From Cetorhinus maximus (lineage: Eukaryota), in contig NW_027596304.1 of the NCBI RefSeq assembly GCF_964194155.1, positions 62,001-126,000 of the forward strand: a stretch of 64,000 nt of DNA, given 5' to 3'. The translations under genes and the position numbers were made by a program. The first letter of the stretch is position 1, and each line of letters starts with the position of its first letter. Positions 1 to 64,000 of the stretch are shown here, one piece after another. Under the pieces are notes generated by a model. That model made no database searches. It was not told the DNA's origin and was given only the letters and a program-made list of their open reading frames with translations.

Positions 1-869
1 GCTCTAGTGAGAAGCGGTAACATGAGGATTTCAACACTGCTGGCTTTTCAGTGGTATGATTTCCTATCTATCTGTCAATTCTGATCACCCTTAGCATCTG
101 TGGTGTTCCTTCTTTGTCTAAGCTGCTTTCTCTTTATTCATCCTCTTAAGGTTCTTTTTTTCACTGTTTTTGATAATGGTTTAATTGTTTAGGACTGTCT
201 CATTATATGGTCACTGTGAGTGTTTATAAGGTCAATAATTTTTTGTAATATGTTCTAATAACAACTCTTACAACCAGTTTACCTTGTTTTAGTATTCTCA
301 TCATCTGTATTTGTGTGAACTAGTTTATAAACTTTTCACAGAATGCTCTTATAATATATATATATATATTCCAAGTACACCATTGAAAGGCTATAGCCCC
401 GCCGCTTCGGCCCTTCATGAAGGTATCTGATAATGTTCACTTCGAATGCAATATAGTCCACTAGAGCTTAGTAACACACTGGACCAGGTTATCAAGATTC
501 TTTCTTAAAACCTCAATAACTCTAAATTACACTCTAACTTATCATTAATGAATATTACTGTCGTTTTAACATGTCTTTGCTAAAGGGTGAAACTTTATCA
601 CATAGACAGAATTTACATATTCTGATGTTTATTTTTTTCTGGAGATTGCCCATATCTGGTACTTGATTCCGAAAAGGGCATCTGAAATGTCAGTGAATTC
701 TCACACGATCAGGGCATGTTCCAATGGTCCTCTGATGTAACTGTATGTGCGAAGTAACCTGTATGAAGCATTTAACCGTTTTTTACGCATTAACAAAGAG
801 TGACCGCTGATTCAATTCTAAAGTAAATTGTCCTAATCATATTCAACCTCACTATTTCTATCTTCCATC

Positions 870-2370
870 ACAGGCTGCAGGGTCAGTGGTGGGAGAATGA
901 TGCACTATTGGAAGCGGCAAAAGTAGAGAGTGCTGCACAGTCGGTGGGTTAGGACAGATGGAGTGCTGCCCTGTCGCAGGGTCAGTGCTTAGGGAGTGCC
1001 GCATTGTCAGAGAATCAGTAATGAGGCAGTGCTGCAATGTCGTATGGTATGCATTAATCTGGTGCTGCACTGTCAGTGGTTCAGTATTGAGGTACTGTTC
1101 GACTGTGGGAGGGTCAATATTTAGACATTGATGCAGTGATTAGGAGGACATAGACAGTGAGAACTGATAGAAAAGGTGGGTCCGTAAAGAGGGGAATCTG
1201 CAGTGTTGGAGCGTCAACATTTCCAGAGTGCTGCACAGTGAGACGGTCAGTACTGATGGAGTTCTGCTTTATGGGAGAGGCCGTACTGTTGGAAAGCTGT
1301 GCTGTCAAAGGGTGCTGTGTAGAGGGAGTGCTGCACTGTCAGAGGGTGGGCAGAGAGGAGCACTGTACTATCGGAGGGTCAGTCTGAGGGTGCGGCACAC
1401 GGTGAGTGGTTCAATGCTGATGGAGTGCTGCACTGTTGGATGGCCAGTACTGTGAGCGTGCTGAACTGGCAGAGGATGAGTACTGAGGGAGCGACGGAAT
1501 GTCCGCGGGGGGAGCACTGAGGAAGCGCTGCACGATCATATTGTAAGTACTGAGGGATTGCTGGATTGCTGGAGGGTCAGTATTGAGGGAGTGTTGTACT
1601 ATCAGATGGAAACTGCTGAGGGATTGTTGTACTGCTGGAAGGTTAGTAGAGAGCGAGTGTAACACTGTCAGAAGGAGAGTACTGATGGAGTGCTGCACTT
1701 TTGCGTGGTTTATAATGAGACAGTGTTGAGCTGCCAGAGGGTCAATACTGAGGAAGCTCCACAGTTTTATAGGGGTAGCACTGAGGGAATGGTGCACTAT
1801 CAGATGGTCAGCATTGAGGGAGTGCTGCACTCTTGGAGGGTCAATATTGAGGGAGTGCTCTACGATCAAATGGTCAGTAATGAGGGAGTGCTGCACTGCT
1901 GGAGGCTCAGTGTTTATGGAGTGCTTCACTGCCAGAGAGTCAGTAGTGAGGGATTGCTGCACTGTTGAAGGTTCAATACTAGGCAGTGCTACATTGTCGG
2001 AAGGTCAGTACTGAGGTATGGCCGCACTATCACAGTTTCAATGCAGAGCGAGTGTGGCACTGTCATTGGTTCAGCACGGAAGGAGCGCCGCACTGTTAGC
2101 GGGTCAGAAATGCGGCAGTGCAGCACTGATAGAGGGTCAGAACTGAGGGACTGCTGCATTGATGTATGCTCAGTACAGTCACAGTGCAGAATTGTCAGAG
2201 GGTCAATACTGAGGGATCAGTGCACTGTAAGAGAGGCATCGTTGATGGAATGCAGCACTGAGGGAGGGTGAGTACTGAGGGAGAGATACATTGTCGGAGA
2301 ATCACAGTACTGATCAGTGTCATGGGTCGATACTGAGGTACCGCTGCCCTTTCAGAGGGTCAGCACTTAG
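870..2370 (+). repeat. 33-bp minisatellite array (consensus ~CAGTACTGAGGGAGTGCTGCACTGTCGGAGGGT), diverged
   Basis: Recurrent cagtactgagggagtgctgcactgt motif about every 33 bp. Overlapping ORFs show 11-aa periodicity (e.g. EGVLHCxRVSx). Confidence 0.9.
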
Positions 2371-2383
2371 ATAAAAGCCAGTT

Positions 2384-2700
2384 ATATCACCCCTCCTCGC
2401 ACTCTATAATTGAGATATCACATCGCTACACCGCCACATCTAGTGCACCAGATATTACATTCTTCCTCCCGCGGTATACCTGGATTATCACATCGCCGTA
2501 CCCCCACAGCTGGTGTACCCGTTGTATTACCTTTCCTCGTTCGAGAACATGGAATACCACACACCACCCCACGCAGCTCCTGATGTATCACCCTACTTCC
2601 TCGGTGCACCTGTAATGGGCGCCACACCCACTGTTGCTGCTATATTACCCTCCTGCCCTGGTGTGCCTGGAACACCCGCCAACCCCATGTACCTGTCTTA
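2384..2700. repeat. Degenerate ~60-70-bp tandem repeat (about 5 copies)
   Basis: Recurring (a/g)tat(c/t)accc..ttcctc...cac(a)cc motif. Highly diverged. Confidence 0.35.
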
Positions 2701-3015
2701 TCCCTCCCCCGGCCAATGACAGATGCCATCCCTCCTTGCTGTTGCTGCTTTTGTTGATGCCCTGTTTCCTTTGAAAACCAGGAGTGGGCGGGCTCATTAC
2801 TGACACGACCCTTTATTTCTCTGTGCTCCAGTCAGTATGGGCCTCTGTGCAGGGCTGGAAAACAACATCATGTGGAACAGACTCTGTCCATTTGCTCTGT
2901 CACCATAAAGATAACAGCACAACCCTGCTCTTTGCCTGCTGTCGGCACAGTAACCGACCCTCCAGGAATAGAAATACAAAATTAAATGGACATTGTCAGT
3001 CAGTCAGTGTTAATG

Positions 3016-3914
3016 TCATTCAATGGATTTAAGAATTGGAGTAAAGGGATATTTCAGCACATTCTTCAACTGCTCTCTGAACTTAGTCTGGGTCACGGCG
3101 TAAATGCCAGTGTTTGTGCAGCAGCTCAGGAGCTGCAACATGAAGCCCAATTCCATCACAATATAATCTAGGTCAACTTGCACATTCCCCAAGAATGATA
3201 TCCGGCTCCATATAGAATACAATATTAACAATGACCACAACAGGATGAAATTAGCCGAGATAACGAACAGTAAAATGATGGATTTCCTCCGACTCTCCAT
3301 CTCTGGGTCTCTGGGACTCTCCCCACTGCTTTGAGCCCGGAGTCTCCTGCGGGCTCTGCTGCTGACTAAAATGTGTCTAACGGTGAGAAGATTGAGCAGT
3401 AGAATCAAGGAAAATGGGACACAGGGGGTAAGGATGTGATGGAGAAATTCTATAGTCATCCAGACCGTAGAGAGCTGAACAGCAAATGATATATCGCAAA
3501 ACCAGGGCGCGTTCCTCAGAAAATACCCACCTCTGAGCATTAAGTACCAGATGATGTTCTTTAAACAGCTCAGCACAGTCACTGTTCCCAGAACAACAGC
3601 CGCTGTTTTCTCGGTACAATATTTAATTTTCAGATTGTGGAGACAAATAGCCACAAATCGATCAAAGGTGAAAGTGACAGTGAACCAGACAGAACAGTCA
3701 GTGGCGGCATATAGGAAGACAGCATGGATATTACACACAGGGATAGAATACAGGAAACGAAACTGTTCCGCAAAAACGATTGGAATGTGTCTCAATATCA
3801 GGTCGAGGATAACGACCAGTAGATCTGCCGCTGACATGGCGACCAGGTAGCGAGAGACACATTTTGATAGACCGCAGTTTCCCCGAGACAGGATGACAAT
3901 TGACAATAAATTAA
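3016..3914 (-). CDS. GPR139-like class A GPCR gene 1, exon 2 (end of TM1 to C-terminus)
   Basis: Open frame with hydrophobic helices and motifs YLVAMSAAD (TM2), PVC, SVWFTVTFTFDRFVAIC (TM3/DRF), PWFC (ECL2) and CCTNTGIY (TM7). Acceptor tctttcttccacacAG|TTAAT has its AG at 3916-3915, and phase 1 matches exon 1. Confidence 0.92.
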
Positions 3915-4559
3915 CTGTGTGGAAGAAAGATAAGCATGGAAATTAGCTTGGGAGAGAAGTGACCAGTTTGATTAAGCAAGTCTTGAAATGATGAATTGTG
4001 CTCTTCTTTCCTGAGCTGTGTAAATATGATTGTGCCGGAACGAACAAAGGAAAACCCAGTGATGATCTGGAAGGCTGGAGAGATTAAAGCAATAAAAGGT
4101 TTTTACAGCAATATTTGAATTCAAATCTATTGCAAATTCTGATATCCTTTCCCTGCATGGCTTAATATCATTTGACCCCTTACATTCAACCAGATCTAAG
4201 CAAACTTCTCGACCTTCCTACGATACAAGCTGAAATTGATGTGTCACAATGCTGAACGCTAAACTATGAGTTTTGGGTTGGACAGGTGTTTTTCTTCCAG
4301 CTGTGTAATCCTCCTTCCGCTGTCCTCCTCCTTAATCCGCCCAGGTGCTGGTAACGCACAGGCTGGTTTGCCTGGGTTACATACTGGGTTCTCCGTGGGC
4401 CAACAGTTTTGGGAGTGGATCAGAAACCCCGGGTTTCGGATTCCGAGGGAGGGCTGTTCCTGACAGGTCCACAACGCCTCCATGATCAAGGCTCATCGAC
4501 CTGAAACATCACATTTGCTTCCACGCTGCAGTTTCTCCCTGACATATGCAGCATTTAAA

Positions 4560-4770
4560 CAACAACAACAAAACCAACTAACATAATTAAAGCACCTTTA
4601 GTTTTACCAAACATTTCTAGGCGTTTGACAGGAGCAATATCGGACCAAATATTACAACGAGCTGAAGGAGAAGACATTGGCCCCATTAAACCAGGGCTGG
4701 AACACAGAGTTACATTTAACAAAAACGTTTTAAAAGGAAGAAAGAGAGGCGGGGATGGGAGAATATTGGA
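4560..4770 (-). mobile_element. LINE (L2-type) 3' end fragment in gene 1 intron
   Basis: (aac)n tail followed by aaagcacctttag...aggcgtttgacaggagc, resembling fish L2 3' termini as recalled. Confidence 0.45.
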
Positions 4771-4784
4771 GAGGATACAATCCA

Positions 4785-5150
4785 GTATAATGTAATCAAT
4801 ACAAACTCAATTGTCCAAATCAGAAGCAGTGCAAGAACAGAGAGACCTGGACATGTTTTTGCACAAACCTCTGCCGGGGGCAGGGCAGGATAAGAACGCT
4901 CTGCATACAGCTTATGATATGATTCACCCCCACAATGTGAATAGCGGCAGAGGGAACACAATGCACGGTTTTATAATAAATCTACGTAAAGCACTATTTT
5001 GATCCCGCTCTGTATGTTGTTTCCAACATCGGGCGCCACACTTTCAGAAAGATGTAAAGGTTTGGGAGGGAGTACAGGTGCTATTTACCAGAGTGGATCC
5101 AGTGATGTAGGATACATGGACAGACAAGAGAAGCTGCAGTTGTTCTTGTC
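4785..5150 (+). mobile_element. CR1-like LINE fragment in gene 1 intron
   Basis: Degenerate RT C-terminal coding remnant (QEQRDLDMFLHK-like) similar to other CR1 copies in the window. Confidence 0.5.
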
Positions 5151-5675
5151 CCAACTGCACCCCACCTCTTACCACAACTCCAGCTTGACATGGATGCTGG
5201 GCGCAAGCAGGGATGAGACAGCTCCGGGGCAGTGGGTGCCCTGGAGATAGGGACATGGAAAGTGGAAAGGGAGTGGGCCTTGCGTTATGGTCTGCTGGAG
5301 GCTGTTGGCAAAATTCAGTCTAGGGAAGAAACTGAGGAGACTAAATTGTGGCACAGAACTGCTCATCTGTGGGCCCGAATTGGGGATGTTGGCTGGCAGT
5401 TTGCGTGTGACTCAATTTCAATTCTCCCCGCCGGGTGCGAAGCCTGACAACCCCCTTGACAATGCAAGAAGGGAGGGCCAACTGAGCCCTCAAGTTCAGC
5501 CATAACCCGCAACGTTAGAAATGAGCAGATAAGAAGTCTGGGGTCCGTGGATCAGGAATAGAGTTATTGATCAGAACTTCACACAATGACACTTGTCTTA
5601 CCAGAATTTAGACGACATGCACTGTAATGAAGTTAAACATGCTTCACAAGTTAATGTCAGAATGTAAAGACTTAC

Positions 5676-5940
5676 CAGGGACACCGAGAATAGCGAGGAT
5701 GGGATAGTAAACTCCTTGAATAACCAAAAGCGCACATAAAATGCGCCATTTTAATGTTATCCAATGATCTTCTGCAGAAAGTAAGTTTAGCGCCGTGGTG
5801 AAGCTCCTGCTGATTGTTGTAACATTACAATCTATTCTTCTCAGGTCCTGATCCATTGTTGTAACATTCCAATCTATTATTCTCAGGTCCTGATCCATTG
5901 TTGTAACATTCCAATCTATTATTCTCAGGTCCTGATCCAT
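5676..5940 (-). CDS. GPR139-like GPCR gene 1, exon 1 (N-terminus and start of TM1)
   Basis: ATG at 5940 in ACAATGG context, 88 codons + 1 nt ending YYPILAILGVP, then donor G|GTAAG at 5675. Splices in frame to 3914 to give GVP-VNLLSIVILSRG, 387 aa in total. Confidence 0.88.
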
Positions 5941-6012
5941 TGTTGTAACATTCCAATCTATTCTTCTCAGGTTCTGATCTATTGTTGTAATATTCCAATC
6001 TATTGTTCTCAG
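5813..6012 (-). repeat. 42-bp tandem repeat (~4.8 copies) spanning the 5'UTR and N-terminal coding region of gene 1
   Basis: Unit attgttgtaacattccaatctatt(a/c)ttctcaggtcctgatcc starts at 5813, 5855, 5897, 5939 and 5981. It encodes MDQDLRIIDWNVTT. Confidence 0.95.
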
Positions 6013-6120
6013 AGTCTGTACTCTCCTCTCCTTTGCCTCCCCATTAAGCCGATGATCCCGGCTTGTTGCGGATGGAATGCTCCTGATAATACTGTGGGAT
6101 AACGCATTGAAACGCGCAGC

Positions 6121-6203
6121 TTATAAATAGAAGAGGGCAAACTGTCAGAGGCACAGTTAAATTCCATGGAGAGTGACATTAATTACAGCCACCGAACAAA
6201 CAG
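6121..6203 (-). promoter_or_regulatory. Putative core promoter of gene 1 (TATA-like box, homeodomain-type site, O/E-like site)
   Basis: Minus strand reads CTGTTTGTTC (6203-6194), TAATTAATG (6185-6177), TCTCCATGGAA (6172-6162) and TATTTATAA (6129-6121), about 180 bp upstream of the ATG. Confidence 0.4.
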
Positions 6204-7594
6204 TTTCAGTTAACCCATTTCATTCCAGCACTCTTGTGTCCGAACAGAGATGTACGAGTTTTGCTGAGTGAAGGGTGATTGTTTTAGCGAAGGCACTGAT
6301 CATAATCTTTCATTCTTCCTTGTATACGTGAGTGACGCCCGATGATTGGAAGCTTGTAAATGTTCCACCCTGCTTTGAATATAGAACAGAAACTCTAACT
6401 GCAGCCCGGCAGTCGAATGACGCTGGTGGCTCAATTTCTACAGGCAATGATGAAGGGCAAAAATCGAGGCCGTTCTGTAAACAATGTATAGGTTCATAGA
6501 ATATAAGGGAAATGGGAATATTAATAGAAAAGCAAACGTGTCTGATGAATTGGATTGGGGCCGCTTCCAGAATAGCTGAAAGTGATGATGATAGTCCGTT
6601 TATTGTCATATAGATAGTATTGCCATCGGCGTGCGGTCAGACGTCATTAGTTAGAAATGTAATGGAAACAGAAACCCATGGGGTAAAGAGGCAGCTGTAG
6701 AGTGGTTGTGATATGTGATACTGTGATACTGTGCACCCTTCTGCAATCTTCAATCCCTTACAGTACTGTTCAATATTCAGAATTCTTCAATCTGTTTCAA
6801 GATGCTGCCATGCAGTAACAGAACTTCTCTGAGACTGGAAAAGAGCTGTGCCTGTAGTGGCGGTGAGCCGCCAGCAGAGGGTAGGGTTGTATCACTTTAA
6901 TCTGAAGACGATGAAACGGGTTTGACAAGAGAATTTCACCCTTTTCAAATTCATTCCTTGATCAAACGATCCAAAGAGACAAAAACTCTGACAATAGATG
7001 CGAGTCCAGGCTGAGGCAGTCATTATCGAATTGGGATGGAAGCCTTTTATAGCCCATGTGAAGTGACATTGATGTCTGAATACACGTTGATGAAATAATG
7101 ATACAGACTAACATGATTGCGGAGGCTTCTATTGGGCATGATCAGTCTGACTGGAGGGAATTAATTTGATTTGAATTATTGTGCTCGGAAGTGGAGGTCC
7201 AGCTTGTTATTGGGTGTTGTGTCCACAGGAATCAATTTGAGTTTTGCTGTGGAGGGAGACTTTGTGCTGGGGGTGATGGGAGTCACTTTCTGATTGGTCT
7301 GGGGGGCAGTTACATGGTACTTTGTGTGAGATGCTGATATATGGGCTTTTCAAACAGAGGCTCCAGGTAGAATAATCCCACCCTACACTTTCCCGAAGCC
7401 CAATATCTAATCTAGGTGGTAGCCGGAGTCTTTTCCCAGTTCACAGTATATCTCTGACAGCGGCTGAGGATGTCTCACCCTGTGTCAGTCAGAGACTTCT
7501 GGTTAACCTCTCTCACTGGACCTCCTGTGGAGATCTGGGTCGGGCAGAGCATGAGGAGTGAGCGTGTTCTGTTTGTGAAATCATTCAGTTCAGC

Positions 7595-8497
7595 TCAGCA
7601 TTGAATGAGTTTTAGAATTGGAGTAAAGGGGAATTTCAGCCCAGCCTTCAGCTGCTCTTTGAACTTAGTCTGGGTGACTGCATCCAAACTAGCCTTTGTG
7701 CAGCAGGTCAGGAGCTACAGCATGAAGCCTATTTCCCGAATATAAAGTTGTGGTCTTACATAAATGTAGCCCAAAACTACCATTCGCCACCATAGGGAAA
7801 ACATCGTGAAGACAGCACATAACAGGATGCAATTTCCTGAGATAATAAACAGTAAAATTAAGGATTTCCTTCGACTCTCCATCTCTGGGTCTCTGGGACT
7901 CTCCCCACTGCTCTGAGCCCGGAGTCTCCTGCGGCCTCTGCTCCGCACTAAACTATACCTGACCGTTAAAGCATTGAGCACTAAAACCAGGAAAAATTGG
8001 ACTCCCGGCGTTACAATGTAATGAAGAATCTCGATTGCTGCCCATGTCCGTGAATTCTGAACATCCAATGACACAAAACAAAACCAGGGGAAATTCATGC
8101 CCCAATACCGAGCCGTATACATAAAATACCAGAACACATTCTTCAAACAGCCCAACAAACTGACTGTTCCCAGAACCACAGATGCAGTATTTATGTCGCA
8201 ATATTTTGCTCTTAACTTACTGCAACAAATAGCCACAAATCGATCGAATGTAAAAGTGACAGTGAACCAGACAGAACAGTCTGTGACTGTGTAAAGCAGA
8301 ACAGCATGGATATTACACACGGGAATAAAAAAACAGGAACATAAACTCGATAGTATAACGAATTGGAAGATGCTTCAGAATCAGATCAATGATAACGACC
8401 AATTTATCTGCTCCTCGCATGGCCACAAGATAGTAAGTGGCACATTTCGAGAGACCGCACTTTCCCCGAGAAATAACCACTATCGTCAGTACATTAA
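7595..8497 (-). pseudogene. GPR139-like GPCR pseudogene 2 (exon 2)
   Basis: Colinear with gene 1 exon 2 (DCSVWFTVTFTFDRFVAICC, PWFC, RDPEMESRRKS). Lesions: acceptor reads cacAT instead of cacAG (8499-8498), +1 frameshift in a T7 run (8327-8333), and in-frame TAG at 7717-7715. The natural stop is at 7597-7595. Confidence 0.88.
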
Positions 8498-8889
8498 ATG
8501 TGAGGAAGGGAGACAAACAGATAAATTAATCTTCAGGCTGGGACGAGTTACCAGTTTAACAGAATATGGTTGCATTTTTTAAATGCCTCGTTGTACCCAG
8601 TTATATCTGCAAATGCTTCTGCCCATGACACCGCTATCATCTGCAGAAAGCTTTTCTTTTTAAATAATGTAGACCACTCAATGTTTATTAAAATCCGGAA
8701 TGGGTTAATCCATCAGCACAAGTCGCACCTCAAAATGAGTTAAGAACGTGGCAAAACGACATTAATATACTGGAACTCAAACAGCGGAGTCCAATGCGAC
8801 TGGATGAAATAAGACAGCCCTCAATCAAACGATCAGATTAAAGCACTGCATTTCTGCAAAATGTAATGTTGGTTCCAATAAAACATAAT

Positions 8890-9410
8890 ATTAAGACCGG
8901 GGGAGGAGGCTCTGCAAACACCCACATCCTCAATGATCTGGGCGCACAGCAGGTCAGCACAAAAGACTCGGCTGCAAGATTTGAAACCATATTCGCCAGA
9001 AGGCCCGAGTGGATGATCCATCCCGGCCTCCACCTCAATTCCTCTGAATCGCAGATGCCAGACTGAAGACACTCGATTCACTTCGATAATATCAAGGTAC
9101 TTGTGAAGTCTCTGAGCACAGCAAAGGCCCAGGGGCTGACTGCATCACAGCCTGAACATTGAGGACTTGTGCCCCAGAATTAGCCGCAGCTCCAGCCAAG
9201 CTGCTGTAGGACAACTACGTGGCAGGCACCTTCTGGGAGAAGAGGGTAATTGGCCTGATATGTCCTGTACACACGAACACACACAAAGTATGGAAAAGCG
9301 GGATCAATCTCAGTCATCAACAATGTGATGGAAGGTGTGACAGGCTTGAAAGCAGGCGCCACTTATACATGTCTAACCTAGGATCTGAGACTCACTTGAT
9401 TTAGTCCATA
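8890..9410 (+). mobile_element. LINE (L2/CR1 supergroup) internal ORF2 fragment
   Basis: Translates as GGGSANTHILNDLGAQQVSTKD...FETIF. Reverse-complement homolog of sequence around 13100-13600. Confidence 0.7.
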
Positions 9411-9414
9411 TCTC

Positions 9415-10455
9415 ATGAACCAGAAGACTTGGAGACTGCTGCAGCAGATCGTGTATGATCTGATTGTAACTCAACTCCACAGCCCTGCCTATCCTTGAAA
9501 ATCTCTTACCTCCATTGCTTATCAAAGACCGATCCACCTCTGCCTTAAAAGAATTCAAAGACTCTTCACCAACCACCTTTTGAGAAACAGAGTTCCAAAG
9601 GCTCATGACCCTCTGAGAGAAAGAAAAACTCTCCTCATCTCTGTCCTCAATGGGTGACGCCTTATTATTAAACAGTGGGCCCCAGTTCTAATTTCTCTCA
9701 CAGCAGGAAGGATCCTCTGCAGATTGACCCTGCCATGATCCCTCAGAATCTTTTATCTTTCATTCACTCTTCTGAACTCCAGTGGATACAAGATTAGCCT
9801 GCCCAATCTTTCCTCATCAGAAAACCCGCCCATTCAAGATATTAGTCTCTTAAACCTTCTCTGAATGGCTTCCAACGCATTACATCCTTCCTTAAATAAC
9901 GAGACCAATACTGTACACAACACCCCACTTGTTTTCTCACCAGTGCTCTGTGCAACTCAAATATAACCTCCCTACTATTGCATTCAAAACCCCTCGCAAT
10001 AAATGATAAACTTCTATTAAGTTTCCTATTTACCTGCGGTATCTACATACTAGCCTTTAGTGATTCCTGCACTAGAACACCGCGACACCTCTGCATCTCA
10101 GAGCTCTGCAATCCCTCACCATTTGGATGATAAGATTCTTGTTTAAATACATTTTCCTGAAAACATTGACAATTTCACATTTTCCCATGTTATTCTCCTT
10201 TAGCCACGCATTTGACGACTCACTTAACCTATCTACATGCCTTGTAGCCTCCTTATGTCCTCTTCACAACTTACTATTCTCCCAATCTTTGTGTCATCAG
10301 CAAATTTACTAAGTACCTTCATTTAATCGTTCATATAAATTTTAAAAAATTAGCGCCCTACACTGATCGCTTTGGCAGACCACTCATTAGATCTGGCCAA
10401 TTAGAAGAAGACCCATTTCTGCCAATCCACTGTTTCCTTTTAGATTATTGTTTAC
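9415..10455 (-). mobile_element. CR1-like LINE 3' fragment
   Basis: Minus strand encodes SLWNSVSQKVVGEESLNSFKAEVDR, typical of the CR1 ORF2 C-terminus, and matches the 3' ends of other CR1 copies here. Confidence 0.8.
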
Positions 10456-10459
10456 ATTG

Positions 10460-13400
10460 GTTAATTGGATGTTGGCGTCGCTTTCTTGGTCAAAATTTTT
10501 TGCCCAACTCTAATTGCACTTGAGGAGGTGGTGCTGAGCAGCCTTCTCGAACCGCCGGAGTCCCTGAGGTACAGAGGCACCCAAAGTGCTGTTACGGAGC
10601 AAGTTCCAGGATTTTGACTCAGCGACAGGGAAGGAACAGCGATAAGTTTCCAAAACGGGATTGTGAGTGACTTGAGGGGAACTTCCAGGTGGTGGTGTTC
10701 CAATGTGTCTGCTCCCCTTGTCCATCTACATGATAATGGCCGTGGGCTTGGAAGGTGTTGACTAAGGAGGCTCAGTGAATTCCTGCAGTGCACCTTGTAC
10801 ATCGTACACACTGCTGCTACTGTGGGTCGGTGGTAGAGGAAGTTAATGTTTGTGGATGTGGTGCCAATCAAGAGCGCTGCTATGTCCTAGATTTGCTCAA
10901 GCTTCCTGACTGTTGTTGGAGCTCTACTTATGTTGGCAAGTGGAGAGTATTCCATCACACTCCTGAATTGTGCCTTGTAGATGGTGGACAGGCCTTCTGT
11001 AGACAAGAGCTGAGTTACAATCCGCAGAATTCTGAACTATGACATGCTGTTATAGCTACAGCATTTATATGGCTTGTCCAGTTCAGTTTCTGGTCAATGG
11101 TAACCCCCAGGATGTTGATAGTGTTAGACGCCTTTGAATGACAAGAGGCAATGGTTGTATTCGCTCTTCTTGGAGATTGGCATTGCCTGGCACATGCGTT
11201 GCGTGAATGTCACTTGCCAGTTGTCAGTGGTATGATCCGTGGTGATGTTCCTACGGGAAAAGTCTGATCCCAGGGTGGTACCCAGCTTGAGAGATCTTAA
11301 GTTTGATTTTTTGTTTAGATGCGTGGAGAGTGTCGACTGAACAGAGTTACAGGAGACAGCTGATCGGTTTTTAACAATGAATAAAACATTTATTAAACTT
11401 GAAAAGATGATAAGTCCTTCACCATAAGTGTGCCTTTCCAGATATATACAGATTTACAAAGAAAGCAGATGTTAGAACATCTATCTTATACAATAATATT
11501 CACAGTCGTTACACAGTCCATGCAAAGCAATCTGCGACTTGTGGTAATGCATACAACACCCTGAAACCAAGTGTCTGGTTCCATTCCGAACAGATGCTAT
11601 AGATACCTGACATCTCCCCCCAATCGCTTTTCAAATATTGAGCCAACCGGTCTCATTGAGCTCCGTCTTTCACACGAGGCTTCCCAACCTCCACTCTCCA
11701 AGAACACATTTGGAATATTCTCGCAAACCATGCTTTCTCTCAAACGCCTTCCATTAACGGTCCATCTACAGGGCTCCGAGCTCTCCTGGATCGCCACGTG
11801 CATTCAAGCTTCCAGCCATGCATTCGCTCTCCCTGTTTCAGCCATGCCAAAAGAACACCATTGCTTCACACGCCCATAGCAAGGCGTTACAGAACTCGAG
11901 CTGTCTCCTTGGACCTTCTGCATTATTGCAAGCCAAACTTGCTTTAAATCTGCATGCTGAAACATCTCCCTTGAAATGTGAAACCTTTCTCTGCTTCTCA
12001 CTCCCAAAACTACCTAACAGGACCTTGTCCAGATTCCTGTTTGCTTCTTTTGATTAGTAGATCTTCATCAGACCACTCATCTTCTCTTTCTGAAGTTCCC
12101 TCCTGTACAGCTTCTCCTGCCAGCTGGTTTCAAATTTAGTTTCGGACTTGCTACCAGCCCCTCTCCAAGGCTCCTTCTCCTGGCAAGTCCTTTCAGCCTT
12201 AGAACACCCACACCAAATGAACTCAAACTGCTTTCGGTTTAGACCTGTGTTTATGTGTTTGTGTGCGCGTGCGTGTACATATGTGTGTGTGTGTCTGTGT
12301 GTATGTGTGTGTTTGTGGCCACCCTATCTGGAACCCGGTTGTAAGGAAACAGCAAAGTTTTTGTACTTAACCTTCCCTAAACTACTACCCCACTTGATAA
12401 CACAGCTCTGCACCTCAAGGATCATAAACATCTTTGAAAATGCAGGCACACAAACCGAGCTTACACTTACAGTCGCCTCTGGAAAATGTAACGACATGCC
12501 AGGTTTCACCATTTTAACCCACACATCGAGAAAAAAAAAACTTGCTTGAAAATTAAAGCAAAAAATATTGCCTAAACCAACAAATGTAAATATAACTTAC
12601 TTAAACTCCCTCGTTCCTAACATCTGCTCAAGCTTGGATATTGTCCAGGTGTTGCTGCATTTGGACATGGGCTGCTTCAGTGCCTGAGGAGTCGCGAATG
12701 GTGCTGAACATTGTGCAATCATCAGCGAACATCGCAACTTATGACCTTATGATGGAGGGAAGGTCATTGATGAGCAGCTGAAGATGCTAGGCTGAGGACT
12801 CTACCCTGAACATCTCCTGCAATGATGCCCTGGGACTGAGATGTTGGACCTCTAACAGTCACAACCATCTTCCTTTGTGCTATTTATGACTCCAACCAGC
12901 GTAGCGAATTCCCCACTGATTCCCATTGATTCCAGATATGTTAGGGCCCCTTGATGTCACACTCAGTCAAACGCTGCCTTGATGTCAAGGACATTCACTC
13001 TCACCTCACATTTTGAATTACGTTATTGTGTCCATGTTTGAACCAAGAGTGTAATGACGTCAGAAGCAGAGCGGACCTGGCAGGACCCCAAATGGGCGTC
13101 AGTGAGCAGGTTAATGCTAAGTAGGTGCCGCATGATAGCGCTGTTGATAGCCCCTTCCGTTACTTTAATGAATATCGAGAATAGGCTGATGGGGAAGTAA
13201 TTGGCCAGGATGGATTTATCCTGTTTTTTGTGCACAGAAAATGCCTGGGCATATTTCCACATTGGCAGTAAGTTGCGAGTGTTTTACATCTACTGGAACA
13301 GTTCGGCGAGTGCCGCAGAATATTCTGGAGCTCATGTCTTCAGTGTAATTGTCAGAATATCGTCACGGTGCATAATCTTTTCATTATGTATGCCTTCAGC

Positions 13401-14640
13401 CAGTTCTTCATAACACGTGGAGTAAATGGATTTGGCTGAAAACTGGCATCTCTGACGCTGTGGAACCCCGGAGGAGGTCGAGCTAGGTCATTCACTTGGC
13501 ACTTCTGGCTGAAGATTGTTGCTTATGTTTCAGCTTTATGTTTTGCACTGATGTGCTGGGCTCCTCCTTCATTGTGGATGGGGATATTACTGGAGCCCCC
13601 ACATCCACCGCCATTCACGAATGCTTGTGGCATGACTGCAGAGATTAGATCTAATTCTTTGGTTGTGAGATCTTGCTGCTTATGCAAGTTTGACATGCAA
13701 GTAGTCCTGCGTTATAGCATCAACAGGCTGACACCTTTTTTCAGATATGCCTGCCGCTGCTCCTGGCATGTCCTTCTGCACACTTCATTGTACCATGGTT
13801 GACCCCCTGGCTTGATGGTAATGGTAGAATTGGGTAGATGCCGGGCCGTGAGGTTACAGATTGTGTTCCAGGACAAATCCGCTGCTGCTCATGACCCTCA
13901 GTGCCTCATGGACGCCCAGCCTCAAGTTGCTGGATCTGTTCGAAACCTATCCCATTCAGCACGTTGGTAGTGCCACACAGCACGATGGAGGGTATCCTCA
14001 ATATGAAGGTGGGACTTGGTCACCAAAATGACTGTGCGGTGGTGACTCCTACCAATACTGTCATGGACAGATGCATCTGCGGCAGTCAGATTGGTGAGGA
14101 TGAGGTGGAGCATGTTTTCTTCCTCCTGTTGGTTCCCTCACCACCTAACGCAGACACCGCTATGTCCTTTAGTATTCGGCCAGCTCAGTCAGTAGAGGTA
14201 CTAACGAGTCACTCTTTGTGATGGACATTGAAGTCCCCCACCCAGAGTAAATTCTGCGCCCTTTTACTCTCATCAGCTGAGGGACGGCGCTCCGTGGTAA
14301 TCAGCAGGATGTTTCCTTGCCCGTGTTTCATCTGATGCCATGAGATTTCATGGAGCCCGGACTTCATGTGGTGCTCACCCACCGCAACTCCCTCCTAACT
14401 ATTTACTCTGTGGCCCTGCCTCTGCGGTGGGACTGTCATGCCAGTGGAACAGGGGATACTCAGGGATGTTGATGGTGGTGTCTGGGACATTTTCTCTCTG
14501 TATGATTCCGGTAGGATAAATATGTCAGGCTGTTGCTTGACCTGCCTGTGAGACAGCTCCTCCCCGGCCTCCATGTTAGTGAAGAGGATTTTGCAGGGTC
14601 GACAGAATTACATTTCTTATTGTCATTTCCAGTGCCTTGG
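10460..14640 (-). mobile_element. LINE (L2/CR1 supergroup), ~2.8 kb, split by an LTR insertion at 11228-12622
   Basis: Degenerate RT motifs on the minus strand (QG-VL..IFSC-INDLPSIIRS..MFADDCTMF at ~12700-12820) and a 3' tail at 10460-10560. Sequence is contiguous across the insertion when compared with the copy at 30510-30550. Confidence 0.82.
11228..12622 (-). mobile_element. Solo LTR (~1395 bp), probably Gypsy-type
   Basis: TG...CA termini (minus strand TGTTAGGAAC...GGATCATACCA), imperfect 4-bp target duplication TCAG/TCTG (11224-11227 and 12623-12626), AATAAA on the minus strand near 11390, precise interruption of a LINE, internal (GT)n at ~12250-12315. Confidence 0.72.
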
Positions 14641-14759
14641 TCGATGCCTGGTGATTTCTCCGGTCTCATTCCTTTTGTAATTTTTCGTGTTTTGAAGCAA
14701 CTTAGTGCCATCGCTGTGGATCTGGAGTTCGATAATTTCCCACAGGTAAGAACCTCGGA

Positions 14760-14961
14760 TTCCTTTGACCAAAAGGGGATTAGTTAACCAGATGGATTTG
14801 TACCACAATCGACGATGGCTTCAACAGTGATCTGTAGACTTTTATTTCCAGATTTATAATAAATTCAAATTCGAGTGGAATCCGAATCCGTGTCTCCAGA
14901 TCATTACCATGGGTCTCTGGGTGACTCGTCTGGCGACGACGCCTCTTTGCCAACACCTCCC
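14760..14961 (-). mobile_element. tRNA-derived SINE fragment (SacSINE1-like)
   Basis: Minus strand cccagagacccatggtaatgatctggagacacggattcggattcc...gaatttgaatt..aaatctggaa resembles the recalled shark SINE head. Confidence 0.5.
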
Positions 14962-15169
14962 ACATGGTATGCTGAAATTTACAGAGTCCTGTGGTGGCTT
15001 TCTGCATGTAATATTTTTACACGATGACATTGATACAGTTCAGCATGAGCCTGTTTTCAGAACAGTTCTAAACTCGAGGGTCAATAGACTAATCCAGGTG
15101 GGATCTCACCAAAGCCCTTTCCCAGTCGCTTAGGGCCAGGCATCTGGAAATTGTTGACATTGATATGAC

Positions 15170-16630
15170 GCCTCCTCGTAACCATGAGCGCCCAATCCCT
15201 CTACACATCATTTCCCCACCAGGATGGTCTGAGGGATCTCCGCTTCGTCCATGAACAGAGGCCCAAAAAATCAACATCCACCACCTCTCTCCTCCCCCTG
15301 GCTGAACGTGTTCCATCACTGAAAAAATTCTCCTTTAACTTATCCCTCGCCCACCAAACAAAAGGTATGGCTGCGGGCAACAACACGGTCACTAGTTATG
15401 CCTGTTTATTCATGAGTAATGTGGAACAGTCCTTGTTGCTGTCCTACTCACTCCACACCCTACTGAGAAAGCTTTTTTAGGTATATCGATGACTGAATTG
15501 GTGGTGCTGCATGCTCTTGTCTGGACCGGGAAAGATGTATCAATTCTGCTTCAAATTTCGGCCCCTCTATCAGCTTCATATGGTATATCTCCGACAGTTC
15601 CCTTACCATCCTTGACGTCTCTGCTTCCAATTCTGTTGATGGATTGCCCAGTAATGTTCATTACAAGTTCACCAGGCCATACAGCTACCTCGACTACATC
15701 TCCTCACACCCCGCTTCCTGTAAGGACTCCATCTCATTCTCTCAGTTTGCATGTGTTCGGATGACGCCATTTTCCAAATCGCTTCTGACATGTCTTCCAT
15801 CTTCCTTAACCGAGGTTCTCCCCTCCCCCACAATGCTTGCCAAGGTCCTCAACTGTGTCTGACCAATCTCCCCCGCCTAGGCCCTCAACGGTTTCCCTCC
15901 CACCCTGAAGAATGATTGGGCCCCCCTTGACCTAATTTTACACCCCAACAACCTCTGCATTCAACCCATCATCCACTACCATTTCCGTCTATTCCAACAT
16001 GATGCCACCACCAAACACATCTTCCTCTCAACCCCTCCATCAGAATTCCGTCGTAACCGCTCCCTCCACGCCTCCATGACCCCCAACACCTCATCCCCTT
16101 CCCACGGCACCTTCACATGCAATCACAGAAGGTGCAACACCTGCCCATTTACCTCATCCTTCCTCACCGTCCTAGGGCTCAAACAATCCTTTCAGGTGAA
16201 CCAGTGCTTCACTTGCACTTCCTTCAATTTTGTCCTCAGCATTCGCTGCTCCAAGTTCGGACTCCTCTATGATTGGGAGACTAAAGGAGAATTGGGTGAC
16301 CTCTTTTTGGAGCACATTGGGTCTGTCTGCAAGCATGACCCAGACCTCCTTGCCGCTTCCCATTTCAACACTCCATCCTGATCTCAGCCCACATGTCCGT
16401 CTTCGGCCTGCTGCAATGTTCCAGTGAAGCCCAATGCAAACTGGAGGAACAGCGCCTCATCTTCCGACTGGGAACTTTACAGCCTTCCGGACATTAGATT
16501 GAGTTCAACAACTTCAGACCATGAGCTCTCTCCTCTATCCTCACCACATTTTAAACCCTTTCTCTCGATTCTTTTTTTTACCCACTTAGTTTTATTTATT
16601 CTTAATTTGATTCATTTATTATCCCCATTT
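15170..16630 (+). mobile_element. Penelope-like retroelement fragment (RT and GIY-YIG endonuclease), degenerate
   Basis: QSLYTSFPHQDGLR...FSFN...KGMAAG...SYACLFM (Penelope RT) and GTFTCNHRRCNTCPF...FTCTS...IRCSKFGLLY.WETK...LGD.F.EH (Zn linker and GIY-YIG), with frameshifts. Confidence 0.88.
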
Positions 16631-16769
16631 TAAATCCCTCTATCTGCCCTAATTCCTTTCCAAGTCTAAGTGAATGATTCAACGTTCGAATGTATAAATC
16701 TCTGTTCCTTAGTGAGGCATTCTACCCTTTGATAGGATAATGAAAGTTAAAGAGGGCAGTCACGCCCCT

Positions 16770-17121
16770 GAGAGAATGAGAGAGTGAGATACAAAGAGGA
16801 AGAGACAAAAGCAAGAGAGAGAAAGTGAGACAAGAAAGGCAGGAGAGAGAGAAAGGAGGGATGGTGTGGGAGAGTGAGTGAGAGAGAGAGAAGGACCGAG
16901 AGATATGGAGAGTGAGAGACAGAGTGAGGCAATGAGAGAGAAAGAGAAATAGAGAATGGGAGGGAGAGGAGAGAGAGTGGAGTGAGAGAGAGAAGAGTGA
17001 GAGACAAGAAGAGGAAGGCAGAGATTGAAACAATGAGAGAGAGACAGAGAGAGGAATGGAGGTACTGAGAGAGAGAGACAAGAAGAGTGAGACAAGAGGA
17101 GAGAGAGGGAGAGAGAGAGAC
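16770..17121. repeat. (GA)-rich degenerate microsatellite
   Basis: Nearly pure purine gagagaga/gagacaaga tract. Confidence 0.9.
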
Positions 17122-17500
17122 TCGATTAATTGCAATTCAATGATTTAATAACCACAGCATTGGGATCAGCAGTTAGGAGACAATTTTAGAAGTTGTGTTT
17201 GGACTGATGTTTCCTATTTTTGAGTGAACAGAGTCAATGCTGGGCGAACGAAACTTGTTAGCTCATGATGTGTTCAGAATTATCCAGTGAAATCCCAGCG
17301 CTAAATATAGACTGTACAGCAGGGAATTAAATCACTTTCGAAAACCTGTTTGTTCAAGTTTAAAACAAATAAGCTGCAACTTCAAATTCCCGGAGGTGTT
17401 CATACAGAATATTGATTAAAGGCTTTGCGAATGTATCGCCCCACAGTTTAATACAGCGAGATTGTCACGAGACGAAGGGACAAATCACTTCAGTGAGAAT

Positions 17501-17567
17501 ATGATTGAACAGTTTAACAGTTTTAGAAAAATATATTACCTGATCTTGGCAATAATTGGTGTACCCG
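17501..17567 (+). CDS. GPR139-like GPCR gene 3, exon 1 (absent from the ORF track)
   Basis: ATG at 17501 gives MIEQFNSFRKIYYLILAIIGVP + 1 nt, then donor G|GTAAGT at 17568. Same YY..LA..GVP ending and phase-1 intron as gene 1. Confidence 0.88.
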
Positions 17568-18279
17568 GTAAGTGAATATAAACATTTAATGTCTGTGAAG
17601 ATGTACGTGAGCTCATTTGTGATTTTATTCTGCTACTCATAATATTACATATATGGTGGATCTATATGGGCAGTCGATCAGTCGTAGCATTTTCTACAGT
17701 CAAATACCCTGAATTATCTCTACCGATTCATTATATTGCACCAACTGAAGATCAAGTTCTGCTTATAACTTGCATAGAAACGGTAATATCAAGTTATATT
17801 CTCCAGTGGAACATAATGTTCTATTATCTGTAAGTGTACAGTTGTACTGAGTGTGGTTAACTAGCTGAAATGGAACACCCAGCCACAGTGCCTATGGGTG
17901 TCTGGGAATATGTGATAGTGCAAAACTACAGAGGCTGTGGGTCACTAACCCGTGGAATGAGGAGCTGAGGAAGGGATACCCAGTGACCATGTATTACCGG
18001 GAGTAATTGTTAGGGTAGACATATGCTGAATTTGGTTCAATGACCGGCATGAAACAAACTGCTTTGGTTGTGAATGCTTGTTTAGGATGACGGGTCTCTC
18101 CATTTCATATAGCTGTCGCTTTTGTCTTTACGGATGTCACCTTTAAACGATGGGTGGATTATTGTTGTGTCTTGTGTAAGTGTAAGTGTATACAGTGAAA
18201 ATTATTGATGTGGATCGGTCGCCGATTCAATTGCTCCACGAGAAAGAGATATTTACTGTCAGTTTAACAGGAGAGCAAA

Positions 18280-19145
18280 ACAGACTAATGAATAAGGTCA
18301 TAAAATGTGGCGTCAAGGGAGAAGTGGCCGAATGGATTGCTCGCTGTATTGAGGACAGAAAGCAGACAGGAGGAATAAAGGGTCTTTATTCAGAGTGGAA
18401 GAAGGTGGGAAGTGGTGTTCCAGAAGGATCAGTACTGTGATCAGTGCTCTTCAAAATGCATTAATGAGTTAAATTTTGTAATCAAAACACAATGTCGATT
18501 ATTACAGATGAGACCTGCTTGAGACAGGGTGTGGTCAATACTGAGGAGGATTGCAAAAGTAGATCATTTATGATAAATCTGCATCAGACCTTAGCCAGAG
18601 CACATATTGAATACTGGATAAAGTTCAGTTCAGGTATTATAGAGCCAAGGGTACGGAGACACTGCCGAGGGTGGAGAGACTGTATACATCGATCATGTCA
18701 AACATACGTGGGTATAAATACCAGGAACGGATTGACAGGCTGTGACTTTATCTCTTGAAAATGGAAGGCTGAGGGGTGAGCTAATTAGAAATGTAAAATG
18801 AAGAAAGGATTTGATAGGGTGGACACAGAAAGAATATTTGTTCCTGTGAGGAGGGGCATAAATGGAGGCCATCGTTTTGAGAGGATTACCAATAAAGCCG
18901 ATAGGGAGTTCAGAGGGAACTGTTTCATCCAAAGAGCGGTGAGAATGTGCAACTCGCTACCACGCAGAGTGTGTTGTGAATCCTTTAGATTCATTTAAGG
19001 GAATATGAACAAGGAAGTGAGGGAAAAAGGAATAGAGTGTTACGTTGTCAGATTCAACTGATAAAATCTGGGCCGAGGCTCCAGTGGATCATCAACTTTG
19101 AAATGAGCTGCTTAGGTCGAATGGCCTGTTTCTGTTCTTTATATC
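18280..19145 (+). mobile_element. CR1-like LINE 3' fragment in gene 3 intron
   Basis: CGVKGEVAEWI...SGVPEGSVL, KGFDRVD...F.QRAVRMCNSLP, and 3' end ggtcgaatggcctgtttctg. Confidence 0.8.
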
Positions 19146-19352
19146 CGACCAATCATGTTTAATGCTTCCCCGTCTGAACTCGGGATTTCACAGGGTGGGG
19201 ATGGGTTGGGTAGGGATTTGGAGTTTTAATTTCAAAGTTTAGCCTCTGACAGGGTCCAAAATGATCTATTTTGTTGGTTGAATATTGGCCTTATTGAGTG
19301 TGAATGTTTGATCAGTTAATTTCCAGTCGCTTTACCCTTCTCCCTCTTACAG

Positions 19353-20263
19353 TTAATTCACTGGCGACTGTGATATTAACCCGGGGAAAGTGTGGCCTCT
19401 CCAACTGCACCACCCGCTTTCTGGTGGCCATGGCAACGGCGGACCTACTGGTCATTATCACTGAGGTCATCATGTGGAGGGTAACTTATTATTATTTTGG
19501 ACAGAGTTTCCTGCTCATCACCCCAGTGTATAGTGTTCTCGGTGTCCTGACTCGTGCAGCCACAGACTTTTCAGTCTGGTTCACCGTCACTTTCTCCTTT
19601 GACCGATTTGTGGCCATTTGTTGTCAGAAGCTGAAAACAAAATATTGCACCGAGAAAACTGCGGCTGTGGTTCTAGCATCAACCGGCATTCTGCACTGTT
19701 TAAAAAACATCCCGCACCACTTTACACAGGAACCTGGAGAGATAATCGACAATGTTCCGTGGTTCTGTTATCCAAAGCCAAGCTATTTTACTAACCCCGG
19801 GTGGGTGGGATTTGACTTGTTTGACACGGTTTTAACCCCATTGCTCCCATTCACTTTAATTCTGCTGCTCAACGCTCTGACAGTCAGACAAATTTTAGTG
19901 GCCAGTCGAGTCCGTAAGGGGCTGAGGGGTCAGAGCAAGGGTGAGAATCGCAGTGACCCAGAGATGGAGAACAGGAGGAAGTCTGTGATTTTACTCTTCA
20001 CCATCTCGGGCAGCTTCGGACTGCTGTGGTCGGTGTATGTTATAGATTGCTTATTTTATACCATTACGGAAACAGGTCCCAGTGATTACACAGATTCTGA
20101 ATATATATGTAAACAATTCCGAATGATGCTGCGGAGTTTAAGTTGCTGCACAAACACATTTATTTATGGGGTGACTCAGTCCAAGTTCAGAAAGCAGCTG
20201 AAGGATGCTTTGAAATATCCGCTAACATCATATATTCATTTGTTGAAGAATCAAAACAACTGA
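19353..20263 (+). CDS. GPR139-like GPCR gene 3, exon 2
   Basis: Acceptor ccttctccctcttacAG|TTAAT at 19351-19352. Open frame with FLVAMATAD, SVWFTVTFSFDRFVAICC, PWFC, DPEMENRRKS and CCTNTFIY. Spliced product is 325 aa. Confidence 0.88.
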
Positions 20264-20619
20264 AAATAGCCCAGAGGCGGCGTTCACAGTTTCCCGGCAA
20301 TAAATGGTCTATTTAACCACAAACGTCCAATCGGCACGGGCCACTAAGTCGCTGAGCCCTTGTGGGGAGTGAAGGCTCAGGAGCGGATGGAAAAGGGGCA
20401 GTAGATCGGTCAAATCATCCCCTTCTGGTGCAGGCACATGTACAGAAACCAAACTGTATTGTACTGAGTCGTCGCCGTACTTCCATAATAGCAGCTGTCC
20501 CAGATGTTGATTATGCATTGGGGAAAGCAATCCGGGAGCCCCGGCCAGCCACTAACAGGGACTTCATTCATGGGAACAGGAGGAGCTCATTCAGTCCGCG
20601 AGCCTGCGACTTTTAAAAA

Positions 20620-22921
20620 ATAACAACAAATTCAACAACCACAACATTGAAAAAAACAACAAATTCACCAACAACCTCAAGATTGAAAAACACCAACATA
20701 TTCAACAACAACCTCAGCTTTGAAAAACACCAACAACTACAACAAACTCAACATTGAATTACACCAACAAATTCAACAACTAAATCAACATTGAAAACCG
20801 CCAGCAAATTCAACAACAACCTCAACATTGAAAAATACCAACAAATTCAATCAAACTCAGCATTTAAAAACAACAACAAATTCAACAACAACCTCAACCT
20901 TGAAATACACCAACAAATTCAACAATATCTTCAACATTGAAAAACACCAACAAATTCAGCAACAACCTCAACTTTTGAAACAAAACACAACTGCATACTC
21001 AACAACAACCGCAACATTGAAAATCACCAAACAAATTAAACAAAATCAACATTATAAAACATCAACATGTTCAATAGCAACATCAAGATTGGAAAACACC
21101 AACAAATTTACCAACAACTTTAACTTTGAAACACACCAACAAAGTCAAAAAGATTGAAAACCACCAACAATTTCAACAGGAGCCTCAACATTGCAAAACT
21201 CCAAATAATTAATTAACAAACATAACATTGCAAAACACCAACAAATTCAATAGGAAGATTAGCATTGAAAAACACAAACAAATTCAACAACTATAACGTT
21301 GAGCATCACCAAGAAATTCCAGAACAATTTCCACATTGTAATAGAGCACACAATCAGCAACAACCTCAACTTTGTAAAAACTCTCACAAAGTCATCAACA
21401 ACTTCAACATTGAAAATCAGCAACAATCTGAACATTGAAACTCATCAACAACATAAACAATGTCAACATTGAATAACCCCAACAAATTCAAATACAACCT
21501 CAGCTTAGATCAAAAGCAACAAATTGAACCATAACTTCAACATTAATAAGCACCAAAAAATTCAATAACGTTAACATTGAAAACATCGACTAATTCAAGA
21601 ACAAGCTCAACATTGAAAAAGAGCAACAAATTCAACAACAGACTCAACATTGAGAACAACAACGACAAATTCAACAACGTCAACATTGAACATCACCAAC
21701 ATATTCAACAACAACCTGAATATTGTAGAACACTGACAAATTTTATAACTACTTCAACATTGAAAATCAGTAACATATTCAATAGCAGGAACAACATTGA
21801 AAAAAAAAAAATCAGCAAACATAACAACAAATTCACGTTTGAAAAACAACAGCAAAGTTAAAATGATTGTGAATCACCATCAAATTCATAAACAGAGTAA
21901 GAATTGAGAACCATCAACAAATTCAGCAATTGTTTGTTAAACGTTGAGGTTGTGTTTGAAAATGTTTGCACTTTTAGTTGATGACATTTTTGTTGAACTT
22001 GGTGTTTTTCCGCGCTGTTGTTGAATTTTTACATGTTTTTCAATGTTAACGTGAATTTGTAGGTGTTTTTCAATGACGAGGTTGCTCTAGAACGTGTTAA
22101 TGTTTTTCATTGTTAAGCTTGCTGAATTTGTTGATGTTTTTCATTGATGAAGTTGTTGTTGAATTTTTTGGTATTTAACAATGCAGAGGTTATTCATCGG
22201 TTTGTTCTTCATTTTCTATGGCGACGTGGTTTCTGAATTTACTGGTGTATTTCAATCTTGTTGAATTAGCTGGTGCATTTCAATGTTGAAGTTGTTGGTG
22301 AATTTGTTGATGTTCTACAATGTTGAGCTTCCTGCAGAGTATGTTGGTGATAATCAGTACGGAGTTTCTTTATGAATTTGCTGGGGTTTTTGAATGTTGT
22401 AGTTGTTGCTGAATTTGTTGGCGTTTCCAATGTTGAGTTGTTATTGAATTGATTGCTGTTTTCCAATGTTGGGTTTGTTATTCAAGTTGTTGGTGTTTCT
22501 CAATTTCGAGGTTGTTGTTCAATTTGTTGGTGTTTCTCATTTTTGAGGTTGTGGTTGAATTTCAATTTTGAATTTCAATTTCAAATGTTTTTCAATGTTT
22601 ACGAGCTTGTTGAATTTCTTGGTGTTTTCAATGTTGCTGCTGTTGAATTTCTGGGTGTTTTTCGATGTTTATGTTGCTGAATTTGTTTTGATATACAATG
22701 TAGAAGTTTTTTGCTGAATGTATACCTATTTGTCAATGTTGAGGTTGTTGTAGATTTGCTGGTGTTTCTTAATGTTGATGTTGTTGTTGAATTTCATTGA
22801 GTTTTTCAATGTTAAACCACTTATTGAATTTGTTGGTGCTTTGCAAGGCTAAACTTATTGTTGAATTTGTTCGTGTTTTTCAATGTTGAGTTTGTTAATT
22901 AATTAGTTGGTGTTTTGCAAT
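20620..22921. repeat. 37-bp AT-rich satellite (TTGAAAAACACCAACAAATTCAACAACAACCTCAACA) in two inverted arms
   Basis: A/C-rich units at 20620-21930 (period 37, e.g. 20683 to 20720) switch abruptly to their reverse complement at 21931-22921. Confidence 0.92.
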
Positions 22922-23500
22922 GAACCGACAAAACAGGCGTGGTTCTTGGGACAGTGACTGTCCTGATATTTTTAAAGAACCTTTTCTGGGATTCCATGCT
23001 CACAGGAATGTATCAAATTGTTAACGAACCCTGGTTATGTTCTGTAATACTAGATTTTTATTACTCTACGGTCTGGGTAACAATCGAGTTTGTCCATTAT
23101 ATTCTTAACCCGTTAGCCCCAGTTATCCTGATTCGGCTGCTCAATTTTCTCACTGTCAGACGCATTTTAGTGAACAGCAGAGCCCGCAGGAGCCTCCGGG
23201 ATCACAGAAGTGGGGAGAGTGCCAGAGAGCCAGAGATGCAGAGTCGATAGAAATCCATCATTTTACTGTTTGTTATCTCGGAAAATTTCCTACTGCAGTG
23301 GGCACGATCATGGTGTGTTCTGTATGAGTCCGAATGTATAATTAGTGCTATGAGTCCATATTGCTGCATCCTTCTGCGCAGGAATTGGGCTCCTGAATTG
23401 CTCCACACATCCTTGCATTTATGCCCCGACTAAATTCCGGCAGCAGTCGAAGGATGTGCTGACATGTCCCTTTGACCCTATTGCATAATTCATTCAAAAA
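22921..23500 (+). pseudogene. GPR139-like GPCR pseudogene 4 (5'-truncated exon 2 fragment)
   Basis: VLGTVTVLIFLKN...EPWLC...TVWVTIEFVHYIL...RARRSLR..SGES.REPEMQSR*KSIILLFVIS. TAG at 23248-23250, degenerate TM6-7, TM1-TM3 missing. Confidence 0.85.
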
Positions 23501-23678
23501 GGAGAGTGGAGCTGTGTCTGGGAGTTTCCGGCATTATCTCATTTTAATTTCCATTCCCAATGAATGAGTGGAGTGCAGGGAATTTGGGGGTGGGGAGGGG
23601 GAGCTGCCTTTCGACCGAGTGGTGGGCGCAGTTAAATCTCTCCCCCAAATGCTTTGGACAGTGCGGGAGGGATCTGTT

Positions 23679-23915
23679 CCCCATGGTGTCCGGCTTGTGG
23701 TGTGGAGCCTGACCAGCACAGGTCCCGGGGAGCGGGCTGGATGGAAATATTCCCCATGGTGACCGGTTGTGTTGTGGAGCCTGATCCCCACAGGTTCCCG
23801 GGAGCGGGCGAGCGAGCGGGAGGGACTTGCTGCCCATGGTGCCCGGCTTGTGGTGTGGAGTCTGATCCCCACAGGTTCCCGGGAGCGGGCGGGTGGGACG
23901 CGTTCCCCATGGTGT
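23679..23915. repeat. GC-rich ~72-80-bp tandem repeat (3 copies)
   Basis: ccccatggtg.ccggcttgtggtgtggag.ctgatccccacaggttcccgggagcgggc repeated. Confidence 0.85.
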
Positions 23916-23919
23916 CAGT

Positions 23920-24189
23920 GAATAATATTAGAAAAAGGAGAAAAAGGACTTTAATCTCACCCAGTACATTTAAATGGACTGGTTATTTTGATAAGCTTAG
24001 GCTTGAATTAATTCAGCAGTGAACCGGGTAATTAATATATCCTCAATTAACCCTTCAGTTCGACAGAGACAGAACCATCAGGCAGAGTCTCAGACACTGA
24101 ATTAGCGAATAATACTGACGTTTATTGAACAGAAGCAAAATCTAGCACTTATCATTCAGCCAAAGACTCATCAAGCAACTTGGTCAATG
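23920..24189. repeat. ~270-bp dispersed element, copy A (copies B ~29246-29515, C ~34305-34584)
   Basis: aataatattagaaaaaggagaaaaaggactttaatc...gactcatcaagcaacttggtcaatg is near-identical to copy B and more diverged from copy C. Confidence 0.9.
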
Positions 24190-25545
24190 CGGCAGTCCTT
24201 CAGTACTGACCCTCTGGCAGTGCGGCATTCCATCAGTGCTTACCCTCTGACAGTGCAGTGCTCTCTCAGAGCTGACCATCTGACAGTGCATCATTCCCTC
24301 TGTACTGACCTCTGGTAGTGTATTACTCCAACTGTACTGGCCCTCTGACAGTGTTGAAGTCCATCAGCACTGAATATCTCACAGTGGAAAACTCCCTTGT
24401 ACTGACCCTCCGACAATGCGGAACTCGCTCAATATTGACACTCCAAAACTGCAGCACTCCCGCAGCAATGACCCTCCGACAGTGCAGTACACCTTCAGTA
24501 CTGAGCTCCCAACAGTGCTGCTGTCCCGCACTAATGGCCTCCGACACTGCAGCACATCCTCACTAAAGATCATGCAACAGTGTGGTGCATCCTCAGTACT
24601 GACCCTCAGGCGCCCTGGCCGCTCCCTCAATGCTGACCCTCTGACAGTGTGGCACTCCCTCAGAACTGACAAACCGACAGATCGGCATTCCCTCAGAACT
24701 GAACTTTCGACAATCCCTTAGTACTGAACTTCTGACAATATACCACTCCCTCAGTCCGGACCCTCCAACAGCGCAGTTCAGCATAAGTTCTGACCCACTA
24801 ACAGTGCTGCACTCTTTCACTAATGAACCTCCTACATTCAGCACTCCCTCAGAACTGACCCTCCAGCAGATCGACACTCCCTCGGGACTAACCCTCCGAT
24901 AGTGCAGCACTCCCTCAGTCCTCAACCAACCGAAAGTGCAGCACTGCCTCAGAATTGGTCTTCCAACTGTGCGACTCTCCATCACAGCTGAACCACCGAT
25001 TGTGCGACATTCCCTCGCTACTTACCTTTGGACAGTGCGGTACTCCCTCAGAGCTGACCCTCCAACAGCGCGAAATTCCATCAGAACTGACACTCTGACA
25101 GTGCGGCATTCCCTCAGTGCATACCCCCGGACAGTGCTTTACTCCCTCAGGTCTGAAACTCTGCCGGTGTGATATTACCTGAGTGCTGTCCCTCTGACAG
25201 TATGGCACTCACTCAATACTGACCCTTGGACAGTGCGCCACTATCTCAGGACTGACACTCCAAAAGTGCGGCACCCCCTCAGCACTGACCCTCCGACAGT
25301 GCAGTAGTCCCTTATTACTGACCCTCTGACAATATGGCACCAGATCTTTACTGAGCCTCCAGCACATCACTACGACATCAGTACTGAAGCTCCGAAAGTG
25401 CTGCAATCCCTCAGTAATGACCTGCCACACTGCAGCAAATCCTCACTACAGACCATGCATTGTTGTCGCATATCCTCAGTACTGACTCTCTGACAGCTTG
25501 GCGCTCCCTCAGTACTGACCCTCCAACAGTGCGACATCTCACTCC
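24185..25545 (-). repeat. 33-bp minisatellite array (reverse orientation)
   Basis: cagtactgaccctccgacagtgcagcactccct units. Confidence 0.9.
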
Positions 25546-25684
25546 CAAAAGCCCCCATTGTCCAATTGCCTGGTCCCAGTAATCTTCATCAATTCCTATT
25601 CACATTAAAGTCACCACCTATGTCAATGTCTTAATGATGTTCTGTGTCCTAGCTTCTTCACAACACTGAACCTGATAGTAGAAT

Positions 25685-26217
25685 GTCCTCTCCTTCGGCT
25701 GTCCGTCTATTTGAGGATGATGCGTCGGGGAAGTCACTTCCTGCCGTGGGTCTTCATGTGGATGAACAGGCCGATTCTGGAGCAGCAGAGCTTCGGGCAC
25801 ATGGGGCAGGACGTCCCACCATGTAGTGGGATCCGGAGAGCAGGATTTGCTTCCTTTTCTTCGCGTCACTGTGGCCGCTCTGCATCATCATTAAGACATG
25901 GAGACTCAAAGCGAGATGCAGAATGATGGACACATTGTCACCAATTTTGCCAACGGGCAGCGACCTCCTCTCAGCCATTAACGTCGATGCTGCCACACTT
26001 CGATGAGAGATTCAACGTTGCCCCCTGGAGCGTTGCCCATTGGAGAGTTGAGAAAACAGGACCTGGCAGCAAGATAGACGTTTCCACAATCCGGACACTG
26101 TCCAGTCCATTCACGTCGACATTGCGGGAGTTTTTTTCTGAATGCTCATGCAGCCAGCTTCAAGAAGGACACGAGCGTTTGTTCGACAGTCCTCCCAGTG
26201 AATCCGGCGGAGTCATT
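25685..26217 (-). mobile_element. RTE-clade (BovB-like) LINE 3' fragment
   Basis: Minus strand reads RRIHWEDCRTNARVLLEAGCMSI and C-terminal CPMCPKLCCSRIGLFIHMKTH (C2H2), then a short tail atcatcctcaaatagacggacagccgaaggagagg. Confidence 0.75.
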
Positions 26218-26665
26218 TCTGACCCTCTGACAGTGCGGCTCTCCCTCAGTACTTACACTCTAATTGTACAGCACTACCTCATTACTGGACCTCCGACATT
26301 GCATTACCAACCCTCCAACAATGCTGTACGCCTTCACCACTGACCCTTAAACAGTGCTGCACTCCATAATAATGCCTTTCTGAGAGTGCGGCAAATCCTC
26401 AGTTCTGACCGTCAGACAGCTCGGTGCTCCCTCAGCACTGACCTTCTGACAATGCGGTGTCCTCTTATTCAAGTCCATTCAACAGTGCTGTACTCCAGCA
26501 ATGCTGACCCTCTGACAGTGCGGCACTCCATCAGTGCTGACCCTCAGACAGTGCAGTGCTTCTTCTGCACTCACCCTACAACAGTTCGATTCTACCTCAG
26601 TACTGACCTTCCGAGAGTACTGCAGTCCCTCAGTACTGACCCCCTGAGAATGCGGCACTCCCTCT
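26218..26665 (-). repeat. 33-bp minisatellite array (reverse orientation)
   Basis: actgaccctctgacagtgcggcactcc units. Paralog at 31196-31603. Confidence 0.88.
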
Positions 26666-26819
26666 GATAAATGGAAGATTATAATTTTGTGGTCAATATC
26701 TAAGGAGTCACTATTTTGTGAGAGCCCATTCACACCAGCAGCAAAATTTCGTAGCTGCGGATAAGGTTGTGTTTAATATGTGATCAGAATATGCAGTTTA
26801 AACAACTCAGCGTTGGAAA

Positions 26820-27080
26820 TTCATTCAAAGATGAGGAGAAGCATTTTCTCTCTGAGCTTCGTGGGTCTTTGGACCTCTCTTCATCAAAAGGTGGTGGAAG
26901 TAGAGTCTTTGAATATTTTTAAAGCTAAGCGAGATAGAGTCTGGATTAACAAGGTGGTGAAAGGTTATCGGCGGGAGGCGGGAATGTGGGGTTGATGATA
27001 CAATCAGATCAGCCATGATCTTATTGAATAGCAGAGGAGGATCGCTGGCCCGAGTGGCCTACTCCTGATCCGAATTGGTA
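26820..27080 (+). mobile_element. CR1-like LINE 3' end
   Basis: VGLWTSLHQKVVEVESLNIFK and ggcccgagtggcctactcctg 3' end. Confidence 0.8.
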
Positions 27081-27506
27081 AATTCATAGATATAGCTGCT
27101 AATCAATTTCAAAAATAAATTCTCAAAAATTACCTTAAATTATTAATTAATTCCAATATATTATGAGTTTATACATCTAATTATTAACAAAATAGAACAG
27201 CATATTATCTATGATTGGTCTAAATATTAATTAATTGCAAAACATAGTGTGAAACAGTACACTTGATTATTAATTAAATTCAGCAGATTACTATGAATTG
27301 TCGGCCTAAATATTACTTTCAATAAGGAATGGAAAAATCTAAATATAAATAATAAATTAAACATCTAATTATCAATTAATTTCTAAAAATATATTATTAA
27401 TTTTTGGTCAAATTATTAATCAATTGCAACAACAAATTTTGCATTAAAATCCAATTATTAATTAATCTTCTTCCATCTCTAGTAAATCTAAAATTGACTT
27501 AATATC

Positions 27507-28635
27507 AGTGTCGCATTGCCGGAGGATCCATACAGAGGGAGTGTCGCACTGTCGGAGGGTAAGAACTGGGGATGTACCTCACCGTTGGAGGATCATTACT
27601 TAGGGAGCGCCGCACTATCGGAGAGTCTTACTGGGGGTGTGCCTCTCTGTTTGAGGGTCATTATTAAGGGAACGCCGCACTATTTGAGGGTCAGTACATG
27701 GGGTGTGCCGCACAGACGGAGGTTGATTACTGAAGGAGCGCCGCCTTGTCAGATGGTCATTACTGAGGGAGTGCCGCAATGCTGGAGAGTCAATACTGAG
27801 GGAGCGCCGCACTGTTGGATGTTCAGTACTGGGGTTGTGCCGCACTGTTGGATGGTCAGTACTGGGGTTGTGCCGCACTGTTGGATGGTCAGTACTGAGG
27901 GTGCGCTGTATTTTCGGGGGTTCAGTACTGAGGGAGCGCAGTGCTGTCAGAGCCTCCGTACTGAGGCAGTGCCGCACTGTTGGAGGTTCACTAATCAGAG
28001 AGGCTGCACGGTGGGAGGGTCATTACTGAGCGAATACCAAACTGATATAGGGTCTTTAATGAGGGGATGCCGTAGTGTCGGACGGTCAGTACCGAGGGAG
28101 TGTTGCAACGTCGGTGGTCAATGCTGAGAGAACGCCGCACTGTTGGAGGGTGTGCACTGAGGGAATTCCGCACTGCTGGACGGCCATTATTTAACGAGTG
28201 CTGCACTTAGTGGGTCAGCATTGATCCTGTGCTGCAATGTTGGAGGGTCGTTACTGAGGGCGTGCCTTACTGTTGGCGGGTCATTACTGAGGGGGCGCTG
28301 TGCTGCTGGAGGGTCAGTACATGTGGTTTGCCGCACTGTCGGAGGTTCATTAATGAGGGAGTGCTGCACTCTCGGAAGGTCAGGAAGGAAGGAGTGCCCC
28401 ACTGACGGAGGCTCAGTTCTGAGGGAGCAACGCATTGATGGAGGGTGAGTTCTGAGGGAGGGACACTCTTTTGGAAGGTGAGTGCTGAGGGAGCACCGAA
28501 TTGTCGGAGGGTCCATATGGAGGTAGTGCTGCTCTCTTGGTGGGTCACCACTGACGGAGTGCCGCATTGTCGGAAGGTCAGTTCTAAGGGAGTGATGCAC
28601 TGTCAGATGGTCAGTACTGAGGCAGCGATTGCAAT
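27507..28635 (+). repeat. 33-bp minisatellite array
   Basis: Exact adjacent 33-mers, e.g. cagtactggggttgtgccgcactgttggatggt twice near 27824-27890. Confidence 0.92.
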
Positions 28636-29789
28636 ATAGAGGAATGATATGTTTCCCATGTTTGAGATTACTGTGTGGTCTGCTTCCAAGTGATATAGCC
28701 TTAAAATTAGATGTGGGCCATTAAGGATTAATTTCAGGAATCACACAATGACACACAGGCCAGTGGAAAATTATTTGCTGTGTCAATTGGGAATGTCAAG
28801 AAATATATTGATGTGCCTTATTTACGTGAGAATATTAAAGGTTCTGGGTGCAAGCTGCGTCACTGTTATAATAATACAGATGTGCTATAGACCCTCTGAA
28901 AACTAGAACAAGGCTAAGGAAGTGGATGACCTTCACCTGTTCTCATATTTAAATCAGTTCTCCGTTCCCTTGCTCCTGTTTGTACATGTTCCTCAATTTG
29001 TGGTTTCTGAGAGATCTTATCTGCACCTCTGTTGTGAGCAGTCGCTGTCAAACACATAAACTCACAATTCTTTATAGACTGACCTTCCCTTGCTCCTGAT
29101 ACGCGGTGTGCAGCATGCAAATCTGCTCAGCACAGAGCCTGTCTCCATCACACGACATCGGCAATGACAAAGGCCCCATAGTGTGAGTGGGAGGATCTAA
29201 AACTCTACCATGGACCCTGGAGTTAGCTCACTGAACCGGCCAGTAAATAATATTAGAAAAAGGAGAAAAAGGACTTTAATCTCACCCAGTACATTTAAAA
29301 AGGGCTATTTATTTTGATAAGCTTAGGATTGAATTAATTCAGCAGTGAACCGGGTAATTAATAGATCCTCAATTAACCCTTCAGTTCGACAGAGACAGAA
29401 CCATCAGGCAGAGTCTCAGACACTGAATTAGCGAAAAATACTGACGTTTATTGAACAGAAGCAAAATCTAGCACTTATCATTCAGCCAAAGACTCATCAA
29501 GCAACTTGGTCAATGAAATAAAACTTCTCCAATAGAAAATTAGGGGAGACAAAGTGGAAAATAGATGTGTCAACAAAAGCCTGCAGGAGTCACATTTTCA
29601 AACTGACTGCCAATCTTTAAGATAATGACAAACTCAACCACCTCAACACCATACCACCCACCCACCTCCCCACCTCGCCACTCCTCCCGCGCTGACAGCT
29701 GTTCCCCAAAGGACTCTGAACGTTTCTGGAGTCCCCACTGACAGAAATTATCCTCTGTCTGCCCCTTGGGACTAGTGCCACATTCACTA

Positions 29790-30735
29790 TCTTCTATTTG
29801 TATTCATTAATGGGATGTAGGAATTATTGGCTGGAACAGCATTTATTGCCTATGCCTATTTGCCCCATAAGAAGATGGTGGTTAGCGTCCTTCTTGAATC
29901 GCTGTTGTCCAGGTGGTGTAGGTGGAGCCACAGTCCTGTTAGGGATGAAGTTCGAGGATTTTGACCCAGCGACATTGAAGGAGTGGGCGAGAAATTTCAA
30001 TGTCAGGATCATGAGTGGCTTGGAGGGGAATTTCCAGTCGGTGTTATTTCAAATGTTACTGCTGCCCTTGTCCTTCTAGATGGTAGAGGCCATGGGTTTG
30101 GAAGGTGCTGTCAATGGAGCTTTGGTGAGTTTCTGCAGTGCATATTGTAAATGGTATACACTGCTTTGGTGGTGCAGGGAACGAATGTTTGTAGCTGGGG
30201 TGCCGATCAAGCGGGGCTGTTTTCTCCTGGATGGTTTCGAGCTTCCTGAGTGTTATGGGAGCTGCAACGCATCCAACCAAGTGGGGACTATCGCATCACA
30301 CTCATGGCTTGTGCCTTAGATTTCCTGGACAGGCTTTGGGGAGTCAGGTGGAGAGTTACTCGCTGCAGGATTCCCAGGCTCTGAACTGCCCTTGTCTCCA
30401 TAGTATTTATGTGGCTAGTGCAGTTCAGTTTCTGGTCAATGGGAAACCCCAGGGTATAGATAGTTGTGATTCATTGATGGTAATGTCATTGAGCACTTAT
30501 GTGGCATGAATGTACCTTGCCACTTTTCAGCCCAAGCCTCGATATTGTCCAGGCCTCGCTGCATTACGACATGAGCTGCTTCAGTATCTGAGGAGTCACG
30601 AATGTTGCAGAACATTGTGCACCATCAGCGAACATCCCCACTTCTGACATTATGATGTAAGGACAGTCATTGATGTAGCAGCTGAAGATGGTTGGGCCGA
30701 GGACACTACCCTGAGGAACTCCAGCGGTGATGTCA
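29790..30735 (-). mobile_element. LINE (L2/CR1 supergroup) 3' fragment
   Basis: Minus strand GVPQGSVLGPTIFSCYIND...MFADG. Same family as 10460-14640. Confidence 0.82.
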
Positions 30736-31195
30736 TCTCCACCCTGGGGTCCACACTGACGGGAATTCTCCTCTGCCTGACCTTCGGCTCAGCGCCACAC
30801 CCACCATCTCCACTCTGACAGGAACCCCCCTCCGACCCCGAGGTCCTGAAGAGGTTTCCCTTTGCTTGGTGTCCACATCGAGACGTTTCTGTGTTTCACA
30901 TACCAGAGAGTTGTAACACCACCTTCGGCCATGCCGTTCCAAATGGCTCAGTGGTCACTCATGCTGCCAGGGCTATCGTCATTGGTTCCAGCTTATTTCT
31001 CACGATGCCTTCAAGCCAAGGCAATGGATTGCTTCAAGATTCATTCCCTATTTTTCTTACCAAACGGCACCACCATTCGTTAGGCCCAGAAATATAAGTC
31101 CAGGGCAGTGTTTTCTGTGAATGTAGGGTCCTTTCTCACATCTTCTGTGACAACATTTTCTATAATGACCCAGACTCCGGTCTGCCAAAGGATGA

Positions 31196-31603
31196 ATGTA
31201 CACCCTCAGGAATGACACTCCAAAATTGCGGCATTACCTCAGTACTGAATCTTCAACAGTGCTGTACGCCTTCACTACTGACGCTTCAACAGTTCTGCAC
31301 TCCATAAGTAATGCCTTCCTGACAGTGCAGCAAATCTTCAGTACTGACCCTCAGGTAGCTCGGCGCTCCCTCAGCGATGACCCGCTGACCATACGGCTCT
31401 CCCTTATTACTGTCCCTCCAACAGTGCTGTATTCCAGCAATACTGACCCTCTAACAGAGCGGCGCTCCTTCAGTGCTAACCCTCAGATAGTGCAGTGCTT
31501 CCTCTATCCTGACCCTCCAACAGTCCAGTTCTCCCTCAGTAATGACCTTCCGAGAGTGCTGCAGTTCCTTAGTACTGACACTCTGAGGATGCGACACTCC
31601 CTC
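31196..31603 (-). repeat. 33-bp minisatellite array (reverse orientation), duplicate copy
   Basis: Paralog of 26240-26665. Confidence 0.85.
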
Positions 31604-31759
31604 TGATAATTGGATGGTAATAATTTTGTGGTCAATATCTACAGAGTCACTATTCTGTGAGAGCCCATTCATACCAGCAGCAACATTTCGTAGCTGCGGA
31701 TAAGGTTGCCTTTAATATGTGATCAGAATAAGCAGTTTAAACAACTCAACATTCAGAAT

Positions 31760-32020
31760 TCATGCAAAGATGAGGGAAAGTATTTTCTCTCAAAGCGTCG
31801 TTGGTCTTTGGACCTCTCTTCCTCAAGAGGTGGTGGAAGCAGAGTCTTTGAATATTTTTAAGGGCAAGCGAGATAGAGTCTGGATTAACAAGGGGGTGAA
31901 AGGTTATCGGGGGGAGGCGGGAATGAGGGTTTCAGGTTACAATCAGATCAGCCATGATCTTATTGAATGGCGGAGGAGGATCGAGGGGCCGAGTGGCCTA
32001 CTCCTGATTCGAATTGCTAA
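31760..32020 (+). mobile_element. CR1-like LINE 3' end (duplicate copy)
   Basis: FSQSVVGLWTSLPQEVVEAESLNIFK and gaggggccgagtggcctactcctg. Confidence 0.8.
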
Positions 32021-32427
32021 GTTCATAGGTGTAGCTATTAAACAATTTCAACAATATATTCTCAATAATTACCTTAAATGATTAATTGATTACAATATAA
32101 GGTGAGTTAATGCATCTTATTATTAACTAAATTGATCAGTATATTATGTATGATTGGTCTAAATATTAATTGTGAAACAGTACAGTTGCTTATAAATTAA
32201 TATCAATAGAACATTATGAATTGTAGGCCTATTTAATACTTTCAATTATGAATGGAAAAGTCTAAATATTAATAAAAAAATAAACATTTTATTGTCAATT
32301 AATTTCTAAAAATAGATTATAAATTATTGGTCGAATTATTAATCAATTGCAACAATTTTTAATGCATTAAAATCCAATTATTAATTAATCTTCTTCCATC
32401 TCTAGTAAATCTAATATTGACTTAATA

Positions 32428-33695
32428 TCAGCACCGCATTGCCAGAGGCTCCATACGGAGGGAGCGTTGCACTGTTGGATGGTAGGTACTGGGGATGTGC
32501 CGCATTTTTGGAGGGTCAGTACTGAGGGAGTACCGCACTGTTGGATGTTGGATGGTCAATACTAAGGGAGCGCCACACTGTCAGAGGGTCATGACTAAGA
32601 GAATGCCACACTGTTGGAGGATCATTACAGAGGGAGTGCCACAATGTTGGAGGGTAATTAATGAGGGAGTGCCTCACTGTTGGAGGATCATTACTGAGGG
32701 AGCTATGTACTGTTGGATGGTGAGTGCTGGGGGTGTGCCACACTGTTGGATGGTCATTACTGAGGAAGAGCCGCACTGTTGGAGGGTCATTACTGAGGGA
32801 GCGCCGCACTTTTGCAGGGTCATTACTTAGGGAGTGCCGTACTCTTGGAGAGTCAGTACTGGGGGTGTGCCAAACTGTCGGATGATCAATACTGATGATG
32901 TGCCGCAATGTTGGAGGGTCATTACTGAGGGAGAGCCGCACTGTAGGAGGGTCAGTGCTGGAGTTGTGCAGCACTGTCGGATTGTCAGAACTGAGGGTGT
33001 TCCACATTATTGGAGGGTCATTACTGAGGAAGTGCCATGGTGTTGGACGGTCAGTACTGAGGTAATGCCGCACAGATGAAGGGTGATTAATGAGGGTGTG
33101 CTGTACTGTCGGAGGGTCAGTACTGAGGGAGTTTCGCACCGTCGGGGGTCAATGCTGGGGGAACGCCGCACTGTCGGAGTGTCAGTACGGAGGTAACGCT
33201 GCACAGTTGGAGGGTGAATACTGAGAGAGTGCCGCACTGCTGGAGGGTTAGTATTGTGGGAGTGCCACACTTAGAGTTTCAGTATTGAGATTGAGCCTCA
33301 CTGTTGGAGGGTCCTTACTGAAGGAGTGCCGTACTTTTGGCGTGTCATTACTGAGGGAGTGCCGAGCTGTTTGTGGATCAGTACTTTTGGTGTGCCGCAC
33401 TGTCGGAGGTTCATTAATGAGGGAGTTCCACACTGTCGGAAGTTCAGGATGGAAGGAGTGCCACTTTGCAGAAGGCTCAGTTCTGAGGGAGCAGCACATT
33501 GTCGGAGGGTCAGTACTGAGGGAGGGATGCTCTGTTGGAGAGTGAGTTCTGAGGGTGCACCGAATTGTCGGAGGGTCGGTACGAAGGGACCACCGAACTC
33601 TCGGAGGATCAGTACTGAGGGTTTGCCGGATTATCGAAGTGTCAGTTCTGAGGGAGTGATGCAATGTCAGAGGATCAGTACTGAGGCAGCGCTTG
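32428..33695 (+). repeat. 33-bp minisatellite array (duplicate copy)
   Basis: cattactgagggagtgccgcactgttggagggt units. Confidence 0.92.
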
Positions 33696-34864
33696 TAATA
33701 TTGATGAATGATATGCTTCCCATGTATTGAGATGACTATGTGCTCTGCTTCCGAGTAAAATTGGATTTGGGATAATAAGGATTAATGTCAGGAATCACAC
33801 AATCACACACAGGCCAGTGGAAAGCCATTTAGTGTGTCAATTGGGAATGTCAAGAAATACAATGATGTGCCTTATTTACGTGAGGATATTTAAGGTTCTG
33901 GGTGCAATCTGGTTCACTGCTGTAATAATACAGATGTAATAATACAGACCCCATGAATACTGCAACAAGGCTGAAGGAGTGTCTTAACTTCACCTGTTCT
34001 CATATTCAAATCAGCTCTCTGTTCCCCTTGCTCCTGTTTGTACGTGTTCCTCAATTTGTGGTTTCTGAGAGATCTTATCTCCACCTCTGTTGTGAACGGT
34101 CGCTGTGAAACACAGTAAACTCACAAATATTTATAGGCTGACCTTGGCTTGTACCTGATACACGTTGTGCAGCATGCAAATCTGTTCAGCACAGAGCCAG
34201 TCTCCATCACACAACCTCAGCATTGACAATGGCCCCATAGTGTGGGTAGGAGGAGCTGAAAATCTACCCTGCAACCTGGAGTTAGCTCATTGAACCGGCC
34301 ATTGAAGAACATTAGAAATAGAAGCAAAAGGACTTTAAAGTCACCCTGTACATTTAAAATGGGCTGTTTGTTTTGATAAGCTTAGGCTTGAATTAATTTA
34401 GCAGTGAACCGGGTAATCATCAGATCCTCAATTAACCCTTCAAACTGACATAGTTCGACAGAGACAGAACAATCAGGCAGAGTCTCAGACACTGAATTAG
34501 CGAATAATACTGACGTTTATTGAACAGAAGCAAAATCAAGCACTTATCGAACAGCCCAAGACTCATCAAGCAATTTGTTCAATGAAATGAAACTTCTCCA
34601 ATCGAAAATTAAGGGAGACAAAGTGGAAATTATGTCTGTCAACAAGTCGCTACAGGAGTCGCACTTTCAAATTGACTCCCAATCTTTAAGAAGAGGATGA
34701 CAAACTCAACTAACACAAAACCACCCCTCCCAGCCCCACCCCGTCACCACCCCCCCCCGAGCTGACAGCTGTTCACCAAAGGACTCAGAACCTTCCCGGT
34801 GTCACCACTGACAGAAATTCTCTCTGTCTGCCCCCCGGGCCTAGTGCCACACTCACTATCTGTT

Positions 34865-35810
34865 AGTTGTATTCATTCAGGGAATGTAGGATTCGCTGGT
34901 TGCAACAGCATTTATTGCCAAATGCCTATTTGTCTCATGAGAAGATGGTGGTGAGCGTCCTTCTTGAACCGCTGTTGTCCAGGTGGTGTAGGGGGAGCCA
35001 CAGTGCTCTTAGGGATAAAGTTCCAGGATTTTGACCCAGCGACATTGAAGGAGCAGACGGGAAATTACAAGGTCAGGATGATGAGTGGCTTGGAAGAGAC
35101 ATTCCAGTTGGTGTTATTCCTAATGTGTCTCCTGCCCTTGTCCTTCTAGATTGTGGAGGCCACGGGTTTGGAAGGTGCTGTGAAATGAGCTTTTCTGAGT
35201 TTCTGCTGTGCATATTTCAGATGTTAAACACGGCTTCGGTGTTGCAGGGTCTGAATATTTTTGGATGGGGTGCCGATCAAGTGGGTCTGTTTTCTCCTGG
35301 ACGGTATGGAGCTTCCTGAGTGTTGTGGGGGCTGCAACGCATCCAGCCAAGTGAGGATCTCCCCACCGCACTCTTTCTTTGTGCCTTATACATCCTGGGC
35401 AGGTTTTAGGGAGTCAGGTCGAGACTTACTCGCTGCAGGATTCCCAGCCCCTGAACTGCCCTTGTCGCCAAAGTATTTATCTGGCTAGTCCAGTTCAGTT
35501 TCTTGTCAATGGGAAACCACATATTATAGGTAGTGGGGGTTTCATTGATGGTAATGCCATTGAACACTTGTGTGGCGTAAATGTAACTTGCGACTTTTCA
35601 GCCCAAGCCTGGATATTGTCCAGGCCTCGTTGCATTACGACATGAGCTGCTTCAGTGTCTGAAGAGTCACGAATGGTGCTGAAAATTGTGCAAGCTTCAG
35701 CAAACATCCCCACTTCTGACAGTATGATGGAAGGTAGATCATTGAGGGAGCAACTGAAGGTGGTTGGGCTGAGGACACTAACATGAGGAACTCTGGCGAT
35801 GATGTCATCT
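34865..35810 (-). mobile_element. LINE (L2/CR1 supergroup) 3' fragment (duplicate copy)
   Basis: GMFAEACTIFSTIRDSSDTEAAHV..Q..LDNIQAWAEK.QVTFTPHKC. Confidence 0.82.
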
Positions 35811-36279
35811 CCACCCTGGAGTCCACGCTGACGGGAATTTTCCTGTCTCTGACCTTCCGCTCAGCACCACACCCACCATCTCCGCCCTGACAGAAATGCT
35901 CCTTTCTGACCCCGAGGGTCTGAAGCGGTTACCCTTTGTTTCGTGTCCACATGGAGGCGTTTGTTTGTTTCACACCCCAGAGGGTTGTAACACCACCTTC
36001 GGCCATGTTGTTCCAAATGGCTCAGTGGTCACTCATGCTACCAGGGCCTAACGTCATTGGTTCCAGCTTATTGCTAATTTTGCCTTCAACTCAAGGCAAT
36101 GGATTGCTTCAAGATTCATTCCCTATTTTTCTTACCTTACGACTATCCCATTCGTTTGGCCCAGAAATATAAGCCCAGGGCAGTGTTTTCCGGGAGTGTA
36201 GGTTCCTTTCTCACATCTTCTGTGGCAACATTTTCTTTAATGTTTAGACTCCCGTCTTCCAAAGCGTGAAGGTAGATGC

Positions 36280-36830
36280 GTCGGAAGCTGTTCAGAGAAT
36301 GTTCAGCAGGATAATACCATGAACGGGCAGGTCGTCTTATGGTGAAGGTTCGGACTGGCGAGGCTTGTAACTGATGGAGTTTAGAAGAGAAAGAGGCGAC
36401 TTGATCTACTTGAGATTCTGAGAACTTCAAGATTCTGAGCGGGCCTTGACAGGGAGGGTGTATGGGGAGATGTTCCCCTTTGTGGGAGAATCTCCAAAGA
36501 TGGGGGGTCACGGTGTTCAAATGAGGGGTCGCCCATTTCAGACAGAGATGAGGAGATATGTTTTCCATCAGGCGGCCGTGAGTGTTTGGAACTCTCTTCC
36601 TCAAAAGGCGGTGGAAGAAGTGTCTTTGAATATTTTTTATAAACGAGCGAGAGAGATTCTCTTTGAACAAGGGGGTGAAACGTTATCAGAAATGGGGCGG
36701 GGGGGTTCCGGTGTTCGGGGCGGGAATGTAGTGTCGAGGTCACAATCAGATGAAGCGTGATCTTATTGAACGGGGGATCAGGCTGGAGGGGGCGAGTTGC
36801 CCACTCCTGCTCCAAATTCGCAAGTTCGTA
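36280..36830 (+). mobile_element. CR1-like LINE 3' fragment
   Basis: EMFPFVGES..GH...RGRPFQTEMRRYVF.Q..VSVWNSLPQKAVE. Confidence 0.82.
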
Positions 36831-37589
36831 TGTAATCCTAGCAGAGGAACATTAATGGTAAAATACAGGATTCTGACTTTTATCGGCTATTTGATGTGTG
36901 ATGACTTCTCCCTCAGGTCCAGGGTAATTCACCGACTACCTTCTAAGAGAGTTGCTCGTCAATGAGGAGTTAGTATGGAGTGAGCTTGCTGAGAAAGGTT
37001 TGCAACTTAGCATGGCTTCTCTCTGCTCATGTTAGTAACAACATGTCCAAGTGTAGCAAGCCCACTAAATCCCATTAAAATTCAACTAAACTCCCTTCCC
37101 CGTGAACCTGCTCTGCTGTCGGATGAGAGAGAGGTGACAGAGCGGGGCTGCCATTTGTCGAGATATCCCGAGGCTCAGGAGAATGTTCTGGGGTCAGGGG
37201 TTCAATTCACATCATGGAATTTCCATTTAATTCATCAACCTGGAATTCTCATATATGTGTTTATGTGATATGAGAGTGGGGAGCGGAGCTGCCAGGAGAA
37301 TGATTGGGGCGAGGGTGCGGCTCAGGGGAGGTATGCGAAAGTAGGGGTGCGGGGAGAGCGGGGAGGGGAGGAGAGTTCGCCGGCCGGGAGTGCGCAGGGC
37401 CGGGGCGAGAGCGGTATTGAATGTGGGAGAGTGGGGCCCGCGGGGAGACTGGGTTCAGTGGAAGAGTAATGCAGGGCCGTGCTTGTTAGTGTGAGAGAGA
37501 GTGAGTGCGAGAGCGAGAGATTTATTGCTCTTCAATTCTTCCTGACAAAGTGGATAATGTTACGTATTAAAATTCCAACCCGCAACTCG

Positions 37590-37915
37590 CCAATGCTCGT
37601 AGACAGCACCTTCCATGTCCACAACCTCTACCATCTAGAACAAAGGCAGCAGATAGATGGGATCACTACCGCCTGGAAAACACCTCCAAGCCACACGCCG
37701 TCCTGAATTGGAAATATATCGGCCGTTCCTTCACTGTCGCTGGGTCAAAATAGTGGAACTTCCTCCCTAACAGCACTGTGGGAGTACCTACACCACAAGC
37801 GCAGCAAAGATTCAAGAAGGCAGCTCACCACCACCTTCTCAATGGGCAATTAGTGATGGGATATGAATGCTGTCCTGGCCAGTAATGCCCATATCCCACA
37901 AAGGAATGAAAATAT
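37590..37915 (+). mobile_element. LINE (L2/CR1 supergroup) 3' end
   Basis: ttcaagaaggcagctcaccaccaccttctcaa.gggcaattag...gcccatatcccaca tail, the reverse complement of 10460-10720. Confidence 0.8.
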
Positions 37916-38839
37916 TTAGCCAGACCATTGCACAACGTTGGCAATTAAATGCTCAGGCCTTGTGCCAATTTCAATCCCCCTACATACTTCCTGATGGGCA
38001 ACTGGAGGCAGGTTATGATGTAAGGGAAAAAAAAAACTGTTTCAAATATCAAGTGAGATGTTTCCTTGTTTTGTAATCGCAGCTTATTTCATTAATAATC
38101 TTTAATTTGCACAAATGTTACCACAATGTAACTCATTGACAAATGATAATGTTTCAGCCAACCAGCACTGCCAATGGTCAGATGTGAAACCCATGTGATG
38201 GGCGGCGTTGGATATATTGTCACGGAGACTGATGCCACTCACAGCAGATTGGACCGGGGAGTGAAGAGGCAGCAAATCAACGGGACCCCCACTGCATCGC
38301 GCACAGTGACATCTTATCTGGAGACGCTGGTAAGCATTCGGCTATGATGTGGCCAGTATAATAAGGTCAGGAATTTGTCATTTGATGGGCATTGTTTCGG
38401 TGGGGCGTGTGCTGCTTGTCCTGTCCGCCTACCGGGCTCAGTAATGGAACGGTGTTCGAATATTAGCACGGGGCCTACACAACGGGGCTGGAGGAGGAGG
38501 CAGAGAATAGAGCAGGAACGTCAGGAATACATCGAGTTTATATTTTTGAGGAGTTGAACAAGGAAAGAGGGAAGGATTGAACTAAAGCTATGGGTGTTTG
38601 TTAAGGAAAGTTAAGGAAGTAGAATTCACCTCTGTCGGTGGGGGTGACAGTGAGGGAGGTAGAGTCAGCTCACTCTGTGTGTTCGGGTCGCAGTGACTGT
38701 ACATTTCACCCATTATAACTCGATATTCTCACTATTCCATTGTCCCAATCTCTAACCACAGTTCCCTCCCTTTCCCTTTTCTATTAACTCTCCACGATGC
38801 TAATTCTGTGTTTTCCTTCCCAGAATATCCCCCGGTGAG

Positions 38840-38873
38840 ATGGCGATTCTGCTGCTGATTCTCGGTTGCCTGA
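38840..38873 (+). CDS. Putative signal-peptide (leader) exon MAILLLILGCL of an unidentified secreted or membrane protein gene
   Basis: Branch-like gCTAAT (~38800), polypyrimidine tract and cccAG acceptor (38822-38823), ATG at 38840 in GAGATGG context, hydrophobic 11 codons + 1 nt, donor A|GTAAGT at 38874. Possible upstream non-coding exon ending CTG|GTAAGC at 38329. Confidence 0.55.
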
Positions 38874-38899
38874 GTAAGTTAATTACAATGTAATCAAAC

Positions 38900-39770
38900 G
38901 CCACCATATTCATTGAAAATAATTATGGAGAGAATCCTCATTTGTAATGTTGTTGAGGGTGGTTTCATTGCTGTGCCTGGGACACAAGAACTGATGCCAT
39001 TGTAAGCAGTGTACACGGAATATAAAATTTAAAAAGAGTGATTGTTCACAGAATGGACAGCAGTGTGTAAAAATAGCCTGGAATGTTGCCTCATATGAGA
39101 ACATACAGACTACAATCAAAAAGGATAAAACAGGGATCTTTTTAATCGGTGACAATTCACAAGGGGTGGATGTCCAAATGGACTTGGGGATCCTTTGTAC
39201 AGATTGTTGCATGTCTTCAACAGGTTCACAAAATAATCCAAAAGCCTAATTGAATGCTGACCTGTATATCTGTCGTAACAGACAAGTTTGTAGACAACAT
39301 GTGTCAGATTCATAAAGCCCTGGTCAGGACACACAGAGAGTATATGTGGGCATGGATGTGCACCACACCAGAGGAAGGATTGAATGACCTCGGAGGGAGT
39401 GCCGTGTAAATTTCCGTGAACGAAACCAACATTCCAAGGGTGAAATTATAAGGAGATTTTAGACAACCTAAGGTTGTTGTCCCTTTTTAGAGGGGGGCGG
39501 GGTGGGGGGGTGGGGAGGGGGCTGGGGTAGTGGGGTGGGGGGGCTGGGGCTGACTTCATCAATCTTTTCAACCTATCCTGCGGGAGGAATCAGGTGTACA
39601 GAATCTATTTCGGAGAGTTTGGATGTGGGGAATGAGGGGGCGTGATCTAAAGATTAGAGTCAGAGTTACTTTAGTCAAATTAGCAAACACTTTTACAAAT
39701 GAAGTTAGTAGAAGTTTGGAATTTTCTTCTGTAAAATGCAACGGATGGTTAACTTCGAAATCTGGAATTG
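38900..39770 (+). mobile_element. Highly degenerate CR1-like LINE fragment
   Basis: ggatgtccaaatggacttggggatcctttgtacaga, ataaagccctggtcaggacacac and gtagaagtttggaa echo the CR1 ORF2 C-terminus. Confidence 0.55.
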
Positions 39771-39829
39771 GTATATGTTTTCCACGCTCTCACAAATTTT
39801 AACATCCACCACATTCAGATTGTCTCCAC

Positions 39830-42800
39830 CCTCTGTCTCACAGACCCACACTCTCTACCCTTCTCTCTCTCTCTCACATAATCTCATTCTCCATCTCTAT
39901 CTCTCTCTCTGACACAGTTGCATTCTCCCCTCTCTCACACATACTTACACTCTCCCCCTCTCTCTCACACAGTCACACTCTCCCCCTCTCTTTCGCTCAC
40001 ACGCAGTCACACTCTCCCCCTCTCTCTCTCACATACACTCTTCCCCTCTCTCTCACACACAGTCACACTCTCGCCCTCTCTTTCTTTCACATACTCACAC
40101 TCTCCCCCTCTCCCTCTCACAGTCACACTCTACCCCTCTCTCCCTTAAATACAGGCTCCCTCTCCATCTCACACTCTCTCCCCCTCTGCCACACAGACTG
40201 TGACTCTCCCACTTCTCTCTCCCTCACTCATACTCTCTTCCTTCTTTCATATGCACATCCCCCCTTGCTCACTCATACTCATTCCCCTCTGTTTCATACT
40301 CACACTCCCCTCTCGCTGTCACTTTCACCCTATCCCCTTCGTCTTTTACACACACTCTCGCTCTCTCGCTCTCTCTCTCTCACAATCACACTGTCCTGTC
40401 TCTCTCACTCACACTCTGCACCACACTCACTCACAGTCACACACTCCCACCTCACTCGCTCTACCACTTTCTCACACTTGCAGACTCCCCCTCTCTCTCA
40501 CTCTCACCTCTCTGTCAGACACACTCACTCTCCCAATATTTTTCTCAAATACTCACACTAACCGCCGCCACTTACAGTCACATATCTTTCTCACACTCAA
40601 ACTCTGACCGCACCCTCAAACAATCTTCTGCTCTCTCTCACACTGACACTTTCACTCTCATTCCCCTCTCCCATGTGAACGCTCTCTCTCTCCATTTTTC
40701 ACTCAAAATCTCCCCCACTCCCCTCAAATTCACAGCCTCCCTTCTCTCTCCCCGAAATTCAGGCTCTTCCACACTTTCTCTCTCTCTCTCTTTCTATGTC
40801 TCTGTGACTCTCACACACACTTGCACACTTTACTGTCTCTACCACAATCACAACCCCTCCTCTTTGTCACACTCAAACTTTCTCTTCTCTCTCCTACACA
40901 CACCCTCACCCCTCTCTATCACAATTAAACTCTCCCCATTTCTCCTGCACACTCTCACCACTTTCACTCAAATTCAGTCTCCCTCTGTCTCATTCACAAT
41001 TTCACTCTCTCTCTCTCTTACTCACAGCTTCCCTCTCTCTCTCTCGCTCACTCACAGTCTTCCTCTCTATGACGCATTCACAGTCTCCCTCTCACTCACA
41101 GTCTGACTCTCGCTCTCACTCACAGTCTTTTTCTCACTCTCTCACTCAGTCTTTCTCTGTCACTCACATCCCCCGCGCCCTCAAATTCGGTCTGCTTCTC
41201 TCTCACACATTCAGTCTACCTCTCTCTATCACATTCACAATTTCCCTCTTCCTTATTCAAAGTCTCCCTCTCTTTCATATTCAGTCTCCATCTCTCTATG
41301 TCACATTTAGTTTTGCTCTCCCTCAATCTGACATTCAGATTCTCCCTCTCTCTGCAAAACATTCACAGTCAGCCCCTCTCTTTCTCACTTACAGTCTCTA
41401 TCTCTCGCATTCACACTCTCCTTCATTCACTCAATTTACCACTTTCTCTCCATCACAGGCGGCTTCTGTCTCATTCAGTCTCCCTCTCTGTCTCTCGCAC
41501 TCAATGTTTCCATCTACCACTCTCACACACTCTCCCTCGCTCTCACTGTTCCCATCTCTCTCTCTCTCATTCAGCCTTCTTCTCCCTCTCTCATTCAGTT
41601 TCACACTGTCTCTCTCACATTCAGTCTCCCTCTCTCTTTCACATTCTCCCTCCTCCTCACTCACATTCACAGTCTTCCTCCTTCTCACTGTACCCATCTC
41701 TTTCTCTCTCACACAGTCTCACCCTCACACTGTCTCCCATCTCTCTCTCACCAACAGTATCCCACCATGACATTCACCGTCTCGCTCTCTCACTCATTTT
41801 CTAACACTCTTTGTTTCTCCCTCTCCCTCTATCTCACATACACAATCTCTCCCTCTCCCTCACATTCACATGCTCCCTCTCTCTCAGTTTCCCCCTCTCT
41901 CTATCTGATTTAAATTCTCCCTCTCTTTCATTCTCCACTCTCTCTCACATCCCCAATCTCCCTAAATATATCTCACTAACGTCCAGTCACCCTCTCTCTC
42001 TCACATTCACTGACTCCATCTGTCTTTCACACAGCCTCTCCCTCTTGCAGTGTCTCCATCTATCTCTTTCACTCAGTCTCTCTCCCTCTCTCACATTCAC
42101 AGTCCCCATCGTTCTCTCATATTACCAGTCTCCCTGTCCCTATCACATTCAGAGTCTCTCTCTCTCCCTCTCACATTCACATTCTCCGTCTTTCTCACTA
42201 ACGTAGACAGTTTTCCTCTTTTTCTCACATTCGCATGCTCCATCTCTCTCATTCACAGTCTCCATCTCTCTTCCTCTCTTACATTCACAGTCTCCCTCTT
42301 CTCTCACATTCATAGTCCCCCTGTTTGTCTCACATTCACGATCTCCCTCCCTCACTCACTCACTCACTCACTCACTCACTCACTCACTCACTCACTCACT
42401 CACTCACTCCCTCACTCACATCTCCCTCTCTCTCACTCGTAGTTTCTCTCTTTCTCTCTTTCTCTCACTGCCGCGCACACAGTCTTCCTCTCTCACTCTG
42501 TCTCCCTCTCTCTCAGACATTTACATTCTCCCCCTATCTCTCACATACAGTCTCCCTCCCTCTCTCACATTCACAGTCTCACTCTATCTCTCTCTCACTC
42601 AGTTTACCTCTCTCGCTTTCACTCTGTCTCCCTCTCTCACATTCATAGACACACCCTGACTCTCACATTCACATCCTCTCTCTCTCTTTCAAACACTCAC
42701 TGTCTCCCCTCTCTCTCACTCACTCGCTGCCTCTATCTCCCTTTCCTCACTCGCAGTCTGCCTCTCTCACACATTCACAGGCCCTGTCTCTCTCTCACAC

Positions 42801-45120
42801 ATTCACAGTCTCTCTCTCTCTCTCTTACTCACACACAGTCTCCCAATATCTCTGATTCACAGTCTCCCTCGTCTCACATTCATGGTCCCCATCTCTCTCA
42901 CATTCAACGTCTCCATCTCTCTCTCTCACTCACATTCTCCCTAGCTCACTCTCCTTCACATTCTCCCTCTCTCTCCCATTGACTGACAGTATTTTCTCTC
43001 TCACAATTTCTCTCTCTCATTCACTCACAGTCTCTCTCTCTCTCACATTCACGTTCACCCTCTCTCCCTCACATTCAGTCTCCCTCTCTCTCTCTCTCTC
43101 GCATTCAGTCTTTCTCCCTCCCTCACATTCATATTCCATATCCCTCTCACTCACTCACTATCTTCCTCCCTCTCTTACTCACAGTCTCACACTCTCTCAC
43201 ACTCAATCTCCCTCTCTCTCACTCTCACAGTCTCCCTCTCTCACTTTCAATCCCATTGCTCTCTCACATTCAGCGTCTCCCTCTCTCTCGCACTCACATT
43301 CTCCCTCTCTCTCGCACTCACAGTCCCCCTCTCTCATGCACTCACAGTCTCTCTCGCTCATATTCAGAGTCTCCCTCTCTCTCTCTCAATCACGTTCTCC
43401 CTCTCTCCCTCGCATTCACAGTCTCCGTCTCTCTCCGACATTCTCCATCTATCTCACTCACGTTCACAGTCTAACTCTCTCTCTCTCTCTCACTCACTCA
43501 ATCACAGCCTCCCTCTCTCTCACATATAACTTCTCCATCTCTCACTCATTCTATCACTCCCACTGAGTCATCCTCTCCCTCTCTCTCACATTCAGAGTCT
43601 CCCTCTGTCCCTCTCGCACTCACATTCTCCCTTTCTCTCACGTTCATATTATCCCTCCCTCTCGCACTGAGTCAGTCTCCTTTCTCTCAAAGTCTCCCTG
43701 CCTCATTCACTCACAGTCTATCTCGGTCATATTCAGAGTCTCCCTCTCTCTCTGACATTCTCCATCTATCTCATTCACATTCACAGTCTATCTCTCTCTG
43801 TATCTCTCACTCAAAGCGTCCTTCCTTCTCACATACAACGTCTCCCTCTCTCAATCATTCTCTCAATCCCACTCAGACATTGTCTCCCTCTCTCTCACAC
43901 ATTCAGACTCTCCCTCTCTCTCACACATTCAGAGTCTCCCTCTTTCCCCGACATGCAGAGTGTCTCTCTCTCTCTCACGTTAACATTCAGTCCCTCATTC
44001 AGTCTCCGTCTCCCTCTCATTCACATGCTCCCTCCCTCTCACGTTACCATTCTCTACCTCTCTCACTCCCTCTCTCTCTATATATCTCACTCACTGTCTC
44101 CCTCTCTCGCATTCACATGCTCCATCACGCTCACTCACAATCTCACTCTTTCTCACTCACACTGAGCCTCTCCTTCTCTCTCACATTCAGTCTCCCTCTC
44201 TCTCTCACATTCACAGAATTTAGGCATCACATTCTCAGACTCCCTCTCTCTCTCACCAGCAGTCTCCCTCTTTCTCTCTCACATTCACAGCCTCCAACTC
44301 TCTCAAATTGACAGTTGTCCTCTCTCTCTCGCATTCGCATTCTCCCTCTCTTTCGCTCAGTCTCCTTCTCTCTCAAATTCACAGTCTCCCTCTATCTCTC
44401 TCAGGTTCATAATCTCCCTCTTACTCACTCACAGTCTCCATCTCTCTCTCACAATCAAAGCCTCCCTCCCTCTCTCACATTCAAATGCCAGCTCTCTCAC
44501 ACAGTCTCTTTCTCTCTCTCTCTCTCTATCTCTCTCTCATATTTTGTCTCCGTTTCTTTCTCGCATTCACAGCCTCCCTCTCTTTCTCACATCAACAGCC
44601 TCCTGCTTTTTGTCACATTCACAGCTTATCTCTCTCTCCCACATTCATATTATTCTTCTCTCTCTCAAATTCACAGGCTCCCTCACTCTCTCACATACAC
44701 ATGCTCCCTCTCTCTTCCTCTGCCTCATTCTCTATTCCTCTCAACTTCTTCAATCTCACTCCCAGTCTCCTTCTCTATCTCTCTCGCATTCGCAGTCTCC
44801 CTCTATTCACCTCACATTCGCAATCACTCTCCCTCTCACAGACTGCGTCTCCCCCACCCTCTTACTCAGTTCCCCCTCTCTCATGCTTCCTCCCTGTCAC
44901 TTAGTTTACCTCTCTCGCTCTCACTCACAGTCTCACTCTCCCTAACATTCTGTCTCCCTCTCTCATTCATTCTGTCACTCTCACTCAGTCGCTCTCTCCC
45001 TCTCTCTCACACATTCAGAATCTTCCTCTCTCTCCCTCTCACATTCATATTCTCCCACTATCTCTTTCACTCACATTCTACCTCTGTCTACCTCACTTAG
45101 TCTCCCTTTCTCTCCCTCAT

Positions 45121-45174
<54 letters not shown>

Positions 45175-46566
45175 CCTCACTCAGTTTTCTTCTCTCTCTC
45201 ACATTCACAGCCGTCAACTACCTCACATTCACATGTTCCCGCCTCTCACATGGAAATTCTCTCCATCTCTCACTCACTCACAGGCTCCCTCTCTGTCTCA
45301 CTCAGTCTCTCTCTCTCTCTCTCTCTCTCACAGTCACCCTCTCTCACACACATTCACATGCCTCCTCTCTCTCACTCACAGTTTCCTTCCCTCTCGCTCA
45401 GTCTCCCTCTCTCTCACATTGAGTTTCCATCTATCGCTCACTCAGTCTCCTTCTCTCTCTAACACATTCATAATTTCCCTCTCCCTCTCTCACATTCACA
45501 GTCTTCCTCTCTCTCACACACAGTCTCCCTCTCTCATTCGCTCAGTCTCCTTCTCCCGCACATTAAGTTTCCATCTCTCGCACACTCAGTCTCCATCTCT
45601 CTCTCCCTTACATTCACAATCTCCCTCTCTCTCTCACATTCACAGCCTTCCTCTCGCTCTCACTTTCACAACCTCCTTCCTTTTCACATTCAAATTCTTC
45701 CTATCTCACTCACAGCCTCCTTCTCTCTCTCTCACATTCAGTCTCCCTTCCTCTCTCTCATTCACAGCCTCTCTCCTTCCCTCACATTCACAGTCTCTCT
45801 CTCTCTCACACACTCACTCACTCTCTCTCTCTCTCCCCCTCTGTCTCCATCCCTCTCACTCACATTCTCCCTCTCTCTCCCACTTTCCGTCCCCATCTCT
45901 CTCGCACATTCGACGACTCCCTCTCTCTTACATTAATACTCACCCTCTCTCTCTCTCGCCGTTTCATTGTCCGTCACTCTCCTACTGACTCACGGTATCC
46001 TCTCTCACATAGTCTCACACTTTCATTCATTCACAGTCTCTCTCTCTCACACATTCACGTTCCCCCCTCTCCCTCAAATTCAGTCTCCCTCTCTCTCTGA
46101 CTTTCTCTTTCCATCAAACTAACATTTAGAGTTTAGCACTCTCTCTCCCTCTCACAGACTCCCTCCATCCCACATTCACCCTTTCCATCTCTCATTAATT
46201 CCCTCACTCTCGATCAGCCTCCTTCTCCCTCTCTCTCATTCACAGTGTCCCTCTCACTCACACAGATTTTGAATCTCATTTACTGTCTCTCTTACATTCA
46301 CAGCCTTCCTCTCTCTATCTCATATTCACTGTCTCACTCCCTCAGTCTCACTCTCACTCTCTCACATTCTCAGCCGCCATCTATCTCACATTCACATGCT
46401 CCTCCCCTTCACGTTGACATTCTCTCCTTCTCTCACTGACTTAGCCTCCATCTCTCTCTCTCACTCAGTCCCCCTCTCTCTCATATTCAAATGCTCCCTC
46501 TCTCTCACTGAGATTAACTCTCTCGCTCGCACTCATAGTCTCCCTCTCCCACTCTCACACATGCAG

Positions 46567-46602
<36 letters not shown>

Positions 46603-49600
46603 TCTCTCTCACATTCACCGCCTCATTCTCTCTTTGTCATTAACAGTCACACCATCCCTCATATTCTGCCACACTCTCTCACTCATTCTCTCACTCTAAC
46701 TCAGTCTCGCTATCCCTCTCTCTCCCTGTCTCTCATTCAGGTTCTTCCTCTCTCTCACATTCAGACTCTCCCTCTGTCTCTCTCACTCACGTTCTCCATC
46801 TGTCTCCCTCCCTTAGTCTCCCTCTCTCTCCCTCACGGTCGGTCTCCCCCTCTCTCTCCCTCTCACTCAGTTTCTCTCTCTCTCTCTCTCTCACATTCAC
46901 AGCCGCCATCTATCTCATGTTCATATGCTCGCCCCTCTCACATTAACATTCTCTACCTCTCTCTCTCACTCACAGTCACCCTCTCTCTCATTCACATTCT
47001 CCCGCAAACTCTCTCTCACTCACAACCTCCTTCTCTCTCCCACACATTCACAATCTCCCTCTCTCTCGCTCCGTTTCCATCTCTCGCTCACTAAGTCTCA
47101 CTCTCTCTCTCTTCAGATTCACAGCCTCCTTCTGTCTCTCTCACATTCAGAGATTCTCCCTAGCTAACTCAGTCTTCATCTCTCTCTATCACATTGTTCC
47201 CGATTTCCCTCTCACCCTCCATCCCACATATTCACATTTTCCCTCTCATTCACCCTCTCGCTATCTCCCTCTCTATCTCACTCACAGTCTACCTCTCTCC
47301 CACTCATTGTCTCCCTTTCTCACACTTTCAGTCCCCACCTTTCTCTCACATTCACTAGCTCCCTGTTTCTCACACTCACATTCTCTCTCTCTCTCAGTTC
47401 CATTACCGCTCTTTCTCCCACTGACTCACTTTCTCCTTCTCCCTCTCTCTCATTCAGTCTCCCTATCTCCATGACATTCACAATCTCCCTCTCTCTCTCT
47501 TTCACACACTCACAGCCAAACTCTCTCTCACATTCACAGCCTCCCATTTTCTTTCAAATACACAGCCTCCCTCTCTCTCTCCCTCACACATACACATTCT
47601 CCCTCTCTCTCTCTCTCTCACATAGTCTACCTCTCTCTCTGCCTCATATTTAGTCGCATTTTCTCTCTCACATTCTGAGTCACTCAGTCTCCTCTCACGC
47701 ACAGCCTCCTTTTCTCTAACTATTAGTCCCCATATCTTTCTCACATTCTTAGTCACCATCTCTCCACGTGACTCACTCTCCTCTGACTCACAGTCTCCAT
47801 CTCGTTCAATGTCAGTCCCAATCACACTCTCACATTCTCAGTCACCCTCTCTCCCTCACATTCACGCACACTCTCTCTCTCTGTCCTTCTCCCTCTCACA
47901 GCCTCAAATTATCCAAATCCCTCCCACTAACTCACATTCCAATTTCTCTCAGTTTCCCTTTCTCATTCACTCACATTCTCTCTTTCACACATTAGCAGTC
48001 ACCCTCTATCCCTTACATTCACTTTCCTCTCTTTCCGTCACATTCACAGTCCCCCCTCTCACACAGTCTCCCTCTTTCTCCCTCAATTTCACAGTCTCCC
48101 CCTCTCACACAGCTTCCATCTATCTCTCTCACATTCATAGTCTCCCTGTGTCTCTCTCAGACATCCAGAATCTCCCTCTCATTCTCTGACTCCCTCTCCC
48201 GCTGTCTCTCTCTCTCTCACTAAATTCTCCTCTCTTTCCACTCACAGTCTCCCTCTCGCACTCACAGTTTCACTCCGTCGCACTCACAGACTCACTTTCT
48301 CTCTCACACTCACAGGCGCCGTCACTCCCTGACTTTCAGTAGCCATCTCTCTCTCACCTTCTCAGGCAACTTCTCTCCCTCACATTCACATTATCGCTCT
48401 TCCTCTCTGACTCACTCACAGTCCCGTTCTCCCTCACAGATGCAAATTACCAAACTCTCTCCCACTAGCTCACAGTCCACTCTCCCTCATAGCCTCCCCC
48501 TCTCATTCACTCACGGTCTCCATCTCACACATTAGCAGTCTCCCTATCTCTTTGACGATCACATTCTCTCTCTCACATTCACAGCCACCTTCTGTCTCAC
48601 ACAGTCACTGTCTCCCTCCCTATCTCTCAAACAGTTTCCCTCTCTCACATTCACTGTTTCCCTCTCTCCGTCACATTCACAGTCTTTCTCTCTTATTAAC
48701 TCATCTCTTGCCTCTCTCTTTCACTCTCAGTCTCCCTCTCTCTCACTTTCAGTCCCCATCTCACTCTCACATTCGCAATCTCCCTCTGTCGTTTACAATC
48801 ACATTGTCCCTCTCTCACTAGCATTCACAGTCACCTCCTCTCAGTCACTCTCCCTCTTTCTCCCACGCAGTCTCCCTCTCTCTCTCACTCAAAGTCTCGC
48901 TCTCTCTCTCACACTCACCGTCTAACTCAGTCTCACTCACTGTCTCACTTTCTATCTCACACCCTCATGCGCCCTCACTCTCTCACTTTCAGACCCCATC
49001 TCTTTCTCTCACCTGCTCAGACACCCTCTTTCCCTCACATTCAATTTATCACTCTCTCTCTGACTCACTCACAGTCCCCGTCTCTCTCACAGATGCAATT
49101 AATTAACCCCTCCCATTAGCTCACAGACCACTCTTTCTCATTTCCTCCATCTCTCATTCACTTACAGTTTCTATCTCCCACATTAATAGTCTCCCTCACT
49201 CTCAGACCTTCACATTCTCCCTCTCCCACTCACATTCAGTCTCCGCCTCTCACATAGTCTCCCTCCCTCCCTCTCAGATTCATACTCTCCCTCTCCCTCA
49301 CACACACTCAGAATCTCCCATTCACACACTCATTCACTCACCCTCTCTCTCTCTCTCAGTGTCCCTCTCTCTCACTCAGTCTCCCTCTCTCTCTCTCACT
49401 CAAAGTCTCAATCTCTTTCTCACTCAAAGTCTCACTCTCTCTCTCACTCACAGTTTCACTCATTCGCACTCAGAGACTCACTTTCTCTCTCAAACTCACG
49501 GGTGCCCTCACTCTCTCACGTTCAGAACCCATCTATCTCTCACCTTGTCAGGCACCCTCTCTCCCTCTCATTCACATTATCTCTCTCCATCTCTGACTCA

Positions 49601-49815
49601 CTCACAGTCACTTTCTCTCTCACTGATGCAAATTACCCATCTCATTCTCACTAGCTCACAGTCCAATCTGTCTCAGAGCCTCCCTCTCTCATTCACTCAC
49701 CGTCTCCATCTCCCACATTAACAGTCTCACTCTCTCTGTGATATTCACATTCGCTGTCTCACATTCAAAGCCAACTTTTCTCTCACACATTCACAGTCTC
49801 CCTCCCTATCTCTCA
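39830..49815. repeat. ~10-kb CT-rich degenerate simple repeat (cacattcacagtctccctctctct-like)
   Basis: Continuous C/T-rich low-complexity sequence with pure (CT)n at ~45123-45172 and (CACT)n at ~42352-42408. Confidence 0.95.
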
Positions 49816-49819
49816 ATCT

Positions 49820-52800
49820 AACACCCCGGCATTGCTCTCTCATCCAACCGGCCCCTCTCCCTCTCGCCCAGGTCCCGCTCTATCTCTTCCGGCATGGCTC
49901 CTTAAACCCATGACCCGCTCTCTATCCAACCGGCCCCGCTAACTATCGCCCCGGCCCCACTCTATATACCCCCGGCCCTGTTCTCTATCCCCCCGGGCCC
50001 CGCTCTCTCTCCCCCTGGACATGCTCTCTATCCCCCCGTCCCCGGTCTCTATCCCCCCGGCCCCGCTCACTATCCCCCCGGCCCCGCTCTCTATCCCCCC
50101 GGCCCCGCTCTCTATCCCCCCGGCCCCTCTCTCTATCCCCCCGGCCCCACTCTCTATACCTCAGGCAACGTTTTCTCTCCTTCCAGCCTCGCTCGCACTC
50201 TATCCCCGGTCCCACTCATGATCTCCCTCCGCCCCCACTCAATCCCACCCTACAAATCTGTTCATTCTCACAGTCCGGCCTCGCTTGCTTTCACCCTCCG
50301 GCCCGGCTCTCTCACTCCCTCCGCCCCCGCTCACTCACTTCCCTGGCCCCTCTCGCTCTCTCACCCCAGCCATGCTTGTTCTCTTCCTCCAGCCCTGCTC
50401 GCTCTCTCTGTCCGGCCTCGATCGCTCTAATCCCACAGGCCCAGCTCTCTAAACCCCCGAGCCCTCTCTCTAGCTCCCACCCTAACTCTCTCACTACCCC
50501 GGCCCCGCTATCTCAACTCCCAGCAGCTTCCTCTGTCTCTCCGGCCACACTCTATATCAACCCGCCCCGCTATCTCTCCAACCGGCCCCTGTCTCTATCC
50601 GCCTGGATCCGTGCTCTCTCCCCCCAGTACCGTTCTCTAACACTATGGCCCAGCTCTATAGCCCCCTGGACCGTCTCTCTCGACCAGGCTCCGGTCCCTA
50701 TCCCCCCGCATGTGCTCTATTTTCTCCCAGCCCCGCTCTCTAAAACTACAGCCCCGCTCTCCAGCCCTCCGACTCCTCTCTCTATGCCCCAGGTCCGGCT
50801 CTCTTTCCCCCCGGTCCCTCTATCTAACACCCCGGTTGCACTCTGCGTCCCCCCAACCCCGCTCTCCCCGCACACTCTCCGTCCGGTCCCGCTCTCTTGT
50901 CCCACCAGCCCTGCTCTCTAAATCCAGGCCCCGAAAAATAACACCACGTTCCCACGCTCTAACTCCCGGCCCCGCTCTCTATTACCCCGCCCCCGCTCCC
51001 TATCACCCCGCCCCCGCTCTATATCACACCGCCCCCGCTCTCTAACACCCCTCCCCCGCTCTCTATCCCGCCATCCCCGCTCTCCATCCCCCCGGCCCCG
51101 CTCTCCATCCCCCCGGCCACGCTCTCTATCCCCCCGGCCCCGCTCTCTATACCGCCGGCCCCACTCTCTATCCCCCCGGCCCCAATCTCAATCCACCCGG
51201 CCAAGCTCTCTATCCAACCGGCTCCACACTCTATCCACACGGCCAAGCTTTCTATCCACCCAGCCACGCTCTCTATCCCCCCCGGCCCCGCTCTCTATTC
51301 CCCAGGCCCCGCTCTCTATCCCCCAGGCACCGCTCTCTATCCCCCCGGCCCCTCTCTCTACCCCACCGGCCCCGCTCTCTATCCCCTTGGCCCCAATCTC
51401 TCCCCCCGGCCCCGCACTCTATCCTCCCGGCCCCGCACTCTATCCTGCCGGGCCCGCTCTATATCCCGCCGGCCCCGCTCTCTATCCCCCCGGACCCGCT
51501 CTCTATCCCTCCGGCCCCGCTCTCTATCCCCCGGGCCCCGCTCTCTATTCCTCCAGCCCAGCTCTCCATCCCACCGGCCCCGCTCTCTATCCCCCCGGCC
51601 CAGCTCAATATCCCCCCGGCCCTGCTCTCTATCCCCCCGGCCCCGCTCTCTATCCCCCCGGTCATGCTCTCTATTCCCTCAGCCCCACTCTCTATCCCCC
51701 CAGCCCCGCTCTCTACCCCCCCGGTCCCGCTCTCTATTCCCTCGGCCCCGTTCTCAATCCCCCCGGTCCCGCTCTCTATCCCGCCGGCCCCGGTCTCTAT
51801 CCCGCCGGCCCCGCTCTCTACCACCCTGGCCCCGGTCTCTATCCCCCCGGCCCCGCTCTCTCTCCTCCCGGCCCCGCTCTCTATCCCGCCGGTCCCGCTC
51901 TCTATCCCCCCGGAGCCGCTCTCTATCCCACCGGCCCCGCTCTCTATCCCCCCGACCCCGCTCTCTATTCCCCCAGCCCCGCTCTCTATCCCCCCGGCCC
52001 CGCTCTCTATCCCACCGGTCCCGCTCTCTATCCCCCCGGCCCCGCTCTCTATCCCGCCAGACCCCGTTCTCTATCCCACCGGCCCCGCTCACTATCACCC
52101 CGGCCCCTTTCTCTATCCCCCCGGCCCCGTTCTCAATCCCCCCGGCCCTGCTCTCTATCCCACCGGCCCCGCTCTCTATCCCCCCGGCCGCGCTCTCTAT
52201 CCCCCCGGACCTCGCTCTCTATTTCCCCGGCCCCTGTCTCTATCGCCCCTGCCCCGTACACTCTCCGCCGGTCCCCGCTCTCTATCCCCTCGGCCCCGCG
52301 AGCAATCGCCCCCGGCCTCGCTTACTATACATCCGGCCCCGCTCTCTATCACCCCGGCCCCGCTCACTATCCCCCCGGCCCCGCTCTCTATCCCCCCGGC
52401 CCCGCTCTCTATCCCCCCGGCCCCGCTCTCTACCACTGGCCCCGCTCTCTATCAACCCGTCCGCACTCTCTATACCCCCACCCCAACCACTATCCCCCCA
52501 GCCCTGCTCTCTAACCCCCGGGCCCTGCTATCTATCCATCTGGCCCCGCTCTCTATCCCCTCGGCCCCGGCCTCTATCCCCCAGGCACGGCTCTCTCTCC
52601 CCCCAGCCCCGCTCTCTATCCCCCCGGCCCCGATCTCTATCCCCACGGCCCCGCTCTCTATCCCCCGACCCCGTTCTCTATCCCACCGGCCACGCTCTCT
52701 ATCCCACCGGCCACGCTCTCTATCCCCCCCTCCCCGCTCTCTATCCACCCGGTCCATCACTCTATTCCCCAGGCCCCGATCTCTCTCCCACAGGCCCCGC

Positions 52801-55800
52801 TCTCTATCACCCCGGCCACGCTATCTATCCCCCCGGTCCCGCTATCTATCCACCCTGCACTGCTCTCTATCCCCACAGCCCCGCTCTCTATACACCCGGC
52901 CCCACTCTCTATCCCCACGGCCCCGCTCTCTATCCCCACGGCCCCGCTCTCTATCCCACCGGCCAAGCTCTCTATCCACACGGCCCCACTCTCTATAAAC
53001 CCGGCCACGCTCTCTATCCCCCCGGCCCCGCTCTCTATCCCCCTGGCCCCGCTCTCTATCCCCCCGGCCCCGCTCTCTATCCCCCCGGCCCCGCTCTCTA
53101 TCCCCCGGCCCCGCTATCTATCCCCTCGGCCCCGCTCTCTATCCCCCCTGCCCCGCTCTCTATCCCCCCGGCCTCGCTCTCTATCGCCCCGGCCCCGCTC
53201 TCTATCCCCCCGGCCCCGCTCTCTATCCCCCCGGCCCCGCTCTCTATCCCCACGGCCCCGCTCTCTATCCCACCGGCCAAGCTCTCTATCCACACGGCCC
53301 CACTCTCTATCACCCCGGCCACGCTCTCTCTCCCCCCGGAACCCGCTCTCTATCCCCCCGGCACTGCTCTCTATCCAGACTGCCCCGCTCTCCATACCTC
53401 AGGCAGCGGTTTCTCTCCATCCAGCCTCGCTCGCACTCTATCCCCGGTCCGACTCACAATCTCCCTTCGGCCCCAGTCATTCTCTTCCTCCGGCACTGCT
53501 CAATCCCACTCTACAAATCAGCTCACTCTCACACTACGTTCTCGCTTGCTCTCTCCCTCCTGCCCAGTTCTCTCACTCCCTACATCCCCGCTCACCCTCT
53601 CCCCGGCCCCTCTTGCTCTCTCACCCCAGCCATGCTCTTTCTCTTCCTCCAGCCCTGCTCGCTCTCTCTGTCCGGCCTCGATCGCTCTTATCCCACAGGC
53701 CAAGCTCTGTAAACCCCCGACCCCTCCCTCTAGCTCCCGCCCTCGCTCTCTCACTACCCCGGTCCCGCTCACTCAACTCCCGGCCGCGCCCTCTGTCTCC
53801 CCAGCCACACTCTCTATCAACCCACCCCGCCATCTCTCCGACGGGCCCCAGTCCCTAGCCGCCCGGCTCCGTGCTCTCTCCCCCCAGTACCGCTCTCTAA
53901 CACTATCGCCCAGATCTATAGCCCCCTGGACCGGCTCTCTCGACCAGGCTCCGGTCCCTATCCCCCCGCCTGTGCTCTATTTTCTCCCGGCCCCGCTCTC
54001 TAAAACTACAGCCTCGCTCTCCCGCCCTCCGGCTCTTCTCTCTATGCCCCCTGTCCGGCTCTCTTTCCCCCGGTCCTGCTCTCTAACACCCCGGATGCGC
54101 TCTGCCTCCCCCCGACCCTGCTCTCCCCGCACTCTCTCCGCCCGGTCCCGCTCTCTCGTCCCACCAGCCTTGCTCTCTAACCCCCGGCCCTGAAAAATAA
54201 CACCACGTTCCCACGCTCTAAACCGAGGCCCCGCTCTCTATTATCCTGGACGAGCTTTCTATCCCCTCGGCCCCGCTCTTTAACTCCCGGCCCAGATCTC
54301 TAATTCCGGCCCCTCTCTCCCTCCAACTGGCTACGCTCTCTTTCCACTGGCGCCGCCTTCTAACCCCCCGGCATTGCTCTCTCATTCCCCCGGCCCCGCT
54401 CTCTCTCGCGCAAGTCCCGCTCTATCTCTCCCCGGCCTGGCTCCCTAAACGCAGCACCTGCTCTCTATCCACACGGCCCTGCTCTCTAACCCCCCAGCAC
54501 CTCTCTCTATCCCCCCGGCCCCGCTCTCAACCCCACCGGCCACGCTCTCCCTCCCACTGGCCCCGCTCCCTATCCACCCGGCCACACTCTCTATCCCACC
54601 GGCCCCAATCTCTATCACCCCAGCCTCGCTCTATATCCCCCTGGCCCCACGCTCTATCCCGCTGGCCGCGCTCTCTAACTCCCGGCCCCGCTCTATATCC
54701 CCCGGCCCCGCTCTCTATCCCCCCGGCCGTGCTCTCTATCCCCCCAGCCCCTCTCTCTATCCCCCCGGCCCCGGTCTCGCCCCGCTCTCTATTCCCGCAG
54801 CCCTGCCCTCTACCCCCCCGTCCCCTCTCTCTATCCCCCCAGCCCCGCTCTCTATCCCCCCGGCCCCGCTCTCTATCTCCCCGTCCCCGCTCTCGATCCC
54901 GCTGGCCCCGCTCTCTATCACCCCGTCTCCGCTCCATCTAACCCCAGCACCGCTCTATATCCCCACGGCCCCGCTCTCTATTTCCAAGGCTCCGCTCTCT
55001 ATTCCTCAGGCCGCGGTTTCTCTCCATCCAGCCTCGCTCGCACTCTATCCCATGTCGCACTCACAATCTCCCTCCTGCCCCATTCATTCTCTTACTCCGG
55101 CCCCGCTCAATCTCACCCTACAAATGTGCTCACTCTCACACTCCGGCCTCGATTGCTCTCTCCCTCCGGCCCGTCTCTGTCACTCCCTCCATCACCGCTC
55201 AGTGACTTACCATATTCTAACACTATGGCCCAGCTATATAGCCCCTTGGACCGGCTCTCTCGACCAGGCTCCACTCCCTATCCCCACTCCTGTGCTCTAT
55301 TTTCTCCCGGGCCCGCACTCTGAAACTACAGCCCCAGTCTCTCGCCCCCCGGCCCCTCACTCTATGCCCCCTGTCCGGCTCTCTTTCCCCCGGTTCCGCT
55401 CTGCCTCCACCCGACCCCGCTCTCCCTGCACTCTCTCCGCCCGTTCCCGCTCTGTCGTCCCACCAGCCTTGCTCTCTAACCCCCGGCCCCGAAAAATAAC
55501 ACAACGTTCCCACGGTCTAAACCCAGGCCCCGCTCTCTATTATCCTGGCTGCGCTTTCTATCGCCTCAGACCCGCTCTTTAACTCCCGGCCCAGATCTCT
55601 AATCGCAGCCTCTCTCTCCCTCCAACTGGCTATGCTCTCTTTCCACTGGCGCCGCCTTCTAACCCCCCGGCATTGCTCTCTCATTCCCCCGGCCCCCCTC
55701 TCTCTCGCCCACGTTCCGCTCTATCTCTCCCCGGCCTGGCTCCCTAAATGCAGCACCCGCTCTCTATCCCCACTGCCCCGCTCTCTGACCCCCCCAGCCG

Positions 55801-58800
55801 CACTCTCTATCCCCCCGGCCCCGCTCTCAATCCCCCCGGCCCCGCTCTCTCTCCCCCCAGCCCAGCTCTCTATCCCCCCGGCCCCTCTCTCTATCCCCCC
55901 GGCTCCAATCTCTATCCCCCCGGTCCCGCTCTCTAACACACCGGCCCCGCTCTCTATACCCCCGGCCCCGCTCTCTATCCCCCCGGCCCCAATCTCTCTG
56001 CACCCGGCCCCGCTCTCTATCCCCCAGGCCCAGCTCTCTCAAACCTGGCCCAGCAGTCTATCCCTCCGGCCCCGCAGTCTATCCCCCCGGCCCCGCAGTC
56101 TATCCCCCCGGCCGCGCTCTCTGTCCCCCCAACCCCGCTCTCTATCCCCCCGGCCCCGCTCTCTATCCACCCGGCCCCACTCTCTATCTCCCCGGCCCCG
56201 CTCTCTATCCCCCCGGCCCCGCTCACGAACACACCGGCCCCGCTCTCTATCACCCCGGCCCCGCTCTCTATCCCCCCGGCCCCGCTCTCTCTCCCACTGG
56301 CCCCGCTCTCTATCCCCCTGGCCCCGCACTCTATCACGCCAGCACGCTCTCTATCACCCGGCCCCGCTCTCTATCCCCCCGGCCCCGCTCTCTATCCCCT
56401 CAGCCCCGCTCTCTATCCCCACCTGCCCCGCTCTCTATCAACCCGGCCTCGCTCTCTACCCCCCCCGGCACTGCTCTCTATCCCCACCTGCCCCGCTCTC
56501 TATCAACCTGGCCTCGCTCTCTACCCCCCCCCGGCACTGCTCTCTATCCAGCCTGCCCCGCTCTCTATACGTCAGCAACGGTTTCTCTCTATCCAGCCTC
56601 GCTCGCACTCTATCCCCGTTTCCAATCATTCTCTTACTCCGGCCACGCTCAATCCCACCCTACAAATCTGCTCACTCTCACACTCCAGCCTCGCTTGCTC
56701 TCTCCCTGCGGCCCGGCTCTCTCACTCTCTCTGTCCCCGCTCTCACTTCCCTGGCACCTCTCATTCTCTCACCCCAGCCGTGCTCTTTCTCTTCCTCCAG
56801 CCCTGCTCACTCTCTCTGTCAGGCCTCGATCGCTCTTATCCCACAGGCACAGCTCTCTAAATACCCGACCCTTCTCTCTAGCCCCCGCCCTCACTCTCTC
56901 ACTACCCCGGTCCCGCTCTCTCAACTACCGGCCTCGCCCTCTGTCTCTCCGGCCACACACTCTATCAACCCGTCCCTCTACCACTCCCACCAGCCCCAGT
57001 CTCTATCCGCCCGGCTCCGTGCTCTCTCCCCCCAGTACCGCTCTCTAACACTATGGCCCAGCTCTATAGCCCCCTGGACCGGCTCTCTCGACCAAGCTCC
57101 GTTCCCTATCCCCTCGCCTGCGCTCTATTTTCTCCCGGCCCCGCTCTCTGAAACTACAGCCCCGCTCTCTCGCCCCCCCGGCCCCTCTCTCTATGCCCCC
57201 GGTCCGGCTCTCTTTCCCCCAGTTCCGCTCTCTAACACACCGGGGGCGCTCTGACTCCCCCCAACCCCTCTCTCCCCGCACTCTCTCTGCCCGGTCCCGC
57301 TCTCTCGTCCCACCAACCCTGCTCTCTAACCCCCGGCCCCACTCTCTATTATCCTGGCCGCGCTCTCTATCCCCTCGGCCCCGCTCTTTAACTCCCAGCC
57401 CAGATCTCTAATCCCGGCCCAGCTCTCCCTCCAACTGCCTCTGCTCTCTTTCCCCTGCCGCCGCCTTCATACCCCCCGGCATTGCTCTCTCATCACCCCT
57501 GCCCCGCTCTCTCTTCCCCCTGGCCCCGCTCTATCTCTCCCCGTCCTGGCTTCCTAAACCCAGGACCCACTCTCTATCTCCCCGGCCCCGCTCTCAGTTC
57601 CACCAGCCCCGCTCTCACTCCACATGGCCCAGCTCTCAATCCCCCCGGCCCCACTCTCTTTCCCCCCAGCCCCTCTCTCTCTCCCCCCGGCCCCGCTGTC
57701 TCTACACCCGGCCCCACTCTCTCTCTCCCCGGCCCCGGTCTCTATCCTCCCGGACACAATCTCTATCCCGCCTGCCCAACACTCTATCACCCCGGCCCAG
57801 CTCCCACAATCCCGGCCACGCACACTATTCCCCCAGCCCCGCTCTCTGTCCCCCCGGCCCCGCTCTCTGTCCCCACGGCCCTGCTCTCTATCCCAACGGC
57901 ACCGCTTTCTATATCACCAGCCCCGCACTCTATCCCCCTGGCCCCGCTCTCTATCCCCCCAGCCCCGCTCACTATCCCACCGGCCCCGCTCTCTATACCC
58001 CCAGCCCCGCACTCTATCACCCCGGCCCCGATTTCTATCCCCCAGGCCCCGCTCTCTATCGCCCCGGCCCCGCTCACTATCCCCCCGGCCCCGCTCTCTA
58101 TCCCCCCGGCCCCGCTCTCTATCCCCCCGGCCCCGCTCTCTATCCCCCCGGCCCCGTTCTCTATCATCCCTGCCCCACGCTCTATCCCACTGGCCCCGCT
58201 CTCTATCACCCCGTCCCCGCTCTATATCCCCCTGGCCCCGCTCTCTACCATCCCCTGCCCCGCTCTCCATCACCCCGTCCCCACTCTCTAACCTCCCGGC
58301 CCTGCTCTCTATCCCCCCCGGCCCAGCTCTCTATCACCCCGGCACTGATCTCTATCTAGCCTGCCCTGCTCTCTATACCTCAGGCAACGGTTTCTCTCCA
58401 TCCAGCCTTGCTCGCACTCTATCCCCGGTCCCACTCACAATCTCCCTCTGGCCCCACTCATTCTCTTACTTCGGCCCCGGTCAATCCCACCCTACAAATC
58501 TGCTCGCTCTCACACTCCGGCCTCGCTTGCTCTGTCCCTCCGGCCCGGCTCTCTCACTCCCTCCGTCCCCGCTCTCACTTCCCTGGCATCTCTCGCTCTC
58601 TCACCCCAGCCGTGCTCTTTCTTTTCCTCCAACCCTGCTCTCTCTCTCTGTCCGGCCTCGATCGCTCTTATTCCACAGGCCCAGGTCTCTAAACCCCCGA
58701 CCCCTCTCTCTAGCCCCCGCCCTCGCTCTCTCACTACCCCGGCCCCGCTCTCTCAATTCCCGGCCGCGTCCTATGTCTCTCCCACCACACTCTCTATCAA

Positions 58801-60535
58801 CCCACCCCACTATCTCTCCCTAAGGCCCCAGTCTCTATCCACCTGCCTCCGTGCTCTCTCCCCCCAGTACCGTTCTCTAACACTATGGCCCAGCTCTATA
58901 GCCCCCTGGACCGGCTCTCTCGACAAGGCTCTGCTCCCTAATAGAGCCTGCGCTGTATTTTCTCAAGGCCCCGCTCTCTTAAACTATAGCCCCTCTCTCC
59001 CGCTCCCCGGCTCCTCTCTCTATGCCCCCGGTCCGGCTCTCTTTCCCACTGGTCCATCTCTCTAACACTTCGCATGCACTCTGCCTCCCCCCAACCCCGC
59101 TCTCCCCGCACTCTCTCCGCCCTGTCCCGCTCTCTCGTCCCACCAACCCTGCTCTCTAACCCCCGGCCCCGAATAATAACACCACGTTCCCAAGCTCTAA
59201 ACTCTGGCCCCGCTCTCTATTATCCTGGCCGCGGTCTCTATCCCCCCGGCCCCGCTCTCTAACTCCCGGCCCAGATCTCTAATCCCGGCCCCGCTCTCCC
59301 TCCAACTGGCTCTGCTCTCTTTCCCCTGCCTCCGCCTTCTAACCACCCGGCATTGCTCTCTCATCACCCCGGCCCCGCTCTCTATCACTCAGGTCCCGCT
59401 CTATCTTTCTCCGGCCTGGCTCCCTAAACCCAGGACCCGCTCTCTATCCCCTCGGCCCCGCTCTCTATCCCCCCGGCCCAGCTCTCTATCCCCCCATCCC
59501 CACTGTCTCTCCCCCCGGCCCTGCTCTCTATCCCGCCGGCCCCGCTCTCTAACCCCCCGGCCCCACTCTCTATCCTCCCGGCCCTGTTCTATCTCCCCCC
59601 GTCCCCACTATCAATCCCCGCGGCCCCGCTCTCTATCCCCCCGTCTCCGTTCTATCTCCCACCGTCCCCGCTATCTATCCCCCCGTCCCCACTCTCTGTC
59701 CGCCCGGCCCCGCTCTCTATCCCCCCGGCCGCGCTCACTCTCTCCCTCCGACCCGGCTCACTTTCACGCAGCCCCCAGATCAGTCTCTCCCTCTGGCACC
59801 GCATTTTCTCTCCCATCGGCCCCGCTCTCTCTCTCACTGCGTCCCCATTCATACTATCACTGCATCCCCACTCGTACTATCACTGCGTGCCCACTCTCTC
59901 TCTCCCTCCCGCCTCACTCGTTCCCTTACTCCGGCCCCGTGAACTCTCTCCCTCCGACCCCACTTGCGCTCTTCCTCTGAACTTGCTCACTCTCTCCCCC
60001 CAACCACGCTCACTCTCTCCCTCTGGCTCATCTCACTCTCTCTCACCGGCGGCGTTCGGTCTCTCCCATCGGACCCACTCAATCTCTCCCTCTTAACCAG
60101 CTCGCTCACTCCCTCTAGCCCCTCTCGCTCACTCCCTCTGGCCCCCCTCGCTCACCTCCTCTGACCCCCCTCGCTCACTCCCTCTGGCCCCACTCACTCA
60201 CTCCCTCCAGCCCCGCTCACTCACACGCTGTGGCTTCGCCTGCTCACTCCCTCCTTCCCCAATCCCTTTCTCTCTCTCTTGCCTTGTGGTCCGCCCGCCC
60301 GCCTGCCCGCCCGGTCCGGACGGCCTGGACCACTGGCTGGCCCCTCTCTCTCCCCCAGCTCCTTGCTCTCACCTCAGCCCCACTCTCACCCCCACCTGGT
60401 CCTGGCTCTCTCCACCACCGACCCCATTCTACAACCATCGGCCCCACTCACATCACCCCCCCGGCCACTCTCTCTCCTCCCGCCCCCCTGCTCTCTACCC
60501 CCCGGCCGCCCTCTCTACCTACAGCTCCGCTCTTG
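49820..60535. repeat. 21-bp C-rich minisatellite (CCCCGCTCTCTATCCCCCCGG) with higher-order blocks
   Basis: Many 21-mer units (ORFs read PPGPALY/PAPLSIP heptads) interleaved with a ~1-kb block starting tcaggcaacgg(t)ttctctcc at ~50161, 53399, 55005, 56571 and 58380. Confidence 0.95.
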
Positions 60536-60544
60536 TAACAGCCT

Positions 60545-61312
60545 CCGTCACAAGGGACAGGGTATTTGATAAAGTAATGAGACTAAAAGCAGACAATCTC
60601 CGGGACCTGATGGTCTCCATTCCAGGGTTTAAAAGGAAGTGGCTGCAGAGATGCTGGAGGCTCCCGTCAAAAAATTCCAGAACTCACTGGATTCCAGGAG
60701 GGTCGAAGTGGATTGGATAACTGCTAATGCAATGCCCATGTCCAAGAAGGGGGCGAGACTAAAACCAGGAAATCATAGGCCATTCAGCCCAACATCTGTC
60801 CATGCGAAAATGTTAGAGGCCATTGCTAAGGAAGAAACAGGAAATTTAGCAAAGCTTAACAAAATCAAACAGTCACGTCTACCTCAGATTATTCTGGAAA
60901 GGCAAGGTGACTCAAAAATTTGAGCAACAGGTGAAGCTAGCCATTTGAAGCAGCCACAATGCTGTTGCAGCACGAGTTGTATTTGCCACTAACGGAATTT
61001 TGTGGTCGAGACAAATAGGTGTTCAGTCTATCACACAAATCAGCAATGTGAGATATGAATTTCAGCGACAGTGTGATGCCAGGTATAGGCCATCATCCCA
61101 ATGACTGGTGGATCATATAAGCGACATTGTTTTGTGAAAGTGAAATTATGTTTGAAAAATTTGCAAGTTTTCCTTGAGGGTATAACAAACAGAGTTGATA
61201 AAGGGGAACTGGTACATATGGTGTATTTGGATTTCCAAAAGGCATTGGATAAGGGGCCACATAAAGGGTTAATGCATAAGATAGGAGCTCGCCGTTTTGG
61301 GGGTAATGTATT
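60545..61312 (+). mobile_element. CR1-like LINE internal fragments
   Basis: KKFQNSLDS..V.VDWITAN..P..KKG.R..PGNHRPFS.TS and RVDKGELV..VYLDFQKALDK.PH (CR1 RT). Confidence 0.82.
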
Positions 61313-61989
61313 AGCTCTCTTCTCCTGGCCCCTATCTGCCTCCGCTCGAGGCTTGCTCTAAACCACGATCAGGCGCTCTACACCCTGGCCACGCTCTGTA
61401 CACCCAGGTCCCCGCTTTCTACAACCGCGGTCCCACTCATTCCACCCAGTCCCCTGACCCGCTGCCTCTCCGCGGCCCAGCACTCTCCCACACGTCTGCA
61501 CCGCTCTCTCCAACGCGGCCCCTTTCTCTAACGCCCCGTCCCCACGATCTGTCTACCACCTGACCATGCGCTCACTCTCCCCTCCCCCAAAAGTCCCAGC
61601 CCTGAAACCCCCACCCCTACTCCCACTCCAACCCACTCACCTAGCCCCCCAGCCCCATTTCTGCTCCTGGTCTTGGATCTTATCTTGAAAGCTCACCTTC
61701 GCTCTGTTTGCCTCTCGTCCAATCAAAGGCTTATTTATCCCTGAATGTGCTGCTGATAGGCTCACTGGTGAACAAATGCATAGCGAACAGAGCCAGTGAT
61801 TTGATGAGAAGCTCCAACGCATTGTTCACGACTGAGACACTTGAATGTCCAAGAAGGTTGGCCGGTGGAGCCAAAGGAGTCTAGGGCTGGATTCTGGCCC
61901 GCAGGCATCCAGTTAGACCAGCCTTCTCTAGACTATCCCGATCACAGATCACAGAGATTCCAACTTTTCCAATTTCCACAATTTTTTGA

Positions 61990-63262
61990 GACTTACTTGA
62001 TCGAGTTTTTCGAGGAAGTGGCAAAGATGACAGACGATGGAAGGTCAGTGGATGTTATCTGCATGGATTTCAGTGACACATTTGACAAGGTCCCTCATGG
62101 CAGACTGGTACAGAAGGTAACATCGCACGGTATCAGAGGTGAGCTGACAAGATACATACAGAATTGGCTTGGTCATAGAAGACAGAGGGTAGCAGAGGAA
62201 GGGAGCGTTTATGGATAGAGAGCTGTGACTACTGGTGTGCCGCAGGGATCAGTGCTGGAACTTTTGCTGTTTTTAGAACACTCAAATGAATTGGAGGAAA
62301 ATGTAACTGGGCTAATTGGTAAGTCAGAAGACTTCACTAAGGTTGGAGGATTTTCAAATAGTGAAGATGATTGTCAAAGGATACAACGGGATAGAGATCG
62401 TTTCGGTACTTGGGCGGTGAAAAGACAGATGCAGTTCAATCCGGACAAGTGCGAGGTAATTCATTTTGGAATGTCTAATTCAGATGGGAATTATACAGTA
62501 AATGGCAGAACCCTTAACTGCATCGATGGCCAGAGGGATCTGGATGTACATCTCCACAGGTCACTGAAAGTGGTAACGCAGGTGGATAAGGTAGTCAGGA
62601 AGGCATATGGCATGCTTGCCTTCATCGTCAGGAATATTGAATATAAAAGCTGAGAAGTCATGCAGCAGCTGTAGAGAAAATTGTTTAGGCCACACTTGGA
62701 ATATTGCTTGCAATTTTGGTCGCCACATTACCAGAAGGATATGGAGGCGTTGGTGAGGTTGTAGAGGAGGTTTGCCAGGATGCTGCCTGGTCTGGAGGTA
62801 ATTAGTTATGAGGAGAATTTGGAGAAACTCTGATTGTTCTCACTAGAGGAACGGAGATTGATGGGCAACTTAATAGAAGTTTACAACATTTTGAGTGGCA
62901 TGGAAGAGTAGATAGTCAGAAGTATTTCTTTTTTCCCAGGGTTGAAGAATCAATTACTATGGAACATATATTTAAGGTGAGACGAGAATACTTTATAGGA
63001 TATGAGCGCGTCTAGTTTTTTATGCAGTGAGTCGTGAGTGTCTGGAATTCGCTGCCAGTGGAGGTGATTGAAGCAGTTATGATAGTGATGTTTAAGAGGC
63101 AGCTTGACAAATACATGAATAGGATGCAAATAGAGGGAAACGGACACCGGAAGTGCAAAATGTTATAGTTCGACAGGCAATATGATCGGCGGTGGCTTGG
63201 AGTGCCAAAGAACATTTTGCTGTGCTGTACTTTTCATTGTTCTTTGTTCTTTGTTCTTTGTC
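61990..63262 (+). mobile_element. CR1-like LINE, 3' ~1.27 kb with microsatellite tail
   Basis: LIEFFEEV...VDVICMDFS..FDKVPHGRL, TTGVPQGSVL, QMQFNPDKCEVIHFG, ending in (ttgttct)n at ~63237-63260. Confidence 0.9.
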
Positions 63263-63705
63263 CTGTGCCCGGTATACACTGGCACATTAATAAATCACAG
63301 GAAGAGCAAGGGTAAAAACATTGGTTGTTAATCAGTGTAAATCACTCTTATTTATACAAATAGTCTGATATTTATTGTAAACATCATGGTTACATATCTA
63401 CATTGCTTCTATTTAGATGTAGTTTTATTATAACTCTAATTTTTAAAGATGTGCACAGTTGTGTTTGTTTATACTTCCCCATAACATTTAAATATGTTTC
63501 CATTCAGATCCGATGTTTAACTTGATATTTCATAATTTCAGCATTTTAATCTGTAACCATATTATACACTTTGCCTAATTTATTATTAAAAATATGTTAA
63601 TAGCGATCATCCAATTTATTTATCAATTCGGTATTAGTTTATTCACTGTTTAATGTATAGTTTAGAGGTGAAACAGACAAAACATAAACTGATTCAGAAT
63701 CTAAT

Positions 63706-64000
63706 TTCACCTGGGGACTGAGATAGCGAAGGGTATCTCTCACTGGCCGTCGAGTACCCCTCACCATCTGTACTCAGTGTTCACCTGGGGACTGAGATAG
63801 CCCAGGATATTCCTCACTGACCATCGAGTATCCCTCACCATCTGTACTCAGTGTTCACCTGGGATCTGAGATAGCCCAGGATATCCCTCACTGACCATCT
63901 AGTGCCCATCACCATCTGTACTCAGTTTTCACCTGGGGACTGAGATAGCCCAGGATATCTCCCACTGACCATCGATTGTCTCTACCCATCTGTACTCTGT
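63706..64000. repeat. 74-bp tandem repeat (4 copies, runs off the window end)
   Basis: ttcacctggggactgagatagc... starts at 63706, 63780, 63854 and 63928. Confidence 0.92.

Follow-up and report, generated by a model that had tools for sequence, protein, structure and literature searches.

The window analysed here (the whole 64-kb stretch of Cetorhinus maximus DNA) contains four paralogous receptor loci, A to D, in the strand order −, −, +, +. The first-pass annotation had described a cluster of four paralogs, two minus and two plus, and we confirm that arrangement and its coordinates; tblastn across the 64 kb detected no fifth copy. The cluster sits among satellites and LINE relics. Gene A lies on the minus strand, where its open exon 2 (3016–3914), running from the end of TM1 to the C-terminus, is defined by its ORF, its Pfam match and a structure model. 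A 1761-nt phase-1 GT-AG intron (3915–5675), predicted from the sequence and the N-termini of homologues, separates it from the coding part of exon 1 (5676–5940), whose start we place provisionally at the first in-frame ATG. A 42-bp tandem repeat of 4.8 copies (5813–6012, minus strand) encodes a 14-residue unit with an N-glycosylation sequon, and a putative TATA-like element lies 5′ of the gene (6121–6129, minus strand). Gene C, on the plus strand, has a first exon (17501–17567) encoding a short N-terminus without a sequon, a 1785-nt phase-1 GT-AG intron (17568–19352) and an open exon 2 (19353–20263). The two-exon plan with a phase-1 intron proposed earlier therefore holds in both genes, with splicing predicted from genomic sequence rather than from RNA. 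A promoter common to A and C was not found above chance (97 of 500 shuffles).

The other two loci are broken. Locus B (7577–8498, minus strand) is a pseudogene of the A subfamily comprising exon 2 only; its splice acceptor is dead (AG>AT at 8498), one inserted nucleotide near 8333 shifts its frame (+1), and a premature TAG at 7717 cuts it short. Locus D (22924–23482, plus strand) retains the 3′ two-thirds of exon 2, has lost 1, 13 and 6 nt in three deletions and is interrupted by a TAG at 23248. It begins in mid exon 2 at 22924, directly after a satellite array with a 37-bp unit (20616–22922, two blocks in opposite orientation) that adjoins its 5′ break. Each pseudogene is 72% identical to A in nucleotide sequence. 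Since an exon-1 profile run over the window matched only exon 1 of A (43 bits) and of C (25 bits), with the next best hit at 3.1, B and D are exon-2 remnants and not whole genes.

Genes A and C encode class A GPCRs of 387 and 325 residues (Pfam 7tm_1, E = 1.5e-18 and 2e-21, respectively). We found all the class A marks, namely seven helices, the 7tm_1 domain and N1.50, D2.50, R3.50, P5.50, W6.48 and Y7.53, and the predicted structure of A has seven helices at a pLDDT of 85. The motifs DRF, CCTNTxIY, RGxCGLS and DPEM, listed in the first-pass annotation, occur in both proteins. No OR, V1R, V2R or T2R Pfam domain was found in either protein, only 7tm_1, a domain that TAARs likewise carry; TAARs were left out of our trees. 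Gene C is 52% identical to A and represents a second subfamily. Its TM3 disulfide cysteine is replaced by Tyr, and this cysteine is kept in 68 of 68 horn-shark paralogues, 26 of 26 sharpnose-sevengill paralogues and 42 of 46 family representatives. For this reason the description of the cluster as two intact and two dead copies stands for the open frames of A and C and the broken ones of B and D, but the intactness of C is uncertain, and the gene may be decaying despite its open frame.

The N-termini of A and C differ, as had been noted, but the difference of A is mostly the 42-bp tandem repeat. Read from the first in-frame ATG, the N-terminus of A has three N-glycosylation sequons. Among the 120 top relatives the 14-residue unit is absent from 65, present once in 35 and present two to five times in 20, a tally that includes many gene models without a true exon 1. 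The model of A places ECL2 strands at residues 127–132 and 139–142, so that an ECL2 β-hairpin and a TM3–ECL2 disulfide, as in peptide receptors, are predicted. In a fold search the top matches were mostly peptide receptors and GPR139 came only at rank 19, although class A receptors score too close together for this search to assign a ligand class.

GPR139 and GPR142 are class A orphans activated by L-Trp and L-Phe. By sequence, GPR139 is the best solved relative of A (E = 2.8e-7); it scores 82.5 bits in the PDB with the family profile (next protein, 60.5 bits) and is also the top PDB match for the profiles of two sister genes described below. The GPR139 TM1 segment quoted in the first-pass annotation agrees with the PDB chain. 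The label "GPR139-like" is thus correct at the level of the superclade, but A and C belong to a separate GPR139-related branch and are not orthologues: A shares about 77 identities over 288 residues with GPR139 (27%), and GPR139 itself is 70–96% identical across vertebrates (PMC7318219). Furthermore, the polar residues of the pocket are gone, and true GPR139 and GPR142 orthologues exist in catshark, given as 81% and 59% identical to mouse in the supplement of PMC13200729. The agonist pocket of GPR139 is formed by E108, F109, H187, W241, R244 and N271 (PMC7318219). In our alignment A keeps two of these six residues (H187 and W241) and has Tyr for F109, and C keeps one, the Trp; E108, R244 and N271 become Leu, Leu and Phe in A and Thr, Tyr and Met in C. 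Because these polar ligand residues are gone, Trp/Phe sensing should not be assumed. Like the family, GPR139 is a two-exon gene (PMC7318219), and the canonical NPxxY is absent from GPR139, GPR142 and the family alike. The family differs in its TM3 and ECL2 cysteines, neither of which is in the aligned GPR139 chain, in its longer ICL3 and in its many copies.

Judged by profile scores, as the trees contain no GPR139 sequence, the family is a distinct branch nearer to two orphan sister genes than to human GPR139: the sister genes cross-score at 105–245 bits, compared with 65–97 bits for human GPR139. One sister is an amphibian/sturgeon (salamander-type) gene (e.g., XP_069092602), seen in 20 amphibian clusters, with one row per listed species, and in one sturgeon. 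The other is a coelacanth-type gene (XP_005988539) with 145 matches; three shark species occur among the 120 listed, once each. Between them the two sisters appear to be single-copy in amphibians, sturgeon, fishes and reptiles, and one of them also in sharks. They are possibly the "GPR210" subtypes of PMC6504862, Ensembl proteins of gar, coelacanth and fishes, a match made by taxon range. The amphibian sister has the DPE(M/V) motif of ICL3 in common with the family. Unlike the family, the sisters have fixed pockets and a basic residue at 6.51 (K in 18 of 18 and R in 21 of 21), comparable to R244 of GPR139. In a tree without GPR139 the family and both sisters form one vertebrate clade, supported at 100/100 against invertebrate outgroups. 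Support for the whole elasmobranch family was SH-aLRT 88 in a quick tree of 87 rows and 78/68 in a careful tree of 34 rows, in which a core of 15 of the 20 family rows reached 97/97; monophyly of the whole family is therefore not firm.

In the database search, 2265 of 3534 candidate 90%-clusters match exon 2 of gene A. A shark is named in 119 of the 120 matches listed, 68 of them horn shark, and no chimaera was found among the named matches listed; shark or ray names also go with 21 of the 23 family representatives that we checked. Grouping the 68 horn-shark matches, which were chosen by their likeness to A, by their exon-2 sequence gives 62 groups at 95% identity and 54 at 90%, so that a single subfamily numbers 62 or more distinct members in this species. 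All such copy counts are lower bounds from databases and not genome-wide totals. Two public runs yielded 1761 and 1981 contigs on gene A at ≥80% likeness, with up to 70–76 contigs showing another letter at the same base; these contigs are fragments and do not give copy number. Two further runs, which we guess to be RNA (type and tissue unrecorded), gave 30 and 8 paralogue contigs, mostly of exon 2, and no intron-spanning joint was found among them; we give these two runs no weight. With tandem clusters, pseudogenes and this high copy number, the proposed lineage-specific expansion by birth and death is upheld. Shark and ray models named "probable G-protein coupled receptor 139" in RefSeq and UniRef are members of the family of A and C, as are others named "neuropeptides capa receptor-like" and "vasopressin V2 receptor-like". 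These automatic names hide the family under the name of an orthologue, and exon 1 is wrong or missing in many of the models. The ESM Atlas gave the same names and nothing further. We found no published description of the family in the literature searched, and its name is absent from the supplements of PMC8455134 (12 of 24 files), PMC12361510 (all but one scanned file) and PMC13188829.

The excess of extracellular variation claimed for the family is real when measured against a single-copy control of matched overall diversity (0.20 in paralogues, 0.21 in orthologues). Among the 68 horn-shark paralogues diversity is 0.44 in the ECLs, 0.17 in the ICLs and 0.20 in the pocket, compared with 0.17, 0.34 and 0.017 among 18 amphibian sister orthologues, and the contrast persists in pairs binned by divergence. 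The ligand-facing side is thus more variable in the family than in its single-copy relatives. Between subfamilies the pocket (0.75) exceeds the protein average (0.54); within the A subfamily it varies less than the remaining outer TM positions do (0.20 versus 0.25, p = 0.04), which argues for a common ligand core. The pocket floor is conserved within one subfamily, the rim varies, and the subfamilies differ.

Both disulfide cysteines are kept in all 68 horn-shark and all 26 sevengill paralogues and dN/dS between A and pseudogene B is about 0.3 overall; the family is under purifying selection. Pairwise dN/dS among the four window copies gave no sign of positive selection, with outer regions below 1. 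In pairs that include a pseudogene, the extracellular loops are at 0.58 (A–B) and 0.87 (A–D), and for A–B the value is equal on the two sides of the protein (outer half 0.28, inner half 0.32). A value of 2.8 for the ICLs of A versus D was set aside (27 codons only, pS 0.06). Within the A subfamily synonymous differences, too, are more frequent on the outer side, which hints at gene conversion: they stand at 29/58 in the outer half and 33/116 in the inner half of A–B (p = 0.007) and 12/27 and 8/50 in B–D (p = 0.013), among six non-independent pairs; the A–D difference is not significant. Part of the asymmetry between outside and inside may therefore reflect gene conversion and not ligand selection. 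When we looked for conversion tracts by their longest runs, one pair of six reached significance, and no pair did so on four-fold sites by themselves.

On balance we lean towards the view that the members together act as a sensor repertoire whose outside ligands are many and probably peptides or similar molecules, with one G-protein pathway likely common to all. The sensory or immune role proposed in the first-pass annotation would then be played in tissues such as nose, skin, gut or immune cells. A single-copy ancestor related to GPR139/142 would have been tandemly duplicated in the elasmobranch line; variable extracellular loops and pocket rims would receive many different outside ligands, and the nearly fixed cytoplasmic face, which segmental gene conversion may help to hold uniform, would likely feed all members into one common G-protein pathway. 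Against a repertoire speak the two dead loci out of four and the possible decay of gene C. Catshark olfactory neurons, moreover, are described as all TRPC2/Go microvillous with robust V2R expression (PMC10116579), so the nose needs no further receptor family. A more specific version is possible but doubtful: an unrecognised shark and ray chemosensory family, separate from ORs, TAARs, V1Rs and V2Rs, that took its origin from an orphan related to GPR139 and left unduplicated in bony vertebrates. Such a family would exceed the known olfactory repertoire and be expressed sparsely in sensory cells, with conversion fixing the signalling face as the ligand face diversifies.

We think it unlikely that the expansion is mainly a side effect of segmental duplication driven by repeats in large shark genomes, in which a few copies keep ordinary signalling, most drift, and conversion plus constraint on the G-protein face yield the contrast. 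In favour of this, two loci are dead and the key cysteine is missing from a third, satellites and LINE relics surround the cluster, synonymous sites share the asymmetry, outer-region dN/dS never exceeds 1, and tandem clusters of rays are reported to grow with genome size (10.1101/2025.06.08.657570). Yet dozens of paralogues at 70–90% identity remain open in two distant sharks, with cysteines and pocket floor kept, and the coelacanth-type sister has stayed unexpanded, once per listed shark species. It is quite unlikely that the receptors read diversified peptides of the animal itself (neuroendocrine, reproductive or social), as invertebrate relatives read neuropeptides. The predicted peptide-receptor architecture, the conserved pocket floor within a subfamily and the reported grouping of GPR139 with FMRFamide, sex-peptide and proctolin receptors (PMC12208981) would fit, but a fixed endogenous ligand should leave a fixed pocket, as in both sisters. 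It is very unlikely that the receptors are extra copies of a GPR139/142-type sensor for free aromatic amino acids (for example, Trp and Phe): GPR139 is the best solved relative and A retains H187, W241 and an aromatic at F109, but E108, R244 and N271 are replaced in both genes, C retains the Trp alone, and catshark has true GPR139 and GPR142. We also know of no expanded peptide family that would match receptors for the animal's own peptides.

Cartilaginous fishes have been described as GPCR-poor (PMC8455134), and the catshark olfactory repertoire as 34 V2Rs and 4–9 receptors in each other family (PMC10116579). The largest V2R cluster known has 65 genes. At least 62 horn-shark members in one subfamily stand against this small known olfactory repertoire. 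If the many-ligand repertoire we favour is sensory, the account of shark smell, taste or surface surveillance changes, and orphan GPCRs will have given rise to one more receptor repertoire. Existing catshark tissue RNA-seq can address the question, since annotations of the genes exist, though with misleading names. Through the amphibian sister, which appears to be single-copy and is present in Xenopus and axolotl, the ancestral ligand comes within reach of the laboratory.

Repertoires that arose from non-olfactory GPCRs include the TAARs, the formyl-peptide receptors and the MRGPRs, which share with the present family clustered birth and death and a variable ligand face. The lineage-specific class A expansions of lophotrochozoans (PMC11886862) show the same two features. 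Sensory expression has been shown for these repertoires and is a hypothesis for the shark and ray family. That family differs from all four in having another ancestral receptor and a two-exon gene, where theirs have single-exon coding regions.

Four paralogous receptor loci (about 3016–23500) emerged from six-frame translation and tblastn, with no fifth copy in the 64 kb window; as the first-pass annotation had it, the minus strand carries A and B, and the plus strand C and D. Genes A and C share one plan: exon 1 is short and ends in TM1, exon 2 is long, and between them lies a phase-1 GT-AG intron (1761 nt in A, 1785 nt in C); the products have 387 and 325 residues, respectively. Both proteins have a 7tm_1 domain, and structure prediction gives a confident seven-helix model with a hairpin in extracellular loop 2 (ECL2). 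Of B and D only remnants of exon 2 survive: a search with an exon-1 profile based on 86 relatives matched nothing but the first exons of A and C. B combines a dead acceptor with a frameshift and a stop, and D has a stop and three deletions. Both share 72% of their nucleotides with A and only 54–58% with C, and we therefore place them in A's subfamily. The reading frame of gene C is open, yet the TM3 cysteine present in 68/68, 26/26 and 42/46 relatives is missing from it, and C carries further changes rare within its own subfamily, although its departures at conserved columns (3/56) are not extreme in number. Given the missing cysteine and these other changes, its sequence may record early decay. 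Hence, of the proposed two intact and two dead copies, the dead pair and the open two-exon structure of A and C stand, but the intactness of C is uncertain.

The long N-terminus of gene A is a coding 42-bp repeat (5813–6012) that adds N-glycosylation sequons, with a Met codon opening most units. Relatives have 0 to 5 units, which makes both the start site and the glycan stalk tunable. By inspection, the remainder of the window shows satellites and LINE-like relics. An A/C-rich satellite of 37-bp units forms two oppositely oriented blocks (20616–22922; arms up to 163 nt, 70–85% complementary), and its edge is the exact point at which pseudogene D lost its 5' part; this foldback-like array may have caused the break. 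A degenerate 33-bp satellite flanks the cluster in several arrays of both orientations (1226–2158, 24188–25331, 27531–28622 and 32454–33693). About 20 kb of simple repeats (39900–59760) comprise a CT/CA-rich array and then a 21-bp G+C-rich satellite of ~460 units, which accounts for many spurious long ORFs. Broken retroelement-like relics, with reverse-transcriptase-like and endonuclease-like peptide pieces recognized by eye, lie at 15881–16520 and 60633–62840.

A search with exon 2 of gene A retrieved 2265 clusters at E<=0.001 out of 3534 candidates, a total that may take in some non-family matches. Among the best 120 of the 2265, 119 are named shark proteins; horn shark contributes 68 of them and sharpnose sevengill 29. 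Clustered over exon 2 at 95% identity, the 68 horn-shark proteins fall into 62 groups, a lower bound because only A's subfamily is covered. A 50%-identity library yielded 115 clusters at E<=1e-30, and of 23 family representatives checked, 21 come from named sharks or rays. The best matches, at 70–78% identity, make a shark the most probable source of the window. In two public runs containing part of gene A, 1761 and 1981 contigs align on it, dozens over single positions in both, these being fragments and not copy number. The 2265 clusters, at least 62 horn-shark groups and two dead loci bear out the suggested lineage expansion with birth and death. Three Chiloscyllium punctatum models (P0184, P0422 and P0423) carry a family receptor with a TRIM-like coiled-coil segment attached; the join is probably a gene-prediction fusion, and hints that family receptors adjoin TRIM clusters. 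Family proteins are already in gene catalogues under automatic names. Searches across titles, abstracts and text passages of the openly accessible literature, PMC6368271, PMC11886862 and PMC5818035 among it, turned up no description of the family, and it goes unmentioned in keyword passages of PMC8455134, PMC11979771, PMC12208981, 10.1101/2025.06.08.657570 and 10.1101/2025.02.19.638963.

By profile scores, the closest outside relatives of the family are two other orphan genes and not GPR139. One is an amphibian gene (20 amphibian clusters and one sturgeon, a single row per species listed); the other, a coelacanth-type gene, occurs in coelacanth, sharks, ray-finned fishes, amphibians and reptiles among the best 120 of its 145 matches. 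Profiles of the three lineages score 105–245 bits against one another, and 82.5, 64.7 and 97.2 bits against GPR139. A 34-row tree of the family, the two sister lineages and four invertebrate-type outgroups, with GPR139 absent, unites the three lineages against the outgroups (100/100) and sorts A and C into two subfamilies (100/100 each), with support of 97/97 for the core elasmobranch clade and 78/68 for the whole family. The N-termini shown for the sister genes are short and without a sequon. In the amphibian gene, Asn replaces the sodium-site Asp 2.50 in 18/18 sequences (P0250, P0279–P0295), and the pocket is near-invariant in frogs, salamanders and one caecilian; this unstudied orphan probably has a fixed ligand. 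In both zebra shark and a frog (P0306, P0404), annotation calls the coelacanth-type gene a TMEM183A isoform, giving its orthology a convenient synteny marker.

Generic helix numbering was anchored on motifs, and a standard set of 26 positions was taken as the ligand-facing pocket. Overall diversity is matched between 68 horn-shark paralogues (0.20) and 18 amphibian orthologues (0.21). The paralogues vary most in the outer, extracellular loops (0.44, against 0.17 in the inner, cytoplasmic loops and 0.20 in the pocket), as the excess extracellular divergence claimed earlier would have it, whereas the amphibian pattern is reversed (outer 0.17, inner 0.34, pocket 0.017). The contrast persists when pairs are binned by divergence. 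No outer/inner asymmetry is seen in 21 coelacanth-type orthologues (0.59 outer, 0.61 inner), nor among orthologues of the single-copy gene from three sharks. Members of A's subfamily share the pocket floor but vary at the rim, and between subfamilies the pocket is more divergent than the average site.

On balance, we lean towards the family being a receptor repertoire for many outside ligands, probably peptide-like, that would share a common G-protein output; candidate tissues are nose, gut, skin and immune cells. The peptide-like character is suggested by the predicted ECL2 hairpin and disulfide. A site-wise dN/dS check had been proposed; pairwise dN/dS among the four window copies is <1 on the outer side, which speaks against a simple account by positive selection. 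Codons of unchanged residues also differ more frequently on the outer half in A–B (p=0.007) and B–D (p=0.013), with no significant excess in A–D or in pairs with C. The signal is modest and comes from four genes, but it points to segmental gene conversion of the cytoplasmic half among members of one subfamily. Mostly neutral amplification seems to us unlikely. That the proteins are receptors for endogenous peptides we consider somewhat less probable again.

Human GPR139 is the sole solved-structure match to gene A alone (two near-identical chains) and the best solved match to the family profile. To this extent the label 'GPR139-like' holds, but identity is ~27%, the two sister orphans are closer and the pocket residues are mostly lost. 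An identity as GPR139 orthologues was rejected on the same ~27% and on the separate catshark orthologues, which pair reciprocally best with mouse Gpr139 (81.3%) and Gpr142 (58.7%) in PMC13200729. PMC6504862 describes an orphan named 'GPR210' next to GPR139/142; its three subtypes occur in gar, coelacanth and fishes, without sharks, and match the sister genes by taxon range only. A family of aromatic amino acid receptors, for all the sequence match to GPR139, is improbable: of six GPR139 pocket residues (PMC7318219), gene A retains two plus one conservative change and gene C one. At position 6.51, a basic residue is retained in both sister genes.
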